DNA of 64,000 bases from Candidatus Omnitrophota bacterium (GCA_040755155.1 JBFMBP010000153.1:106010-170009), one strand, 5' to 3'; numbered from the stretch's first letter, positions 1-64,000 are shown. The notes: generated from the sequence alone by a model not told the origin. Made by a program: numbers and translations.

Positions 1-1043
1 CGCTGCCGATCGGCATTTCCTTCTTCATTTTCCAGAGCATCAGTTACACCATCGACGTATACCGCCAAGAATCGCCGCCGGTGCGTTCCTTCTCCGATTT
101 CGCTTGTTTCGTGGCTTTGTTCCCCCAACTCATCGCCGGTCCTATCGTGCGCTACAACACCATCGCCGAGCAACTCGTCGAACGGACGCATTCGCGGGAA
201 AAATTCGCTTCTGGAATTGCGCTGTTTATTTTGGGCTTCGCCAAGAAACTCTTTTTAGCCAATATTATCGGGCAATCGGCGGATGCTGTCTTCAACGCGG
301 AAGCGCCGGGAATGTTGGACGCCTGGTTCGGCGTTACGGCTTACGCCTTTCAGATTTATTTCGATTTTTCCGCCTATTCCGACATGGCCATCGGCCTGGG
401 GCGCATGTTCGGCTTCGAATTTCTGCGCAATTTCAACGCGCCCTATCACGCCGACAGCATCACCGAATTCTGGCGGCGATGGCACATTTCGCTCTCCACA
501 TTTCTGCGGGATTATCTCTATATTCCCCTCGGCGGAAATCGCTATGGCCCCCGCCGCACGTACATTAACCTGACGATTACCATGCTGCTCGGCGGCCTCT
601 GGCACGGCGCCAGCTGGGTTTTCGTGATTTGGGGAGCTTATCATGGCGCGCTGCTGGCCTTCGAGCGCTGGCGAGGCAAGAAGAGCGTCTACGAGAAGCT
701 GCCCCGTCCAGTGCGCGTCGGCGTAACGTTCGTGCTGGTATTGTTTTCCTGGGTGTTGTTCCGCTGCCCCACATTGGAAGGCGCGTCGCGATTCTTCCAG
801 GCGATGTTCGGCATGGCTGGCGCCAGCGGCGGTTCCATCCTGTTGGGAGCGGAAATCTATACCCAAGGCCAATTTCTTATGATGACTCTCTGCGCTCTGT
901 TGGCGTTTCAGAAAAAGCAGGCGTTCGATTGGGCCGTCAACATTACCTGGACGAAGGCGATTGTATTAATCGTTCTTTTTATATTCTCGTTAATGGCGAT
1001 GTTCGCCCAATCGTTCAATCCATTCTTGTATTATCAATTTTAG
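1..1043 (+). CDS. MBOAT-family membrane-bound O-acyltransferase (AlgI/DltB/PatA-like); 5' end truncated by the window edge
   Basis: ORF 81-1043 stays open in frame back to position 1 (upstream peptide ..LPIGISFFIFQSISYTIDVYRQ.. is typical of AlgI). Contains the MBOAT signature WRRWHISLSTFLRDYLYIPLGGNR with the conserved His, and is hydrophobic throughout. Confidence 0.85.
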   Translation, partial: LPIGISFFIFQSISYTIDVYRQESPPVRSFSDFACFVALFPQLIAGPIVRYNTIAEQLVERTHSREKFASGIALFILGFAKKLFLANIIGQSADAVFNAEAPGMLDAWFGVTAYAFQIYFDFSAYSDMAIGLGRMFGFEFLRNFNAPYHADSITEFWRRWHISLSTFLRDYLYIPLGGNRYGPRRTYINLTITMLLGGLWHGASWVFVIWGAYHGALLAFERWRGKKSVYEKLPRPVRVGVTFVLVLFSWVLFRCPTLEGASRFFQAMFGMAGASGGSILLGAEIYTQGQFLMMTLCALLAFQKKQAFDWAVNITWTKAIVLIVLFIFSLMAMFAQSFNPFLYYQF

Positions 1044-1053
1044 GAGAATTTCC

Positions 1054-2217
1054 ATGACGCAAGCGCGTGGAAAAGAGATTTTTCTGATAGCGGCTTTTTT
1101 AACGATTATTTTCGGGGCTGGTCTGATTCAAGCGGGCGTCGAGATGAGCCAAAGCGAAAAGCCCCAAGTACTCGAACTATTCCAGCAAAAACCTACATCG
1201 AGCCATCTCCGTTCCTTCGAAAAAAATCTAGAGCGATCTAGTTGGTTTTCCCAAAAATTGCAACCCGTCATGCGTTGGCTTCAATATGAAATTCTCAAAG
1301 ATGCAGGCGACAAAGCGCTTATGGGCCGCGATGGATGGTTCTTTTACAAACCGAGCGTTCAGTTTCTCATTGAGTGGTGGCCCATGCCCAAAACCGCTTT
1401 CACCAACCTGATCGCAAAGACCGCCTTGGCGGAAGCAGAAAATCCCGTTCCCGCTATTCTTCATTTCCGCGATCAACTGGCGGCGCGGGGAATCCAACTG
1501 TTGGTTATGCCCGCTCCCAGCAAAGCCAGCATTTATCCGAATAAACTCGTTTCCCGCGCCGTGGATGAAGAGCGGCCAGTTTATATTCACGCGAAGAAAG
1601 TAATGGAGGAGTTGCAAAAATCCGGCGTGGATGTACTCGATCTTTTTGACGTTTTCGCAAAGACTCCGCCTCCTCCAGGAGAAGAGTATTACCTGGCTCA
1701 AGATACCCACTGGTCGCCGCAAGGCACGAAATTGGCGGCGCATGCGGCCGCCCGCAGAATTCTCGAACGCGGCTGGCTGGACAAAGGAACCACTGCCTAC
1801 GAACTGAAACCGGCGCCAGTGCGGCGGCATGGCGACGTGCTGCGAATGATGGACCTCCCGCAAGCCGCTCGCGATTATGTCCAGGAAGATTTGCATTGCG
1901 AGCAAGTCGTACAGAACGGCGGCGAACTCTTCCACAACGATTCCCAATCGGAAATCCTCGTCATCGGCGACAGTTTTTTGCGCATCTACGAATTGGACGA
2001 GCCGAAATCGGCGGGCTTTATTGCTCACTTGTCCCGCGAACTGCAACGCCCCGTCGCCTCCATCGTCAACGACGGCGGCGCCTCGACGCTCGTAAGGCAG
2101 GAGCTAGCCCGCAAATCCTCCCTGCTCGCCAATAAAAAAGCGCTGCTATGGGAATTCGTCGACCGAGACATCCGCTTCGGAACGGAAGGCTGGCGCAAAA
2201 TACCCTTGCCGCAGTGA
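1054..2217 (+). CDS. AlgJ/AlgX-family periplasmic O-acetyltransferase partner (SGNH-like) of the MBOAT protein
   Basis: Starts 10 nt after the MBOAT stop with a GGAG RBS. Has an N-terminal TM/signal anchor and a D-x-H-W motif (LAQDTHWSPQG) characteristic of AlgX/AlgJ/WssI-type proteins. 387 aa. Confidence 0.65.
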   Translation: MTQARGKEIFLIAAFLTIIFGAGLIQAGVEMSQSEKPQVLELFQQKPTSSHLRSFEKNLERSSWFSQKLQPVMRWLQYEILKDAGDKALMGRDGWFFYKPSVQFLIEWWPMPKTAFTNLIAKTALAEAENPVPAILHFRDQLAARGIQLLVMPAPSKASIYPNKLVSRAVDEERPVYIHAKKVMEELQKSGVDVLDLFDVFAKTPPPPGEEYYLAQDTHWSPQGTKLAAHAAARRILERGWLDKGTTAYELKPAPVRRHGDVLRMMDLPQAARDYVQEDLHCEQVVQNGGELFHNDSQSEILVIGDSFLRIYELDEPKSAGFIAHLSRELQRPVASIVNDGGASTLVRQELARKSSLLANKKALLWEFVDRDIRFGTEGWRKIPLPQ

Positions 2218-2377
2218 GAAGTTCATCCCGCTCCAACCGTCTTCCACCCATTATCCTAAAAACGGCAATTGGCAATGGATTTAAGAATATTAATTCTTGT
2301 TTTTCAATTGTTGCGTAATGGAATTCTTATTACCCAAAAGGAGAGAGGAACATATTTCATAAGCCACTGAATTTCTT

Positions 2378-2423
2378 TTACTAATCACTTGTCACTCGTT
2401 ACTAATCACTATTTTTAGGATTA
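2378..2423. repeat. Intergenic motif TTACTAATCAC..TTTTTAGGAT (copy 1 of 3; others at 50598-50636 and split at 60361-60372 / 60577-60596)
   Basis: Near-identical 40-46-nt strings in three intergenic regions upstream of + strand genes. Related ATCCTAAA(A/G)GACGGC direct repeats lie at 2252-2268 and 2488-2504. Confidence 0.6.
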
Positions 2424-2543
2424 TTCGTCCTCTTCCCAAGAGACAATGGTTCGATTTTAATATCGCAAACCGCTATTTAAATTTCTTATCCTAAAGGACG
2501 GCTTCGATTCCGTTTGCAATTTTCGTTTGTGGAGTAGATATCG

Positions 2544-5500
2544 ATGATTATTCTTCATGCCGGTTGGGTTGAGGAAAGGCTATGGATTTGGGGCGAAACG
2601 CCAAACGAACTAACAACATCTTCTTCCAGTCTGCGTTCTTTGCGAAACAACTCTTCTATTCCATTTTATTCTTATGACGCCGGTTTCGCTTTATTATCCG
2701 AAACGCTTTTCGCCGCCAGTTTAGCGCCTAGCTTTCCCCAAAAAGATTCCCGCGAGTTGTTCGCCTGGATTCCTGCAAAAGGAGAGCGCCCCTTTGCTTC
2801 CAGCCCCTTGATCGGCGAACCTCCCGTCTTGCGCCGGAAAACCGCGCTCGTTCCCTGGCGGATAACAGCCTTGCCTCTCGCCGCCGGTTCGCTGATTTCC
2901 TTTCTTTGTTCATGCGTCAATAAAGAGATGTTTTCGCCGGGCGTCTTGTTGGGCGCCGATCTGAAATACTGGGCGGGGGGTTTTCGATTCGCCGGAAGCC
3001 TCGCGGCGCGTCAGCAATTTCTTCCCGCTATCGTCGAAGACAAAAACGTTTTCCGGGCGCGATGGAAACCTGTCCTCGGCGGGGAAGACGTAAAACGAAA
3101 AACCTTGTTGGCTAAGGCTATGCCCGCCGCCTGCCGCGCTCTTTCCTTGGAGGAAAACAGCGTGCCTGACGCCGCGCCGGAAACAATAGCAATCCAATTT
3201 ATCGAGGCGATCGTCGACGGTCTGGCGCGTTCGCAGAAACCGAAGATGGCATCCTTCCCTTCCATCAAAAAGAAACCCGAAAAAATAACTTCCTTCGACA
3301 GTCTGCACGACCAATGGCTTCATGCTTTACATTCCGCAGACGGCGAATTGGATGGCGGTTTAGACGAACTCCGGAAGTTAGCGGAAGATATCCGCGTTTG
3401 GCGGCGCCCAATGGATATCTCCGCATCGACGCCATTGCGTTTGTGCTTCCGCCTGGAAGAACCGGAAGAGGAATCCGAGTTGGAAAGAAAAAAGCGCGCC
3501 AAACGAAAAGACTGGTTTGTGCGTTATTTGCTGCAAGACGCCGCCGATCCCAGTCTGCTTATCCCCGTCATGGACGCATGGACTCCAAAAAAACGAACCG
3601 CCAAACTCTTGGAGCGTCCCCATTTTTCGCCTACGGAATATCTTTTGTTCTCTCTTGGCCAAGCGTCGAATGTTTGCGTTCCCATCGAGGCCAGTTTGAA
3701 ATCGGCCGCTCCGGCGGGATATGAAGCCAGCGCCGAGGGCGCATTGGAATTCCTCAACGAAAGCGCGCTCTTGCTCGAACAGATGGGATTCGGCGTATTG
3801 CTGCCTTCCTGGTGGACGGGAAAAGGGACCAAACAGCGCCTATCGCTGAAAGCGAAAGTAAAAAGCCCGGCGATGCAAGGCGGCGGGGGATTGTCGCTCG
3901 ACGAGATAATTCAATTCCAATGGCAGGCGGCGCTGGGAGACGAGGAAATTTCTCTCAATGAACTCCTGGAACTCGCGGAGATGAAATCCTCTTTGGTAAA
4001 AATGCGCGGCCAATGGGTGCATATTCATCCGGACGAAATTCAACAGGCGATCGAATTCTGGAAGAAAAAGACGAACGAACAGACGACGCTCCGCGACGTT
4101 ATCCAAATGGCCTTGGGAAAAGCGAATGCGCCAAGAGGTTTCGATTTCGCGGGCGTAGCGGCGGAGGGCTGGGTCGCCGATTTTCTGGATCGGCTGAACG
4201 GAAACGCTTCCTTCGAAGAGCAATCGCCGCATCCGAATTTTCAAGGTGAATTGCGTCCCTATCAAAGGCGGGGCTATTCGTGGCTCTCTTTTCTCCGAGA
4301 GTGGGGATTGGGCGCATGTCTGGCCGACGATATGGGGTTGGGAAAAACCATCCAGGCGTTGGCCCTATTCCAAAACGAACGGCATAACAATGGCCAAGCC
4401 CCGGTGCTTCTGGTTTGCCCGACTTCTGTCGTGGGGAACTGGCAGAAAGAAGCGGAGCGTTTCACTCCCGACTTGTCCGTCATGATTCATCACGGCCTTA
4501 CGCGCAAGAAGGGGGAGGCGTTCGTTAAGAATGCGTCCCAAAACGCTATTGTGATTACTAGCTATGCGCTGCTGCATCGCGATTTCGAAATTCTCAAAGA
4601 TATCCGTTGGAGCGGCGTCGTTCTGGACGAAGCGCAAAACATTAAAAATCCCGAAACCAAACAGGCCAAAGCGGCGCGATCCCTTCCCGCCGATTACCGC
4701 ATCGCCTTGACCGGTACGCCGGTGGAAAATAACGTCGGCGACTTATGGTCTATCATGGAATTTCTCAATCCCGGCTTTTTGGGAACGCAAAAAGAATTCA
4801 AAGAAACCTTTTTCATCCCCATCCAGGCCCTGCGCGATCAAGAGGCCATCCAGCGGTTGAAACGTTTTACAGGACCGTTCATTCTCCGGCGTTTGAAGAC
4901 GGACAAAACGATCATTTCCGATCTTCCCGAAAAAATGGAAATGAAAGTGTATTGCAACCTGACCAAGGAGCAGGCGTCGCTGTATGCGGCGGTGGTGAAA
5001 GACGCCGAAGAACAATTGGAATCCTCCGAAGGAATCCAGCGCAAAGGCGTCGTCCTGGCCACGCTTTCCAAACTGAAACAAGTCTGCAATCACCCCGCCC
5101 AGTTTTTAGGCGATAATTCCGCCATTCCGCAACGGTCGGGAAAATTGGCGCGTTTGACGGAGATGCTCGAAGAAGTTCTCGCGGTGAAAGACCGGGCGGT
5201 GATCTTTTCGCAATTCTCCGAAATGGGCGGCATCCTCCAACGGCATCTCCAAGAAGTATTCGGACAGGAAATATTCTTCCTGCATGGAGGAACGCCGAAG
5301 AAGCACAGAGACCGCATGGTGGAGCAGTTTCAAAAGGACGGCGGTCCCAATTTCTTCATCCTATCCCTGAAAGCCGGAGGCACGGGATTGAACCTGACGC
5401 AAGCCAATCACGTGTTCCATTTCGATCGATGGTGGAATCCGGCGGTGGAAAACCAGGCGACAGACCGCGCCTTCCGCATCGGACAGACGAAAAACGTCCA

Positions 5501-5675
5501 GGTGCATAAATTCCTCTGCGCCGGGACTCTGGAAGAGCGCATCGATGAAATGATCGAAAGCAAAAAAGAGATCGCCGGCGGCGTCGTGGGAACCGGCGAA
5601 GCCTGGCTCACCGAACTCTCCACGAAGGAACTGAAGAAACTGTTTGCGCTGAGTCAAGACGCGGTTTCCGAATAA
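2544..5675 (+). CDS. SNF2-family DEAD/DEAH-box helicase with a long N-terminal SNF2-associated region
   Basis: Motif I DDMGLGKT and LTGTPVENN. C-terminal helicase motifs LSLKAGGTGLNLT, DRWWNP and QATDRAFRIGQ. 1043 aa. GGAG RBS 10 nt upstream of the ATG. Confidence 0.9.
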   Translation: MIILHAGWVEERLWIWGETPNELTTSSSSLRSLRNNSSIPFYSYDAGFALLSETLFAASLAPSFPQKDSRELFAWIPAKGERPFASSPLIGEPPVLRRKTALVPWRITALPLAAGSLISFLCSCVNKEMFSPGVLLGADLKYWAGGFRFAGSLAARQQFLPAIVEDKNVFRARWKPVLGGEDVKRKTLLAKAMPAACRALSLEENSVPDAAPETIAIQFIEAIVDGLARSQKPKMASFPSIKKKPEKITSFDSLHDQWLHALHSADGELDGGLDELRKLAEDIRVWRRPMDISASTPLRLCFRLEEPEEESELERKKRAKRKDWFVRYLLQDAADPSLLIPVMDAWTPKKRTAKLLERPHFSPTEYLLFSLGQASNVCVPIEASLKSAAPAGYEASAEGALEFLNESALLLEQMGFGVLLPSWWTGKGTKQRLSLKAKVKSPAMQGGGGLSLDEIIQFQWQAALGDEEISLNELLELAEMKSSLVKMRGQWVHIHPDEIQQAIEFWKKKTNEQTTLRDVIQMALGKANAPRGFDFAGVAAEGWVADFLDRLNGNASFEEQSPHPNFQGELRPYQRRGYSWLSFLREWGLGACLADDMGLGKTIQALALFQNERHNNGQAPVLLVCPTSVVGNWQKEAERFTPDLSVMIHHGLTRKKGEAFVKNASQNAIVITSYALLHRDFEILKDIRWSGVVLDEAQNIKNPETKQAKAARSLPADYRIALTGTPVENNVGDLWSIMEFLNPGFLGTQKEFKETFFIPIQALRDQEAIQRLKRFTGPFILRRLKTDKTIISDLPEKMEMKVYCNLTKEQASLYAAVVKDAEEQLESSEGIQRKGVVLATLSKLKQVCNHPAQFLGDNSAIPQRSGKLARLTEMLEEVLAVKDRAVIFSQFSEMGGILQRHLQEVFGQEIFFLHGGTPKKHRDRMVEQFQKDGGPNFFILSLKAGGTGLNLTQANHVFHFDRWWNPAVENQATDRAFRIGQTKNVQVHKFLCAGTLEERIDEMIESKKEIAGGVVGTGEAWLTELSTKELKKLFALSQDAVSE

Positions 5676-5688
5676 ATGAGGTCTAATT

Positions 5689-6573
5689 ATGGTTCGCGGA
5701 CGAAGATACTCCTATTACGATTTCGGATATTATCCCCCTTCCACTCCCCTTGAAGCGAAAGGGGGCATCAAGGCGCAATCTAAGAAAGGAGCATTCGCCC
5801 AGAAATGGTGGGCGAAGCGATGGATCGAGGTCTTGGAGAGTTTCCAAATCGGAGCTCGTTTGGGCCGGGGACGCTCCTACGCCCGCCGAGGACAGGTGCT
5901 CTCCGTCGATATCGAGAAGGGCGCCATCAAAGCCGCCGTGCAAGGCTCGCGGCCCAAGCCTTATTCCGTCTCCATTCAAGTCAAGCAATTGACTGCGGCG
6001 GAGTGGAAAAAAATCGTTGAACAGATTTCCCAACAGCCTCTTTTCGCCGCCAAACTCTTGGCGGGCGAAATGCCGGAAGATATCGAATACGTCTTCCATG
6101 ATTTGGCGCTTTCCCTCTTTCCCTCGAAATTCATCGACTTGAAAACAGAATGCAGCTGCCCGGATTGGTCGAATCCCTGCAAACATATCGCGGCGGTCTT
6201 TTATCTTCTCGGCGAGGAATTCGACCGCGATCCCTTTTTGATCTTCAAAATGCGCGGCCTAACGCGGGATGAATTGCTTTCCCGTCTTACGCCCGTCAAA
6301 CCAACGGCGAATCATTCCCCCCAATCCGAAACAATCAAAGCCTCTCCCGAACCTCTCCCGGCAGACGAACATGCGTTTTGGCAGGGCGGCGACCTGAAAG
6401 AAGAACTTTGGGGGACGGCGAGCATTCCACAAACGCCCGCGGCGCTGCCGAAGCGATTGGGAAATTTCCCCTTTTGGCGAGGAAAAGAATCGTTCCTATC
6501 CGTTATGGAAGAATATTATATCCAGGCTTCCCAGCATGGCCTGAATGCGTTCCTAGGCGAACCGCTGGAATAA
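5689..6573 (+). CDS. SWIM zinc-finger protein, partner of the SNF2 helicase
   Basis: CxCx6CxH motif (CSCPDWSNPCKH). 13-nt gap after the SNF2 gene with a GAGG RBS. The SNF2+SWIM gene pair is a known conserved bacterial arrangement (B. subtilis ywqA/ywqB-like). Confidence 0.8.
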   Translation: MVRGRRYSYYDFGYYPPSTPLEAKGGIKAQSKKGAFAQKWWAKRWIEVLESFQIGARLGRGRSYARRGQVLSVDIEKGAIKAAVQGSRPKPYSVSIQVKQLTAAEWKKIVEQISQQPLFAAKLLAGEMPEDIEYVFHDLALSLFPSKFIDLKTECSCPDWSNPCKHIAAVFYLLGEEFDRDPFLIFKMRGLTRDELLSRLTPVKPTANHSPQSETIKASPEPLPADEHAFWQGGDLKEELWGTASIPQTPAALPKRLGNFPFWRGKESFLSVMEEYYIQASQHGLNAFLGEPLE

Positions 6574-6623
6574 TAGGCGTATTCATATCGAGAATGTATA
6601 CATTAATCATCATCGCATGTTTT

Positions 6624-9287
6624 TCATTCTCCCATCCCCAGGACCGGCTCCCAGACGAGGCGAAGGCCTATTCCATAATCATTTCTAGACGTTGTACTCT
6701 GGAAATAGCGTTTCGCCGACCGGACATCGCAATAATAAGCGCCGCCGCCTCGGCATACATAATTGATACCAGAGCTTGGCCCGGTTGGATCGATTTGTTC
6801 CTTGCTGATATACTGTCCAAACCAATCCTGGCAACGTTCATAAACATTTCCGCTCATATCAAATAAGCCCCAGGCGTTCGGCAGCTTTAAGCCCACAGGG
6901 AAGAAAGTTTTTGTCGACGCGCTTACATAATAACACATACGCTTCATTTTCCCATCGCTCCCTAATTCATCTTCCCCCCAATAGTATCTTGTCGTCGTTC
7001 CTGCGCGGCAGGCGTATTCCCACTCCGCCTCCGTCGGCAAAAGGAATATCCCCAGTCCTAATCCATTTAACTTTAGCAAATAGGACTGGATAGATTGAAA
7101 TGTTATTTTATCGACGGGAATATCGTCTTTATCGCTGCGTCTTCCCATCAGAGCATACCACTGCGCATTAGTCGTTTCATATTTGCTTAAGTAAAATGGT
7201 TTCGTCAATGTGACCGTATGCTGGATTTCCGACGATCCACGACATATTTCGCCTTCTGGACTTCCCATTCGAAACGTTCCAGGCTGAATATAAACGAAAT
7301 CAAGCGGAATATTATTGTCAGGCAATCCAGGAAGTAATATCCTGTGCATTTCCATTTCAGTGTTCAAAGTCCATTCGCTTTCCATAACTCGTTTCACGCC
7401 GTCCGTGGAAAATCCGACAACACGAAAGCGATAGCATTTGCCTTTTTGAGGACCTTCCCGATAGGCAGGAGAAATAAAAAATTGGCTTTTCGGCGACCAT
7501 TCGAAATAGCGAATCTCGCCGCTTCCCGTACTTCCTAAAAAATCATGGCCAATCATCTCGTTCACAGTTACGCGGACATGATAATTCTTTATCAAAGAGG
7601 AATCTTCGCCGAAATTCCAAGCGATTAGAATCGATCTCCCATCGGAAACGCTAGATTCCGGACTCAGCCAATCCATCGGCGGGTGGATATTTCCCGTCAT
7701 CAAGTTCGTATGCGCAATAACTCGTCCGGCGGGGACATCCGGCATAGGAATCGTAGGCATAGGCGCCGGTTCTTCTCCTTCTTGAATCATCCGCACTGGC
7801 GCCGATTGCTCCAATATGATTCGCGGACCGGATGCTATCCCCAAAGGATATACGCGAAATTGGTAAGCATGATTGAATTGCGGGCCATTTTGATATAGCG
7901 GATCAACATTTGGAGCATTTAAATGCCAATCCCAGCTTCTCGCGTCTGTGACGCAACGAGTGAGGAATTGATATCCTAAACCGTCCTGGCGGACATAAAT
8001 ATCCCAACCTTGAACGTCTGAAATATCGCTGTCCCACGCAATCGTAAGATTAACCGCATCGGGAGCGTCGAAGTCGTTTTTCCCTGTAAGATCGTCCGTC
8101 GCGCCTGGCTCATCGTAAACATGAACGGCAGTCATCGACTTTAAAACTATGGGAGAGGCCGTGGGCGAATGAGTAACTGTTGGCGTAAATGTAGGCGTAA
8201 TCGTATATGTAGGCGTAATCGTCGCTGTGGGCGTGAATGTTGGATAAGGCGGCCCCCAATATCTAGCACCCCCCCCTTCAATCGGCCCCCAGCGTTTTCC
8301 TGTATAATCGACATGATATACAAAAAATCCATAAGTATGGCCAAATTCTGGGCCATTGCGAAATTTCAAATTGACCATTGGCGAATCCGGTTCCCAAATA
8401 AAATGAAAAGGCCGTTCGATCGACCATTGGCTTCCAAGATATTCAGGATTATTACGGTCTTTTTTGTCAACCATTACGAAAATTTGAAATTCTTGAAAAT
8501 AAGTGCCATCACCGCTTTTTTCCCACCAAATCGCCAATTCTTTTTCTTCTTCCGTATCATAATCGTCATAATGTAAATACTCTGTGGAGTACCTGTCATC
8601 CGTAACTGCTACTTCGCATTCATGAACGGGGGGATAGGCGATGAATCTTGTCGGCGTCGTCAAGAAGGGCGGCGTTGGAGTAAACGTTGGAAGAGGCGCC
8701 TCGACATCGCCCTTTTCATACGTTACGGGATAATAGGTATAATATCCAATGCCTGCCATTATGCCGCGTTTTGTAACAGGAAATACATGAAAGGAATAAA
8801 GGTTTCCAAACACAGGACCGTAGCGAAAAGACTGAGTCGTAAGTTGCGTACCTGTCTTCCATATAAAAATATAGGGAGGTCTGTTTGTATTCGTATGCCC
8901 TAAATACTGATATTCTTTTTTGGCTAAAGATAAATGCACATGATAATCGACGATATCCGGATTGCTTTTTTCCGATTCGCTGGGATTCCATCGCAAAACC
9001 AATTCTCTGTCGGTAGCGCCGTCATAATCCACCCACCCGCCCAAATCGTCGAAGGTATATTGATTATCTGTAACAATCATCCCATTGGCGGGCATAGCCG
9101 GATTCCAAGTCGGCCAAGGAGTAAGGGGAGTCGGCCATTCGGTTGGCGTAAAAGTTAGCGTCGGCGTAGCGGTAGGCGTCTCTCTCGCCGCTTTCGGCGG
9201 CGGCGTTGGCGTGGGAGAGTAATACTGCGCATTGGCGATAATCGATTGGATTAGAAGAAGAGATATTGCATAATTGATTGTTTTCAT
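6624..9287 (-). CDS. Large secreted protein: signal peptide, Pro/Thr-rich linkers, four FN3-like beta-sandwich modules, C-terminal FGE-sulfatase (SUMF1/DUF323) domain. Paralog 1 of 3.
   Basis: Start trimmed to internal Met (MKTINYAISLLLIQSIIANAQ signal peptide). Module ends recur as [RQ]xGPxFGxxYxFxV. C-terminal block GSPEGE..HTVTLTKPFYLSKYETTNAQW..LPTEAEWEYACRAGTTTRYYWG..NAWGLFDMSGNVYE..RGG matches the FGE-sulfatase fold. Confidence 0.8.
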   Translation of the reverse strand: MKTINYAISLLLIQSIIANAQYYSPTPTPPPKAARETPTATPTLTFTPTEWPTPLTPWPTWNPAMPANGMIVTDNQYTFDDLGGWVDYDGATDRELVLRWNPSESEKSNPDIVDYHVHLSLAKKEYQYLGHTNTNRPPYIFIWKTGTQLTTQSFRYGPVFGNLYSFHVFPVTKRGIMAGIGYYTYYPVTYEKGDVEAPLPTFTPTPPFLTTPTRFIAYPPVHECEVAVTDDRYSTEYLHYDDYDTEEEKELAIWWEKSGDGTYFQEFQIFVMVDKKDRNNPEYLGSQWSIERPFHFIWEPDSPMVNLKFRNGPEFGHTYGFFVYHVDYTGKRWGPIEGGGARYWGPPYPTFTPTATITPTYTITPTFTPTVTHSPTASPIVLKSMTAVHVYDEPGATDDLTGKNDFDAPDAVNLTIAWDSDISDVQGWDIYVRQDGLGYQFLTRCVTDARSWDWHLNAPNVDPLYQNGPQFNHAYQFRVYPLGIASGPRIILEQSAPVRMIQEGEEPAPMPTIPMPDVPAGRVIAHTNLMTGNIHPPMDWLSPESSVSDGRSILIAWNFGEDSSLIKNYHVRVTVNEMIGHDFLGSTGSGEIRYFEWSPKSQFFISPAYREGPQKGKCYRFRVVGFSTDGVKRVMESEWTLNTEMEMHRILLPGLPDNNIPLDFVYIQPGTFRMGSPEGEICRGSSEIQHTVTLTKPFYLSKYETTNAQWYALMGRRSDKDDIPVDKITFQSIQSYLLKLNGLGLGIFLLPTEAEWEYACRAGTTTRYYWGEDELGSDGKMKRMCYYVSASTKTFFPVGLKLPNAWGLFDMSGNVYERCQDWFGQYISKEQIDPTGPSSGINYVCRGGGAYYCDVRSAKRYFQSTTSRNDYGIGLRLVWEPVLGMGE

Positions 9288-9371
9288 TGCGTTTCCCCCA
9301 TCATTCCTTTTAGAACCTGTTTTCTTATTGAAACTATTCCAAATTGAATTCTTCATGTCGCCAATGGCGGT

Positions 9372-12074
9372 TCAATCCCCCATCCCCGCGTCTGGCTCCC
9401 AGACGAGGCGAAGGCCTATTCCATAGTCATTTCTAGACGTTGTTCTTTGATAATAACGCTTCGCTGACCGAACATCGCATTTATTGGAGCCCCCGCCTCG
9501 GCATACATAACTGGTTCCTATGCTAGGTCCATTTGGATCGATTTGTTCTTTTCTTATATATTGTCCATACCAATCCTGGCAACGTTCGTAAACGTTGCCA
9601 CCCATATCGAACAAACCCCAGAGATTTGGCAATTTTAAGCCAACTCGAGAAAATGCGCCATTATTTACGCTAACATAATAAGGCAAGCGTTTCATGCTCC
9701 CATTATTGTCTAATTCATCTTCTCCCCAATAATACATTGTCGTTGTTCCTGCGCGGCAGGCGTATTCCCACTCCGCTTCCGTTGGCAAACGAAACACTCC
9801 CAATCCCAAATTGTTCAGTTTCTGTAAATATCGCTGAATAGATTGCCATGTAACATTATCAACAGGAATATCGTTTATTTCTTTATTTCCAGCCATTAAA
9901 TTAATCCACTGCGCATTGGTGACTTCATATTTTCCTAAGTAAAAATCCTTCGTCAAAGTGACTCGATGCCTGATTTCATCATCAGAACGGCAAAATTCAC
10001 CCTCGGGGCTTCCTATACGAAACGATCCGGGGTAAATCATAATAAAATCTAATGGAATATTGTTTTCTGATAAATTTGGAAGTAAAACTCTATGTACTTC
10101 CAATTCGTTGTTTAATGTCCATTCGCTTTCCATAGATCGGTTCACGCCATCGGAGGAAAGTCCTACAATCTGGAATCGATAGCATTTGCTTTTTTGAGGA
10201 CCTTCCCGATAAACAGAAGAAGTATAGAAGCCGCTTTTAAAAGACCATTCGAAATATTGAATATCGCTGCTTCCCGTAATTCCCAAAAACTCAAACTTAT
10301 CCATTTCATCGACTTTTACCCAAATATGGTAATCTTTCACCAAAGGGGAATCTTCTCCAAAGTTCCAAGCGATCAAGATGGCGCGCCCATCAGGAACACG
10401 GTCTACTTTATTTAGCCAATCCATCGGCGGGGAAATATTTCCTTTCATCAAGTTCGTATGCGTAACAACTCGTCCGGCGGGAACGTTCGGGATAGGGATC
10501 GTCGGCATAGCCGCTGGTTCTGCTCCTTCTTGGCTCAGTAAAACCGGCGCTAATTGTTCCAATATGATTCGCGGACCGGAGGTAACGCCCAAAGGATATA
10601 CACGAAACTGATATGTATGATTGAATTGCGGGCCATTTAAATATAATGGACTAACATCAGGAGCATTAGGACGCCAATCGTAACTTGCCGCGTCTGCGGC
10701 GCAGCGAATCAGGAATTGATAACCCAATCCGTCTTGCCGCACATAAACATCCCAGCCAAGAGCGTTTGCATTCACATGATCCCACGCAATGGTAATGTTA
10801 ACGGCGTCGGGAGCGTCAAAATCGGTTTCTCTTGTCAGGTCGCCGGTTGACCACGGTTCGTCATATACATGGACGGCGTTCTTCGTCTCCAAAACTATAG
10901 GAGTAGCCGTTGGCGTATTAGTAGCCGTCGGCGTAAACGTTGGCGTAATCGTTGCCGTGGGCGTGATTGTTGGCGTAATCGTCGGCGTAGGCAAAGGCAA
11001 CCCTATATATTTTACTTTATAGCTGCCATACCCTCCCCAACGCTTCCCTGTATAATCGATATGAAATACCCCAAATGAATACTCATGGCCGAATTCAGGA
11101 CCGTTACGAAGTTTCAAAGAAACCAAGGGCGAATTCGGTTCCCATACAAAAAAGAAAGGACGTTCAATCCGCCATAGACTACCAAGATATTCGGAATATT
11201 TGGAGTCGATCAATACAAAAATATGAAAAACCTGAAAGTAATCGCTGCCGCCGCTTTTTTCCCACCAAATGGCGAGTTCTCTTGCGTCTTTCTCATCGTA
11301 ATCCTCCTTCCCGCCCAAGTTTTCTGAAGAATACCGATCGTCTGTGACGTACACTTCGCTTTCAGGAACTCGAGGATTGCCATAAAGCTTTTCCGGCGTC
11401 GCAAATGAGGACGGCGTAGGAGCGTATGTAGGAAGAGGCGCGTCAGCATCCCCCTCCTCATACGTTACCGGATAATAAGTATAATATCCAACTCCTATCA
11501 TTCCCTCATTTTTTGTGACGGGGAAAACATGGAAAAAATATAATCCTCCAAGCTCAGGACCATTGCGAAAGGCATCAGCCACTAATGGCGAATTCGCTTT
11601 CCATTCAAAAAGGTATGGAGGTCTATTTGAATTTGCGCGGCCTAAGTGTTGAATTTGGCGACTTCCTATTGATACGTTTAGTACATGCACATAATAATCT
11701 ACAATATCTGGATTGTTTCTCTCCTCTTCGCTAGGATTCCACCGCAAAACCAATTCCCGGTCGTTCTCTCTGTCATAATCCAGCCACCCGCTCAAATCGT
11801 CGAATGTATATTGATTATCCGTTACGATCATTCTGTTGGTTGGCAGGGAAAGATTCCAAGTCGGCCAGGGAGTAAGCGGAGTCGGCCATTCCGTCGGCGT
11901 AGAACCTAGCGTAGGCGTGACTGACGGCGTTTCCGTCATAAAATAGGCGGGCAAGGCGATAGGCGTTTCTCTCGCCGCTCCCGACGGCGGCGTTGGCGTG
12001 GGAGAGTAATCCTGCGAAACAGCTAGAAAGGGTTGAATCAAACATAACGCGGCAAAACAGTAAAATCTTTTCAT
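9372..12074 (-). CDS. Large secreted FN3-like x4 + C-terminal FGE-sulfatase-domain protein. Paralog 2 of 3.
   Basis: Signal peptide MKRFYCFAALCLIQPFLAVSQ. Same architecture as the 6624-9287 gene, with a near-identical C-terminal half. 15-nt gap to the downstream paralog. Confidence 0.8.
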   Translation of the reverse strand: MKRFYCFAALCLIQPFLAVSQDYSPTPTPPSGAARETPIALPAYFMTETPSVTPTLGSTPTEWPTPLTPWPTWNLSLPTNRMIVTDNQYTFDDLSGWLDYDRENDRELVLRWNPSEEERNNPDIVDYYVHVLNVSIGSRQIQHLGRANSNRPPYLFEWKANSPLVADAFRNGPELGGLYFFHVFPVTKNEGMIGVGYYTYYPVTYEEGDADAPLPTYAPTPSSFATPEKLYGNPRVPESEVYVTDDRYSSENLGGKEDYDEKDARELAIWWEKSGGSDYFQVFHIFVLIDSKYSEYLGSLWRIERPFFFVWEPNSPLVSLKLRNGPEFGHEYSFGVFHIDYTGKRWGGYGSYKVKYIGLPLPTPTITPTITPTATITPTFTPTATNTPTATPIVLETKNAVHVYDEPWSTGDLTRETDFDAPDAVNITIAWDHVNANALGWDVYVRQDGLGYQFLIRCAADAASYDWRPNAPDVSPLYLNGPQFNHTYQFRVYPLGVTSGPRIILEQLAPVLLSQEGAEPAAMPTIPIPNVPAGRVVTHTNLMKGNISPPMDWLNKVDRVPDGRAILIAWNFGEDSPLVKDYHIWVKVDEMDKFEFLGITGSSDIQYFEWSFKSGFYTSSVYREGPQKSKCYRFQIVGLSSDGVNRSMESEWTLNNELEVHRVLLPNLSENNIPLDFIMIYPGSFRIGSPEGEFCRSDDEIRHRVTLTKDFYLGKYEVTNAQWINLMAGNKEINDIPVDNVTWQSIQRYLQKLNNLGLGVFRLPTEAEWEYACRAGTTTMYYWGEDELDNNGSMKRLPYYVSVNNGAFSRVGLKLPNLWGLFDMGGNVYERCQDWYGQYIRKEQIDPNGPSIGTSYVCRGGGSNKCDVRSAKRYYQRTTSRNDYGIGLRLVWEPDAGMGD

Positions 12075-12161
12075 CACATGTTTCCCTCGTTTCGAAAGTC
12101 GCCACAATTCCTTTTCAAATCTACCATTAATATATAAACTCTTGTTTTGAAGGTTATTTAT

Positions 12162-15100
12162 TTACTCTTGTGTTCCCGCGTCCGGTTCCCAGACGAGGCG
12201 AAGGCCGTTCGATGCGTATCCATAATCTAAAATTCCATAGGAATAATTCCGCGAATAATAACGATAGGCGGATCGGCAATCATAAATCGTTTTTCCGCCT
12301 CCTCGGCATACATGCAATATGCCTGTCGCAGCTCCAGCAGGATCGATGCAGATATCAACTTCATACGGACCATACCAATCTTGGCACCATTCGTAGACAT
12401 TCCCGCTCATGTCAAACAATCCCCAAGCGTTTGGGTGTCTTAAACCGACAGGATAATTGCAGCAATAGGGAATGCTTACGTAATAATTCATTCGTTTCGA
12501 TTGCTCGTTTGGCATCCATTCGTCATCGCCCCAATACAATCGCGTTGATGTTCCCGCTCGACATGCGTATTCCCATTCCGCTTCCGTCGGCAATCGAAAT
12601 TTACCTAATCCTAGCTGGCTCAACATTTCCGCATACGCTTGCGCCGCATACCACGATACGCTGTCGATGGGATAATTTCCCGAATAAGGATTGTACTGTG
12701 TTATCGAGCGCCATTGTTCTTGCGTCACTTCATATTTTCCAATATAAAAATCTTTTGTGATTGTTACTTCATGCTGCGTTTCATCCTCTCGCCGAAACTG
12801 ATCGATCATCGGACTTCCCATAAGAAACGTCCCGGCTTTTATGAGAATAAAATCAAGCGGCTTCGAATGCTCCGGCATATTCGGCAGCGGAATTCTTTGA
12901 ACGATCATTTCCGAATTCAAAATCCAATCGCTCTCTAAAACTCTTTTCACCCCGTCGGAAGATATTCCTACAATCCGAAAACGATAGCATTTGCCTTTTT
13001 GAGGACCTTCCCGATAAGCTGGAGAAGTATAAAATTCACTTTTTGGCGACCATTCAAAATATGAAATTTCGCCGCTTCCCGTACTTCCCAAAAATTCGTT
13101 GCCGTCCATCTCGCCGACTTTTATTCGAATATGATAGTCTTTAATCAAAGCAGAGTCTTCGCCGAAATTCCAAGCGATAAGAATGGCGCGCCCATCAGGA
13201 ACGCTGTCTTCTTTATTAAGCCAATCCATCGGCGGGGGAATATTTCCTTTCATCAAGTTCGTATGCGTAACAACCCGTCCGGCGGGAACGTCAGGAATAG
13301 GGATCGTCGGCATAGGCGCCGGTTCCTCTCCTTCTTGGAGCAATAGTACTGGCGCCGATTGCTCCAATATCATTTGCGGACCGGACGCAACGCCCAAAGG
13401 ATATACGCGAAATTGATAAGTATGATTGAATTGCGGGCCTTTTCGATATGCGGGATTAACATTTGGAGCATTAGAGCGCCAATCCCAACTTGTTTCGTCG
13501 GCGGAACAATGAGCCAAGAATTGATACCCCAATCCATCTTGGCGAACATAGACATCCCATCCTTGAACGCCAGTTATAACCGTCTCCCAAGAAATAGTGA
13601 GATTAATATCGTCAGGAAAATCAAAATCGCATTTACCCGATAAATCCTCACTAGCGCCAGGTTCGTCAAAAACATAAATCTCATATATTTTTCCCGTTTT
13701 TGTAGGCGTCGGCGTAGGAGGCAGTAGCGTAGGAGTTGGCATTGGCGTTGTTTTCTTCTCAATGTTATGAGGAGTTGAGTTGGGATAACCTGTATATAGA
13801 ACATCAGTGGTCGAAATCGATCCCCATTTCATGCCGATTTTATCAACATAATACATTACAAACGAATAAAGATGTCCAAATTCAGGACCATGGCGAAATT
13901 TCAAATCCACCCAAGGCGCATTGGGTTTCCATACAAAATGATAGGGCTTTTCGATTTGCCAAGTACTTCCTAGGTACTCTCTGTTCCGTAAATCTTTTGT
14001 ATTAACAAAAATCTGAAATTCTCGTAAATAATCTTTTTCTTCCGCCATATTCCACCACAATACCAATTCTCTTTCATCGGCGTAATCATAATCAGTCTTA
14101 TTACATAGATTTTCCTTCGAAAACTCGTCATCTGTAATAATCATTTCATAAAATGGAATTGCGAAATTTGGTATTGGAGTTGTTGGTTTTGTTGACGGGA
14201 GTGGAGTTTTAGTCGATGTTGGACGCGGGTAATCGTTTGTTCCCGACATAAATCGAATCGTATTGTAGTTATAATATCCGTATCCAGCAATGATATTGCT
14301 TTTTGTGACTGGAAAAACATGAAAATTATACATATTACCAAATGCAGGACCATTGCGATAAATTTTTGATACTAATTCAGATCCTGCTTTCCATGCAAAT
14401 ATATATGGCGGTTTGCTTGAGTTTGTATGGCCTAGATGTTCAAAACCGGATTTGTTTATTGATAGTTGTACATAATAATCTACAATATCCAGATTGGTTT
14501 TTTCTGATTCGTTGGGATTCCATCGTAAAACCAATTCTCGGTCATTTTCTGTATCGTAATCTAACCAACCGTCTAAATTTTCGTATGTATATTGATTATC
14601 CGTTACGATCATTCTATCGGAAGGCATAGATGAATTCCACGTTGGTGATGGAATAGGAAAATTTGGCGTCTCTAACGGCGTAGGCAATGACGTCGCGTCA
14701 AGCCATTTCAAATAATAAATAGGATGATTTCCTGAATATGTGTTTAATATTTTATTTGAGATCCTTGTTGCAATCACTCTTACATTAAAATAATATTTAA
14801 CGCCAAATTGCGGACCGTCTCTATATTTTTCATCGATTAAAGACGATCCAGGCGCCCAAATAATTTCAAACGGTTTTTCTCCACTGCCTGTATGACCTAG
14901 ATATTCTTCTTTTTGATTTTCGCTTGTTGATACATACGCCCGAAAATCCTTGCAGCCGTAATCTTCCGAATCCATTTCAAGATCCCATCGAATGACCAAC
15001 TCGCGTTCATCTTCTGAGTCGTAATCCACACGAATAAATTGCGTTAAATCCTCAAAAGAATAACGATCGTCCGTCACGATAATATTATTTACAGGAACGG

Positions 15101-15659
15101 TAGGAATAGGTGTAATCGGCGAGGGCGTTGGAGTAAGAGTTAACGCATTTACATATTGTACTTTATGGTTCATATCAAAAAACATAAAGTCACTTCCATC
15201 TTTGTCAATTAAAGCAGCTCGAAATTTATATTCATGGCCAAATTGCGGGCCATTCCGAAATTTCGGTTCAACGATTGGATTATCAGGAATCCATGAAAAT
15301 AAAAAAGGACAGTCGATTAGCTGAACGCTGCACAATAATTCAAATTTAGTACTACTCTGGTAATCGCGTACATAGATATGAAAATTTATTTTACAGGGTT
15401 CGGTCCCCACCCCTGGGAACTTCCACCATAACGCCAATTCCCTCTCGTTTTCAAGATCGTAATCCCCCAATCCACATAAATTTTCGGCGGAATATTTATC
15501 GTCAGTGACAATAACGCAATTATAATTAAAAACAGGTTTGGCGATAGGCGTCTCCGTATTCGCATCTGGCGTTCTTGTTGGAGTCGGAGTGAAGTCCTGC
15601 GCGTTGGCGATAATCGATTGGACAAATAATAACCCTGTCAAAAGATGGATTTTTTTCAT
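12162..15659 (-). CDS. Large secreted FN3-like x6 + C-terminal FGE-sulfatase-domain protein. Paralog 3 of 3.
   Basis: Signal peptide MKKIHLLTGLLFVQSIIANAQ. Six modules ending in the xGPxFGxxYxFxV signature. C-terminal FGE-sulfatase block (RLPTEAEWEYACRAGTSTRLYWG..NAWGLFDMSGNVYEWCQDW). The N-terminal half is markedly AT-rich. Confidence 0.8.
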   Translation of the reverse strand: MKKIHLLTGLLFVQSIIANAQDFTPTPTRTPDANTETPIAKPVFNYNCVIVTDDKYSAENLCGLGDYDLENERELALWWKFPGVGTEPCKINFHIYVRDYQSSTKFELLCSVQLIDCPFLFSWIPDNPIVEPKFRNGPQFGHEYKFRAALIDKDGSDFMFFDMNHKVQYVNALTLTPTPSPITPIPTVPVNNIIVTDDRYSFEDLTQFIRVDYDSEDERELVIRWDLEMDSEDYGCKDFRAYVSTSENQKEEYLGHTGSGEKPFEIIWAPGSSLIDEKYRDGPQFGVKYYFNVRVIATRISNKILNTYSGNHPIYYLKWLDATSLPTPLETPNFPIPSPTWNSSMPSDRMIVTDNQYTYENLDGWLDYDTENDRELVLRWNPNESEKTNLDIVDYYVQLSINKSGFEHLGHTNSSKPPYIFAWKAGSELVSKIYRNGPAFGNMYNFHVFPVTKSNIIAGYGYYNYNTIRFMSGTNDYPRPTSTKTPLPSTKPTTPIPNFAIPFYEMIITDDEFSKENLCNKTDYDYADERELVLWWNMAEEKDYLREFQIFVNTKDLRNREYLGSTWQIEKPYHFVWKPNAPWVDLKFRHGPEFGHLYSFVMYYVDKIGMKWGSISTTDVLYTGYPNSTPHNIEKKTTPMPTPTLLPPTPTPTKTGKIYEIYVFDEPGASEDLSGKCDFDFPDDINLTISWETVITGVQGWDVYVRQDGLGYQFLAHCSADETSWDWRSNAPNVNPAYRKGPQFNHTYQFRVYPLGVASGPQMILEQSAPVLLLQEGEEPAPMPTIPIPDVPAGRVVTHTNLMKGNIPPPMDWLNKEDSVPDGRAILIAWNFGEDSALIKDYHIRIKVGEMDGNEFLGSTGSGEISYFEWSPKSEFYTSPAYREGPQKGKCYRFRIVGISSDGVKRVLESDWILNSEMIVQRIPLPNMPEHSKPLDFILIKAGTFLMGSPMIDQFRREDETQHEVTITKDFYIGKYEVTQEQWRSITQYNPYSGNYPIDSVSWYAAQAYAEMLSQLGLGKFRLPTEAEWEYACRAGTSTRLYWGDDEWMPNEQSKRMNYYVSIPYCCNYPVGLRHPNAWGLFDMSGNVYEWCQDWYGPYEVDICIDPAGAATGILHVCRGGGKTIYDCRSAYRYYSRNYSYGILDYGYASNGLRLVWEPDAGTQE

Positions 15660-15939
15660 CGCAAGTTTCCCTCGCATCGGTCCTTAAGCCGATTCTCTTT
15701 TGGAGAAAACCTTCGTTCATACGTTCCCGGCGAGATGGAGCGCCCCCCGCCCGCCGCCTTGGGTAGAATGTCTTTTGGGGAATGGATGACGAATGGATCG
15801 CGGGACTTTTCGCCTATTCCCCCTTTGCTTTATATTATCACAAAAATAGATAACGTACATAATAACAATCTAAAATATAACATAAAAATACTAAAATCAG
15901 CCGAAACCAGCCGGGCGGGAATTTCCTTCACTCTCATAT

Positions 15940-15968
15940 TGAACATTTGTTTAGTACGCGCTATAATT
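15940..15968 (+). promoter_or_regulatory. Candidate sigma-70 promoter (TTGAAC-17-TATAAT) overlapped by a LexA-box-like GAAC-N4-GTTT dyad upstream of umuD
   Basis: TTGAAC at 15940-15945 and TATAAT at 15963-15968 with a 17-nt spacer. GAACATTTGTTT at 15941-15952 resembles the CGAAC-N4-GTTCG SOS box used by many non-gammaproteobacterial LexA proteins, with one mismatch. Sits 38 nt upstream of the umuD ATG. Confidence 0.4.
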
Positions 15969-16005
15969 CTTACTGCAGGAAGGATGCGCGCGAGGTGGAG
16001 TCATC

Positions 16006-16437
16006 ATGAAAAACGAATTTTGGACGCTGGATAACGATTCTTTATTCGAGCCGAGGGCGGCGCCGTTGGCGGGGCCGAGCGCGGCGGCGGGATTTCCCTC
16101 GCCCGCCGACGATTACGTGGAAAAGCAACTGGACTTGAACGAATACCTGATTCACAACCCGGCGGCGACCTTTTTCGTGCGGGTGTCGGGAGATTCCATG
16201 ACCGGCGCGGGCATCCACCACGGCGACATCCTGGTGGTGGACCGCTCGCTGGAGGCGGCGGCGGGGATGGTGGTGGTGGCGGCGGTGGAGGGAGAGATGG
16301 TGGTGAAGCGGCTGCGGCGTCTGGAAGGCAAACTGGCGCTGACGCCGGACAACGACGCCTATCCCCCCATCGAGATCGGCGAGGAGACGGAATGCGCCGT
16401 GTGGGGAGTAGTTACCCATGCCATCCATGCGGTCTGA
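16006..16437 (+). CDS. umuD: UmuD-like S24 peptidase (LexA C-terminal-domain family), error-prone polymerase accessory subunit
   Basis: Ser/Lys dyad context [23 protein letters not shown] and VVKRL. AAG cleavage-site region. 143 aa. Overlaps the downstream Y-family polymerase gene. Confidence 0.85.
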
Positions 16438-17779
16438 AGCGAAGCGGCCTCCGGCCATCGCGCTGGCGGACTGCAATAACTTTTACGCCTCCTGCGAGCG
16501 GGTGTTCCGGCCCCATCTGGAGGGAAAGCCGGTAGCGGTGCTTTCCAACAACGACGGCTGCGTGGTAGCGCGTTCCAACGAGGCGAAGGCGTTGGGAATC
16601 GCGATGGGCGAGCCGTTCTTCAAAGCGCGGGCGCTCTTGGAACGGGCGGGAGGACAATTCTTTTCCTCCAACTATGCGCTGTACGGCGATATGTCGCAGC
16701 GGGTGATGAGCGCGCTGGCTCAGTTCACGCCGGATTTGGAAATCTACTCCATCGACGAGGCCTTTCTCAACTTGACGGGAATCCCCGCCGGGGACGCGGC
16801 GGACTATGCGCGGCGCATCCGGCGGGTGGTGAAGCAATGGACGGGCATCCCCGTCTCCATCGGCGTCGCCGAGACGAAGACGCTGGCCAAGATCGCCAAC
16901 CGCATCGCCAAAAAACAGCGCCCGGACGGCGTATTCGACCTGCGAGCGGCGCCCTCCCGCGAGGAGACGCTGGCGTCGGTCGCCGTGGAAGACGTGTGGG
17001 GCATCGGACATCGCTACGCTTTCCGGCTGCGCCAGCGCGGCGTGGAAACGGCGTTGGCGCTGCGCGACGCCGACGAGCGCTGGATTCAAAAGGAAATGGC
17101 GATGGGCATTGTCGGCGTGCGGCTGGTGTACGAACTGCGGGGGATTCCCTGCCTGCCGTTGGATCTCTGCCCCTCGCCGAAGAAAGAGATCGTCTGCTCG
17201 CGCTCGTTCGGGAGGCCGGTGGAGTCGCTGGCGGAACTGAAGGAAGCCACGGCGGAGTACGTCAGCCGCGCGGCGGAAAAGCTGCGGCGGCAAGGATCGC
17301 TGGCGGGCGGCGTGGGGGTGTACCTGATGACCAATCCCTTTAAAAACGAACCGCAGTACTACAACTCGGCCTATATCCCCTTCCCCGCGCCGAGCAACAT
17401 CACGCCGGAGATGATTGCGTACGCGCTGGCGGCGCTGGAGAGGATGTACCGCCCCGGCTACCGTTACAAAAAAACGGCGGTTTTGCTCAGCGGGCTGGTT
17501 CCGGACAACGTGATTCAGACCAGTTTCTTCGACGAGGACGACGAAAGCCGCATGAGGGGAATGCGGCTGATGCGGACCGTGGATAAAATCAACGCCCGGC
17601 TGGGAGGAGGAGCGGTGAAATTCGGAGCGGCGGGCATCGCCCAAGAATGGCAAATGCGGCGGCGGCATCGCTCGCCCGCCTACACGACGCGCTGGGACGA
17701 ACTGGCCGTGGTGAAATCGGGCGACGGATGCTTCCGGCGGGCGGCGCGGAAACGGAAAAACAAACGGGAAAAACGATGA
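16418..17779 (+). CDS. umuC: Y-family DNA polymerase (UmuC / Pol V catalytic subunit)
   Basis: N-terminal [53 protein letters not shown] is a classic UmuC/DinB palm motif. 453 aa. Coupled to umuD by a 20-nt overlap. The start may be the second ATG at 16427. Confidence 0.85.
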
Positions 17780-17924
17780 ATAAAGCGAAAAATTCGGCGA
17801 ATCAATATCGTCGGGATTCGCTTCGTTCGACCAATCCTAATTCTAAAATCCTACGAAGCAAAAGAAAAACAATCCTCTCCCCCCACTTCCTGAATCGCGA
17901 TATAATGCTTCCAGGAGATGAACC

Positions 17925-18149
17925 ATGCTGAAAACATTCCATGCCAGTCTTTACCGCGATCGGAACGGCTATTCTGCTCAATGCTTGGAAGTGGACATCG
18001 TCAGCCAAGGCGCAACGAAAGAAGCCGCGCTCGCCAACCTTAAAGAAGCAGTCGAACTCTACTTCGAACCGCCTCAAGCTCATCCCATGCCGGAAATCCA
18101 CGCCTTCGAGGTTGACCTTGCCGCCGCTGAAACCGCTTCCGTTTCGTGA
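17925..18149 (+). CDS. hicB: HicB-family antitoxin (UPF0150 N-terminal domain only)
   Basis: MLKTFHASLYRDRNGYSAQCLEVDIVSQGATKEAALANLKEAVELYFE matches the HicB/UPF0150 fold. 74 aa. Directly precedes and overlaps a HicA-like ORF. Confidence 0.65.
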   Translation: MLKTFHASLYRDRNGYSAQCLEVDIVSQGATKEAALANLKEAVELYFEPPQAHPMPEIHAFEVDLAAAETASVS

Positions 18150-18342
18150 CGTTAAACGTAAACTCCCGTCCCTCGGCTTCCACCAAGCGTCTCAACGCGG
18201 CAGCCATGTCAAATTCATCAAAGAAACGCCTGACGGCGTTCGTGTTGTGATTGTTCCCATGCACAGAGAAATCGAGGTTGGAACTCTTAAAAACATCCTT
18301 CGTCTGGCGGGAATATCGACTGAAGAATTTATTGATCTCTAA
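18118..18342 (+). CDS. hicA: HicA-family mRNA-interferase toxin; TTG start inferred
   Basis: C-terminal 66 aa ..PFRDVKRKLPSLGFHQASQRGSHVKFIKETPDGVRVVIVPMHREIEVGTLKNILRLAGISTEEFIDL fits HicA (YcfA) including the conserved GSH. No ATG or GTG in frame near the domain start. TTG at 18118 sits 6 nt after GAGG. The long ORF from 17941 would overlap hicB completely and is rejected. Confidence 0.55.
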   Translation: MPPLKPLPFRDVKRKLPSLGFHQASQRGSHVKFIKETPDGVRVVIVPMHREIEVGTLKNILRLAGISTEEFIDL

Positions 18343-18409
18343 GTAATCCTGAATAATATTTAGCGCCGTTGACTAACTGAAAATACCTCCTCCGGTGTTG
18401 ACCCACCCA

Positions 18410-18988
18410 TTACTTCGCGAAGTTGAGAACTCCATCCACTTTGGAAACATCGCATATGTGCAAACTGCGTTTGCGGTTTTTTTCTCCCGCCGGACCTTCC
18501 CCTAAAGAGCAGGTGGGAATGACGATCTTGCCGTCCTGTCCCAGAATCAGACTGTATTTATAGTCGCCCACATCGATGCAATCCGGTTCCGCGCCCAGTT
18601 TGAAATAGGGGGGATTGGATTTATCGAGGCGAATCACGGCGCCGCCTTGAGACTTCTCCATGATCTCGTTCAATTCGAATAACTCGCAGATTTTCTCGCC
18701 CGGCTTGGTATGATTTTTATTCGCCAGGTAGGTCAGGCAATTGGCGGCGAGCGTCAAGCGCGCCGAACACTCAACGCCGCGCCACATAAATAAAGCGTCA
18801 AAATAATTGGGGATGGCGATCAAGGCGATGAGCAGCGCCGAAATCGCGAGGCAAACGATTTCCCATAGCTGCAATCCGAGAATCGTGCGCTTCTCTTCTC
18901 TCTCCCCACTCCGTTCGGGTATCGCCCGGACAGGGGCGTCGCTCGTCCGATCCTTTTGCGCTTCCACTGAGGCGTTCATTTCGTTCAT
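18410..18988 (-). CDS. Divergent type IV pilin/pseudopilin-like protein with a long leader, translationally coupled to the upstream TPR gene
   Basis: Segment G-LQLWE-IVCLAISALLIALIAIPNY parallels the prepilin consensus G-FTLIE...IAIPNF (Glu at +5, IAIPNY). Start ATG at 18988 overlaps the TPR stop (ATGA). GGAG RBS. The ORF-track N-terminal extension is rejected. Confidence 0.5.
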   Translation of the reverse strand: MNEMNASVEAQKDRTSDAPVRAIPERSGEREEKRTILGLQLWEIVCLAISALLIALIAIPNYFDALFMWRGVECSARLTLAANCLTYLANKNHTKPGEKICELFELNEIMEKSQGGAVIRLDKSNPPYFKLGAEPDCIDVGDYKYSLILGQDGKIVIPTCSLGEGPAGEKNRKRSLHICDVSKVDGVLNFAK

Positions 18989-21486
18989 GGTTTCTCCGCT
19001 GTATTTATTCTTTGCATTTCCAATCGGGCAAGATCGGAAAAAATCGTGTCGGGTAAATCCAACAAAAGTTGCCGGTATTTTGTCGCATCTTCCATGCGCA
19101 AGCCAGAGGGACTGGACATTTGCAATAATTCCAATTGCGTCATTCCCCGAATTGCCGGATTGTCTACGTCGAGAAGAAGGCGCCGCCATTCTTCGCTGGC
19201 TCCGGCGCGATCACCGGCGTCCCGCTTCAATCGGCCGATGTCGTACCTCGCCCATTCTTCGATATCTTCTCCGTATCCCTTGACGGCCAATTCTCTCATG
19301 ACGGGAACGGCGTCGGCGAAACGGCCTTGGAGCCGATACATGGCCGAGAGGCTATAGAGATCGAGTGATTCGCCCGTCAACGGCTCGATAGCCGCCAGGA
19401 TTTTCAGCGCATCGTTCGCCCAGCGCCAATCGTCGCTATTGTCCACAATATCCTGGAGCAGCAAGCGGGCGGCTTCCACATCTTTCAAAGCCAAATGGAT
19501 TTGCGCCAGGAGAAAACGAGCTTCGGAGCGCTGCGGTTGAAATTGGATATTTTCCAATAATTGCATCGCCGGTTCCAGGGACGAGAATTCCACCAACGCC
19601 TTGGCGCGCAAAAACAATAACCGATCCAGCGCCTCCGGGGACAAGGGCGGATTCACTGTGGAGGAAGATTGTTCCACTTTGCGAATCGCCGATAAAGCTT
19701 CGCCGGGCTGGAAAGCGTTCAATTGAACCGCCGCATAACGCAATAGCCGGTCCGCAATCAAAGAATCGAGAGGGAGGACGGATGTCGCTTCCAGAACCGG
19801 CGCTAAGGACGGCTTCATGAGTTGCGCCGCTTCGCGTTGATGGTCCAGGCCGGATTCGCCGCTGAGAATTTCCGCCAATTCCCGGTCGGCGGCGTTTCGA
19901 TAGAGGCTTTCTGAAGCCACCGCCTGCAGAAGAACAACCGCTCCATCGCGATCCCCCTGTTTCAGGGCGGATTGGGCTAACTGAATGCGGCATAAACCGG
20001 TATCGTCCGCCTGAGCGATGTCCTCCATATCCTTGCGGAATGGCGGTCGCGCGCCGAGTTCCAGCAATGGCCGCCGCACCCATTCTTTCACTTCCGCATA
20101 GGGACGCCCTGTGGCCAATTGCACTAAGGCGGCGACTAGCGGCTTGAGATCGGCGCAAGTTTCGGCGAATTGCAGAATAGCATAGGAGAGAGACTCCGGA
20201 TTGAATCCATTCGCTTGCGACGCTTTGTCGAAGACGGCGAAGGCGCGATCGTACATCCCCAACCGCAGAGCGGTTTCTCCCTCTTGGGAGACCAAAGGAG
20301 GAGGCGTCGAGTCTTTCCGTTCGTTCAATATTCCAGCCGCTGTTTGTTGATCCCCCAAAGCGAAGATTTTTTCCGCCGCTTTGAAAGCCGCCAAGGGATT
20401 GGCTGGCTGGAGATTCATCCAATCTTTCCAAAGTTGGACGGCTTCCTCTCTTTTCCCCGCATTGAATAACAGATGGCTCAGCTTTTCGCGGCGAGTGAAA
20501 TCGAGCGGCAGGAATTTTACGATTCGAGCCAGAATGGCGATCGCCTCTTCGGAGCTGCGTTGAAGATGGACGAGATCCACCCATTGATCCAAAAGTTCTA
20601 TCGGCGCATGGCCAATGTACTCGGCGGCAACCGTTGGGGGATCTTTCGCTTCTCCATTCATCAGGGTGGATTCGATCGCTTCCAAGGCTTCCTTCCCGCG
20701 ATTGGCCTTGAGCAAGAGGTCGGTCAGCAATAAGAGAAACGGATAAGGATCGCCGCCCGTTTTGGATAATCCGCTCAAACGCCGCAATAAATCGTCCAAT
20801 TTGTTCTGGGCGGAATAAACCTCCACCATCGGCGCAGCCTGCGCCCGGGCTTGTGCCGGAAAAACCGGCCAAAGGGTTTCATACAAGCCGCAGCTGCGAG
20901 AAAGGTCGCCTTGCAAGCGCAACAAATCGGCCAAATTCCACCCCAAAGCGTCGCGGTATTTGGGAATGGCGATGGCATAGAGATTATCGATCTCTTCCCG
21001 GCTCAAGGTCAGAAAAGCGTCGTTTTCGATAATCCGCATCAGGAGATGAACCTGGTAGGCTTCATCCGCCTTGGGAAACAGTTTCCAGCATTCCTTAACG
21101 GCGCGCCGATAAAAGCCCGCCCGCTCCAGGCAGCCAATATAGCGTTGCGAATAGTAATTCACCTTCAGGAACGCCGGATTCTGGGGATCGGGAGGAACGC
21201 CTTCCAACGTTTTGGCGTAATACTCCGCCGCCTGTTCGAAACGGCCTTGCGACTCCTCGATGATTCCCAGCTGGCTTAAAACGCCCGTTTTATCGGCGTA
21301 GCTTTTCCACTCTTGGGAATCGAGCATCCGCCGATAAAAATAAGAAGCGGTTACATAATCGGAGGAGACGAGGGCGGCATCGCCTTGAGATCGAAGATCG
21401 TCCAATTCGCCCCCCCATGCGAAAGAGCGGCTCCAAACGAGGACAAGCAGCAAGAATAGTCGCCCAAAGGCGTATTTTCGATTCAT
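18985..21486 (-). CDS. Secreted TPR-repeat protein
   Basis: Signal peptide MNRKYAFGRLFLLLVLVWSRSFAWG. Numerous TPR-like 34-residue helical repeats (A..Y...A....A..L patterns) across about 830 aa. Confidence 0.7.
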   Translation of the reverse strand: MNRKYAFGRLFLLLVLVWSRSFAWGGELDDLRSQGDAALVSSDYVTASYFYRRMLDSQEWKSYADKTGVLSQLGIIEESQGRFEQAAEYYAKTLEGVPPDPQNPAFLKVNYYSQRYIGCLERAGFYRRAVKECWKLFPKADEAYQVHLLMRIIENDAFLTLSREEIDNLYAIAIPKYRDALGWNLADLLRLQGDLSRSCGLYETLWPVFPAQARAQAAPMVEVYSAQNKLDDLLRRLSGLSKTGGDPYPFLLLLTDLLLKANRGKEALEAIESTLMNGEAKDPPTVAAEYIGHAPIELLDQWVDLVHLQRSSEEAIAILARIVKFLPLDFTRREKLSHLLFNAGKREEAVQLWKDWMNLQPANPLAAFKAAEKIFALGDQQTAAGILNERKDSTPPPLVSQEGETALRLGMYDRAFAVFDKASQANGFNPESLSYAILQFAETCADLKPLVAALVQLATGRPYAEVKEWVRRPLLELGARPPFRKDMEDIAQADDTGLCRIQLAQSALKQGDRDGAVVLLQAVASESLYRNAADRELAEILSGESGLDHQREAAQLMKPSLAPVLEATSVLPLDSLIADRLLRYAAVQLNAFQPGEALSAIRKVEQSSSTVNPPLSPEALDRLLFLRAKALVEFSSLEPAMQLLENIQFQPQRSEARFLLAQIHLALKDVEAARLLLQDIVDNSDDWRWANDALKILAAIEPLTGESLDLYSLSAMYRLQGRFADAVPVMRELAVKGYGEDIEEWARYDIGRLKRDAGDRAGASEEWRRLLLDVDNPAIRGMTQLELLQMSSPSGLRMEDATKYRQLLLDLPDTIFSDLARLEMQRINTAEKP

Positions 21487-21698
21487 AAAAACATCTATTT
21501 CCAATCCGGCGACAGGTTTCGGCTATCAGCTAGGAAGGCGGATTGATATTCGCGATCAATCATAAAATAAAAACGAATCAAGCTGCCCAAAGTCATGGGC
21601 GCCGATTCGAAAAATTTTTCCGTTAAAACAGATATAAATAGCGGCTTTAGGGACAGTTTACAAGCCGGATAACGAATAACGGCGAAAACGAATAAGGA

Positions 21699-22565
21699 TT
21701 AATGCTGCAAGAGGACGGCGCGGTTGATGTTGCGCAAGACGCATTCCGTGGTGCTGCCCAACACGAGTTCGCGGACGCGGGCATGACCGTAAGCGCCCAT
21801 CGCTACTAAATCGACATCATCCTCCTTGGCGGCGGCGACAATCTGTTCCGCCGGATCGCCTTGGCGGATTTCCAGAATATCGCGCAGCTGATAGGCGTCC
21901 AGATATTTCAAGGCCTTGTCCGCCACCTGGCGCGCTTCGATTTCGTCTTCATGCACAACCAGCAGTTTCATCTTGATGCTGTTATGGGGGCAACAAGCGT
22001 AGAGATGGGCCGCCGAACGCAGCGTCTTCACGGAATATTCGCCGCCGTCGAAGCAAACCAATATCCGTTGCAGCGTGCGGTAGGAATGCGGCGTTACGAT
22101 AACGGGGATATCCGAGCGGCGAATCACGCTTTCCAGATTCGATCCCAAAAGGCCGGTGCTGAAATCCGCTCCCGCGCCGCGTTGGCCGAGAAAGAGAAGG
22201 TCGCAGCACTTGGCTTCTTCCAGAATCATGTCCGTTACGATCCCTTCCCGGATTTCGCAACGGGCGGTTAGACCCGCCTTGCGGCATTCTTCCTGAATGC
22301 GATTCAATAGGTTTTCCGCGCGCTCCCATTGTTTGGAAAGCAATTCGTTCTTTTCGAAAACCGATTCGTCGAACACGGGCGGAAAATCGGCCGTCGGATA
22401 ATAATACGGGTAGACGATCGCAAATTCCTTGCGATCCACCACGCTGAGAATCGTAATCTGCGCTCCCAGCCATTTCGAATATTCCAGGGCGTATCTCATG
22501 CAAACTTCGCTGTAACGAGATGCATCAACCGCTAATAGAACGGATTTATACATGACTCCCTCCAC
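21699..22565 (-). CDS. Tandem-domain universal stress protein (UspA family)
   Basis: Two Usp domains: N-terminal MYKSVLLAVDASRYSEVCMRYALEYSKWLGAQITILSV and a second ..RILVCFDGGEYSVKTLRSAAHL.. with the ATP-binding-like G-x2-G-x9-G(S/T) region. 288 aa. Confidence 0.8.
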   Translation of the reverse strand: MEGVMYKSVLLAVDASRYSEVCMRYALEYSKWLGAQITILSVVDRKEFAIVYPYYYPTADFPPVFDESVFEKNELLSKQWERAENLLNRIQEECRKAGLTARCEIREGIVTDMILEEAKCCDLLFLGQRGAGADFSTGLLGSNLESVIRRSDIPVIVTPHSYRTLQRILVCFDGGEYSVKTLRSAAHLYACCPHNSIKMKLLVVHEDEIEARQVADKALKYLDAYQLRDILEIRQGDPAEQIVAAAKEDDVDLVAMGAYGHARVRELVLGSTTECVLRNINRAVLLQH

Positions 22566-22779
22566 CTCCCTTCCAAAGTGCGCCGCCGTCTTCTATAGAA
22601 TATTGTAACTGATTTTTCCCATTTTTCCTTCCGTAAAACTCAATTAGCCACTATAAAAAAATAGCTGGAAAAGGGCGAATACTCATCCTATTGCGATTTC
22701 TTAAAAATGAAATTATCCTTACCAAGGGGAAAACCGGCATCCAATCATTCAATCGCGCCGATTTTTAAAGGAATATCCC

Positions 22780-23991
22780 GTGCTAAAACCGCTGGTGAGA
22801 GAAGAACGCGCTAAAATCAACGAACCATGCCTATGGCGCCATGCGGACCAAGAAGAGGTTTTCCACGGATTTATCATCAATGAAAGCGCTACGGGAGTTT
22901 TAGTCGAAACGGACCAGATCCACGAAATCGGTCAAATCATTTGCATTTTGGTTGCTTTCGAGGGGGAAGCCCTGCCTAATCCGTCGAAAATGAATGCCGA
23001 GGCGATCTTCCAACATCCGCTCGCGAGAAAAGGGAAGATCGTCCGGCTGGAAGAACCGCACCGCATCGGAGTTCAATTCGACAAGGAAGAAAACGCCGGC
23101 GCCGAATATCGGCGCTGGATCCGAGGCGATTCCTGCATTACGACGTTCTTCTTCCCAGATAAAGGAGCTATCTCCCTTTCCGGCAAGATCAACCTGGAAA
23201 CAAGCGCCTTGCTGCAAAAAATCGTCAATCTGGAAGCCAAAAAACGCAAGGAAATAATTCTCTCCTGCCGCGATGTGCGGGAGGCGTTTACGGCGGCCAT
23301 CACCGTTTTCCGCACGGCGGTTCTGACCATCGCGAAATCGGGCGCCGATTTGACGTTCATCAACAGCGGCCATGCGGAAACCGCGGAAAAAATCGGCAAA
23401 ACCATCGAATTCGAGGCCGGACGATGCCTGAATCCCCAAGAACGTTACGCCATCGCGCCTCGCGATCCGATCGAAATCCTCAAATCCAAGCAATCCTTAC
23501 AACCTTCTGGCGAAAAAAGCCAATCCGCCAAGCCAACGCCTTCTTCCTCGAAAGAGACTCCCTGCAAGGAAGCCGCTCCTTGCGCCTTAATCGTTGGGAA
23601 AATCCCATCGGCGGCGCGCCGCTTGGCGGCGCCATTGGAACGCATGAACGTTCCCCTAAGAATCGTTCATAGAGAAGAGGAAATCGTCAACGCTATTCTT
23701 CAGACGAATCCTGTCTTTATTATTCTTGATATCGACATCGAGACCAATCATTACGTCTATTTGCTCAACCAAATCGTCAAGCATGAAATCCCTTCTTTGC
23801 CTCCGGTGTGCATCGTCGGCCCCGCCATCTTGGAAAAATTGGTAAAGGAGGCGATCAAACTGCCGTTGAAATTTTATATGAACAAGCCTTTCAGCGAACG
23901 GGATTATACGCTTTCTCTGAAATGCGCCTCCCTGGAAGGCATTCTGTCGAATTTCGATTTGGAGAACGAGTGGGATATTCGAAAATTATGA
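22780..23991 (+). CDS. Multidomain signalling protein: PilZ-like N-terminal domain (NxSxxG present, RxxxR degenerate), central STAS-like domain, C-terminal receiver-like (pseudo-REC) domain
   Basis: GTG start with AAGGA RBS. INESATG matches the PilZ (D/N)xSxxG motif 25 aa after REERAK. Middle region resembles SpoIIAA/STAS. C-terminus ..PVFIILDIDIE...YMNKPF resembles CheY-like REC but lacks the N-terminal acidic pair. Confidence 0.5.
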   Translation: MLKPLVREERAKINEPCLWRHADQEEVFHGFIINESATGVLVETDQIHEIGQIICILVAFEGEALPNPSKMNAEAIFQHPLARKGKIVRLEEPHRIGVQFDKEENAGAEYRRWIRGDSCITTFFFPDKGAISLSGKINLETSALLQKIVNLEAKKRKEIILSCRDVREAFTAAITVFRTAVLTIAKSGADLTFINSGHAETAEKIGKTIEFEAGRCLNPQERYAIAPRDPIEILKSKQSLQPSGEKSQSAKPTPSSSKETPCKEAAPCALIVGKIPSAARRLAAPLERMNVPLRIVHREEEIVNAILQTNPVFIILDIDIETNHYVYLLNQIVKHEIPSLPPVCIVGPAILEKLVKEAIKLPLKFYMNKPFSERDYTLSLKCASLEGILSNFDLENEWDIRKL

Positions 23992-24362
23992 TTTTTCCAA
24001 AAGAATACCGTCATGGAGATTATTACGTTGTCGAGTTCGAAGGGAAATGCGGCGCTATCGACGCTCCCTTTTTAGACGAGTTGTTCTCCGGCATCGCCAG
24101 CCAAAACGCCTACTTTATGGCATTGGATTTCACCCGCATTTCCGGCTTCCACTTTTCGCTCTTCGGTCCTCTCGTCAAATTGCGGAATACTCTGATCTCC
24201 GCTGGCGGCGCGTTGATCCTGGCGGGATTCCCGCCGGATGCGCGGTATACTTTGCAGGCGATCAAAATGGGCGAAGGGTTTGACTTTCGAGAATCTTTGG
24301 CTTCTATTCTTCAAGAATACCCTTCCGAAGAGGAACCGGATCGAGAATCGTCCGAAGATTAA
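23988..24362 (+). CDS. STAS-domain protein (anti-sigma-factor antagonist-like)
   Basis: ATG at 23988 overlaps the upstream stop (ATGA), implying coupling. YYVVEFEGKCGAIDAPFLDELFSGIASQNAYFMALDFTRISGFHFSLFGPLVKLRNTLISAGGALILAG is a typical SpoIIAA/STAS pattern. 124 aa. Confidence 0.7.
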   Translation: MIFPKEYRHGDYYVVEFEGKCGAIDAPFLDELFSGIASQNAYFMALDFTRISGFHFSLFGPLVKLRNTLISAGGALILAGFPPDARYTLQAIKMGEGFDFRESLASILQEYPSEEEPDRESSED

Positions 24363-24381
24363 ATTCGAAAGCGCATTCGGC

Positions 24382-25110
24382 GTGAAGAATCTTTCTTTAA
24401 ATCCCATCTTTTCCCTTCCCGCGCCTGGCGGCGCTAGGGAAGCTCTGGATTTCAGGCGCATCGCCGAATGGCGGAAATCGCTCTTCCCGGAAACGGCGGA
24501 AACCTTGCTGGAACTGACGGCGAACCGGGCGGGACTTTCCGGATTTTTGCCGGACAATCCTCCCATCGATCTGCTGGACGAGTTGATGGAAAAAGCGGAA
24601 AAAAATCGCTGCCGCTTCGTCTCTCTTTTTATTCCCATCACTCTGAATCAAACCGGCGAAAAGTTAGAAGAGGAAATTTCCATTGTTAATGGATGGACCG
24701 ATCTGGCGGCGTATATGGGCATACCGTTAGCCAGATTGAGGCTGGCGGAAATGTCCAGCGATTCTTTTCCATCGGCGCAAAACGCCTTGTCTCAAATCGT
24801 CAATTACCTAAGCGATGCGGATATCGTCGCGTCCCTTTCCATCCCGGATTTGCCTATCGCTCAGCTTCTGGATTTCGTCGAAAAGCATCGCGACAAAGAG
24901 CATCCCCTCCTTGGCTGCGATTGGGAATTGGAGACGGAGCCGCAACAGCCGCTGGCGGAATGCGGCATTCCGTCGGCGATGACAGCGTCCATCCACATTT
25001 GTTTCGCCCAGCGTCCCAACCGCGAAGACTTGGAGCAACGCCTTCGTGAAATCGAATCCCATTTCGCAGAAGCTCCTCCGCCGGTCATCCTATCCTTCAA
25101 TGTTGAATGA
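24382..25110 (+). CDS. Hypothetical protein (start uncertain; GTG at 24382 or upstream ATG at 24238)
   Basis: Long ORF in frame 1 downstream of the STAS gene. No recognisable domain. The 24238 start would overlap the STAS gene by 125 nt. Confidence 0.35.
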   Translation: MKNLSLNPIFSLPAPGGAREALDFRRIAEWRKSLFPETAETLLELTANRAGLSGFLPDNPPIDLLDELMEKAEKNRCRFVSLFIPITLNQTGEKLEEEISIVNGWTDLAAYMGIPLARLRLAEMSSDSFPSAQNALSQIVNYLSDADIVASLSIPDLPIAQLLDFVEKHRDKEHPLLGCDWELETEPQQPLAECGIPSAMTASIHICFAQRPNREDLEQRLREIESHFAEAPPPVILSFNVE

Positions 25111-25387
25111 AGAGAAAGTAGGATGGGTCGCGTTTTTTGACCCATCATTATTTATTCGAAGGGGGGTGGCAAAGGCAAGGTTGTTTCTGCCCTTGAAACA
25201 TCTCTAATTTTCCATCATTCATCATTAAGCATTAAAAAAGCGAAGAGACAATATCAAATGAAATATACTAATGGTCTCAAAAAACTTTGCGTAGTTGGAA
25301 TCGCCCGGTATCATATTTATTATTATTGCCCGCCCAGCGCATTGCGTTCGGCGGAAGACTGTCCTAAATAACAGGAAAATATTCAGC

Positions 25388-27154
25388 ATGAAAAATAATA
25401 TTCTCGCTCTTACCTTATTCTTCATCTCAATAATTCCATTCAGCGCTTACGCCCAAAACGCCGAACAAGACAAGCTATTCGCGTGGAACGCTTCTCTTTC
25501 CCAAGCGCAAGCGGCCCAAGGCTCCTCCATAACGATCAATCTGGATGCCGTTATAGCTCCCGATCACATTATTTACCACGATTCGTTGAAAATCGCCGCC
25601 GAGACGCCCGTAGGCTCGGCGGCTTTTGCTCCCGTCTATCCGCAACCGGAAACGAAAATCGATCCTATCGACGGAGCGATGAAAGCCGTTTATCATGGAA
25701 CCGTTCGTTTTCAAGTCCCCATCCAGCTCGCCGCCAACGCGCCTTTGGGAGAGATGAAGTTCAACGTCTCGGCGCATTTTCAAGGGTGTTCGCCCACGAT
25801 CTGCTACTTTCCGCGAACGAAAAAAATCGAATTGACGCTCGCCGTGGTCAAAGGAACGGATTCCGCTATTCCTGCGGCGGCGCAAGTTCAAACGCCCGCC
25901 CCGCCTCCCGCTTCGGGAAATAACATCATCGAGAATCAACTCTCCCAAGGTTTCTTCTGGGCCTTGCTCAGCCTTTTTTTCGCAGGATTTTTAACCAGTT
26001 TGACGCCGTGCGTCTTTCCGCTCATTCCGATTACGGTGAGCATCTTCGGCGCCAAGGACGCCGAAAGCCGTTGGAAAGCCTTTTCCCTCTCGTCGGTTTA
26101 CGTTCTCGGCATCGTAACGATGTACTCGTCGCTGGGCTTCGCCGCCGCGCGCACCGGGGCTTTGTTCGGCCAATTCATGAGCAATCCCTGGGCCGTCGTT
26201 CCCATCGCGCTGTTCTTCATGGCGATGGGCGCCTCCATGCTGGGAGCCTTCGAATTGCAGCTGCCGTCCGCGCTGCAAAACCGGCTTAGCCGGGCGGGAG
26301 GCCGGGGTTATCCCAGCGCCTTTCTCATGGGACTGGCGGCGGGAGTCATCGCCGCGCCCTGCACGGGGCCAGTGTTGTTTCCCCTGCTGTTATTCGCCGC
26401 CAAGCAAGGAAACGCCGCGCTGGGATTTTCTCTGCTCTTCGTCTATGCGCTGGGCCTAGGTTCTCTGTTTTTGATCGTAGGGACTTTCTCCGGATTGATT
26501 TCCAAACTGCCCAAATCGGGGCGATGGATGGAAGGCGTCAAGAGTTTCTTCGGAATCGTGCTCTTCGCATTCGCGCTCTATTTTCTAAAAGACGCTTTTC
26601 CTTTCCTGCGTCCGCCTTGGGAGGCCACGGCCATGGCTTATATCGCCGTTGGAGCGTTATTTGTTGTTGGGACGGTTTTAGGCGCATTCCATCTTTCCTT
26701 CCATTCGCCGAATAAGATAACGCGGCTTAAAAAGAGCGCGGGAGTTTTGCTTTGCGTTCTGACGATTTATTTCGCCGCCGCCGCCCCTCGCTCCGCCTTG
26801 AAGAGCCAAGTGCCATGGATTACGAATTTGAATCAAGGCCTGGCGGACGCCAAAGCGCAAGGCAAACCGGTTATGATCGACTTCTTCGCCGAGTGGTGTA
26901 CAGCCTGCAAAGAGATCGATGCCTATACCTATACTAATCCCCAAGTAGGCGAAGCCTTGCGCCGTTTCGTCAATATCAAAGCCGATATGACCTATGAAAA
27001 TGAAGACGATGTTCTTCTGAAACAAAAATACGAAATCGCTGGATTGCCCCTGATCGTTTTTTACGATTCGAAGGGCAATCTGATGGCGAACAAGCGCATA
27101 ACCGGATTCGTCGATGCAGAGAATTTCTTAAAACTTATTGCGGATATTCCATAA
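25388..27154 (+). CDS. dsbD: Thiol:disulfide interchange protein DsbD
   Basis: Signal peptide MKNNILALTLFFISIIPFSAYAQ. N-terminal alpha domain with GCSPTIC. Central TM core with LTPCVFPLIPI and APCTGP. C-terminal thioredoxin domain FFAEWCTACKEID. AGGAAAA RBS. Confidence 0.9.
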   Translation: MKNNILALTLFFISIIPFSAYAQNAEQDKLFAWNASLSQAQAAQGSSITINLDAVIAPDHIIYHDSLKIAAETPVGSAAFAPVYPQPETKIDPIDGAMKAVYHGTVRFQVPIQLAANAPLGEMKFNVSAHFQGCSPTICYFPRTKKIELTLAVVKGTDSAIPAAAQVQTPAPPPASGNNIIENQLSQGFFWALLSLFFAGFLTSLTPCVFPLIPITVSIFGAKDAESRWKAFSLSSVYVLGIVTMYSSLGFAAARTGALFGQFMSNPWAVVPIALFFMAMGASMLGAFELQLPSALQNRLSRAGGRGYPSAFLMGLAAGVIAAPCTGPVLFPLLLFAAKQGNAALGFSLLFVYALGLGSLFLIVGTFSGLISKLPKSGRWMEGVKSFFGIVLFAFALYFLKDAFPFLRPPWEATAMAYIAVGALFVVGTVLGAFHLSFHSPNKITRLKKSAGVLLCVLTIYFAAAAPRSALKSQVPWITNLNQGLADAKAQGKPVMIDFFAEWCTACKEIDAYTYTNPQVGEALRRFVNIKADMTYENEDDVLLKQKYEIAGLPLIVFYDSKGNLMANKRITGFVDAENFLKLIADIP

Positions 27155-27202
27155 AAAAATCGGAGGAAAGATTCCCTCTTTCCCCCGATCGCAACTTCCG
27201 TA

Positions 27203-27240
27203 GGGTGGGCTCAAAGCGAAGCGTAGCCCACCCTTTTTTA
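27203..27240 (+). terminator. Rho-independent terminator after dsbD
   Basis: GGGTGGGCT-caaagcgaagcgt-AGCCCACCC followed by TTTTTTA, 49 nt downstream of the dsbD stop. Confidence 0.8.
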
Positions 27241-27269
27241 TTCAATTGAGAATTTCATCATTCATCATT

Positions 27270-28799
27270 TCAATACGTCACGATAGAAACGGCGTCTTGA
27301 ATCTCCTCCATGCCTTCCGCATCTTCGGGAATACAGCTGAAACAAATCCGAATAATCATCGCCGTACTCTGGCCATTATCCGGTGCGCCGGGAGTCAAAT
27401 CGTATTGGAAAGAGTAAAGATCTTTCATAGCATTAACCGCATCCTGCGATTTCTTAATCCTGTTTTCAATGACAACCTTATTTTCGCCCGGTATAGGTTC
27501 GACAATGACATCTACTCGTTTTTGTTGAATTCCTTTTTCCGTCATTTCCTTGATTTTAGATAATTCTTTTTCGGATTTGTCTACTTCGATTTTTTTCAAT
27601 TCGATTTCTATATTATTCTGTTGTTTTTCCAGTTCTTTCCTTTTTGCGGTGGATTCTTCATCAGTACGGTCTTTCAATTCATCCATGGAACTTCGAATTT
27701 TCGCCAATTCCAATTGCAGAGTATCGATTAGTAATCTTCTTCCCGCTTCCTCTTGCTTTTTTATGACATCTTCCGGTTGCCGATCTTCCTCCGATTTCGC
27801 TTTCTTGGATTCCGAATCGGCTTTGAGCAGCGATTTCAAATCTTCCAATTCTTTTTTCAATTGTTCTACTTCGTCATTGTCTTTTGCGCCGGAACTCTGG
27901 AACCTAGCGCCATATCCCCCGCCTGTGGAAAATCCACCATACGCTCCACTACCATAAACGCCGCCCTGTCTCCGAGGAGTTATATTTCTATACATGCGCG
28001 TTAGATCGAACGGCCCGTTCAGGCTTGCGCCTTCGATGACGACGGTAATGGTTTCGTTGGGATTGAAGCCTTCGAAGCGTTTGCCGTATTTGGCCAGAAC
28101 GTTCAATATCCTGGTTTTCAACCGTTCGACTTTGTTTTCGTCGTAACGGTCGCTCGATTGAGGCGAGGCTTCTTTTACTTCGATCTTATCGAGAATTTCA
28201 TCCCATTCGTCCTTTTCATGGCTTTCTTCCGCCTCTTCCTTCTTTTCGCCGTTTTCGCGGTGGAGAGGAAAATCGACGCCCAGCGTGAACAACACGCCCA
28301 GACCGGGAATCCAATACCCCTGGCAACCCTTGGAGAAGAAGCCTTTGGACTTATAACTTTCGCCCAACGCCTCTTGGAGACGGGAATCGATTATCCGGCT
28401 CATCACTTCGATAGCGATTTTGGTTTTTTTGAGAAATTCGGGATCCGGTTGAAAATCAGGGCCGGGAATGCCGCCGCTAAAACCAACCATTCCACCGCCT
28501 GGCAGCCCCATGCCCATACCGCCCATCATACCTCCCATGCCTTTCCCCATTCCTCCAGCTGGAGCGCCTATCATTCCGCCCATGCCATACCCCATGCCAT
28601 TCATAACTCCGCCGCGTTGCTGCTTCGGCTGGGGAGCGGGCTGAGGCGCGGCCGCATACCCAGGCGAAGGCGGAACTACCGGCGCGGCTTCCTGAGCGGA
28701 CGCGGCGACTGCCGGCTCCTCCGGAGCCACTTGAGCCAAACCATAGAAACCTAATCCCGCCAACAATGAGAGAGACAATACCAATAGCATTCTTTTCAT
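27270..28799 (-). CDS. Secreted hypothetical protein with a Met/Gly-rich low-complexity tract, coiled-coil Lys/Glu-rich region and Cys-containing C-terminal domain; last gene of the ECF sigma operon
   Basis: Signal peptide MKRMLLVLSLSLLAGLGFYGLAQVA. Tract GMGYGMGGMIGAPAGGMGKGMGGMMGGMGMGLPGGGMVGF. Long charged coiled-coil segment. 509 aa. 31-nt gap after the anti-sigma gene. Confidence 0.6.
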   Translation of the reverse strand: MKRMLLVLSLSLLAGLGFYGLAQVAPEEPAVAASAQEAAPVVPPSPGYAAAPQPAPQPKQQRGGVMNGMGYGMGGMIGAPAGGMGKGMGGMMGGMGMGLPGGGMVGFSGGIPGPDFQPDPEFLKKTKIAIEVMSRIIDSRLQEALGESYKSKGFFSKGCQGYWIPGLGVLFTLGVDFPLHRENGEKKEEAEESHEKDEWDEILDKIEVKEASPQSSDRYDENKVERLKTRILNVLAKYGKRFEGFNPNETITVVIEGASLNGPFDLTRMYRNITPRRQGGVYGSGAYGGFSTGGGYGARFQSSGAKDNDEVEQLKKELEDLKSLLKADSESKKAKSEEDRQPEDVIKKQEEAGRRLLIDTLQLELAKIRSSMDELKDRTDEESTAKRKELEKQQNNIEIELKKIEVDKSEKELSKIKEMTEKGIQQKRVDVIVEPIPGENKVVIENRIKKSQDAVNAMKDLYSFQYDLTPGAPDNGQSTAMIIRICFSCIPEDAEGMEEIQDAVSIVTY

Positions 28800-28830
28800 C
28801 GTTTTTTACCTCGCTTTTTAAGGTTGAATT

Positions 28831-29496
28831 TCAATTGTTCTTTTTGCTTTCGAAACCCGGGCTTGCGTCATTCGCGGAATAGGGGATCGGATTGTATGCG
28901 AGCGCGTAGATATTGTTGAGGCGGTCGTCGATCGCCCGCATCAGATCGACGGAGAAATCCTTCATCTTCCGCTGCGTTAATTCCTGATCCACTTTGCGGA
29001 AAGAAGCCAACAGCATCATCGAACGCTCCATAGCGTCCTGGCGGTCGGCGACCGTCTGGCCTTGGGAAACCATCTGCTCCGCCGTTTTCACAAGTTGATC
29101 GACGGCGGGTTGGTAATTTCGTTGAAATTCGGCGCGAATTTCCTCGCGCACCGCCGAGGCGTCCGCCGCCGGTCCCAGCGCCAACCGCACATCGCCCACT
29201 TGCAAAACCACGCCTTGGGAAACGCAGAATATCGCCGCCAGGCAGGCCGCCGCCGCAAGCCATCGCCCCCATCGCCGAGGCGGCGTGGAGGCTTTCAAAC
29301 TGGCGCGCAAAGGCAAAACGGAAGCGGGCGCCTCATCCAAGCAATTCAGCAAGCGATGAGTTCTCTCGATTTCGCCATACTCCGCCTTCGCTTCGGGATT
29401 CTGATCCAGCCACGCTTCGAAACGGCGGCGATCCTCGCCGGAAATTTCTCCATAGAGCATCTCCACCATGCGTTGTTCCAATTCCTCGCGAGTCAT
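28831..29496 (-). CDS. Anti-sigma factor (single-pass membrane; N-terminal anti-sigma domain)
   Basis: N-terminal MTREELEQRMVEMLYGEISGEDRRRFEAWLDQNPEAKAEY is typical of ECF anti-sigma N-domains. TM helix WLAAAACLAAIFCV. Sits 24 nt downstream of the ECF sigma gene. Confidence 0.7.
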   Translation of the reverse strand: MTREELEQRMVEMLYGEISGEDRRRFEAWLDQNPEAKAEYGEIERTHRLLNCLDEAPASVLPLRASLKASTPPRRWGRWLAAAACLAAIFCVSQGVVLQVGDVRLALGPAADASAVREEIRAEFQRNYQPAVDQLVKTAEQMVSQGQTVADRQDAMERSMMLLASFRKVDQELTQRKMKDFSVDLMRAIDDRLNNIYALAYNPIPYSANDASPGFESKKNN

Positions 29497-29520
29497 CCTT
29501 TTTCCTCCTGACGGCGATGA

Positions 29521-30150
29521 TTACGCCGTCTGAAAACAATCCGCTTCCAGAACGCCAAGCCGCTTCAATTCCCTCCTCATGGCGTCCAATCCGCGATAGA
29601 CGCGGGTTTTAATCGTACTTTCCGGCAAATGAAGAACTTCCGCTATATCCTTGAAACTCAGGTTTTCGAAATGGCGCATCACCAGGGCGATGCGCATCTC
29701 GCCGGGAAGGAGGTCGAGAGCCTCCTCGATGCGGCGTCCGATTTCGCGGCGGGAAGCTTCGTCGCGCGAAAGGCCGTCCGCCGCCGCCAGCGATCGCTCG
29801 CAATTTTCCTCATCGTTCGAATCGATAGGCCGCATGACGGGACTCCGTTTTCTGGCAAATTTATCGATGACTAAATTCGTAGCGATGCGGTAAAGCCAGG
29901 CTTGAAACGAACCGCCCGGCGCAAAGGAACGGCGATGATTGTAAATGCGAAGAAACAACTCCTGGCGCAGGTCTTCCGCTTCGTCCCTATTGCCGACGCA
30001 GCGGAGAAAATAGTTGAGCATCCGCTTGTCCCAACGTTGAACTAAAAGTTCAAACGCCAATAGAGAGCCATTTCCGCTTTCAACGATCAATTGTTCGTCT
30101 GAGAGCAACATCCCGTTCATCCATCGTGAAATTGGGTCTTCAATGAACAT
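29521..30150 (-). CDS. ECF-subfamily RNA polymerase sigma-70 factor
   Basis: Region 2 (EDLRQELFLRIYNHRRSFAPGGSFQAWLYRIATNLVIDKFAR) and region 4 HTH (LSFKDIAEVLHLPESTIKTRVYRGLDAMRREL). Start could also be the internal Met of MNGM. Confidence 0.85.
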   Translation of the reverse strand: MFIEDPISRWMNGMLLSDEQLIVESGNGSLLAFELLVQRWDKRMLNYFLRCVGNRDEAEDLRQELFLRIYNHRRSFAPGGSFQAWLYRIATNLVIDKFARKRSPVMRPIDSNDEENCERSLAAADGLSRDEASRREIGRRIEEALDLLPGEMRIALVMRHFENLSFKDIAEVLHLPESTIKTRVYRGLDAMRRELKRLGVLEADCFQTA

Positions 30151-30474
30151 AAACGAAGGGATAGATGGAAAAGACGCAATTATTTTATCAAAATCCTAAT
30201 TGAGGCTTGCTGAAAAAAACTGGTTGGCAGAGAGAAGTGGGAAAACAAGCGTCTCGCCTATCCGACCGATATAGCGCGCCTACCGCCCGACACTCGGCCA
30301 TCCCAGCCTTGAAAGGCGGGACTATTTTTAAATGCCCCTTTAAAGGGACAAACGACAATAGCCCGTTTCATCGGCGGGAAGGTAAAAGCAAGATTTTTTC
30401 TACCCTTGAATAATCCATAGGATTAGCGAGAACATATGAAAAACAAAATGGGACATGTTTTTTTTCATCATTCA

Positions 30475-32067
30475 TCATTCATCATTTATCTTCATCACTC
30501 CGCTGGGCGAGACGATTTCATTGAGAATGGCGTTTAAAAACTGGCGGCATTGGCTCTTGGCGGTTTTATCGTCGCCATGAACGTCAACATCCCCGCGCCG
30601 CGAGCAGTCAATTCGCTTATACGTCAGATAATCCCCCATATCGAACTGAGCGTGTTCTTGCAGCGTAAATTCATCGACGGGAACCTCGACGATCCACCCC
30701 ATCTTTTCGGCGGCGTAGGGATCGAGGTTCTTTTCGAAAACGATCAGCTTTTTATGATAATCGAGCAGCTGCGGCATGTGTCCCCGGTTATTGTAGAAGA
30801 CGTCTCCTTCCTCCTCCGCCTCTCCTTTTCTTTTTCGGGTCTTCGGTTCCGCTTCTTCTCCCTGTGGGGCTTCTCCGCTGCGCGCCCGTGCGACATCGCT
30901 ATCCAGAATGCGCAGGAAAATGGGAATGCGGGGTTTTTGGTTATATAGGCCGGCAATGAATTTCAATATACTGAAGAGATGCTGAAGATATTGTTGCGCC
31001 GCGAAGGAACGAGTGCTCGAATCTTTGCCATAAAAAATAACATGGCGGGGAAACCGATTCGCCAACGCAGGAAGAGAATCGTACAATGGAGTAATGGATT
31101 GAATAAGAATCTCGCGGAAACGGGGAATCAGATCCGTCTGGGAGAAAAGTTCGCGGATTTTCTTATGATCGCGCATAGTAAACGTAATATCATCGGCGAA
31201 CTGCCATTGATAAAACAGCATCTCCCGATACTTGATGTCCTGGACGTTTAACGACATGACGTCTTGAACAATCTGCCGTCCCATCAAGTATACGTACTGC
31301 TGCGACTCTGCGCTGTCGTCCAGAAACTTCTGGATGATGTTGTCCAGAATTTGGGTTTTGAGATAAAGGACTGCTTCCTTCCCGCCTGAGAAAGTACGCA
31401 AGCGGATAAATTGTTCTACGGCGCCTTTACAGGCTTTCAACCAATGCTCCCATCCTTCGAATCCACGCAAGCGCATGATCGTCTCGCCGGTTTTAGCCTT
31501 GATTTCAAAACCGGGCGTATTGGGAAATAGAATAATTTTGCCGATCGAGTTCAACTGCTCCGAGAATTGATAAACCGCGTAACGCATGACGGCGTTCTTG
31601 GGGACGGATTGAATCGCAATCCGGTCCAAAATCGCCTTGGCCGCTTGCGGGGGAGTATTGAACGCTTCGGTCAGAAGCGGATGAACGTAGGCGACTGCGA
31701 CGTTGGAGACGGATTCGCTTCGTTCCAGGATCCTATCGATCCGGTTCAGAATATTCGTCTTCTCGACGGTTTTTCCAGCGGCGTGCTGATCGCAAGCCTG
31801 CTTTAATAGTTCTAGGTCGTCGGGATTCAATCCAACATTGGCTTTTTCGAACGCTTCCCGTACAATCCGCTCCCCCCACACGCGGCTGTCGCTTTCCTTT
31901 TTCCAACCCCATTTGTAGAAAGGGGATTTCTTGTACTGCAAAACGCCGCGAATCAATCCCAATTCGGTCAATAGAAGATACTTTTTATTTTTTTTTATCG
32001 ACGACAATAAATAAAGGCCGCCAACGGCTAGCAGAAGAAAGGATAAACCGGCTGTTTCTACAATCAT
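30475..32067 (-). CDS. Hypothetical membrane-anchored protein (single N-terminal TM), no recognisable domain
   Basis: N-terminal MIVETAGLSFLLLAVGGLYLLS followed by KKNKKY. 530 aa with an acidic/basic stretch EEAEPKTRKRKGEAEEEGD. The C-terminal codons lie inside the repeated TCATCATTCATCATT motif. Confidence 0.5.
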   Translation of the reverse strand: MIVETAGLSFLLLAVGGLYLLSSIKKNKKYLLLTELGLIRGVLQYKKSPFYKWGWKKESDSRVWGERIVREAFEKANVGLNPDDLELLKQACDQHAAGKTVEKTNILNRIDRILERSESVSNVAVAYVHPLLTEAFNTPPQAAKAILDRIAIQSVPKNAVMRYAVYQFSEQLNSIGKIILFPNTPGFEIKAKTGETIMRLRGFEGWEHWLKACKGAVEQFIRLRTFSGGKEAVLYLKTQILDNIIQKFLDDSAESQQYVYLMGRQIVQDVMSLNVQDIKYREMLFYQWQFADDITFTMRDHKKIRELFSQTDLIPRFREILIQSITPLYDSLPALANRFPRHVIFYGKDSSTRSFAAQQYLQHLFSILKFIAGLYNQKPRIPIFLRILDSDVARARSGEAPQGEEAEPKTRKRKGEAEEEGDVFYNNRGHMPQLLDYHKKLIVFEKNLDPYAAEKMGWIVEVPVDEFTLQEHAQFDMGDYLTYKRIDCSRRGDVDVHGDDKTAKSQCRQFLNAILNEIVSPSGVMKINDE

Positions 32068-32214
32068 GGAGATTTTTATCCTTCATCAAGAACAATAAAC
32101 AAAGTACGATATCAAAGACTAATCTGTCGCCGTTTTGCGTCCACCCGCATTATAGTTTTTTCCCAAGCGAAATAAAGTATTTTTTTGTTAACCTTTCATT
32201 AGCGAATGAAGTAT

Positions 32215-33501
32215 TCACGCCGATCGTCCGGCGCAGCGTAGTCCTTCCGCTTCATCCACCTTGGCCAAGAGACAAGCGCCAATGATAAAGAATACAATGA
32301 TGGCGGCGACGCCTGCGCGTTGCGAAGCGAACGTCTGCGTCAATACGCCGAATAAAAAGGGGCCTAAAAAAGCGGTGGCTTTGCCGGAAAAAGCGAAAAA
32401 ACCGAAAAATTCGTTCTCTTTATCCGTCGGAACGAAACGGCCCATCAAAGAACGGCTCGCCGATTGGTTGGGGCCGGAAAAGATGCCCGCCAACAGGCCG
32501 CCGATCCATAGCATGGCTTTCCCTTGAGCGGCGACGGCGAAGATGACGGCCAGCGTCAATCCCGCCAGGCTGATGAGGACCGTCCTTTTCCCTCCCAAAC
32601 GGTCATCCCAAAATCCCATGGCATACGCTCCCAATCCGGCGGCGATATTCAAACAAATCGCCAAAATCAACAACTCCGAATCGGCGAAATGAAACGTTCC
32701 TTTGGCGTAGATGCCGCTGAAGGCGAAGATGGTAATCAGCCCATCGTTATAAAAAAGGCGCGCCGCCAACAGCCTTACGATTTGCCGGTATCGCCGGATT
32801 TCATGAAACGTCTCGATCAACTGCTTGACGCTCGACGCCAGGATTTTTTCTCCCCCCGAACATGCCCGCGATCGATCTTCTTTCACCCAAAGAAAAATGG
32901 GAATGCAGAAAAGGGCGTACCACACAGCCACCAACAGGTTCGTCGCCCGGATGTTCTCGCCCAATTCTTTGGAAAAGCCAAACCAAGGAACGCTGGGTTG
33001 AACGAAACCGGCGAAGGCGATAAGCAGCGCCATTAATCCTCCCATATACCCCATCGCCCAGCCATATCCCGATATGCGCCCGATTTTTTCCGGAGGAGCG
33101 ATGTCAGGCAAAAAGGCGTTATAAAAAACTTCTCCCATCTCAAAAGCGATGTTGGCCGTTACGAACCAAAACAAAGCCGCGCTTGTCCGGCCTGGCATAA
33201 TCGTATATAACATCGCCGATCCTCCCGCCGCGACGGCGGTGAAAAAGAAGAGAAACGCCTTGCGAAAACCCCCTCGGTCCGCAATGGCGCCCAGAAACGG
33301 CGAAAGCATGGCGGAGGCGAGAGCCGTAATCGTTACGCCTCTCGACCATAGAACCGTTCCCATATTCTCGTCCGCTGCGAAAGCCTTAATGAAATATGTG
33401 GCATAGATAAAAGTTACGACCAGCGTCGTAAAGGGGGAATTGGCGAAATCGTATAAGCACCAGGAGAAAACCGCCCGCCGATCGCAGGAAGAAGATCGCA
33501 T
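32215..33501 (-). CDS. MFS transporter (UMF1-like family)
   Basis: Start trimmed to MRSSSCDRRAVFSWCLYDFANSPFTTLVV, the typical UMF1 N-terminus. AAGGA RBS. 12 predicted TM segments. The ORF-track N-terminal extension reads through a MITE-like repeat and is rejected. Confidence 0.75.
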   Translation of the reverse strand: MRSSSCDRRAVFSWCLYDFANSPFTTLVVTFIYATYFIKAFAADENMGTVLWSRGVTITALASAMLSPFLGAIADRGGFRKAFLFFFTAVAAGGSAMLYTIMPGRTSAALFWFVTANIAFEMGEVFYNAFLPDIAPPEKIGRISGYGWAMGYMGGLMALLIAFAGFVQPSVPWFGFSKELGENIRATNLLVAVWYALFCIPIFLWVKEDRSRACSGGEKILASSVKQLIETFHEIRRYRQIVRLLAARLFYNDGLITIFAFSGIYAKGTFHFADSELLILAICLNIAAGLGAYAMGFWDDRLGGKRTVLISLAGLTLAVIFAVAAQGKAMLWIGGLLAGIFSGPNQSASRSLMGRFVPTDKENEFFGFFAFSGKATAFLGPFLFGVLTQTFASQRAGVAAIIVFFIIGACLLAKVDEAEGLRCAGRSA

Positions 33502-33538
33502 CGATAGTATCCTTATCTCTTGGAATGGAACCAATAAT

Positions 33539-33669
33539 GACGCTCTGGCAAAAAGTATTGATGTTGCTGTCGAGTGACTACCTATTGGGGTGCAGGCATC
33601 TTGCCTGCAGTATATCTTGTGCAGGTTGGAAGCCCGCACCACATGAAATTGATTTTTTGCCGTTCCGTC
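33539..33669. mobile_element. MITE-like ~130-bp structured repeat, copy 1 of 3
   Basis: Near-identical copies at 50035-50166 and 50714-50844. Imperfect ~16-bp terminal inverted repeats GACGaTCCGGCAAAAA / TTTTTGCCGtTCCGTC. Internal palindrome TGCAGGCATCTTGCCTGCA. ATTGAT direct repeats just inside each end. Confidence 0.7.
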
Positions 33670-33710
33670 AATAATAAAAACATATCTTAGACGAATTCAA
33701 AAATTTTGCG

Positions 33711-33756
33711 GGAAAAAAACAGCCCAGGAAATCGTTTCCTGGGCCGCGTTTTTCAA
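33711..33756 (-). terminator. Rho-independent terminator for secG (hairpin is flanked by U-runs on both strands)
   Basis: GCCCAGGAAA-tcg-TTTCCTGGGC at 33722-33744. On the minus strand it is followed by TTTTTTT (plus-strand A-run 33713-33719). On the plus strand it is followed by CGCGTTTTTC. Confidence 0.7.
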
Positions 33757-33773
33757 AAAGCTTAATTCGATCT

Positions 33774-34271
33774 TTACGGCTGTCCTCCCTGCTGGGCCGG
33801 TTGTCCTTGAGCAGCGGGAATCTGAGAATTATTGGAAGCAGGCGCTTGCGGTTGAGGATCTGAAGTTTGGGGGCTGGAACCTGCGTCCGCTTTTTCCGAG
33901 GCGGTTCCCGCCGCGCCTGCGCCGGGAGCTGGAACGGCGGCGTTCTCTTTGGTAGCCTGGCTTTGTTTCACCAAATCCTGCACGGATTGCCCTGTCTGTT
34001 GTTCGTCTTGAGTCGCCATGATGCTATGCGCTCCGGAAGGAGGCAAGACGATAGTCAACAGAATGCTCGTCAGAGCGAAAGTAACCGCCAAGCCGATAGT
34101 GATCTTCACCAGAATATTCATGGAGCCTGAAGTACTGAAGACGCTGTCGCTGCCGCCGAACGAACCAAAAGCGCCGGAAAGCCCCAGTCCTTTATTCGCT
34201 TGCAGCAGAATGAAGAAAACCAAAGCAATGCAAATAGAAAAATGAATAAGACAGAGTAAATAGTAGAGCAT
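33774..34271 (-). CDS. secG: Preprotein translocase subunit SecG with a Gln/Pro/Ala-rich C-terminal extension
   Basis: MLYYLLCLIHFSICIALVFFILLQANKGLGLSGAFGSFGGSDSVFSTSG is the canonical SecG N-terminus. AAGGAGAG RBS. 11-nt gap after pgk. Confidence 0.85.
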   Translation of the reverse strand: MLYYLLCLIHFSICIALVFFILLQANKGLGLSGAFGSFGGSDSVFSTSGSMNILVKITIGLAVTFALTSILLTIVLPPSGAHSIMATQDEQQTGQSVQDLVKQSQATKENAAVPAPGAGAAGTASEKADAGSSPQTSDPQPQAPASNNSQIPAAQGQPAQQGGQP

Positions 34272-34282
34272 TCCACTCTCCT

Positions 34283-35470
34283 TTATTTATCCGAGAGAGC
34301 CGCCACGCCGGGAAGAAGCTTCCCTTCGAGCAGTTCCAACGAGGCGCCTCCTCCCGTGCTGATATGAGAAATTTTATCGCTTACGCCGGCTTTGTGAACC
34401 GCCGAGACCGAATCGCCGCCGCCGACGATGGACACGGCGTTGGACGAAGCCACCGCATTGGCGATGCTCATCGTCCCTTCGGCGAAAGCGGGAATTTCAA
34501 AAACGCCCATAGGTCCGTTCCAGACGATAGTCTTGGCCTTGGCGATCTCTTCTTTGTATTTCGCAATCGTAGCAGGGCCGATATCGACGCCTTTAAGGCC
34601 GCTAGGAATCGAGGAAGCGTTAATAACTTGCGGTTCCACGCCCTCTTTCACTTCGGCGGCCGCTTTATGATCTACCGGCAGCAGAAACTTGACGCCTTTT
34701 TTCTCCACCGCTTCCAACACCTGCTTTGCGACGTCCAGTTTCTCTTCTTCAACGATGGAACCGCCCACTTCGACGCCCTTGACCTTCAACAAAGTATACG
34801 CCATGGCGCCGCCGATGAGAATGCCGTCCACTTTATCGAGCAAGTTGGTGATAACGTCGATTTTGCCGGAAATTTTTAATCCGCCGAGAATAGCGAGGAA
34901 AGGACGTTGGGGCGCCTCCAACGCGCCGATGAGATACTCCAGTTCTTTCTGCATTAAATACCCGGCGGCGTTTTCCTTGAAGAAGCGAGTAACGCCTTCC
35001 GTGGAAGCGTGGGCGCGGTGAGCCGTGCCGAAAGCGTCGTTGACGTAAAGGTCGCCTAATGATGCTAGTTGTTTGCAAAATTCGGGATCGTTCTTCTCCT
35101 CTTCGGGATGGAAGCGAAGATTCTCCAGCATGACAACGTCGCCGTCTTTCATGGCGGATACGGCCTGGGCGACATCGCTCCCGACGCAATCCTTGAGGGC
35201 GGCGACCGGTTTGCCCAATAATTCACCCAACCGTTTGGCGGCGGGCGCCAAGCGGAATTCCTCTTTGACCTGGCCTTTGGGACGTCCCAGATGGGACATC
35301 AGGATCACGCGGCCGCCCCGATCCATTAGGGATTGAATCGTAGGGATGGCGGCGCGGATGCGGGTATCGTCCGTAACGTTCGCTGCCGCGTCCAAGGGGA
35401 CGTTAAAATCCACGCGTACGAGAACGCGCTTTCCTTGAGGATTGATATCGTCGATCGTTTTCTTGTTCAT
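34283..35470 (-). CDS. pgk: Phosphoglycerate kinase
   Basis: [27 protein letters not shown] and the later ..[16 protein letters not shown].. are canonical PGK motifs. 395 aa. Confidence 0.95.
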
Positions 35471-35572
35471 GGCTCGAACTCTCCGTCTCCAGTATTAAAG
35501 CGGCAAGGAGACGGGGAGACATGGCGGACGCCACTCTCCCCATCTCAAAGTCTCAGAATCTCAAAGTCTCTC

Positions 35573-36568
35573 TTACGCGATCATCTTAATCAGATCGACG
35601 ACGCGGTTGGAGAAGCCCCATTCGTTGTCGTACCAAGAAAGAATCTTGATAAACGTCTTGTCGATCACTCTGGTGTATAGCGAATCGAAGATGGAAGAGT
35701 GCGGATTGCCGTTGAAGTCGCCGGATACCAGCGGCTCGTCGCAATACATCAGAATGCCTTTCATGGAACCTTCCGCCGCCGCTTTCACGGCCGCGTTGAT
35801 TTCATCGACAGTCACCGCTTGACCCAACTCGGCGGTCAAATCGACCACGGAAACGTTAGGAGTGGGGACGCGCATGGAGAAGCCGTCCAGCTTGCCGTTC
35901 AATTCCGGCATAACCAGGCCAATAGCGGCGGCGGCGCCAGTTTTGGTGGGAATCATATTCAAAGCGGCGGCGCGGGCGCGGCGCAAATCTTTATGAGGTT
36001 GATCCAAAATTTTCTGATCGTTGGTGTAGGAGTGGATGGTGGTCATGAGGCCGCGCTTGATGCCGAATTTTTCGTGTAAAACTTTGACGACCGGCGCCAG
36101 GCAGTTAGTGGTGCAGGAAGCGTTGGATAACACGTCATGCTTGGAACCGTCATAGATGCCGTCGTTCACGCCCATAACAATGGTAACGTCGCAGTCCTTG
36201 GAAGGAGCGCTGATGATGACCTTTTTGGCGCCCGCTTTCATATGGGCGGCCGCTTTGGCGCGATCGGTAAACAAGCCGGTGGATTCGACTACGATTTGCG
36301 CCCCCAATTTGGCCCAGGGCAAATTGGCGGGATCCTTTTCCGCGCAAACGGGAATAGCGGCGCCATCGATCACCAGGTCTTCTCCTTTAGCGGCGACGGA
36401 TCCGCCGTAAATTCCATGGATGGAATCGTATTTGTAAAGGTAGGCCAGCGTCTTAGCGTCGGTAATATCGTTGATGCCGACGATCTCGATGCCGCCCGCT
36501 TTCATAGCCGCCCGCGCTACCAGTCTTCCGATTCGTCCAAATCCATTGATTCCTACTTTAATCGCCAT
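35573..36568 (-). CDS. gap: Glyceraldehyde-3-phosphate dehydrogenase (type I)
   Basis: [20 protein letters not shown] Rossmann N-terminus. Active site [19 protein letters not shown] 7 nt upstream. Confidence 0.95.
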
Positions 36569-37070
36569 TGTTGTCCTCCTATGCGTTTAACCGCATTTTA
36601 TGGGTTTTTATATGGTGAATGAATACATTCGGCGTGTCGAAAAGAAGAGCGTTCCCACGGCTTCAAGGTTAGAAAAAAACCGTCGTCCAAACAGCCCGGC
36701 CCCTCTTTGTATAATCTATAAATAATAACCCGCTACGAAAGAATCGAAAAGGAGCATCCGCCTTTCCGAACAAATTTTCATAAATGGTTTTCTTTCGCCC
36801 AACTCAATCCTAACAAACAACGGAAAATAAGCTATATTTCAGGATCAACGAATGAATTTTAGGATGGGGTTCAGAATTTTTAGCGGCGCAATGTCAAGAA
36901 ACGATTTGACATTCGGATTTTCTTCGATCATAATATCGAGTAGATTACATTTGATGTAATATTATTTTTTGCCGTTGAGAGGATAAAGAGCGCCATTCGT
37001 TTCCATGCAGCGAGAAATTCCTTGTTGTTTGGAATAAAGCCATACCATCCGATGAAATGAGGGAGCAGTC

Positions 37071-37331
37071 ATGAGCGAAGAGACCATTGTATCCATCCAA
37101 CTGCGGCATATCGATCCCAGCCTGGTCGCCAAGTTGCAGAACCTATCCAAAACTTACGGCGTATCCGAAAAGATGTTGGTGGACATCGCCATCAAAAAAT
37201 TCCTCAATCTAGCGCTCGACGAACACTGCGAACTCATCGCCGAATATCAAACCTGTCAAAAACTGGGCCAGCGCTTTGGAGATATCGACCTTTTGGGCGC
37301 GCTGAATCGGAAAAGATTTAAAACCGCATAA
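37071..37331 (+). CDS. Small hypothetical protein (86 aa), possibly ribbon-helix-helix-like
   Basis: ORF with GAGGGAG RBS (..aaatgagggagcagtcATG). No confident domain. ..SEKMLVDIAIKKFL.. is reminiscent of RHH/antitoxin-like folds. Confidence 0.4.
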   Translation: MSEETIVSIQLRHIDPSLVAKLQNLSKTYGVSEKMLVDIAIKKFLNLALDEHCELIAEYQTCQKLGQRFGDIDLLGALNRKRFKTA

Positions 37332-37374
37332 ATTCTTCCAGCGGCGATTTGCGAGTTTCCTCCAGTCCGCGATC

Positions 37375-39024
37375 TTATGGCCATTGGAGAGCGGAAGGGG
37401 GAGGATTTTTCTCCGTCTCCGAAGCTGGCGATGAAAAGCGGAAGCGCCGCCAATCGATGCGCAACTTTCGCATTCGCGCCCGCAACGTATGTGGATTGAT
37501 GCGCAAAAGGGCCGCTGCGCCGTTCCGGCCTTCGATGCGCCCATTCGTTCTCACGAGAGCGGCTTCGATATGGCGTCGAACCGCCTCGTCAAGGGGAAGA
37601 AAAGCAAAATCCGAAGTGGGCGGCGTCTCCCCTTCGAAAAACGCCTTCGACGGTTTGCCCGCTGTCAGGTTCATCACTCCTAACGCCTTGGCCACATCCA
37701 AACGCCGTCCGTTGCCGATCAAAGCCGCCCTGTCCATGATGGCGCCCAACTCGCGGATGTTTCCCGGCCAGGAATAGGAAGTCAGCAATTCGATATCTTC
37801 TTGCGTGGGCAATAGCGCCGGCAGACCGAAACGAATAGCGGAACGTTCGGCGAAATAGTTCGCCATAACCGGCATATCTTCGAACCGGTCGCGCAAGGGG
37901 GGCAGGAAAATGGGAAAGACGGCGATGCGATACCACAAATCTTCCCGGAATCGTCCTTCGCCGACCATGGAAGCCAAATCCCGATGCGTAGCGGCGACGA
38001 GACGAACATCGACCTTGATAGGTTGGCGTCCCCCGACGCGCTCCAGCCAGCCGTCCTGCAGGATGCGCAACAGCCGAACCTGGACATTCAGAGGCAATTC
38101 CCCGATTTCATCCAGGAAAAGCGTGCCTTCATCGGCTCGCTCGAACCATCCTCGATAAGTCTCCACCGCCCCGGTGAAAGCGCCGCGCTCATGTCCGAAA
38201 AGTTGCGAGTCGATCAGTTCCGGCGGAATGGCGCCGCAATTCACGCGCATGATAGGACCGGAAGCGCGAGGAGAGCGTTTGTGAATGGCGCGGGCGACTA
38301 GTTCCTTGCCTGTGCCCGTTTCGCCGAAGATCAACACGGGAACATTGGAAGCGGCGACGCGGTCGACGCGCTCCATGACGGAACGCAACGTCGTATCCGC
38401 GCCGATGATGGTATCGCCCAGATCGCGGCGGCCAAGGCGGTTGAGCAACGAACGCTTGTCCGCTTCCGCCGCCTCGCGCAAAGCGGCCATTTCCCGCAGC
38501 CGATGATCGTTGTCCAAAGCGATGGCGAACGGCTCGAGGAGAATCTCCATCATAAGCGCATGGCGTTCCTGGAAATCTCGGCCCGGCGCGGCGATTAGAA
38601 GTAGAATTCCCAATGCGCCGCTGGGACAGCGCAAAGGTCCGGCCAAAAAATCGGCTTCCCTATTCATTGGCAAGAGAAAGTTCAAATCCGGAGCAAACGG
38701 CCTATCCCCTAGCCGATGCCTTACTCCGCCGTTAATGCGCCAATTTTGCAGCGCTTTCATTTGAGCCGAAGAACATTCCCGCCCCGTTTCGCCCAGAAGA
38801 GGCGGAGGCGCCGATAAGCCGAAGGCCGCCGCGTCCAGACGCGAACGTTCGGGATTGACGCGCATTACAATAACCTGAGAGAGAGGAAGATGGCGCACCA
38901 GCATTTGGGCGATGGTAACGGTAGATTCGCTAATCTCAATATGACGGCAGGCCTCGCGCCATACATCGAGAAGGATTTCATTAAACTTATCCATCATTTT
39001 TTGATTTTGTCCTATGACCAGCAT
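37375..39024 (-). CDS. Sigma-54-dependent transcriptional activator with N-terminal GAF domain (no receiver domain)
   Basis: AAA+ sigma-54 interaction domain with Walker A GETGTGKE and the GAFTGA loop (ERGAFTGAV). C-terminal Fis-type HTH (..AALLRINPHTLRARMRKL). N-terminal ~170 aa is GAF-like. Confidence 0.85.
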   Translation of the reverse strand: MLVIGQNQKMMDKFNEILLDVWREACRHIEISESTVTIAQMLVRHLPLSQVIVMRVNPERSRLDAAAFGLSAPPPLLGETGRECSSAQMKALQNWRINGGVRHRLGDRPFAPDLNFLLPMNREADFLAGPLRCPSGALGILLLIAAPGRDFQERHALMMEILLEPFAIALDNDHRLREMAALREAAEADKRSLLNRLGRRDLGDTIIGADTTLRSVMERVDRVAASNVPVLIFGETGTGKELVARAIHKRSPRASGPIMRVNCGAIPPELIDSQLFGHERGAFTGAVETYRGWFERADEGTLFLDEIGELPLNVQVRLLRILQDGWLERVGGRQPIKVDVRLVAATHRDLASMVGEGRFREDLWYRIAVFPIFLPPLRDRFEDMPVMANYFAERSAIRFGLPALLPTQEDIELLTSYSWPGNIRELGAIMDRAALIGNGRRLDVAKALGVMNLTAGKPSKAFFEGETPPTSDFAFLPLDEAVRRHIEAALVRTNGRIEGRNGAAALLRINPHTLRARMRKLRIDWRRFRFSSPASETEKNPPPSALQWP

Positions 39025-39150
39025 ATTTGACAGTTTATACTAGCATATTATATGGGATTATCCATCTTATTTAACGGATATTATGCGCTTCTTTTTATTT
39101 TTTATATCCTATATTTTTATAAATCAATACGTTATCTAATTATAAATATT

Positions 39151-39166
39151 TGGTTCATCCTTTGCT
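39151..39166 (+). promoter_or_regulatory. Candidate sigma-54 (-24/-12) promoter TGGTTCATCCTTTGCT upstream of sbp
   Basis: GG at 39152-39153 and GC at 39164-39165 with the canonical 10-nt spacing. TTGC -12 element. About 57 nt upstream of the sbp ATG, in an AT-rich divergent region shared with the sigma-54 activator gene. Confidence 0.5.
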
Positions 39167-39221
39167 TTATTAAGCTTATGAATACTCTGATTCAATTCAC
39201 GCTTGATTAGGAGACCAAAGC

Positions 39222-40241
39222 ATGTCGGCAAAATGTCATTTTAAAAGATGGTTAATTGCAGTGGTAGTATCATTCATTGGGAGCTGGGCGCCGGATTCGG
39301 CGAAAGCGGAGACAGAATTGCTTAACGTCTCCTACGATCCGACGCGGGAGTTTTATCACGAGTACAACCAAATCTTTCAAGCCTATTGGAAAGAAAAGGC
39401 GGGACAGGAGATCGTTATTCGCCAATCGCATGGGGGATCGGGAAAACAAGCGCGGGCGGTCATCGATGGCCTGGAAGCGGACGTAGTAACGTTAGCCCTA
39501 GCCTACGACATCGACGCCATCCATAAAAACGCCGATCTCCTGCCGGAAAACTGGCAATCGCGGCTGCCGAACAACAGCTGCCCCTATACGTCAACTATTA
39601 TTTTCCTCGTCCGCAAAGGCAATCCCAAAGGAATCCGCGATTGGGACGATTTGGCGAAGCCCGGCGTTTCCATCATTACTCCCAATCCGAAGACATCCGG
39701 CGGTGCGCGATGGAATTATCTGGCCACGTGGGGCTACGCCATGAAAAAGTGGAACAACGACGAAGTAAAAGCCAAAGAATTCGTTGGCAAAATTTTCCAG
39801 AACGTCCCGGTGCTTGATACGGGAGCGCGAGGGTCTACGAACACCTTCCTGCGGGGCATGGGCGATGTCATGCTCGCTTGGGAAAACGAAGCCCTGCTTG
39901 TCGTCAACCGCATCGGCAAGCACAATTATGAAATCGTCATCCCCTCCCTCAGCATCGTAGCTGAACCGCCCGTGGCTCTCATCGACAAAAACGTCGATAA
40001 ACATAAAACCCGCGAGGCGGCGGAAGCCTATTTGAACAATCTTTATGGCGAAAAAGGGCAAAATCTATGCGCGAAACATTATTACCGTCCCTCGGACGCC
40101 AAAATTCTGGATAAAAATAAGAAGATTTTTCCCGAAGTAAAAACCTTCACCATCGAGGAGATGTTCGGCGGTTGGGCGAAAGCGCAGGAAACGCATTTTT
40201 CCGACGGCGGCGTATTCGATCAACTCTATCAGACAAAATGA
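39222..40241 (+). CDS. sbp: Sulfate/thiosulfate ABC transporter periplasmic binding protein
   Basis: Signal peptide then [69 protein letters not shown], a canonical Sbp/CysP sequence. GGAG RBS. Confidence 0.9.
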
Positions 40242-40273
40242 CGATCTCGTTCACGCAGAAAGGATGATTCTTC

Positions 40274-41653
40274 ATGAAAGCAACGATCCATCATTTTTTA
40301 CTCTCGGCCATCGCATTATTTTTTATTGTCCCGATAAGCGCGAATGCTCAATCCAATCTCTCGGATGAAGTAAAGGAATTGAAGCAGATGGTGAAGCAGC
40401 TGCAGCAAAGGATCGAAGAGTTAGAAACCGCGCAAAAGAAGGAAAGCGCGCCTTTGCCTTCCTCGAAACCCGCCGCCGCTTCCCCCGAAACGAAAAAAAG
40501 CGGCGCCTCTATTCAGGCAACATGGAATAAGGGATTGGAATTTCAAACTCAAGACGGCTCCACAAGAATCAAACTCGGAGGCCGCGTGCAAAGCGATTGG
40601 TATACGGGAAATATAGAGGATAACGATTTCCCCGATGGAACCCGTTTCCGCCGCGTATGGCTGCGGCTGAACGGAAAAATCTACGACGATACGATCTTCG
40701 ATTGGCAATACGATTTTTCCGATAATGGACAAGCGAAGTTGAAGGACTTGTATATCGGATATACCGGCCTGGATTGGGCGACCATTCGCGTCGGCCAGTT
40801 TCGAGAACCTTTCGGTTTGGAACAATTGACGAACTCCAGCCACATCACCCTCATGGAGCGGGCGCCGCTCGATCTTCTCACGCCCAGCCGTCAAACCGGC
40901 GTAATGTTGGATGATGAAATTCTCGGCAAACGGATGACTTGGGCTTTAGGAGCCTTTAAAAATTCGAATGCCTTCGGCAACGGCTTCGAAAACGACGACG
41001 TCAATGGAGATTGGGCGGTAACCGGACGTTTAACCGGCTTGCCTTGGTTTGAGGACGGCGGTAAGCGCCTGCTGCATTTGGGGGCGAGTTACAGCCACCG
41101 CGATTGGGGCGGCGATCCCTTCCGCATCCAAGCGCGGGGATCGTTTTGCAGAGGGAACATTCTCGTCGATACGGGAACGGACAACGCCGCATACAATGTG
41201 GATCAATTCGAACTTTTTGGAGCAGAAGCGGCGCTCGTTCTCGGCCCTCTTTCCTTGCAAAGCGAGTACGTCCTCAACGATCTGCAATCGTCCGGTTTCG
41301 GGGATCAGACCTACGACGGCGCCTACGCTCAAATCAGCTACTTTCTTACCGGCGAATATCGCCCCTATCAGGCGGGAAGATTCGTCACTCCTTCGCCAAA
41401 GCGCAATTTCGGCAAGGATGGAGGCTGGGGCGCGTGGGAATTGGCGTTCCGCTACGGCTGGCTCGATCTCGATGATACTCCCGTAACCGCAGCGAAAGGC
41501 GGCGAATTGAACGATTACGCATTCGGCGTGAATTGGTACATGAATCCCAATTTCAGGATGATATGGAACTACGTTCATTCCGAATCCAGCGGAGCGAATC
41601 CGGACGACCTCGCGGCGGATATATTCCAAATGCGCTTCGATCTTTGTTTTTAA
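40274..41653 (+). CDS. Outer-membrane beta-barrel porin (phosphate-selective porin O/P-like family) with N-terminal coiled coil, embedded in the sulfate uptake operon
   Basis: Signal peptide MKATIHHFLLSAIALFFIVPISANAQ. Coiled-coil LSDEVKELKQMVKQLQQRIEELETAQKK. Alternating beta-strand pattern. C-terminal aromatic (..FDLCF) typical of OMP barrels. Confidence 0.65.
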   Translation: MKATIHHFLLSAIALFFIVPISANAQSNLSDEVKELKQMVKQLQQRIEELETAQKKESAPLPSSKPAAASPETKKSGASIQATWNKGLEFQTQDGSTRIKLGGRVQSDWYTGNIEDNDFPDGTRFRRVWLRLNGKIYDDTIFDWQYDFSDNGQAKLKDLYIGYTGLDWATIRVGQFREPFGLEQLTNSSHITLMERAPLDLLTPSRQTGVMLDDEILGKRMTWALGAFKNSNAFGNGFENDDVNGDWAVTGRLTGLPWFEDGGKRLLHLGASYSHRDWGGDPFRIQARGSFCRGNILVDTGTDNAAYNVDQFELFGAEAALVLGPLSLQSEYVLNDLQSSGFGDQTYDGAYAQISYFLTGEYRPYQAGRFVTPSPKRNFGKDGGWGAWELAFRYGWLDLDDTPVTAAKGGELNDYAFGVNWYMNPNFRMIWNYVHSESSGANPDDLAADIFQMRFDLCF

Positions 41654-41805
41654 GGAAATGGTGAGATATCCGAAGAAAGTTTAGTAACAACGACAAGTTG
41701 CATTGCATTTTAATATGACTTTACGAAAGCGGCTTAAATGAGCAAAGGCAGGCAGCGGCATGCCTTTGCCGCTCTACTCGTAGAATTTTCATAAGGAAAC
41801 CGTCT

Positions 41806-42645
41806 ATGCCATCACTCTCCAAACGTCGCGCCATCATTCCCGGATTCGGCCTTACGATGGGGCTGACGCTTACTTATTTGGGAACGATCGTACTGATTCC
41901 ATTATCCACTCTTTATTTAAAAACGCTGGGACTCTCCTGGCAGGAATTATGGAGCGCCATCGCGTCGCCGCGAGCTATCGCCTCTTATAAGTTGAGTTTC
42001 GGAGCTTCCCTGGCGGCGGCGGGCGTCAATACCGTATTCGGATTGCTTACGGCGTGGGTCTTAGTACGCTGCCGCTTTCCTGGCCGCAGCTTGATCGATG
42101 CGATGGTGGACCTTCCCTTCGCACTGCCTACGGCGGTAGCGGGCATCTCGCTCGCCGCCATCTATTCCGAAAACGGCCTCATTGGCCGCTATCTCTCCCA
42201 GGTTGGAATCCAAGGCGCCTACAGCCGTCTGGGCGTGGGGATTGCGTTGACGTTCATCGGCCTGCCCTTCGTCGTGCGCACCATCCAGCCCGTCCTGCGC
42301 GACATCGATCCCGAATTGGAAGAAGCCGCCGCCAGCCTGGGGGCTTCCCGTTGGCAGACGTTTTCCAAAATCTTGGCCCCCTTGCTGCTGCCCGCCTGCT
42401 TGACAGGCTTCGCGCTCGCTTTCGCGCGCGCGTTGGGAGAGTACGGCTCTGTCGTCTTCATTTCAGGCAATATGCCCATGCGCACGGAAATCGCGCCGCT
42501 GTTAATCATGACGAAACTAGAAGAATACGACTACGCCGGGGCCGCCGCCCTGGCCGTCTTCATGCTCAGCGTCTCTTTTCTGATTCTGCTGGGCGTCAAT
42601 CTGCTGCAACATTGGAGCCGCCGCCGCTTGGAACCAGTACGCTGA
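41806..42645 (+). CDS. cysT: Sulfate ABC transporter permease CysT
   Basis: ABC permease signature (..IDPELEEAAASLGASRWQTFSKILAPLL..). 279 aa. First of two permease genes. Confidence 0.85.
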   Translation: MPSLSKRRAIIPGFGLTMGLTLTYLGTIVLIPLSTLYLKTLGLSWQELWSAIASPRAIASYKLSFGASLAAAGVNTVFGLLTAWVLVRCRFPGRSLIDAMVDLPFALPTAVAGISLAAIYSENGLIGRYLSQVGIQGAYSRLGVGIALTFIGLPFVVRTIQPVLRDIDPELEEAAASLGASRWQTFSKILAPLLLPACLTGFALAFARALGEYGSVVFISGNMPMRTEIAPLLIMTKLEEYDYAGAAALAVFMLSVSFLILLGVNLLQHWSRRRLEPVR

Positions 42646-42651
42646 AAGAAA

Positions 42652-43539
42652 ATGACCATGACATCGAAAAAGATTCATCCCGTCATGAGCCGCAAGCAAG
42701 AATCGCGGATTGTTCGCGGTTTGCTTATATTCACATCGCTTTCATTTCTCGCTCTCTTTCTATTCGTTCCCTTGCTCGCGGTTTTTTATAATGCGCTGCG
42801 CGAGGGATGGGCGATGTATTGGACGGCGGTCAGCGAACCCGACGCCTTGGCGGCGATCCGGCTGACGCTGCTTATTACGGCCATCGCCGCGCCCGCGAAT
42901 CTGCTTTTCGGAATCTGCGCCGCCTGGGCGATCGCCAAATTCGAGTTCAAAGGGAAAAACCTGCTCGTCACCCTCATTGACTTGCCATTCACAGTCTCGC
43001 CGGTGATTTCCGGCGTCATTTTCATCATGATCTTCGGCGCGCATGGCTGGTTCGGCGCCTGGCTCGCGGCGCATGGCGTTCAAATCATTTTCGCTGCGCC
43101 TGGCATTGCGCTGGCCACCCTCTTCGTAACCTTTCCCTTCGTGGCGCGCGAATTGATTCCTTTGATGCAATCGCAAGGCGTCGACGACGAGGAAGCGGCG
43201 TTATCATTGGGCGCCAATGGCTGGCAGACGTTTTTCCGCGTTACGCTGCCCAACATCCGCTGGGGATTGTTATACGGCGTCATTCTGTGCACAGCGCGGG
43301 CCGTGGGGGAGTTTGGCGCCGTATCGGTAGTATCCGGACACATTCGCGGCAAAACCGTAACTATGCCTTTGCAAGTGGAGATTCTTTACAACGAATACAA
43401 CTTCACAGCGGCTTTCGCCGTGGCGTCGCTTCTGACTCTGGTAAGCCTGCTTACTTTGGGACTGAAGAAATTGGCGGAATGGAAAAGCCGGGAAATCATG
43501 TTGGAACGAGGAGTCAACGCGGCGACTCTGGAAGGATAG
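42652..43539 (+). CDS. cysW: Sulfate ABC transporter permease CysW
   Basis: Second permease (..[32 protein letters not shown]..). 295 aa. 6-nt gap after cysT. Confidence 0.85.
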
Positions 43540-43546
43540 ATCGGCG

Positions 43547-44647
43547 ATGAGCATTGAAGTTCAAGGAGTAACGAAATATTTCGGCGATTTCGCCGCACTG
43601 AGCAACATCAGCCTCGACGTGCAAACCGGCGAACTCGTGGCGCTGCTTGGGCCGTCGGGTTCCGGAAAAACGACGCTGTTGCGCATCATCGCCGGATTGG
43701 AAGCGCCGGATGAAGGCTCTGTATTTCTGCTGGGCGAAGACGCCGCCTACAAGAATCCCAAAGACCGTCGCGTGGGCTTCGTATTTCAACATTATGCCCT
43801 TTTCCGCCACATGACCGTCTTTGAAAACGTCGCTTTCGGGCTGCGAGTGCGCCCGCGCCGCTTGCGTCCCTCGAAGCAAGAAATTCGGGAAAAAGCGATG
43901 AGCCTGCTGAGCCTGGTGCAATTGGAACGCTACGCCAACCGGCTGCCCTCGCAACTCTCCGGCGGCCAACGGCAGCGCGTGGCTTTGGCGCGGGCGCTGG
44001 CCGTAGAGCCGAAAGTGTTGCTGCTGGACGAACCTTTCGGCGCTCTGGACGCCAAAGTGCGCAAGGAACTGCGCCGCTGGCTGCGCCGCCTCCACGACGA
44101 CATCCACGTTACCAGCGTCTTCGTCACCCATGACCAGGAAGAAGCGCTGGAAGTGGCCGATCGCGTCGTCATCATGAACCAAGGCCGCGTGGAACAAATC
44201 GGCGAACCGGAAGAAGTATACCATCGCCCGGCGACGCCTTTCACTTATAACTTTCTCGGCGACGTCAATATCTTTCACGGGCGCATGGACAACGGGCAAG
44301 TTCAGATTCTCAACCACGCGGAGGGCGACGCTTCCCTTCCCTCGCCCGGCGACGAGAAAACCGCTCAAATTTTCATCCGCCCCCATCTGCTCGATATCGG
44401 CTTCGAACCTTCGGGAAGCCACTGCTTCCGAGGCAAGGTTACGCATATCAATCCCGCCGGGCCGATCGTCAAAGTGGAATTAACCAGCGAGTGGGGCGCG
44501 CCGCTGCAAGCAAACCTTACTCAGGAGCGATATCGCGATCTCCACTTGCGAAAAAATATGGACGTATACGTCATCCCCAAAGAAATATGCGCCTTTTTCG
44601 ACAGCACAAGCGTAACAGAGAGACAGGGAGACAAGGAGACTTGGTGA
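43547..44647 (+). CDS. cysA: Sulfate/thiosulfate import ATP-binding protein CysA (with C-terminal TOBE domain)
   Basis: Walker [10 protein letters not shown], signature [15 protein letters not shown], Walker [13 protein letters not shown]-terminal about 120 aa is TOBE-like. 366 aa. Confidence 0.9.
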
Positions 44648-45033
44648 CAGGGGGACTTGGAGATTGGGAGATAAGGTTATAAGTTGAATATTATGGGATG
44701 TGCTTTGCTTTGATCTCACTCTGCTTCTCGGATCACTAAACCGAAGTTCCCCCACTCAAAAGTCATAAGTATATAATACTCTGGGAGATAAACCCAAACG
44801 GGAGGTTGATTACTGGGTACAAAAGCGCTATAGTGGAAAGCGAAGCAAATCCAGCGCGCGTTGTTGCATCGGATCCAGGGAATGGCGCTGGATCAAAAAA
44901 GAAAGAAACCGGGTAACGAATGTGGTTTCAGAAGAGCCGCATAGATGCAATGGTTCGCCAGGAGGCTCACCCTCTCAACCTTTCCACGGCCTGTGCATCA
45001 AACCAAAGGGCTTTTCGCATAAGTTGTTTATTC

Positions 45034-46905
45034 TTACGAATAGGAAGGCATATCGAAGGTTTCTAGAAAGATTCCGAAGGTTAGGATAATCATGAGGAAA
45101 TCGGTTTCGAAGGTGGTGTTGACCGATGCCCCTTCCGCCGAATATCTCGCTTTGAGCCGTTCTACGGCGGCGGGATTGAAGTATCCTTGACGTTTAATCG
45201 TTTCAGTGGAAAGAAGATCATTAACCCAATCGATATTTCTTTGTAACAAATAAGGGCTGCCCGGAGCCACGAAGCCGAATTTTTCCCGGTTCAGAATCGG
45301 CGTAGGCAAATAATTCTTCGCCATCGCCCGCAGAATATATTTTTCCGTCGCATCCTTAATCATCATGGAAGGGGGAATCGTCTTGACGAATTCCACTAGG
45401 TCTACGTCGAGAAAAGGATACCGCGCTTCTACGGAGTTGGCGTAAGCCGGGCGGTCGCCATGATCGGCGACGAGGTGATCGGCGATCCTCAGTTTGAAAT
45501 CGAGATACGAACGCTTGTGCATAGGATGGCGGTTGCGCAGTTTTTCTTTATCGACTAGCGGATGATGAATCGATTCGAAATCCTCCATCCGCGCCGCCAA
45601 CGCTTCGGAATAGATAGCGCTCTTGGTTTCGCGGAAAGCGAGAAAATCTCGTTCGTAGAAGAAATGGGAATCGCCCCATAATTCCTCCCGCCGTTCGTTT
45701 TCCAGCATCGTCTCCACGTCGAAGGGATCGTCCATATCCGACGAGCGCGTCTGGTCGAGACGATAGCCGACGTATCCCGCAAAGAGTTCGTCCGAACCTT
45801 CGCCTGTGAGCACTACTTTCAATCCCGCCCGGCGAACTAGTTCCGAAAGCGCCAGAGAACAGGCGTCGTAGGATTCCTTTAACGGACATTCCGCATGATA
45901 AATAGCGCTGCGCAGCCGTTCTCCGATTTGCGGCCAATCGAATTCGGTTTCGTGATGAATGGAACCGACGTATTCCGACATTAGGCGTTGATAACGCCGT
46001 TCGTCGATCTCGGCTTGAGAAAAGAGGACGGAAAAGGAATGGCGCCGCTCGTTGGGACGCGCCGCATGAATGACGGAGGCGACAAGGCTGGAATCCAATC
46101 CTCCGCTCAGATAGAAGCCGACCGGCACATCAGCGTTCAGCCGGTAGAGCACGGCTTGATTGAATAACTCGTCCAACCGCCGAATGTAATAGGATTCCTC
46201 CCGCGGCGGTTCGATATCCTGTTCTTCGGGATAAACCAAATCCCAATATTCCCGCGTCTCGATTCCGCTTTCTTTTACGCGTAAATAATGTCCCGATTTT
46301 AGGGAATATATGCCATTGAACATAGTGGCGGGACTGACGAGGCCGGGAAAGGTGAAAATCTGATCCAACGCCGTCGGATTCACTTTATGCTTTATAGAAG
46401 AATGCGTAAGCAGCGCTTTAATCTCGGAAGCGAAGAGAAGCATGCCATCCGCTTGCGCATAAAACAGCGGGGCGACGCCGAAATGATCCCGCGCCAAAAG
46501 CAACTCGCGCCGCTTGCGGTCGAAGATGGCGAAAGCGAATTGCCCGTTGAGGCGGCGCAAAAAATCCGTCCCCTCCTCTTCGTAGAGATGAGGCAGCGCT
46601 TCTACATCGCACCGTGTGCGAAAGACATGCCCTTTGCTTTCTAACTGGCTCCTCAATTCCTTATAATTGTATATCTCTCCGTTGCAGATGGAGACGATGG
46701 ATTGGTCTTCGTTGAAGTGCGGTTGATTGCCGCTGGAAAGATCGATGATCGAAAGGCGCGAGAATCCCAATCCCGCGCCGTCAGCGGCAAAATACCCCGT
46801 ATCGTCGGGACCGCGATGAGCCAGCATCTTCACCATCGCCGCCAGAGTATCATGGTCAATGTCGCATTCTCGATTCGAAGCGAAGATGCCAGCTATTCCG
46901 CACAT
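45034..46905 (-). CDS. asnB: Asparagine synthetase (glutamine-hydrolysing), class II amidotransferase
   Basis: Start trimmed so Cys follows the initiator Met (MCGIAGIF, the N-terminal nucleophile). Synthetase domain with SGGLDSS PP-loop. Confidence 0.85.
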   Translation of the reverse strand: MCGIAGIFASNRECDIDHDTLAAMVKMLAHRGPDDTGYFAADGAGLGFSRLSIIDLSSGNQPHFNEDQSIVSICNGEIYNYKELRSQLESKGHVFRTRCDVEALPHLYEEEGTDFLRRLNGQFAFAIFDRKRRELLLARDHFGVAPLFYAQADGMLLFASEIKALLTHSSIKHKVNPTALDQIFTFPGLVSPATMFNGIYSLKSGHYLRVKESGIETREYWDLVYPEEQDIEPPREESYYIRRLDELFNQAVLYRLNADVPVGFYLSGGLDSSLVASVIHAARPNERRHSFSVLFSQAEIDERRYQRLMSEYVGSIHHETEFDWPQIGERLRSAIYHAECPLKESYDACSLALSELVRRAGLKVVLTGEGSDELFAGYVGYRLDQTRSSDMDDPFDVETMLENERREELWGDSHFFYERDFLAFRETKSAIYSEALAARMEDFESIHHPLVDKEKLRNRHPMHKRSYLDFKLRIADHLVADHGDRPAYANSVEARYPFLDVDLVEFVKTIPPSMMIKDATEKYILRAMAKNYLPTPILNREKFGFVAPGSPYLLQRNIDWVNDLLSTETIKRQGYFNPAAVERLKARYSAEGASVNTTFETDFLMIILTFGIFLETFDMPSYS

Positions 46906-46948
46906 AAATAAACCCGGTTCATCCGGCAAGTAAGTACTTGAGATTATT

Positions 46949-47108
46949 AACTTGAGCCTCTTGCAATACTCAATTATTCCTCCCCCAAGCCTGGGGGAGG
47001 TTAGGAGGGGGTTGTTTTAAGTCTAATAAAATCAACCCCCCTAACTCCCCCCAAACTTGGGGGGAGAATTAAAAGCGGATTTTATTAATTTTGCAAGAGC
47101 CTCAACTT
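46949..47108. repeat. ~160-bp nested palindromic intergenic element (MITE/REP-like), with a partial second copy at 49954-49995
   Basis: Outer arms AACTTGAGCCTCTTGCAA (46949-46966) and TTGCAAGAGCCTCAACTT (47091-47108) are 16/18 complementary. Inner palindromes CCTCCCCCAAGCCTGGGGGAGG and CCCCCCAAACTTGGGGGG. 49954-49995 repeats about 42 nt of the left half. Confidence 0.65.
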
Positions 47109-47598
47109 ATTTTGCGCATTTTCATTCCTTCGCCCTTTGGATAAAGGCAAAGGGATTAATCTTCATTGTTTTGGCATATACTCAATCCAAAACGTTTTAG
47201 CCTTTTTTCGTGTTTTCTTTTTTTCTTCGCGTTTTCGCGATTCAATCCAAGAAGCGTTATCGCCCCATCCTGGTTATCCTTTATTCCTGAATATCATGAT
47301 TCAGACTAACAATAACTTCAGAAACTTCTGGGTAAAGATCAGCGCCCTCTGGGTCAGGGAACAATTTCACTTGAAATAAAGTCCTAGCTAGCCAAATCCC
47401 CTCTTCTGAAACGCTTCGAAAATCTTAGGGTGAATCGAGCGAAGCGAATCCCGCCAAAGTTTCTAGATAATGGATGCTGGCGGGACGCCCGCGCTCCCTG
47501 GCAAGTAATATTAGATACTCATATAGACTTACTTTTCTCCATAAGGTAAACTAAAATATATCGTTCTTATATAAATTTCCAATAAGGATTATGTAGCC

Positions 47599-48237
47599 AT
47601 GAAAAAGGGTTTCACGCTGATTGAATTGCTCATCGTCGTAGCCATCATCGGCATCCTCGCCGCCATCGCCGTACCCAATTTTCTCAACGCGCAATTGCGG
47701 GCGAAAATAGCCCGCACCCATGCGGATATGCGCAATACCGCCACGGCTATCTCCATGTTTCGTATGGATACAAATACTTTCCTCCTCGATTATTGGGATG
47801 ACGACGCAGATTTCGCCGTAACCAGATGGGAAAACGAATTTCATAAAGTCGGACCTCGGCCTCCCTATACGAAATTCAGCGATCCCTACTATCCATTGAC
47901 CTCTCCCGTCTCTTATCTTTCCTCCATTCCCCAAGACCCGTTTAGTCCGATGGAAAAAAGCGTTGGCTTCGGCGCCGACGAACGAGGGACCAGTTATATT
48001 TATTTCGATAACGAACCGGGAAGAGGCGACGATTTCGGAATCAATATTTATCAAGAAGGAAACGCCTACGGCAAAGCGTGCGGCGTCGATCCTCTTAAGG
48101 AAGGCGAATTCGCCATGATCAGCATCGGCCCGGACGGCGCGATCGGCGCGCCAGGGAATAACAACGTCCGCGGTCTTCCCTACGAATCCAGCAACGGCCT
48201 GGTTAGCGATGGCGACATTGTGCACCGGGGAATTTAA
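47599..48237 (+). CDS. Prepilin-type N-terminal cleavage/methylation domain protein (type II secretion pseudopilin / type IV pilin-like)
   Basis: MKKGFTLIELLIVVAIIGILAAIAVPNF is the canonical class III signal peptide with Gly, Phe at +1 and Glu at +5. 212 aa. Confidence 0.85.
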   Translation: MKKGFTLIELLIVVAIIGILAAIAVPNFLNAQLRAKIARTHADMRNTATAISMFRMDTNTFLLDYWDDDADFAVTRWENEFHKVGPRPPYTKFSDPYYPLTSPVSYLSSIPQDPFSPMEKSVGFGADERGTSYIYFDNEPGRGDDFGINIYQEGNAYGKACGVDPLKEGEFAMISIGPDGAIGAPGNNNVRGLPYESSNGLVSDGDIVHRGI

Positions 48238-48376
48238 TCGAATATCATTTCGATTTTCGTTCAATGAAAAATTCTGCGAAGAGCGTTTACGAGCATTGGA
48301 GGATTTATTCTCATTTCGCTATTCACTTATCGGTTTTTTAATGAAATAATGGATTCGCTATCGACATCCTATTAAT

Positions 48377-49918
48377 ATGATGCGACCCAGGCGTTCTATG
48401 CGATTGATTTACATTGCCTTAGTTATATCCGTCTCCCTTAGCGCCCACGGCGGCCAGATTCATACCAATCTGTCCAATCTAGGGGCTGTTCATATCACTC
48501 ATTCCTCTTCCTACCGTCTGCAACTTGGATACGCCGTATCCGGCGCGGGAGATTTCGATGGGGATGGCTATCTCGACATCGCCATAGGAGCGCCTTATTT
48601 CCATTCCGGCGAATTGGGAGACGTCTTCGACAGCGGGGCGATTTTTATCGTTTCCGGCCAAGATATTGACAACGTCCATAACGAGATCGATCTCGCCGCG
48701 CCCAGTCTCCAAATCGCCGCTATCATTGGCCAATCGGAATCCCGCATCGGGAAAGTCTTCGCCAAATTGGGAGACGTCAACGCCGATGGAGTCGACGATT
48801 TGGCTATTGGCTCCGAAGATCATCGGGCGGGTTATATTCTTTATGGAAAAAGAGAATTCGTTTCCAAGATTTTTCTGGATAATTTGAACGATGGAGGAGT
48901 GGAAATTCTCAATACCGGCGTTACCGTCTCCTCGGCGGGCGATATCAATCGCGATGGATTCCACGATGTAGCGTTCGGCAATCCTTATTCCGAAAAAGTA
49001 TCCCTAAACGGCAAAGACTATCATGTGGGAAGAGTAACCGTAATTTTAGGCGCTCCCCTTCTACCCGATTTATTGAACGCCTTGATTCCCGGCTCCAGCC
49101 ATTTTTCTTTGCGCGGCGAAGCCGATGCGTTGACGGGAAGCAGTTTGGCGGGAAACATCGACATGAATAACGACGGCGCCTCCGACTTGTTCATCGTGGC
49201 GGCGCGCGGCGGCAAGGATTTCAAGGGCGAAGGATTTCTTATTTTGGGAAAAGATGACATCGCCGGTGATAATGCGCCATCCTATTCGTTCCTGATTCGT
49301 CAAGCTTGCCGCGAAGTCCGTTCCGCCCAAGACGTGAACAACGACGGATATTCCGACATCCTCATCGAAGACGAGAATTCTTCCTGGTTTTTGCTTTTAG
49401 GCGGAGAGTATAAGGGCGAAACCACTTTATCCAATCTATCAGGTCAGGAAGGAACGAGATTCTATGGCGCCGAAGCGGTTTTTGGCGTCGGCGATTTGAA
49501 TGGGGACGGCTTCGACGATATCGCCGCCGCCCAACCCAACGCCTCCATCGACGGCAAGGTTCTGGCGGGGCGGGCCGTCTTTCTTTTCGGATGTCCGGAA
49601 TGGCCGCAGATCGTCGATATCGATAAAATCTGCAATGGTGAATTCACCCCGCTGGATTACGTTATTGTCGATGGGGACGAGGCTTTTGGATTGTTTGGTT
49701 CCTCCATAGCCGCAATTGGCGATATTCAGGGAGATGGATTCGACGACGTCGTCATTGGCGCTCCATCGGAAAAGCTGTCGTTCGAATCCCTGCCGGAACG
49801 GCCTGGAGACGCTTATATCCTTCAAGGTGATAAATTCTTCATGTGCCTGCAAACCAATCGCAGCGTCTTTCGCAACCGCAAGAACGTTTTTAGCCAAGTC
49901 AAGAACCTTCATCCCTAA
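48377..49918 (+). CDS. Secreted FG-GAP repeat (integrin-alpha-like beta-propeller) protein
   Basis: Signal peptide. At least seven repeats of the D-x-(D/N)-x-D-G-x-x-D calcium-binding FG-GAP motif (DFDGDGYLDIAIGAPY, DVNADGVDDLAIGS, DINRDGFHDVAFGNPY, DMNNDGASDLFIV, DVNNDGYSDILIE, DLNGDGFDDIAAAQP, DIQGDGFDDVVIGAP). Confidence 0.85.
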   Translation: MMRPRRSMRLIYIALVISVSLSAHGGQIHTNLSNLGAVHITHSSSYRLQLGYAVSGAGDFDGDGYLDIAIGAPYFHSGELGDVFDSGAIFIVSGQDIDNVHNEIDLAAPSLQIAAIIGQSESRIGKVFAKLGDVNADGVDDLAIGSEDHRAGYILYGKREFVSKIFLDNLNDGGVEILNTGVTVSSAGDINRDGFHDVAFGNPYSEKVSLNGKDYHVGRVTVILGAPLLPDLLNALIPGSSHFSLRGEADALTGSSLAGNIDMNNDGASDLFIVAARGGKDFKGEGFLILGKDDIAGDNAPSYSFLIRQACREVRSAQDVNNDGYSDILIEDENSSWFLLLGGEYKGETTLSNLSGQEGTRFYGAEAVFGVGDLNGDGFDDIAAAQPNASIDGKVLAGRAVFLFGCPEWPQIVDIDKICNGEFTPLDYVIVDGDEAFGLFGSSIAAIGDIQGDGFDDVVIGAPSEKLSFESLPERPGDAYILQGDKFFMCLQTNRSVFRNRKNVFSQVKNLHP

Positions 49919-50034
49919 TCCATTCCAATATTTATCCTAATTTTTATCTATATGAGCCTCATGCAAAATTCCATTATTCCTCCTCCAAGCCTGGGCTGAT
50001 CTTTACCCCTAAGCAGGAGAGATTAATCAAGAAT

Positions 50035-50166
50035 GACGATCCGGCAAAAAGTATTGATGATGATATCGGGCGACAACCTATTGGGGGTGCAGGCATCTTG
50101 CCTGCGGGATATCTTGTGCAGGCAAGATGCCTGCACCCCCAAAAATTGACTTTTTGCCGCTTCAAC
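50035..50166. mobile_element. MITE-like structured repeat, copy 2 (variant with a long perfect central hairpin)
   Basis: Shares both ends with copy 1 (GACGATCCGGCAAAAAGTATTGATG ... ATTGACTTTTTGCCG). The centre forms GGGGGTGCAGGCATCTTGCCTGC / GCAGGCAAGATGCCTGCACCCCC. Confidence 0.7.
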
Positions 50167-50713
50167 AAGAATGGTAACCAGTTTACCCGATTGAAGAGAA
50201 ATCCTTGTTTTTAAGCCCTGAAAGGGCGAAATAAAATAGCCCAGGCCAACGGCCTGGGAACAGGATCGGCAAAGACCTAAGCTCTGAAAGGGCGAAATAA
50301 TAAATTCGTATTTCTTCTCTTCCTACGGCTAAATAGTTACCAAGAATCGAAGAGAATATTCTTTTCTTGCTGCGCGATCGAATTGCGAAACCACGAAAAG
50401 GCTCGAATTCCTCGAAATTATTGAATCACGGATATCGCGGATTCTTTTAAATTTCACGGAAAAAAGCAACTCACGGCGCGTTCCCATACGCCAAATTTTT
50501 TCTTTTTTCGTGTTTTTCTTTTTCGTTTCGTGTTTTCGTGATTCGAAACGGCAATTCTAATCGACTACTTAAACTTCTTAATCCCGCATTACATAAGTTA
50601 CTAGTCACTTGTCACTAATCACTGTTTTTAGGATAAACAACCCTGGATTCAAGACTATTTGACAAAAAAAATGTAATATTTCCTTCTCCGCAAGATAGTA
50701 AGATAGTAGAAAG

Positions 50714-50844
50714 GACGATCCGGCAAAAAGTATTGATGTTGCTGTCGAGTGACTACCTATTGGGGTGCAGGCATCTTGCCTGCAGTATATCTCGTGCAGG
50801 CTGGAAACCCGCACCACAAAAAATTGATTTTTTGCCGTTCCGTC
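50714..50844. mobile_element. MITE-like structured repeat, copy 3 (nearly identical to copy 1)
   Basis: Only a few mismatches relative to 33539-33669 over about 125 nt, including the terminal GACGATCCGGCAAAAA / TTTTTGCCGTTCCGTC. Confidence 0.7.
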
Positions 50845-51037
50845 AGAAAGGGAACCAGAAATCGTTGCGGTCGAATTCCCTTGTTTCCGCCTAACGGAGT
50901 GGGATAGTGAAAGAATGACAAAACCGTTCATGTTCAATAGACTTCGCCTCGGCGCTGCCGGAAAACCATGGTTATTCCGGCCTATCAACCGTCTATGACG
51001 AAGGAAACATAAAAACGGCGGCGAATGGAAGCAACAG

Positions 51038-51628
51038 GTGGATTCGATCGGCAAGCAGCAGCAACAGGAAATCGGATTAGGTTTTCAACGGGGAGAGCGC
51101 TGGGCGTTCGAGGCCGCTGCGCGTCTCTTTTTTTCCCCGGTGGTCCATTTCGTCAGTCATCTTCTGCGCGACCAGGAAAAAGCCGTCGATCTGACGCAGG
51201 AAGCATTCTTTCTGGCGTGCCGGGCGCATAGAAAATTCGACGCTAGCCGGTCGTTCTTGCCCTGGCTTTATCAGATCGCGCGCAATTTGGCCTATAAAGA
51301 ATACAATCGCCGCAAAAAAGAACCCGAAGTTTCCTGGGAAGACGCCGAAGAATTCGCTGCGGCGGCGTTGGAGGCGGACGGCGGCGATCCCAGAGCGGCG
51401 GCGATGGAAGAAGAAACAATGGAACGGATTCAACGGGCGGCCAGCCGCTTAAAACCGAAATACCGGGACGTCTTGATCCTAAGAATGATGCAAGGTTTGC
51501 CGGGCGAACAAGTCGCCGAGATGCTGAACATTCCCGTCGCTACCGTCAATACGAGATTGTTCCGGGCTTTGGAGCATTTGCGGCGCTTTTCCCAACAAGA
51601 AGGTCTCTCGGAAAACGAATTGTTTTAA
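51038..51628 (+). CDS. ECF-subfamily RNA polymerase sigma factor (second ECF module in window); GTG start
   Basis: Region 2 ..VDLTQEAFFLACRAHRKFDASRSFLPWLYQIARNLAYKEY and region 4 ..RDVLILRMMQGLPGEQVAEMLNIPVATVNTRLFRALEHLRR. 196 aa. Confidence 0.8.
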   Translation: MDSIGKQQQQEIGLGFQRGERWAFEAAARLFFSPVVHFVSHLLRDQEKAVDLTQEAFFLACRAHRKFDASRSFLPWLYQIARNLAYKEYNRRKKEPEVSWEDAEEFAAAALEADGGDPRAAAMEEETMERIQRAASRLKPKYRDVLILRMMQGLPGEQVAEMLNIPVATVNTRLFRALEHLRRFSQQEGLSENELF

Positions 51629-51652
51629 TAAACTTAATCTTCAGCAAGATAA

Positions 51653-52624
51653 GTGAGAATCGGCATGAAATGCGCCACCGTAAAAAAAGAATTGCTGGCT
51701 TGGGCGGTGGATCGTCCGGGCGAATCCCCCCCGGCCGTTTGCCGGGATCATATCGCCCAGTGCGGCAATTGCGCGAAAGAATGGACGCGGCTGCAGAAGT
51801 GGGCCATTCTGCTGCGATCGAAAGAGGAATGGACGCCGGAAGAAGGATTTTTCGAACGGCTGACCGCCAACGCCATGCGCGAGAAGAACCGGGCCGCCCT
51901 CACCGAATCCACCCGCCGCGACCTGTCGTTGGATTCTAGCGGCGGTTTATTCGCTTTTCTGCGAACTCCACTCCAGCGCCGATGGATTTTCGCTGGGGCG
52001 GTTTTCGCCATACTGCTTCCTCTTGCCTTCATCGCTTACGGCTCCTACGACGCGATCGGTCAGATCGATTACGCGGGCGGCTTGGTCTTCAATCAAACCG
52101 CCTTTTCGAAAGAAATCCGCAAAGAAGACGTCGTATCGCGCGGAACCGCCATCCAAACAGCGGCGGATGCGGAAAGCATCGTCCGTCTCAAGGGCGGTTC
52201 GGAAGTATTCGTCGATTCCCGCAGCCGGGTGGCTTTCGTCGATAACCGCACGGTTCGGCTGGAATTGGGTCGAGCTTATTTCGACGTTGCGCCCAACCGC
52301 AAACCGTTCGAGATAACGACTCCCAACGGCGCCATTGCCGTTCTAGGCACCGCATTCGCCGTGGATGTGAACGGGGATGAGACGGTGGTCACCGTAACGC
52401 GAGGAACCGTGCAGTTATCGAACAGCGCCGGTCTCGTCCGCATCGCGAAAGGCGGCGAAGGGATTGCGAATCAAAATAAGCAGCCCATCCTGCGGGAAGC
52501 GCAACGAATGAATCAGACCATCAAATGGATATCTTCGCTGCTTGAAAAACGCAACGAGGAAGATTTGCGCACGTATTACCCTTCCCTGGCGCCTCCGAGG
52601 CCGCGAATGAGGCAAGTCAAATGA
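51653..52624 (+). CDS. Anti-sigma factor with N-terminal zinc-finger-type anti-sigma domain, one TM helix and periplasmic FecR domain
   Basis: CRDHIAQCGNC (HxxxCxxC-type). TM WIFAGAVFAILLPLAFIAYG. FecR-like ..GSEVFVDSRSRVAFVDNRTVRLELGRAYFDVAPNRKPFEITTPNGAIAVLGTAFAV. Start is GTG at 51653 or ATG at 51665. Confidence 0.75.
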   Translation: MRIGMKCATVKKELLAWAVDRPGESPPAVCRDHIAQCGNCAKEWTRLQKWAILLRSKEEWTPEEGFFERLTANAMREKNRAALTESTRRDLSLDSSGGLFAFLRTPLQRRWIFAGAVFAILLPLAFIAYGSYDAIGQIDYAGGLVFNQTAFSKEIRKEDVVSRGTAIQTAADAESIVRLKGGSEVFVDSRSRVAFVDNRTVRLELGRAYFDVAPNRKPFEITTPNGAIAVLGTAFAVDVNGDETVVTVTRGTVQLSNSAGLVRIAKGGEGIANQNKQPILREAQRMNQTIKWISSLLEKRNEEDLRTYYPSLAPPRPRMRQVK

Positions 52625-53253
52625 AGAAAGACGGATTTACTCTGTTGGAATTGCTCGTCGTCGTGGGGATTATCGGAATCCTCGCCGCCATCGCCGTTCC
52701 CAATTACCGCGACGCCGTCACTAAGAGCCGCATCGTCCTCGTTCAAATGGATCTGCGAACGCTGGGAACCGCTCTGCACAGTTACCGTCTCGACCATAAT
52801 ATCTATCCCCGCAAGCAAAACAATTTGCTCTTCTTCGTCGAATTCCTCATTTCGGATTTAACAACGCCCGTCTCTTATTTGTCATCCGCCATAAAAAAAG
52901 ATCCTTTCGGGCCGGTAACGGAATTCGAAATAAAAGATACGTTCAATGGAGAAACCGTGGAATATGTGCGCGCCCCCACACTCGTCAAAAATTCGTATAC
53001 GTATACGCCCTATATGAGTTTCTCCGTCATCCTTAGCAATTCCGGTTTGCGCCGTGAAGGATTCGCCCTCACTAGCGTGGGGCCGGACCGGATGGATTCT
53101 TATATCGTGGATTATCCTTTTCCAGAATACTATCGTTATCCCGGCGACACGGTGCGCGATTCGGTCTACAATCCCAGCAATGGGATTATCAGCAGTGGAG
53201 ATATCGGCTTTTTCGGCGGCGATATTCCCGTCTCCGGCCTCATTGGCGGTTGA
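52621..53253 (+). CDS. Prepilin-type N-terminal cleavage/methylation domain protein, translationally coupled (ATGA) to the anti-sigma gene
   Basis: MKKDGFTLLELLVVVGIIGILAAIAVPNY. Start ATG at 52621 overlaps the anti-sigma stop at 52622-52624. Confidence 0.8.
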   Translation: MKKDGFTLLELLVVVGIIGILAAIAVPNYRDAVTKSRIVLVQMDLRTLGTALHSYRLDHNIYPRKQNNLLFFVEFLISDLTTPVSYLSSAIKKDPFGPVTEFEIKDTFNGETVEYVRAPTLVKNSYTYTPYMSFSVILSNSGLRREGFALTSVGPDRMDSYIVDYPFPEYYRYPGDTVRDSVYNPSNGIISSGDIGFFGGDIPVSGLIGG

Positions 53254-53398
53254 ACATCCCGCCATTAATACAGTACTAAATCCCTATCCTTCCTCGAATC
53301 TCTTTTTCCGTCCTCATCGTATAGACTCTTCCGCTTTTATCGCAGATAATCGTTCAATGATGCGGAGGAAATCTCTTAGTTCCCAATGAGGATCGATT

Positions 53399-56077
53399 AT
53401 GCTTTTCCCATTTCATTTCGTTTCATTCCTATGGTTCGCGATTCTATGGTTCGCTAATGCGGCATTCGCCGAATCCACTCCTCCGGTCAATCCGGCGCCG
53501 TCGCAAAACGGCGTTAAACTTTCGATTCCCGAGAACAACGAAAGCGCTGCAACCATCGGCGTATTCGATCGAACCGCCGATTGGGGAACGCCCGAATTTC
53601 CGCCGAAATTGGGGAAGAACAAGGTTTCGGGAAAAATCAACTTGGCAACATCCACCGATGGCCTCCTTTATGATATATACGGTAACGGAGACCACATTTA
53701 CGATAATTCCGATGAAGGTTTTTTCGCCTATGCGGAAAAAACCGGATCCTGGCGATTGGAAAGCCGGATCGAACTCATGGAGATGGGAGGCGGCAACAAT
53801 TACGCTCACTCCGGACTCATGATCCGGGAAAAAGGAGGAAGCGCCCAATCGAAGTTATATTCTCTATTTCTAGTCTGGAATTATATCAATAAAAATTTTA
53901 TGCTTTTGGCCGCCTGGCGAAGCAAAGAAGGCGCCGCCATTCAAGCCGCCGCCGTTCAGGAATTCGATCCCCAAGAGAAAAGTTTTTATCTTCGCGTCTC
54001 GCGCTGCGCCTCGAAAAACATATTCTATTCCGAGTGGTCGTCCGGCAACGCCATTTGGAATGCGGCACATTTTTTTTCGATGGAAATGGCGGAGAACGCC
54101 GCCTACGGCGCGGCTGTTTGCAATCAAATCGATAACGAATTGCTGGCTCGCGCCCGCCTTTCCCGCGTATCTCTGGAATACGCCGAGCCTTTTGCTGTTC
54201 GTTTCTTATCCACGAATGGCTACGCTTCCGATATTACCGTCTTTCTGGAAATCTCGAATCCCCGCGACGCCACGGCTGTGGTAAACGTCAATGAGTATCT
54301 TCCCATCGATTGGACGGTGGATTCCATCAGCGGCGGGGGAATTGAATTCGATGGATTCATCCGTTGGATTTTCCCGGCGCCGCCAGGGTCCACATATTTA
54401 ACCTATTTGGCCCATCCTTCCGCCAACGACAATGGGCAAACCGAATTTCGCGGAGAGATCGGCTCCAGACCGATATTCGGCCAGAACCGGACGATCTTTC
54501 GCAAAATCCGCATGGACGCTTTGCGTCTGGCGATCTTTTCGGGTACTCCTCTGCTTTTATTTCTCATTCATATCTGTCTCTTTTGGTTTTATCCCAAGTC
54601 GATCGAAAACCTCTTTTACTCTTTGTTTCTTGTTTTCGCGGCGCTTACCCACTACGAACTTTATTGCACGGCTCATTTGCCGGGAGGCTTGGCCTATTCG
54701 GACAAATTTTACCTCTTTCTCTACACGCAATTCGGCATGTTGATCCTCTTTTTTCACAAAACGATTTACGTGAAGTTAACCAAGTATTTTTGGTGCATCT
54801 TTACTCCCTTTGTTTTGGCGTTTCTTTACATGACGTTGGTTAGCAACGTTACGCAATCCAATTATTTTTTCTTTCGCGGACTATCCTATCTGTATTACTT
54901 CGAAATCCTGCGCATCGTTTTCGCCGCTCATAAAAGACGCGCCGATGGAGCCGCGCTCCTTTCCTTCGGCATTATCGCTTACGCTTCGCTCAATCTCTGG
55001 CTCTCCCTCGTCAATTATTGGGGACGCCCCAATTTCACGCTTCCCCACCAGGGCAGCATCGCCAACCTGCTTTTTCTCCTCTCTATGTCCGTCTATCTCG
55101 CCTACCGATACGCGAAAACCAGCAAGGACCTTGCCGCTCTGACCGCTGAATTGGAAAATCGCGTGGAACAACGCACGGCGGAACTCAAAGCCGCTCAAAA
55201 TCATTTGATTCAATCGGAAAAAATGGCGTCGCTAGGCCATTTGGTCGCCGGCATCGCTCATGAAATCAACAATCCCATTAATTTCATCAAAAGCAATATC
55301 TTTCCCCTCAAAAATTATCTAACCGGTTATAAACAAACCATCGGCGTCGTCTCCAACATCAAAGACCAATTGCCGGACGATGTCCGAACGCAATTCGAAA
55401 CCGCCGTCAAAACCAACGACCTGGAATTTGTGGAAGAAGACATCGAGAATCTGCTGCACTCCTTCGAAGAAGGCTCGAACCGCATCGTGAAAATCGTCGC
55501 CGATCTTCGTCAATACATCCGAACGGATAAACGCTTCCATTCGGTATACGATCTCCGAAGCGCCCTAGAGACCTCTTTGAGTTTGTTGCAAAACCAATAT
55601 AAAGGCCGCATCGCCATTCATTCGGATTTCGGCGGCGACGTCAAACTCTTCTGCTCGCCCGGCCAGATCGACCAGGTTATGATGAATGTTTTGAAAAACG
55701 CTATCGAAGCCATTCCGGGCGAAGGAAACATTTGGATCGACGTCAGCCAAGACGATCGGAAAGCGATCGTCAAAATCCGGGACGATGGCAGAGGCATTCC
55801 GCCGGAAAACCTGAATCGAATCTTCGATCCGTTTTTCACGACCAAACCGATCGGCTCAGGCACGGGTCTTGGCCTCTCCCTCGCTTATAACCTGATAGAA
55901 CAACATGGAGGAGAAATCTTTGTGGAAAGCGAACCAGGTCGTGGCGCAACCTTCACGATCATGCTTCCTATTCAACAAGAAATTGAGGAGGATGCCTCCC
56001 CGCCGAGCGAAATAAATGATATGATAATCCACGATTCCGACGTGAAAAGAGGGGAGAAATTCAATGAATTCCAATGA
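53399..56077 (+). CDS. Sensor histidine kinase with large periplasmic N-terminal domain and 7-TM region (7TMR-DISM-like), HisKA and HATPase_c domains
   Basis: Signal peptide, about 330-aa extracytoplasmic domain, seven hydrophobic helices. H-box [20 protein letters not shown]1/G2 boxes ..[46 protein letters not shown]. No adjacent response regulator. Confidence 0.85.
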
Positions 56078-56474
56078 TATCCGATCCCAAGCCATGAGCG
56101 TATTGAAAGCGAAATCCATTTTTTATATGGCTACAGTGGACAACGGTTCTCCCAGAGTCCGGCCCATGACCCTTCTTTGCGCCGATGGATTCAGGATTTG
56201 GACTGCCTCCCATAAAGAAACCGCCAAAATGAAAGAGATCGCCCAACACAACGAGACGGAAGCCTGTTTTCTCGACGAAAAAAACCGCCAAGTGCGCATT
56301 CTGGGAACGGTGAAGGTCTACGAAGACGAGAAAACATGGGCCAACCTGCCCTGCCCCCCAGAAGGAATACCCCAAATCGAAGATCCCAATTACGTCCTGC
56401 TCTTGATCGAACCCAAACTCGTCCGTTTCGTCAACGACTGGAGCATGGATTATAAAATCATCCCGATCGAATAA
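56064..56474 (+). CDS. Pyridoxamine 5'-phosphate oxidase-like FMN-binding split-barrel protein (general stress protein 26-like)
   Basis: ..AMSVLKAKSIFYMATVDNGSPRVRPMTLLCADGFRIWTASHKETAKMKEIAQHNETEACFLDEKNRQVRILG matches the PNPOx-like fold. 136 aa. The start may be an internal Met. Confidence 0.7.
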   Translation: MNSNDIRSQAMSVLKAKSIFYMATVDNGSPRVRPMTLLCADGFRIWTASHKETAKMKEIAQHNETEACFLDEKNRQVRILGTVKVYEDEKTWANLPCPPEGIPQIEDPNYVLLLIEPKLVRFVNDWSMDYKIIPIE

Positions 56475-56569
56475 CCGGCGGCCGTCCCAGTCAGAAAAAA
56501 CGCGCCGATTAGAAGCCTCCCATCCCCAGACGAATGGAGGACTGCGCTTCGTTTCGATCCAACGCAGCA

Positions 56570-56673
56570 GACATTCCGAATATCCATCGATGTGAAATAA
56601 TTCGGAACTTGATATTCCGATAGATGAAATATCGGAAATATATATTCCGTTTTCTCTTTCATCGAATATCCCC
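56570..56673 (+). promoter_or_regulatory. Array of 5-6 ATATTCCGA / TCGGAATAT half-sites (candidate transcription-factor operator cluster)
   Basis: ATTCCGAATATCC (56572-), ATATTCCGATAG (56613-), ATATCGGAAATATATATTCCG (56629-56650) and CATCGAATATCC (56660-) lie within 105 bp, upstream of the small-ORF/kamA operon. Confidence 0.4.
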
Positions 56674-56966
56674 ATATCGTCCATTCATAAAAAGACCTAT
56701 TTTTACGGGGATTTTTTTGCAACCGCGATTCAGCGTAAACCACTCCACCCCAAAATTATCCATACTGTAACTTCAATCGATGTAATTGCGATCTCATTTC
56801 GCTAAAAAAATCGGCGCCTTGAGTTCCGATTAAAATAGATTGGTAATTCATTACCCCTAAAAAATCAAATAGATATGAAATTGGAATAATTATTGTAATA
56901 TGAATGACGTTAATTAAAGATTCAAGTGAATGGCGTTCGACAAGGGTATGAGAATCGAGCAATTCT

Positions 56967-57227
56967 ATGCCAAAAACGGAATCGAAAAAACAAGCCGTTC
57001 TCACCGGAGTCGTAACGGCGGCGGAGTGGGATGAAAACGGCAACGTTGTAGGAGTGATTTTAGCCACGGAAGACGAATCCGAGTATAGAATTGCCAACAG
57101 TCCCCAAGGTAAGAAACTTTTCAACCTATTACAGCATCAAATCAGAGCCACAGGCATTGTCGGCGAAGACAAATCGGGAAAGAAAACCTTATTGGTCTCG
57201 CAATTTCAAGTACTTCAACAATGGTAA
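56967..57227 (+). CDS. Small hypothetical protein (86 aa), first ORF of the kamA-containing gene string
   Basis: ORF with AT-rich upstream region. No recognisable domain (..TGVVTAAEWDENGNVVGVILATEDESEYRIANSPQGKKLF..). Confidence 0.4.
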   Translation: MPKTESKKQAVLTGVVTAAEWDENGNVVGVILATEDESEYRIANSPQGKKLFNLLQHQIRATGIVGEDKSGKKTLLVSQFQVLQQW

Positions 57228-57342
57228 ATGCAAGAAATATTTGTTCCCAAGCGTTATCGATCAAATCTTTATTCGTAAGTTGTTTCTTATAGAAGGAATA
57301 AAAAAACCAATCAAAATTTCAAAGGAGGAACAGATAAGACTG

Positions 57343-58686
57343 ATGAGCCATCTCACAATTCTGACCGAGCAGGAAGACAAACCTCCCAGCGAGGATCCTT
57401 ACCCTAATGATCGGATTCGTCCAGCGACGAATGAAAATCTTCCCAGCCGTTTGGCCGCTTCTCGCGCCCTATTTATCTCCCCAACCAACGGAACTGCCAA
57501 GGAAATCCTCAAAAAACCCTCTCTTCCTTCCCAGAGAAAAAGAGAAAGCCGGAAATTCCGCCTCTCTCCCCAAACGCGCGCTTTCCGCTTGAGGCAATTC
57601 CCCAACGCCAGCGACGACGAATGGAACGATTGGCATTGGCAGTTGCGCAGCCGCATCCGCGACATCGTAACGCTATCGCGCATTATCGAACTGACCGATG
57701 ACGAGCGTAACGCCATTGAAAGACATCGAGGATCGCTGCCGGTGGGCATAACGCCTTATTACGCCAGCCTGTTGGACCCCTGCGACAGCGCCCAACCGAT
57801 CCGGCGTACGGTCGTTCCCGTTTCGAACGAATATCTTCATGCTCCGGGCGAAGCGGACGATCCTTTAAACGAGGATGATGATACGCCGGTTCCCGGATTG
57901 GTCCACCGCTATCCGGATCGCGTTCTCTTCCTGGTTAGCGGCTTCTGCTCCACCTATTGCCGCTACTGCACCCGGTCCCGCATGGTGGGCAGCCAAGGCG
58001 AATACCGCTTCGACCGGAATCAGTGGGAAAAGGCTCTTCAGTACATCGAATCGACTCCCGCCGTACGCGACGTTTTGTTGTCGGGCGGCGATCCACTGAC
58101 GTTGACCGACGATTCGCTGGAATGGCTGTTGCAGCGGCTGCGCCGTATTCCGCACGTCGAAATGATCCGCATCGGGGCCAAAGTCCCCGCCGTGCTTCCC
58201 CAACGCATCACGCCCGCCTTGACGCGTATGTTGAAGCGCTATCATCCATTGTGGATGAGTCTTCATTTCGCCCATCCGGACGAATTGACGCCCGAAACCG
58301 CCCAGGCTTGCGAACGCCTGGCCGATGCGGGCATCCCCTTGGGCAGCCAGACGGTTCTTATGGCGGGCGTAAACGACAATGTGGAAACGATGATGCGCTT
58401 GATGCAAGGCTTGTTGAAAATCCGCGTCAAGCCCTATTACCTCTATCAATGCGATCCCATTACCGGTTCCGCCCATTTTCGGACGCCGGTGCAAAAGGGA
58501 TTGGAAATCATTCAGGGATTGAGGGGACATACGACGGGCTACGCCGTGCCTCATTACGTCATCGACGCTCCCGGCGGCGGCGGCAAAATCCCCTTGCTGC
58601 CCGAAACCATCGTGGGTCGCGATGGAAACGACTTATTGTTGAAAAATTACGAAGGAAAAATTTTCCGCTATCCGGACCCGGTATGA
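57343..58686 (+). CDS. kamA: Lysine 2,3-aminomutase (KamA/AblA family radical SAM enzyme)
   Basis: Collinear with Clostridium KamA: ..DEWNDWHWQLRSRI.., ..TPYYASLLDP.., radical SAM CSTYCRYCTRS, ..LSGGDPL.., ..YYLYQCDPITGSAHFRTPVQKGLEIIQGLRGHTTGYAVPHYVIDAPGGGGKIP. Both lysine-binding Asp positions are conserved (GVNDN, QCDP). Start trimmed to the ATG at 57343 (AAAGGAGG 14 nt upstream). The upstream 57091 start is rejected. Confidence 0.85.
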   Translation: MSHLTILTEQEDKPPSEDPYPNDRIRPATNENLPSRLAASRALFISPTNGTAKEILKKPSLPSQRKRESRKFRLSPQTRAFRLRQFPNASDDEWNDWHWQLRSRIRDIVTLSRIIELTDDERNAIERHRGSLPVGITPYYASLLDPCDSAQPIRRTVVPVSNEYLHAPGEADDPLNEDDDTPVPGLVHRYPDRVLFLVSGFCSTYCRYCTRSRMVGSQGEYRFDRNQWEKALQYIESTPAVRDVLLSGGDPLTLTDDSLEWLLQRLRRIPHVEMIRIGAKVPAVLPQRITPALTRMLKRYHPLWMSLHFAHPDELTPETAQACERLADAGIPLGSQTVLMAGVNDNVETMMRLMQGLLKIRVKPYYLYQCDPITGSAHFRTPVQKGLEIIQGLRGHTTGYAVPHYVIDAPGGGGKIPLLPETIVGRDGNDLLLKNYEGKIFRYPDPV

Positions 58687-58846
58687 ATCGATGCCAATTA
58701 TAATTGCTCCTAATTAATTCCTTCTCCCTTTGGGAGAAGGCTAGGATGAGGGGAAATCCTCGCCTCACCTCTTCTAATTTTGTAAAGAGAAATTTAAATA
58801 GCGGCAAATTGGCGATTGACGCCGGGAAAACGAAACGAGGCTTTGT

Positions 58847-59356
58847 ATGAGTCTATGCGCTCAATGCGCTCGAGTTCAACGTACTTGTTGTCAATATACG
58901 GATGTTTTGGTTACGGATGGAGATATCCTTCGCATAAGAGAGTATACGGACCAGCCGGATTTCTACGAAAACAGAATTCCAGTCGATCCATCTTATCTCG
59001 ATCAAAACGACGATCCCAACTGGAATGCTTACACTGTTCTTCCAGACAAATCGCGCCGGGTGCTGAAACAACAAGAAAATCGCGATTGTATCTTTTTAAC
59101 CGAACAAGGATGCGTTCTTCCTCTCGAAGCGCGTCCTTTGGTGTGCCGGTTGTATCCAATTTACTTCACGGAATCGGGACTCGACGGCCTCGCCGAGGGG
59201 TGTCCTCCCCAACTTCAGACGCCGGGCAAGCCGTTGCTTGACGCCGTAGGCGTCGATATTGTCAGCGCCGAGCGTTGGCGCCATCTGTTATATCATGAAT
59301 TACGGACAGGGAGCGTTCTCTATGAAAATCGGCATTACTTACGACCTGCGGGATGA
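58847..59356 (+). CDS. YkgJ/UPF0153-family cysteine-cluster (putative Fe/Zn-binding) protein
   Basis: N-terminal CAQCARVQRTCC and later CIFLTEQGC and CRLYPIYF match the YkgJ-type Cys-cluster family. 169 aa. Confidence 0.55.
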   Translation: MSLCAQCARVQRTCCQYTDVLVTDGDILRIREYTDQPDFYENRIPVDPSYLDQNDDPNWNAYTVLPDKSRRVLKQQENRDCIFLTEQGCVLPLEARPLVCRLYPIYFTESGLDGLAEGCPPQLQTPGKPLLDAVGVDIVSAERWRHLLYHELRTGSVLYENRHYLRPAG

Positions 59357-60332
59357 CTACCTCGCGGAAGGTTATAGCGAAGAAGAGACGGCGGAATTCG
59401 ACCGTCCCGAAACGATCGATGCGTTGGAGCGAACCCTTTGCGACTTGGGATTCGCGACGGACCGCATCGGCAATATACGCCGCCTCGCGGAACGGCTGGC
59501 GCGGGGAGACCGTTGGAATCTCGTCTTCAATATCGCGGAAGGAATGCGCGGCGTCGGACGGGAGGCGCAGGTTCCTTGTTTGCTGGAAGCCTACGACATT
59601 CCCTACACTTTTTCCGATCCTCTCGTCCTTTCGCTCACTCTTCACAAGGGAATGTGCAAGCAGGTCGTCCGAAGCCTTGGCATCCCCACTCCCGATTTCT
59701 GCGTCGTGGAGACGGAAGCGGATCTGGCTCGTGTGAATCTTCCCTACCCTCTGTTCGCAAAACCCATCGGCGAGGGTACAGGCAAAGGCATTGACCCGAC
59801 ATCCAAAATACGCTCCCCTCAAGAATTGCTCGCGGCGGGCCGACGCCTTCTCGCTCAATTCAACCAACCCGTCCTCGTAGAAACCTTTCTGCCGGGACGG
59901 GAATTTACCGTCGGCATTCTGGGCGCGGGAGAAGAAGCCCGCGCCGTCGGCGCTATGGAAATCCACCTGAAAGCCGAGGCGGAAAACGACGTCTATTCCT
60001 ATAAAAATAAAGAATACTGCGAAGAACTCGTGGACTACAGTTGGGCGGACGACGAAATGGCGAAGCAATGCCAAGAGATCGCTCTGCAAGCCTGGAGAGG
60101 TCTGGGTTGCCTCGACGGAGGGCGCGTCGATCTTCGCGCCGACGCCAACGGCGTCCCCAATTTTATGGAAGTCAATCCCCTGGCCGGGCTGCATCCCGAA
60201 CATTCCGATCTTCCAATCCTCTGCGCGAAAGCGGGAATAACCTACCAGAAGCTGATCGGGACGATCGTCCAGTCCGCCTGGAAACGAGCCCTTGCCGCCC
60301 GCCCCGCTCATCGCATTGAAATCGCATCGTGA
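59322..60332 (+). CDS. ATP-grasp enzyme, D-alanine--D-alanine ligase-like (paralog 1)
   Basis: Start at MKIGITYDL (GGGAG RBS). Ddl-like N-domain. ATP-grasp central and C-terminal regions (..PLFAKPIGEGTGKGI.., ..VLVETFLPGREFTVGIL.., ..GRVDLRADANGVPNFMEVNPLAG). Overlaps the YkgJ-like gene by 35 nt. Confidence 0.75.
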   Translation: MKIGITYDLRDDYLAEGYSEEETAEFDRPETIDALERTLCDLGFATDRIGNIRRLAERLARGDRWNLVFNIAEGMRGVGREAQVPCLLEAYDIPYTFSDPLVLSLTLHKGMCKQVVRSLGIPTPDFCVVETEADLARVNLPYPLFAKPIGEGTGKGIDPTSKIRSPQELLAAGRRLLAQFNQPVLVETFLPGREFTVGILGAGEEARAVGAMEIHLKAEAENDVYSYKNKEYCEELVDYSWADDEMAKQCQEIALQAWRGLGCLDGGRVDLRADANGVPNFMEVNPLAGLHPEHSDLPILCAKAGITYQKLIGTIVQSAWKRALAARPAHRIEIAS

Positions 60333-60607
60333 ATAGAAAGCGGAAAATGCGTTTAGTTTCTTTTACTAATCACTCGCGGGCGCCAAGGGTAAAATGCTGT
60401 TTATTTTACCCTTAAAAAAAACTTGTGCATTTGAACAAAAAATGCATCCAAAAAAAAGACTGGGCTATTTCCAAATGCCCCTTTAAAGGGGCTAACGATA
60501 CTAGCCCGCCGTTTCAACGGCGGGACGGCTGTAATCGCCGAGAGCCTTTCCGCGGTAGGGAGGCTTGTCGCAAATCGCTGTTTTTAGGATGAATCCTGTC
60601 GCGAACG

Positions 60608-61618
60608 ATGATAAAAAAAATCGCTGTCGTGCATAGCCAAGTTTCCGATAATCCCAGCTTGGACGATTTGGATACGATAGAACAAGCCCGGATTGTTTCG
60701 CAAACATTGCGGGAAATGGGATACGAAGTTTCCATTCTGCCTTTCGTCAATCGTTTCGAAATTCTTTCGGAACAACTGCAAGCCATAGCGCCGGACCTCA
60801 TTTTCAATCTCGTCGAATCCATCGACGGCCAAAGCCGCTCGATTCACGCCGCTCCCGCCATGTTCGAAGCCTTGAAACGTCCCTATACGGGATCGGGCGC
60901 AGAAGCCATCCGCGACACGACGAATAAACTAAAGGCGAAGCAACGTCTGCAATCTCGCGGCGTCCATACTCCCGCTTGGATTCCTTTGAAAGGCTTCCGG
61001 ACGAATATCGCGCGCCCCAGACATACCTATATCATCAAATCCGTCTGGGAACACGCTTCCATCGGTCTGGATGAAGATTCCATCCTCGCGCCGGAAACGC
61101 CCGAACAACTGTTGCGGGAAATGGAGCGCCGGGCGCCGAGCCTGGGAGGCGATTGCTTCGCCGAAGAATTCATCGAAGGACGGGAATTCAACCTCTCTCT
61201 TCTCGCTGCGAAGGACGGAGCGCAAGTATTGCCCCCGGCGGAAATCTCGTTCGACGATTATCCCGAAGGCAAGCGGCGCGTAGTCGGTTACCGCGCCAAG
61301 TGGGAGGCGGATTCGTTCGAATACCACCATACGCCCCGGCGCTTCGATTTTCCCGCCTCGGATCAAGCCTTGCTAAATAAACTTAGTTCCATCGCCATGC
61401 AATGTTGGAAGATTTTTAGCTTGCGCGGCTACGCCCGCGTCGATTTCCGCGTCGATCCCTCCGGAAAACCTTGGGTGTTGGAAATCAACGCCAATCCTTG
61501 TCTTTCGCCCGACGGCGGTTTTGCGGCGGCCATCGAACGCGGCGGATTGTCTTTTCGACATGCCATTCAAAGCATCATCGACGGCGCCGTTTACGATATT
61601 AATCTTACATATATATAG
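60608..61618 (+). CDS. ATP-grasp enzyme, D-alanine--D-alanine ligase-like (paralog 2)
   Basis: MIKKIAVVHSQ.. N-domain. ..YIIKSVWEHASIGL.., ..EEFIEGREFNLSLL.., ..GYARVDFRVDPSGKPWVLEINANPCLSPDG. 336 aa. Confidence 0.75.
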   Translation: MIKKIAVVHSQVSDNPSLDDLDTIEQARIVSQTLREMGYEVSILPFVNRFEILSEQLQAIAPDLIFNLVESIDGQSRSIHAAPAMFEALKRPYTGSGAEAIRDTTNKLKAKQRLQSRGVHTPAWIPLKGFRTNIARPRHTYIIKSVWEHASIGLDEDSILAPETPEQLLREMERRAPSLGGDCFAEEFIEGREFNLSLLAAKDGAQVLPPAEISFDDYPEGKRRVVGYRAKWEADSFEYHHTPRRFDFPASDQALLNKLSSIAMQCWKIFSLRGYARVDFRVDPSGKPWVLEINANPCLSPDGGFAAAIERGGLSFRHAIQSIIDGAVYDINLTYI

Positions 61619-61627
61619 GGAAAAGAA

Positions 61628-62155
61628 ATGAACGAATCCAAACAAAACAACAATACCACCCGTCAAACGATCCTGGCCGCCCTTTCCTACCGGGAAACCG
61701 TAAATCCAGACGATGCGGATAACGTCGGAAACATCGTGAAATCGACGGGCTTCTTTGCCGAGGACGAAATCCTCATCGCCGTCGAACTTGTCCAGGAAAG
61801 GTTGGAGAAGGGATTGCCGAGCGGCTACCATTTTCTCTTCGCCGATCTCAATGGCCGCACAGTGGGCTATACCTGTTTCGGCCCCATCCCCGCCACATCT
61901 TGCAGCTACGATCTGTATTGGATCGCTGTGCATGACGAATTCCGGGGCATGGGAATCGGTAAAGAACTTTTAAAGCGGACGGAACCGCTGATCGCCAAAT
62001 TGGGCGGCCGCCGGATATATATAGAGACATCATCCCGCGATTTATACGAGCCGACTCGCGCGTTTTATTTGAAATGCGGCTATATCCAAGAGGCGTTCCT
62101 GACCGACTTCTATCACCCCGGCGATTCTAAGGTCATCTACGTCAAAACCGTATAA
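61628..62155 (+). CDS. GNAT-family N-acetyltransferase
   Basis: ..YDLYWIAVHDEFRGMGIGKELLKRTEPLIAKLGGRRIYIETSS.. shows the acetyl-CoA-binding R/Q-x-x-G-x-G/A motif. 175 aa. 9-nt gap after ATP-grasp 2. Confidence 0.8.
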   Translation: MNESKQNNNTTRQTILAALSYRETVNPDDADNVGNIVKSTGFFAEDEILIAVELVQERLEKGLPSGYHFLFADLNGRTVGYTCFGPIPATSCSYDLYWIAVHDEFRGMGIGKELLKRTEPLIAKLGGRRIYIETSSRDLYEPTRAFYLKCGYIQEAFLTDFYHPGDSKVIYVKTV

Positions 62156-62230
62156 CATCGCATAGTGGAGGGAGAATTGCGGATTGCGCTTAGCATGGAC
62201 TCCACCCTACGCCAATGTCTCTCGGCGGAG

Positions 62231-63970
62231 TCAACGCCGCTCGACAAGTTTTTTCAATCCTAAATAATCGTGAATAGCGAATCCTGCGAAGGAAGGATAG
62301 GCTCGCAGTTCGGGCAAAGATTCCTCCATCGCTCTCCATAGCGAATCGCATCCCAGCCGATAGAAACTCAATTGATCGCCCGATACGATGACGGCGCTGT
62401 CTATAGGCCAATATTGGAACGTGGCGGATTGCATTCCATCTTCCAAAATACGCCGTTTAAACGCTTCGAACTGGTTCGGCGGCAATAAATAAATCTTCGT
62501 TTTCCCTTCGCGGGACGCCGCGATCAAGAAACGATCCGCCGGCGAGAGAGAAGGCAAACCCGGCCGGCAACGGCTGCGAAAAGAATACACCGTCTCGTCC
62601 GGCAATTTTGCGGTTTCCAAACCTATGACGATGGATTTCCCCCATTTCGCCGCATAGCCGAGCATACCGGCGGCAAGGTGGGTGACGCTGGATAATTTCG
62701 TCCGGTAATTCATTGCTACAACCCCATCCGCGATGTCGATAACATGCTGCGCCGCCGTCTTGCGTTCGCCGCGAAAATCGACGAACAACGGCTCCCCCGT
62801 CCATTCGTCCACGGCGTCATACCAAGAAGGGATATCCACGCCGACATACAAACGATTTCCCTGCGCGCGTTCCGCGCCTTCCGCCAAGGACTCCAAAAAA
62901 TTTCGTAAAAACTCTTCCTGCCGCGCGCTGTTGAATCCGGGGAGCGCATGCGGTTCGACATCGAAGTGAACGCCGTAAAACCGCATCCCCGCTTTCGCCA
63001 TCCGATTGAATCGTATCGCATTATCCACCCGCCGAAGCCAGAGGCTGCGCTGCTCGGGAAGAATAAAATGCGGATCGCCGTCGAGAGCGTGAACGCGAAT
63101 CCCTCTCTCGGAAATTCTTCCAATCCATTCCGCGAGTTTTTGCAGATCGGAATTCCACCCCGCCGCCGTCGCCCAATCGATCAAACAGGGGGGGATTTGC
63201 AAATAAACATGTTGAATATCGCGCTGCGCCAAAAAATCGGCGAATTCGTCCCGCCGCGCTTCGTCCGCCAGCAAATCGCGAGTATTCCACGCCCAGATGG
63301 CCTTTTCGATAGTCCGCGCTTCGCCTGAAGACTTCGATAATGGGGGCAAGGAGGGCAAATTCCGGCGATCCGCGCCGAAAGCCAGCGATTTCAATTCGAT
63401 TCGTCCCGCCCCCGCACCGGCGGCTTCCAAAACAACGACGGCCAATTGATCGCGCCGAATCCGCGCTGGGAATTTTTCTATGGGAACCACGGCTTGTTGC
63501 CAATAGGATTCGATGCGTCCGGAAGGTAAAAATTGGCCGGCCTCTCCTATAGGAAGCGAATCTTCCTTCTTGAGGAACTCGGCGTCGGCGATCCTAAGCA
63601 GAATCTTTTCGCCTCCATTTCCGCCCCTAATCCAAAAGGACATAAAAGCCAACGGTTTGGCGTCGAAAAAAATTCGCTGCGCCTCCGCCGCTTTGGAATC
63701 GAAAAGATGAATCCATAAACCGCAATACGAGTTCTCTTTTTTGTCATACGCCATCGACAAGGCGCGGCGGCCATCGGAAGTCGACTCTAGAGAAGCGGTT
63801 GCGGAAGAAGGATGGCGCTGAAACGCATTGAAGACGCCGCCCAACCGATTCGCCGATACATCATCGAAGAGAGATACAACGAAATGCGATTCCGTACTCG
63901 ATGGAACACGGCGAGCGTTCGCCGGGATCGCACCCTTTACCACCGGTTTACTCAGCCGATACGCATTCAA
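62231..63970 (-). CDS. Hypothetical protein, possibly a TIM-barrel glycoside-hydrolase-like (GHL10/DUF4015-like) enzyme; the 5' end may extend beyond the window
   Basis: 579-aa ORF. Central region with alternating beta/alpha pattern (..HVYLQIPPCLIDW.., ..GIRVHALDGDPHFIL.., ..FYGVHFDVEPH.., ..YVGVDIPSWYD.., ..VVAMNYR). Only 30 nt remain upstream inside the window. Confidence 0.35.
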   Translation of the reverse strand: MNAYRLSKPVVKGAIPANARRVPSSTESHFVVSLFDDVSANRLGGVFNAFQRHPSSATASLESTSDGRRALSMAYDKKENSYCGLWIHLFDSKAAEAQRIFFDAKPLAFMSFWIRGGNGGEKILLRIADAEFLKKEDSLPIGEAGQFLPSGRIESYWQQAVVPIEKFPARIRRDQLAVVVLEAAGAGAGRIELKSLAFGADRRNLPSLPPLSKSSGEARTIEKAIWAWNTRDLLADEARRDEFADFLAQRDIQHVYLQIPPCLIDWATAAGWNSDLQKLAEWIGRISERGIRVHALDGDPHFILPEQRSLWLRRVDNAIRFNRMAKAGMRFYGVHFDVEPHALPGFNSARQEEFLRNFLESLAEGAERAQGNRLYVGVDIPSWYDAVDEWTGEPLFVDFRGERKTAAQHVIDIADGVVAMNYRTKLSSVTHLAAGMLGYAAKWGKSIVIGLETAKLPDETVYSFRSRCRPGLPSLSPADRFLIAASREGKTKIYLLPPNQFEAFKRRILEDGMQSATFQYWPIDSAVIVSGDQLSFYRLGCDSLWRAMEESLPELRAYPSFAGFAIHDYLGLKKLVERR

Positions 63971-64000
63971 AATATCTCCGCCTTCGCCGCGAGCGACTCC

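What the first reader, a model, noticed from the sequence alone, without database searches (positions are those of the whole stretch)
37375..44647. Sulfate uptake operon (sbp, porin, cysT, cysW, cysA) apparently under a divergent GAF / sigma-54 activator with a -24/-12 promoter, not a CysB-type regulator
A TGG-N10-TTGC element (39151-39166) lies 57 nt upstream of sbp in an AT-rich 197-bp region shared with a divergently transcribed sigma-54 enhancer-binding protein. That activator carries an N-terminal GAF domain (small-molecule sensing) instead of a receiver domain. Sulfate assimilation loci are classically controlled by LysR-type CysB or CymR, so a sigma-54/GAF control and a dedicated outer-membrane porin gene inside the cysTWA cassette are both unusual.
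Basis: partly seen in the sequence, partly recalled or inferred. Interest (0 to 1): 0.55.

Follow-up and report, generated by a model that had tools for sequence, protein, structure and literature searches.

The report
Sigma-54 GAF activator controls sulfate uptake
A sulfate-import operon, with its own outer-membrane anion porin, most likely runs from a sigma-54 promoter switched on by the neighbouring GAF-domain activator, and the same undescribed regulator, operator and promoter recur next to sulfur-uptake genes in many uncultured Planctomycetota and allied phyla.

Summary
The genes are a GAF/AAA+/HTH enhancer-binding protein (EBP) on the minus strand, facing sbp, a Porin_O_P gene, cysT, cysW and cysA.

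On its own the motif is not rarer than chance in the window. The support comes from comparison with related genomes:
- The EBP family has a distinctive sensor domain. It occurs in at least 243 candidate stretches in species-representative genomes, mostly Planctomycetota MAGs.
- In 58 of 76 loci it faces sulfur or anion uptake genes. sbp is adjacent in 39.
- 39 of 41 sbp-facing intergenic regions have a sigma-54 promoter aimed at sbp, against 14% of shuffles.
- These regions also carry 2-3 copies of a 16-bp box (CYAKCATATWTSACGG) about 22 bp apart, at helically phased distances from the promoter.
- The window has three boxes (39018-39077), 89 bp before the promoter.

The closest relative drives tauE plus a porin the same way, so the porin recurs as well.

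Not shown: rpoN in this genome, the ligand, and any experimental dependence. I found no paper describing this regulon. It is a new member of the bEBP/sigma-54 kind with a new physiological target.

The parts
37375..38997 (-). Enhancer-binding protein gene. It is 540 aa from the conserved start at 38997; the ORF itself extends to 39024.
   Evidence: Pfam Sigma54_activat 232 bits. It is 100% identical to an NCBI MAG protein of 540 aa. Family conservation begins at MMDKF, ORF residue 10.
38410..38997 (-). N-terminal GAF sensor domain plus a conserved coiled-coil linker (LREAAEADKRSLL). In 540-aa numbering, W13 and E15 are invariant and C17, H19 and C75 are at least 90% conserved.
   Evidence: GAF_3 scores 26.1 bits against a cut-off of 27. 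The AF2 model has pLDDT 88 and pTM 0.83. Foldseek PDB top hits are GAF domains such as 3k2n and 4g3k.
37690..38409 (-). AAA+ sigma-54 interaction domain and lid, with Walker A GETGTGKE (38302-38325), GAFTGA (38167-38184) and Walker B DEIGE.
37462..37578 (-). C-terminal Fis-type helix-turn-helix (…GAAALLRINPHTLRARMRKL).
   Evidence: HTH_8 scores 21.5 bits, E 1.9e-4, against a cut-off of 22. Some orthologues carry PF02954. The motif is highly conserved in the family.
39018..39033 (.). Operator (UAS) box 1, CCAGCATATTTGACAG.
   Evidence: 19.9 bits with a PWM trained without the window. It lies 21 nt upstream of the EBP start codon.
39040..39055 (.). Operator box 2, CTAGCATATTATATGG, the weakest of the three.
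   Evidence: 13.7 bits. It starts 22 bp after box 1.
39062..39077 (.). Operator box 3, CCATCTTATTTAACGG.
   Evidence: 20.9 bits. It starts 22 bp after box 2 and 89 bp before the promoter, which is the modal spacing in orthologues.
39078..39150 (.). Spacer of 15% GC rich in A/T tracts, with an exact IHF-consensus match, AATCAATACGTTA, at 39122-39134.
   Evidence: The IHF match is not conserved (2 of 41 orthologous regions), so DNA bending here is an inference.
39151..39166 (+). Sigma-54 -24/-12 promoter, TGGTTCATCCTTTGCT, with GG at 39152-39153 and GC at 39164-39165. The predicted transcription start is near 39177.
   Evidence: It matches 9 of 11 consensus positions. It ranks 11th of 127,958 positions with the orthologue PWM. 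An orthologous promoter is present in 39 of 41 loci.
39209..39213 (+). Shine-Dalgarno sequence AGGAG for sbp.
   Evidence: Read directly from the sequence.
39222..40241 (+). sbp, the periplasmic sulfate-binding protein.
   Evidence: NF008022 499.7 bits against 288; TIGR00971 467 bits.
40274..41653 (+). OprO/OprP-family outer-membrane porin. It has a signal peptide (…ISANA/QS), an N-terminal coiled coil and a C-terminal Phe.
   Evidence: Pfam Porin_O_P 190.7 bits. Sequence features. It is 40% identical to the porin in the tauE-porin operon of the closest relative.
41742..41769 (+). GC-rich hairpin in the 152-nt gap between the porin gene and cysT. It may be a partial terminator or an mRNA-stabilising element.
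   Evidence: The function is inferred only.
41806..42645 (+). cysT permease.
   Evidence: TIGR02139 401.8 bits against 246.1.
42652..43539 (+). cysW permease.
   Evidence: TIGR02140 397.6 bits against 329.1.
43547..44647 (+). cysA ATPase, with TOBE and CysA C-terminal domains.
   Evidence: TIGR00968 388.5 bits against 342.75. Pfam ABC_tran, TOBE_3 and CysA_C_terminal.

Best explanation
The sbp-porin-cysT-cysW-cysA operon is transcribed from a sigma-54 promoter (39151-39166). The divergently encoded one-component activator (GAF sensor, AAA+ domain, Fis-type HTH) switches it on.

Proposed sequence of events:
1. Dimers of the activator bind three near-palindromic 16-bp boxes (39018-39077) spaced 22 bp apart, so all three lie on one face of the helix.
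2. When the GAF domain reports sulfur shortage, repression of the AAA+ domain through the conserved coiled-coil linker is relieved.
3. The bound dimers assemble into an ATPase ring.
4. The AT-rich spacer loops, and the GAFTGA loops remodel the closed sigma-54 holoenzyme complex about 90-140 bp downstream.
5. The cell then makes an outer-membrane anion channel together with the periplasmic binding protein and the inner-membrane ABC importer, a complete two-membrane route for sulfate.
6. Because the boxes lie within about 20-80 nt of the activator's own start codon, the activator probably also limits its own expression.

What is shown: gene identities; an intact sigma-54-activator signature; the conserved promoter, operator and phasing; and conserved linkage to sulfur-uptake genes across phyla.

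What is inferred: that the boxes are this protein's binding sites; hexamer assembly; looping; autoregulation; and the nature and sign of the signal.
For: - Domains and motifs. GAF fold.
- The family was defined by its sensor domain.
- Gene context in 76 usable loci: sbp adjacent and divergent in 39; TauE/SafE permease in 9; porin first, then sbp/ABC, in 3; sbp-cysTWA further upstream in 4; PBP_like_2 ABC in 2; APS kinase (with a sulfatase) in 1. Supporting calls: 11-13, 34.
- A sigma-54 promoter matching at least 8 of 11 consensus positions, with GG and GC required, points at sbp in 39 of 41 regions, against 14% of shuffles. At least one box is present in 39 of 41, against 1% of shuffles.
- Box hits: 156 in 31 kb upstream of EBP genes, against 12 in 1.12 Mb elsewhere.
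- Among those 'elsewhere' hits, L057 carries boxes plus a sigma-54 promoter in front of an sbp that is not linked to the EBP.
- The box-to-promoter distance clusters at 65-67, 77-78, 86-90 and 98-101 bp. The window's is 89.
- Window boxes score 19.9, 13.7 and 20.9 bits with a PWM trained without the window, and 0 of 5000 shuffles gave two or more.
- 8 of 9 TauE loci also have a divergent sigma-54 promoter.
- The closest relative (68% identical) has boxes and TGGCACAGGGATTGCT in front of tauE-porin.
Against: - The -24 half-site is off-consensus at two well-conserved positions (TGGTTC against TGGCAC). The site scores only 8.4 bits and ranks 11th in the window, not 1st.
- The bare consensus occurs at chance frequency in the window.
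- rpoN is not in the 64 kb, and I could not look it up for this genome.
- 18 of 76 family loci have neighbours with no recognisable sulfur link, so the family's regulon may be broader or may differ between lineages.
- Nothing here shows binding, sigma-54 dependence or the response to sulfur.
- The middle box is weak.
Confidence: 0.8

Rival explanations
1. The activator and the transporter are neighbours, but the operon in this organism is really transcribed from a sigma-70 promoter under an unlinked regulator (a CysB-, CymR- or other type). On this view the -24/-12 match is a decayed or non-functional remnant.
For: - The -24 element departs from the family consensus at two conserved positions and scores low.
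- A 9-of-12 sigma-70-like match lies at 39014-39041 on the + strand.
- The bare motif is at chance frequency in the window.
Against: - The GG and GC dinucleotides and the TTGC are intact.
- The promoter sits at the modal phased distance (89 bp) from three well-preserved boxes. Box preservation would be pointless without a sigma-54 target.
- The sigma-70-like match overlaps the boxes, and such matches occur at chance frequency (8 found against 7.2 expected).
- No LysR-type gene is in the window.
Confidence: 0.08
2. The module does work through sigma-54, but the cargo and the signal are another oxyanion (thiosulfate, sulfite, molybdate, tungstate or selenate) and not sulfate. The regulator would then be an anion-specific local switch rather than a sulfur-status sensor.
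For: - Alternative targets of the family are generic anion carriers: TauE/SafE, PBP_like_2 ABC systems and Porin_O_P.
- Sbp also matches the thiosulfate-binding CysP model above its cut-off (361 bits against 308).
Against: - Sbp, CysT, CysW and CysA all pass the curated sulfate-transporter cut-offs, while the molybdate (ModB) model stays below its own cut-off.
- One family locus pairs the activator with APS kinase and a sulfatase, which points to sulfur.
Confidence: 0.1
3. The conserved boxes belong to a different DNA-binding protein, or are primarily the activator's autoregulatory operator. The true enhancer for the sbp promoter would then lie elsewhere.
For: - The boxes sit very close to the EBP start codon (median 31 nt). 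That is the expected position for an autorepression site.
- No binding data exist.
Against: - The boxes travel with the EBP gene whatever the divergent target is.
- In L057 they reappear with a sigma-54 promoter in front of an sbp not linked to the EBP.
- Their distance to the promoter is helically phased.
- No other conserved element was seen in the anchored alignment between the boxes and the promoter.
Confidence: 0.07

Closest known systems
One-component GAF-domain bacterial enhancer-binding proteins (NifA, FhlA/HyfR, NorR; Aquifex Nlh1/Nlh2)
   Same: - The architecture is the same: GAF, then AAA+ with GAFTGA, then a Fis-type HTH.
- The sensor model superposes on GAF domains of sigma-54 regulators (3k2n, 4g3k, 4g3v) at TM about 0.5-0.65.
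- A long conserved helix links GAF to AAA+.
   Different: - The protein scores far below the curated cut-offs of the NifA, NorR and FhlA equivalogs, for example NorR 327.6 against 476.
- The sensor is only 12-16% identical to any solved GAF.
- The targets are sulfate or anion uptake genes, not nif, hyc/hyf or nor genes.
- The JGI names for family members, 'hydrogenase-4 / formate hydrogenlyase activator', are not supported by gene context.
SfnR of Pseudomonas putida (sigma-54-dependent activator of dimethyl-sulfone utilisation; Endoh et al. 2003 and 2005, as cited in PMC8234197)
   Same: It is a sigma-54 activator used in sulfur acquisition during sulfate starvation.
   Different: - SfnR is itself under CysB and controls organosulfur monooxygenase genes (sfnFG, sfnA), not the sulfate transporter.
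- Here the activator sits directly at sbp-cysTWA and has its own GAF sensor.
- I did not compare the two sequences.
CysB (LysR-type) control of sbp and cysPTWA in enterobacteria and pseudomonads
   Same: The physiological target is the same: the high-affinity sulfate/thiosulfate ABC importer. The presumed logic of induction under sulfur limitation is also the same.
   Different: - The regulator family, sigma factor and operator are all different.
- No LysR gene is present in the window.
- CysB inducers (N- or O-acetylserine) and anti-inducers (sulfide, thiosulfate) are only candidate ligands here. This point rests on established knowledge and was not tested.
OprP/OprO phosphate- and pyrophosphate-selective porins of Pseudomonas
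   Same: The protein belongs to the same Pfam family, Porin_O_P (190.7 bits). It has a signal peptide and a C-terminal Phe. Like OprP/OprO, it is co-expressed with an ABC importer for an oxyanion.
   Different: - Here the gene is embedded in a sulfate-uptake operon, or a tauE operon, and not a pho regulon.
- No NCBIfam model names it.
- Its selectivity is unknown.

Membership tests
Bacterial enhancer-binding protein (sigma-54 activator) | AAA+ sigma-54 interaction domain (PF00158) | tested here: met
   232 bits against a cut-off of 20.2, covering positions 1-167 of the 168-position profile.
Bacterial enhancer-binding protein (sigma-54 activator) | Intact GAFTGA loop and Walker A/B motifs | tested here: met
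   GAFTGA at ORF residue 281, GETGTGKE at 234 and DEIGE at 305.
Bacterial enhancer-binding protein (sigma-54 activator) | C-terminal Fis-type HTH DNA-binding domain | tested here: met
   HTH_8 has E 1.9e-4 and 21.5 bits, just under the 22-bit cut-off. Some orthologues carry PF02954, and the motif is nearly invariant in the family.
Bacterial enhancer-binding protein (sigma-54 activator) | ATP-dependent activation of the sigma-54 holoenzyme | not testable with these tools
   This needs biochemistry or genetics.
GAF-sensor EBPs: NifA, NorR and FhlA equivalogs | N-terminal GAF fold | tested here: met
   AF2 model with pLDDT 88. The best Foldseek PDB hits listed (50 shown, of 281 with E <= 0.001) are GAF domains or GAF-containing proteins. 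Pfam GAF_3 scores 26.1 against 27.
GAF-sensor EBPs: NifA, NorR and FhlA equivalogs | Score above the curated equivalog cut-off | tested here: not met
   NorR 327.6 against 476; NifA 321.8 against 528.85; FhlA 297.8 against 830. It is not a member of any named equivalog.
Sigma-54 (-24/-12) promoter | GG-N10-GC within TGGCAC-N5-TTGCW | tested here: met
   TGGTTCATCCTTTGCT matches 9 of 11 consensus positions. GG, GC and TTGC are intact; the positions after GG are off-consensus.
Sigma-54 (-24/-12) promoter | Conserved in orthologous upstream regions, correctly oriented and phased to an enhancer | tested here: met
   Present in 39 of 41 regions against 14% of shuffles. Spacing classes are 65-67, 77-78, 86-90 and 98-101 bp, and the window's is 89.
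Sigma-54 (-24/-12) promoter | rpoN present in the genome | not testable with these tools
   No Sigma54 domains were found in any of the 47 window ORFs. The rest of the genome is not available.
Sigma-54 (-24/-12) promoter | Transcription start about 12 nt downstream of the GC, and dependence on sigma-54 | not testable with these tools
   This needs 5'-end mapping and a reporter in an rpoN mutant.
CysB/LysR-type sulfate regulon | LysR-type regulator encoded at the locus | tested here: not met
   No HTH_1 or LysR_substrate hit in any window ORF of at least 110 aa. An unlinked gene cannot be excluded.
CysB/LysR-type sulfate regulon | CysB binding sites upstream of sbp | not tested
   No reliable CysB site model was available. 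The region is instead filled by the three EBP-associated boxes and the -24/-12 element.
Sulfate/thiosulfate ABC importer (Sbp/CysP-CysT-CysW-CysA) | All four components above curated NCBIfam cut-offs | tested here: met
   NF008022 499.7 against 288; TIGR02139 401.8 against 246.1; TIGR02140 397.6 against 329.1; TIGR00968 388.5 against 342.75.
OprO/OprP porin family | Porin_O_P domain with a signal peptide and a C-terminal aromatic residue | tested here: met
   190.7 bits against 20.9. Signal peptide MKATIHHFLLSAIALFFIVPISANA and a terminal F.
OprO/OprP porin family | Anion (sulfate) selectivity | not testable with these tools
   This needs bilayer or liposome assays.

The most novel reading that the evidence does not exclude
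This EBP family is the main sulfur-assimilation regulator, a functional analogue of CysB, in many uncultured Planctomycetota, Hydrogenedentota, Omnitrophota and neighbouring phyla. On this reading it reads cellular sulfur status directly through a divergent GAF domain whose conserved Cys17/His19/Cys75 bind or react with a sulfur metabolite such as sulfide or persulfide, thiosulfate, APS or O-acetylserine. That would be a new ligand class for GAF domains and a new sigma-54 physiological role.
Probability: 0.35. Interest if true: 0.72.

Novelty: new member of a known kind. Interest (0 to 1): 0.58.

Why it matters
Control of sulfate assimilation has been worked out mainly for proteobacteria (CysB/Cbl), firmicutes (CymR, CysL), actinobacteria and cyanobacteria. 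For Planctomycetota, Omnitrophota, Hydrogenedentota and related, largely uncultured lineages I found nothing described.

This analysis supplies three things:
- A candidate regulator family.
- Its operator (three phased 16-bp boxes).
- Its promoter class.

All of them can be tested directly by heterologous reconstitution.

It also does the following:
- It adds inorganic sulfur uptake to the list of processes placed under sigma-54.
- It corrects misleading automatic names ('hydrogenase-4 / formate hydrogenlyase activator').
- It points to OprP-like porins as dedicated outer-membrane entry points for sulfur oxyanions.
- It offers a compact sensor-and-promoter pair that could be developed into a sulfur-status biosensor once the ligand is known.

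Tried and rejected
- Bare consensus count in the window. TGG-N8-TTGCW gives 4 hits against 3.7 expected and TGG-N8-TTGC gives 13 against 8.8. This is not evidence by itself.
- IHF site as a conserved part of the module. There is an exact consensus match at 39122-39134, but only 2 of 41 orthologous regions have one. I kept it only as a local possibility.
- Sigma-70 promoter and terminator scans of 36400-45200 are at chance level.
- Rfam finds nothing in or near the locus.
- Sequence search of the sensor domain against PDB gives only E about 0.3 to cyanobacteriochrome GAFs. Fold comparison was needed.
- Looking up the source contig of the exact protein to reach the rest of the genome, and hence rpoN, returned 'not on record'.
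- The search for a cultured host found none. The best 120 hits of two searches are all from MAGs or metagenomes.
- Representative-library search with the sensor profile gave 111 clusters at E <= 1e-30 and 935 at <= 1e-10. Most top hits are fragments, and the weaker ones include generic multi-GAF proteins, so it does not give a clean family size.
- Literature. Six searches and five papers read found no description of sigma-54/EBP control of sbp-cysTWA. The only precedents found are SfnR, and sigma-54 regulators of sulfur oxidation (FisR I recall from my own knowledge; I did not read it here).
- Neighbours of 18 family loci could not be tied to sulfur. They include hdr/mvh-like genes, DUF1559 pseudopilins, L,D-transpeptidase and proteins with no family.

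Full report
**What is at the locus**

- On the minus strand, 37375-39024 encodes a 549-aa ORF. It has a sigma-54 interaction AAA+ domain (PF00158, 232 bits), an AAA lid, a weak N-terminal GAF_3 match and a C-terminal Fis-type HTH (21.5 bits against a cut-off of 22).
- Walker A (GETGTGKE), GAFTGA and Walker B (DEIGE) are intact.
- On the plus strand follow five genes:
  - sbp (39222-40241)
  - a Porin_O_P outer-membrane porin (40274-41653) with a signal peptide and a C-terminal Phe
  - cysT (41806-42645)
  - cysW (42652-43539)
  - cysA (43547-44647)
- The four transporter parts all pass NCBI's curated sulfate-transporter cut-offs, and the molybdate model does not pass its own.
- The exact activator protein is in NCBI as a 540-aa product of a 'Candidatus Omnitrophota bacterium' MAG. 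That start (38997) is also where family conservation begins, so the intergenic region is 224 bp, not 197 bp. It is 26-27% GC in a 51% GC window.

**The motif itself**

TGGTTCATCCTTTGCT is at 39151-39166.
- The spacing is the canonical GG-N10-GC, that is TGGNNN-N5-TTGC.
- The motif matches 9 of the 11 specified consensus positions. It departs at the two bases after GG (TT instead of CA).
- As a bare pattern it is not informative: TGG-N8-TTGCW occurs 4 times in the window against 3.7 expected.
What follows does.

**A conserved family with a conserved neighbourhood**

The activator has full-length relatives at 60-68% identity, nearly all from metagenome-assembled Planctomycetota, plus Hydrogenedentota and others.
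- I aligned the sensor-domain part of 20 of them (A1). This avoids picking up every sigma-54 activator.
- I scanned one genome per species with it.
- Of the 76 loci with at least 1 kb upstream:
  - 39 have sbp immediately divergent, usually followed by cysTWA
  - 9 have a TauE/SafE anion permease
  - 3 have a porin first, then sbp/ABC
  - 4 have sbp-cysTWA further upstream
  - 2 have a PBP_like_2 ABC system
  - 1 has APS kinase followed by a sulfatase
- That is 58 of 76 next to sulfur or anion uptake genes. The other 18 have neighbours I could not tie to sulfur.
- The closest relative of the window protein (68% identity) faces a tauE-porin pair. That porin is 40% identical over its full length to the window's porin.
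- The porin is therefore a recurrent, co-regulated partner of two different inner-membrane sulfur-anion carriers. It appears mainly in the non-planctomycete members (L012, L037, L048, L071, L080, L081, L084).

**A conserved promoter and operator**

- In the 41 non-redundant sbp-facing intergenic regions, 39 carry a sigma-54 promoter on the sbp strand with GG and GC and at least 8 of 11 consensus positions. Typical examples are YGGCAC-N5-TTGC, such as TGGCACGTTCCTTGCA. Only 14% of shuffled regions do.
- Anchoring the regions on that promoter exposed a repeated upstream element.
- An iterated PWM gives C-Y-A-K-C-A-T-A-T-W-T-S-A-C-G-G, an imperfect palindrome (CCRTCA-TATW-TGAYGG). It is present in 2-3 copies whose starts are 20-24 bp apart, or 43-44 bp when the middle copy is degenerate.
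- The boxes are highly specific. There are 156 hits of at least 14 bits in the 31 kb just upstream of EBP genes, against 12 in the other 1.12 Mb of fetched DNA.
- Among those 12, L057 carries boxes plus a sigma-54 promoter in front of an sbp that is not adjacent to the EBP.
- The boxes accompany the EBP gene whatever the divergent target is, and 8 of 9 TauE loci also have a divergent sigma-54 promoter.
- The distance from the last box to the promoter falls into classes about one helical turn apart: 65-67, 77-78, 86-90 (the mode) and 98-101 bp. This is expected if the activator must sit on a defined face of the DNA relative to the polymerase.

**The window fits this template exactly**

- With a PWM trained without the window, its three boxes are CCAGCATATTTGACAG (39018-39033), CTAGCATATTATATGG (39040-39055) and CCATCTTATTTAACGG (39062-39077). 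They score 19.9, 13.7 and 20.9 bits.
- In 5000 dinucleotide-preserving shuffles of the region, 0.34% gave one hit of at least 14 bits and none gave two.
- No other place in the 64 kb reaches 14 bits. The only other hit of at least 12 bits is at 50444 (13.5 bits).
- Box spacing is 22 and 22 bp, and box 3 starts 89 bp before the promoter, which is the modal class.
- A promoter PWM from 38 orthologues ranks the window site 11th of 127,958 positions, at 8.4 bits. The site is good but clearly weaker than its relatives because of the TT at the two positions after GG.
- Between boxes and promoter lies a 15% GC, A/T-tract-rich spacer with one exact IHF-consensus match (39122-39134). That match is not conserved in orthologues (2 of 41), so bending is plausible but not established.

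**The sensor**

- An AlphaFold2 model of residues 1-200 built on A1 is confident (pLDDT 88, pTM 0.83).
- Its best PDB matches are GAF domains, including those of sigma-54 regulators (3k2n, and Aquifex Nlh1/Nlh2 4g3k/4g3v). TM is about 0.5-0.65 and identity only 12-16%.
- Sequence search of PDB finds nothing significant.
- The protein falls far below the cut-offs of the NifA, NorR and FhlA equivalogs. It is a GAF-type EBP but belongs to no named family.
- In 540-aa numbering, the invariant residues include W13, E15, the GPL motif at 120-122 and H146. C17, H19 and C75 are at least 90% conserved. The helix joining GAF to AAA+ (LREAAEADKRSLLxRLGR) is almost invariant.
- From what is known of GAF and receiver EBPs with such coiled-coil linkers, I infer negative control of the ATPase that is relieved by the signal.
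- The conserved Cys and His residues make a sulfur metabolite or a thiol-reactive signal attractive, but nothing here identifies the ligand.

**Mechanism proposed, and how sure each step is**

- Shown:
  - gene identities
  - the intact activator signature
  - the conserved sigma-54 promoter
  - the conserved, phased tandem operator
  - conserved linkage to sulfur uptake across several phyla
- Inferred with high confidence: the activator binds the boxes and activates the sbp-porin-cysTWA promoter through sigma-54.
- Inferred with moderate confidence:
  - three dimers nucleate the hexamer
  - the AT-rich spacer loops
  - the boxes, 21-80 nt from the activator's start codon, also give autoregulation
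- Speculative: the signal is sulfur limitation read by the GAF domain.
- The 152-nt gap between the porin gene and cysT holds a GC-rich hairpin (41742-41769). It might give higher expression of sbp and the porin than of the membrane subunits. That is conjecture.

**What could not be tested**

- No rpoN and no LysR-type regulator occur among the 47 non-overlapping ORFs of at least 110 aa in the window.
- No cultured organism appeared among the best hits, so experiments will need heterologous reconstitution.

**Comparison with the known**

- The module works like any one-component GAF-EBP/sigma-54 system.
- It is not a member of NifA, NorR or FhlA.
- JGI's automatic names for the family, 'hydrogenase-4 / formate hydrogenlyase transcriptional activator', are contradicted by gene context.
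- The nearest functional precedent is SfnR of Pseudomonas putida, a sigma-54 activator for dimethyl-sulfone use. SfnR is itself CysB-regulated and does not control the sulfate transporter (titles cited in PMC8234197).
- A 2025 cross-phylum survey of sigma-54 regulons discusses Planctomycetia but not sulfate uptake (PMC12316311).
- The 2011 survey (PMC3162934), the Desulfovibrio regulome (PMC4641369) and the Geobacter RpoN regulon (PMC2725144) do not mention it either.
- Further searches returned nothing relevant.
- The library lacks most subscription journals, so 'undescribed' is provisional.

**Verdict**

- This is an ordinary mechanism applied to an unexpected target, conserved across poorly studied phyla, with operator and promoter now defined.
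- It is a new member of a known kind.
- Interest is 0.58.

Noticed in passing
window 6624-15677 (-): Three tandem paralogous large ORFs (910, 911 and 1171 aa) each end in an FGE-sulfatase (SUMF1-like) domain. They lie in the lowest-GC stretch of the window (0.39-0.48). The large N-terminal parts match no family.
   Followed up: no
window 50214-50258 (-): An Rfam Acido-Lenti-1 sRNA match (47.7 bits against a gathering score of 37) is the only Rfam hit in the window. It lies near an ECF sigma / FecR pair (51038-52624). A weak operator-like box (13.5 bits) is at 50444.
   Followed up: no
window 16001-18342: A GC-rich island (0.615 against about 0.50) carries a Y-family polymerase (IMS/DUF4113, 16418-17779) and a HicA toxin domain ORF (17941-18342). 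It may be horizontally acquired.
   Followed up: no
window 41742-41769 (+): A GC-rich hairpin (GCAAAGGCA…TGCCTTTGC) sits in the unusually long 152-nt gap between the porin gene and cysT. The gap folds better than shuffles (z = -2.2). It may be a partial terminator or a stabiliser inside the operon.
   Followed up: partly
window 36569-37374: About 800 nt between gap and the 3' end of the activator gene has no family-assignable ORF. It contains an 11-of-12 sigma-70-like promoter match (36906-36934, +) and a sigma-54-like string at 37123-37138 with no operator boxes.
   Followed up: partly
window 44694-44709 (+): TGGGATGTGCTTTGCT is a second -24/-12-like string, 47 nt after the cysA stop, and points into the antisense of asnB. 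There are no boxes nearby and it scores 8.3 bits. It is probably chance.
   Followed up: partly
L002, L006, L013, L016, L017, L021 and L030, between the sbp promoter and sbp: A sub-clade of orthologous loci carries a 10-of-11 sigma-54-like element, TGGCAC-N5-GTGCA, on the opposite (activator-directed) strand about 25 nt downstream of the sbp promoter. L028 and L053 have similar 9-of-11 matches. It could be a sigma-54 promoter for the activator gene, or a palindromic site. It is absent from the window.
   Followed up: partly
L084 5340-5450: Two copies of a roughly 39-nt direct repeat (GCCAGTGGTGGCAACCATGGGCAAGATGCCC.TGCCACG) lie in the long leader between the sigma-54 promoter and tauE in the closest relative.
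   Followed up: no
family-wide: JGI's automatic annotation calls many members 'hydrogenase-4' or 'formate hydrogenlyase transcriptional activator'. Gene context does not support this. All of the best 120 hits in two searches come from MAGs or metagenomes, and none from a cultured strain.
   Followed up: partly
L083 7523-8971 (-): In one Phycisphaerales locus the gene divergent from the activator encodes a fusion of a sulfate-type binding protein (SBP_bac_11) with a DsrE/DsrF-like sulfur-relay domain.
   Followed up: no
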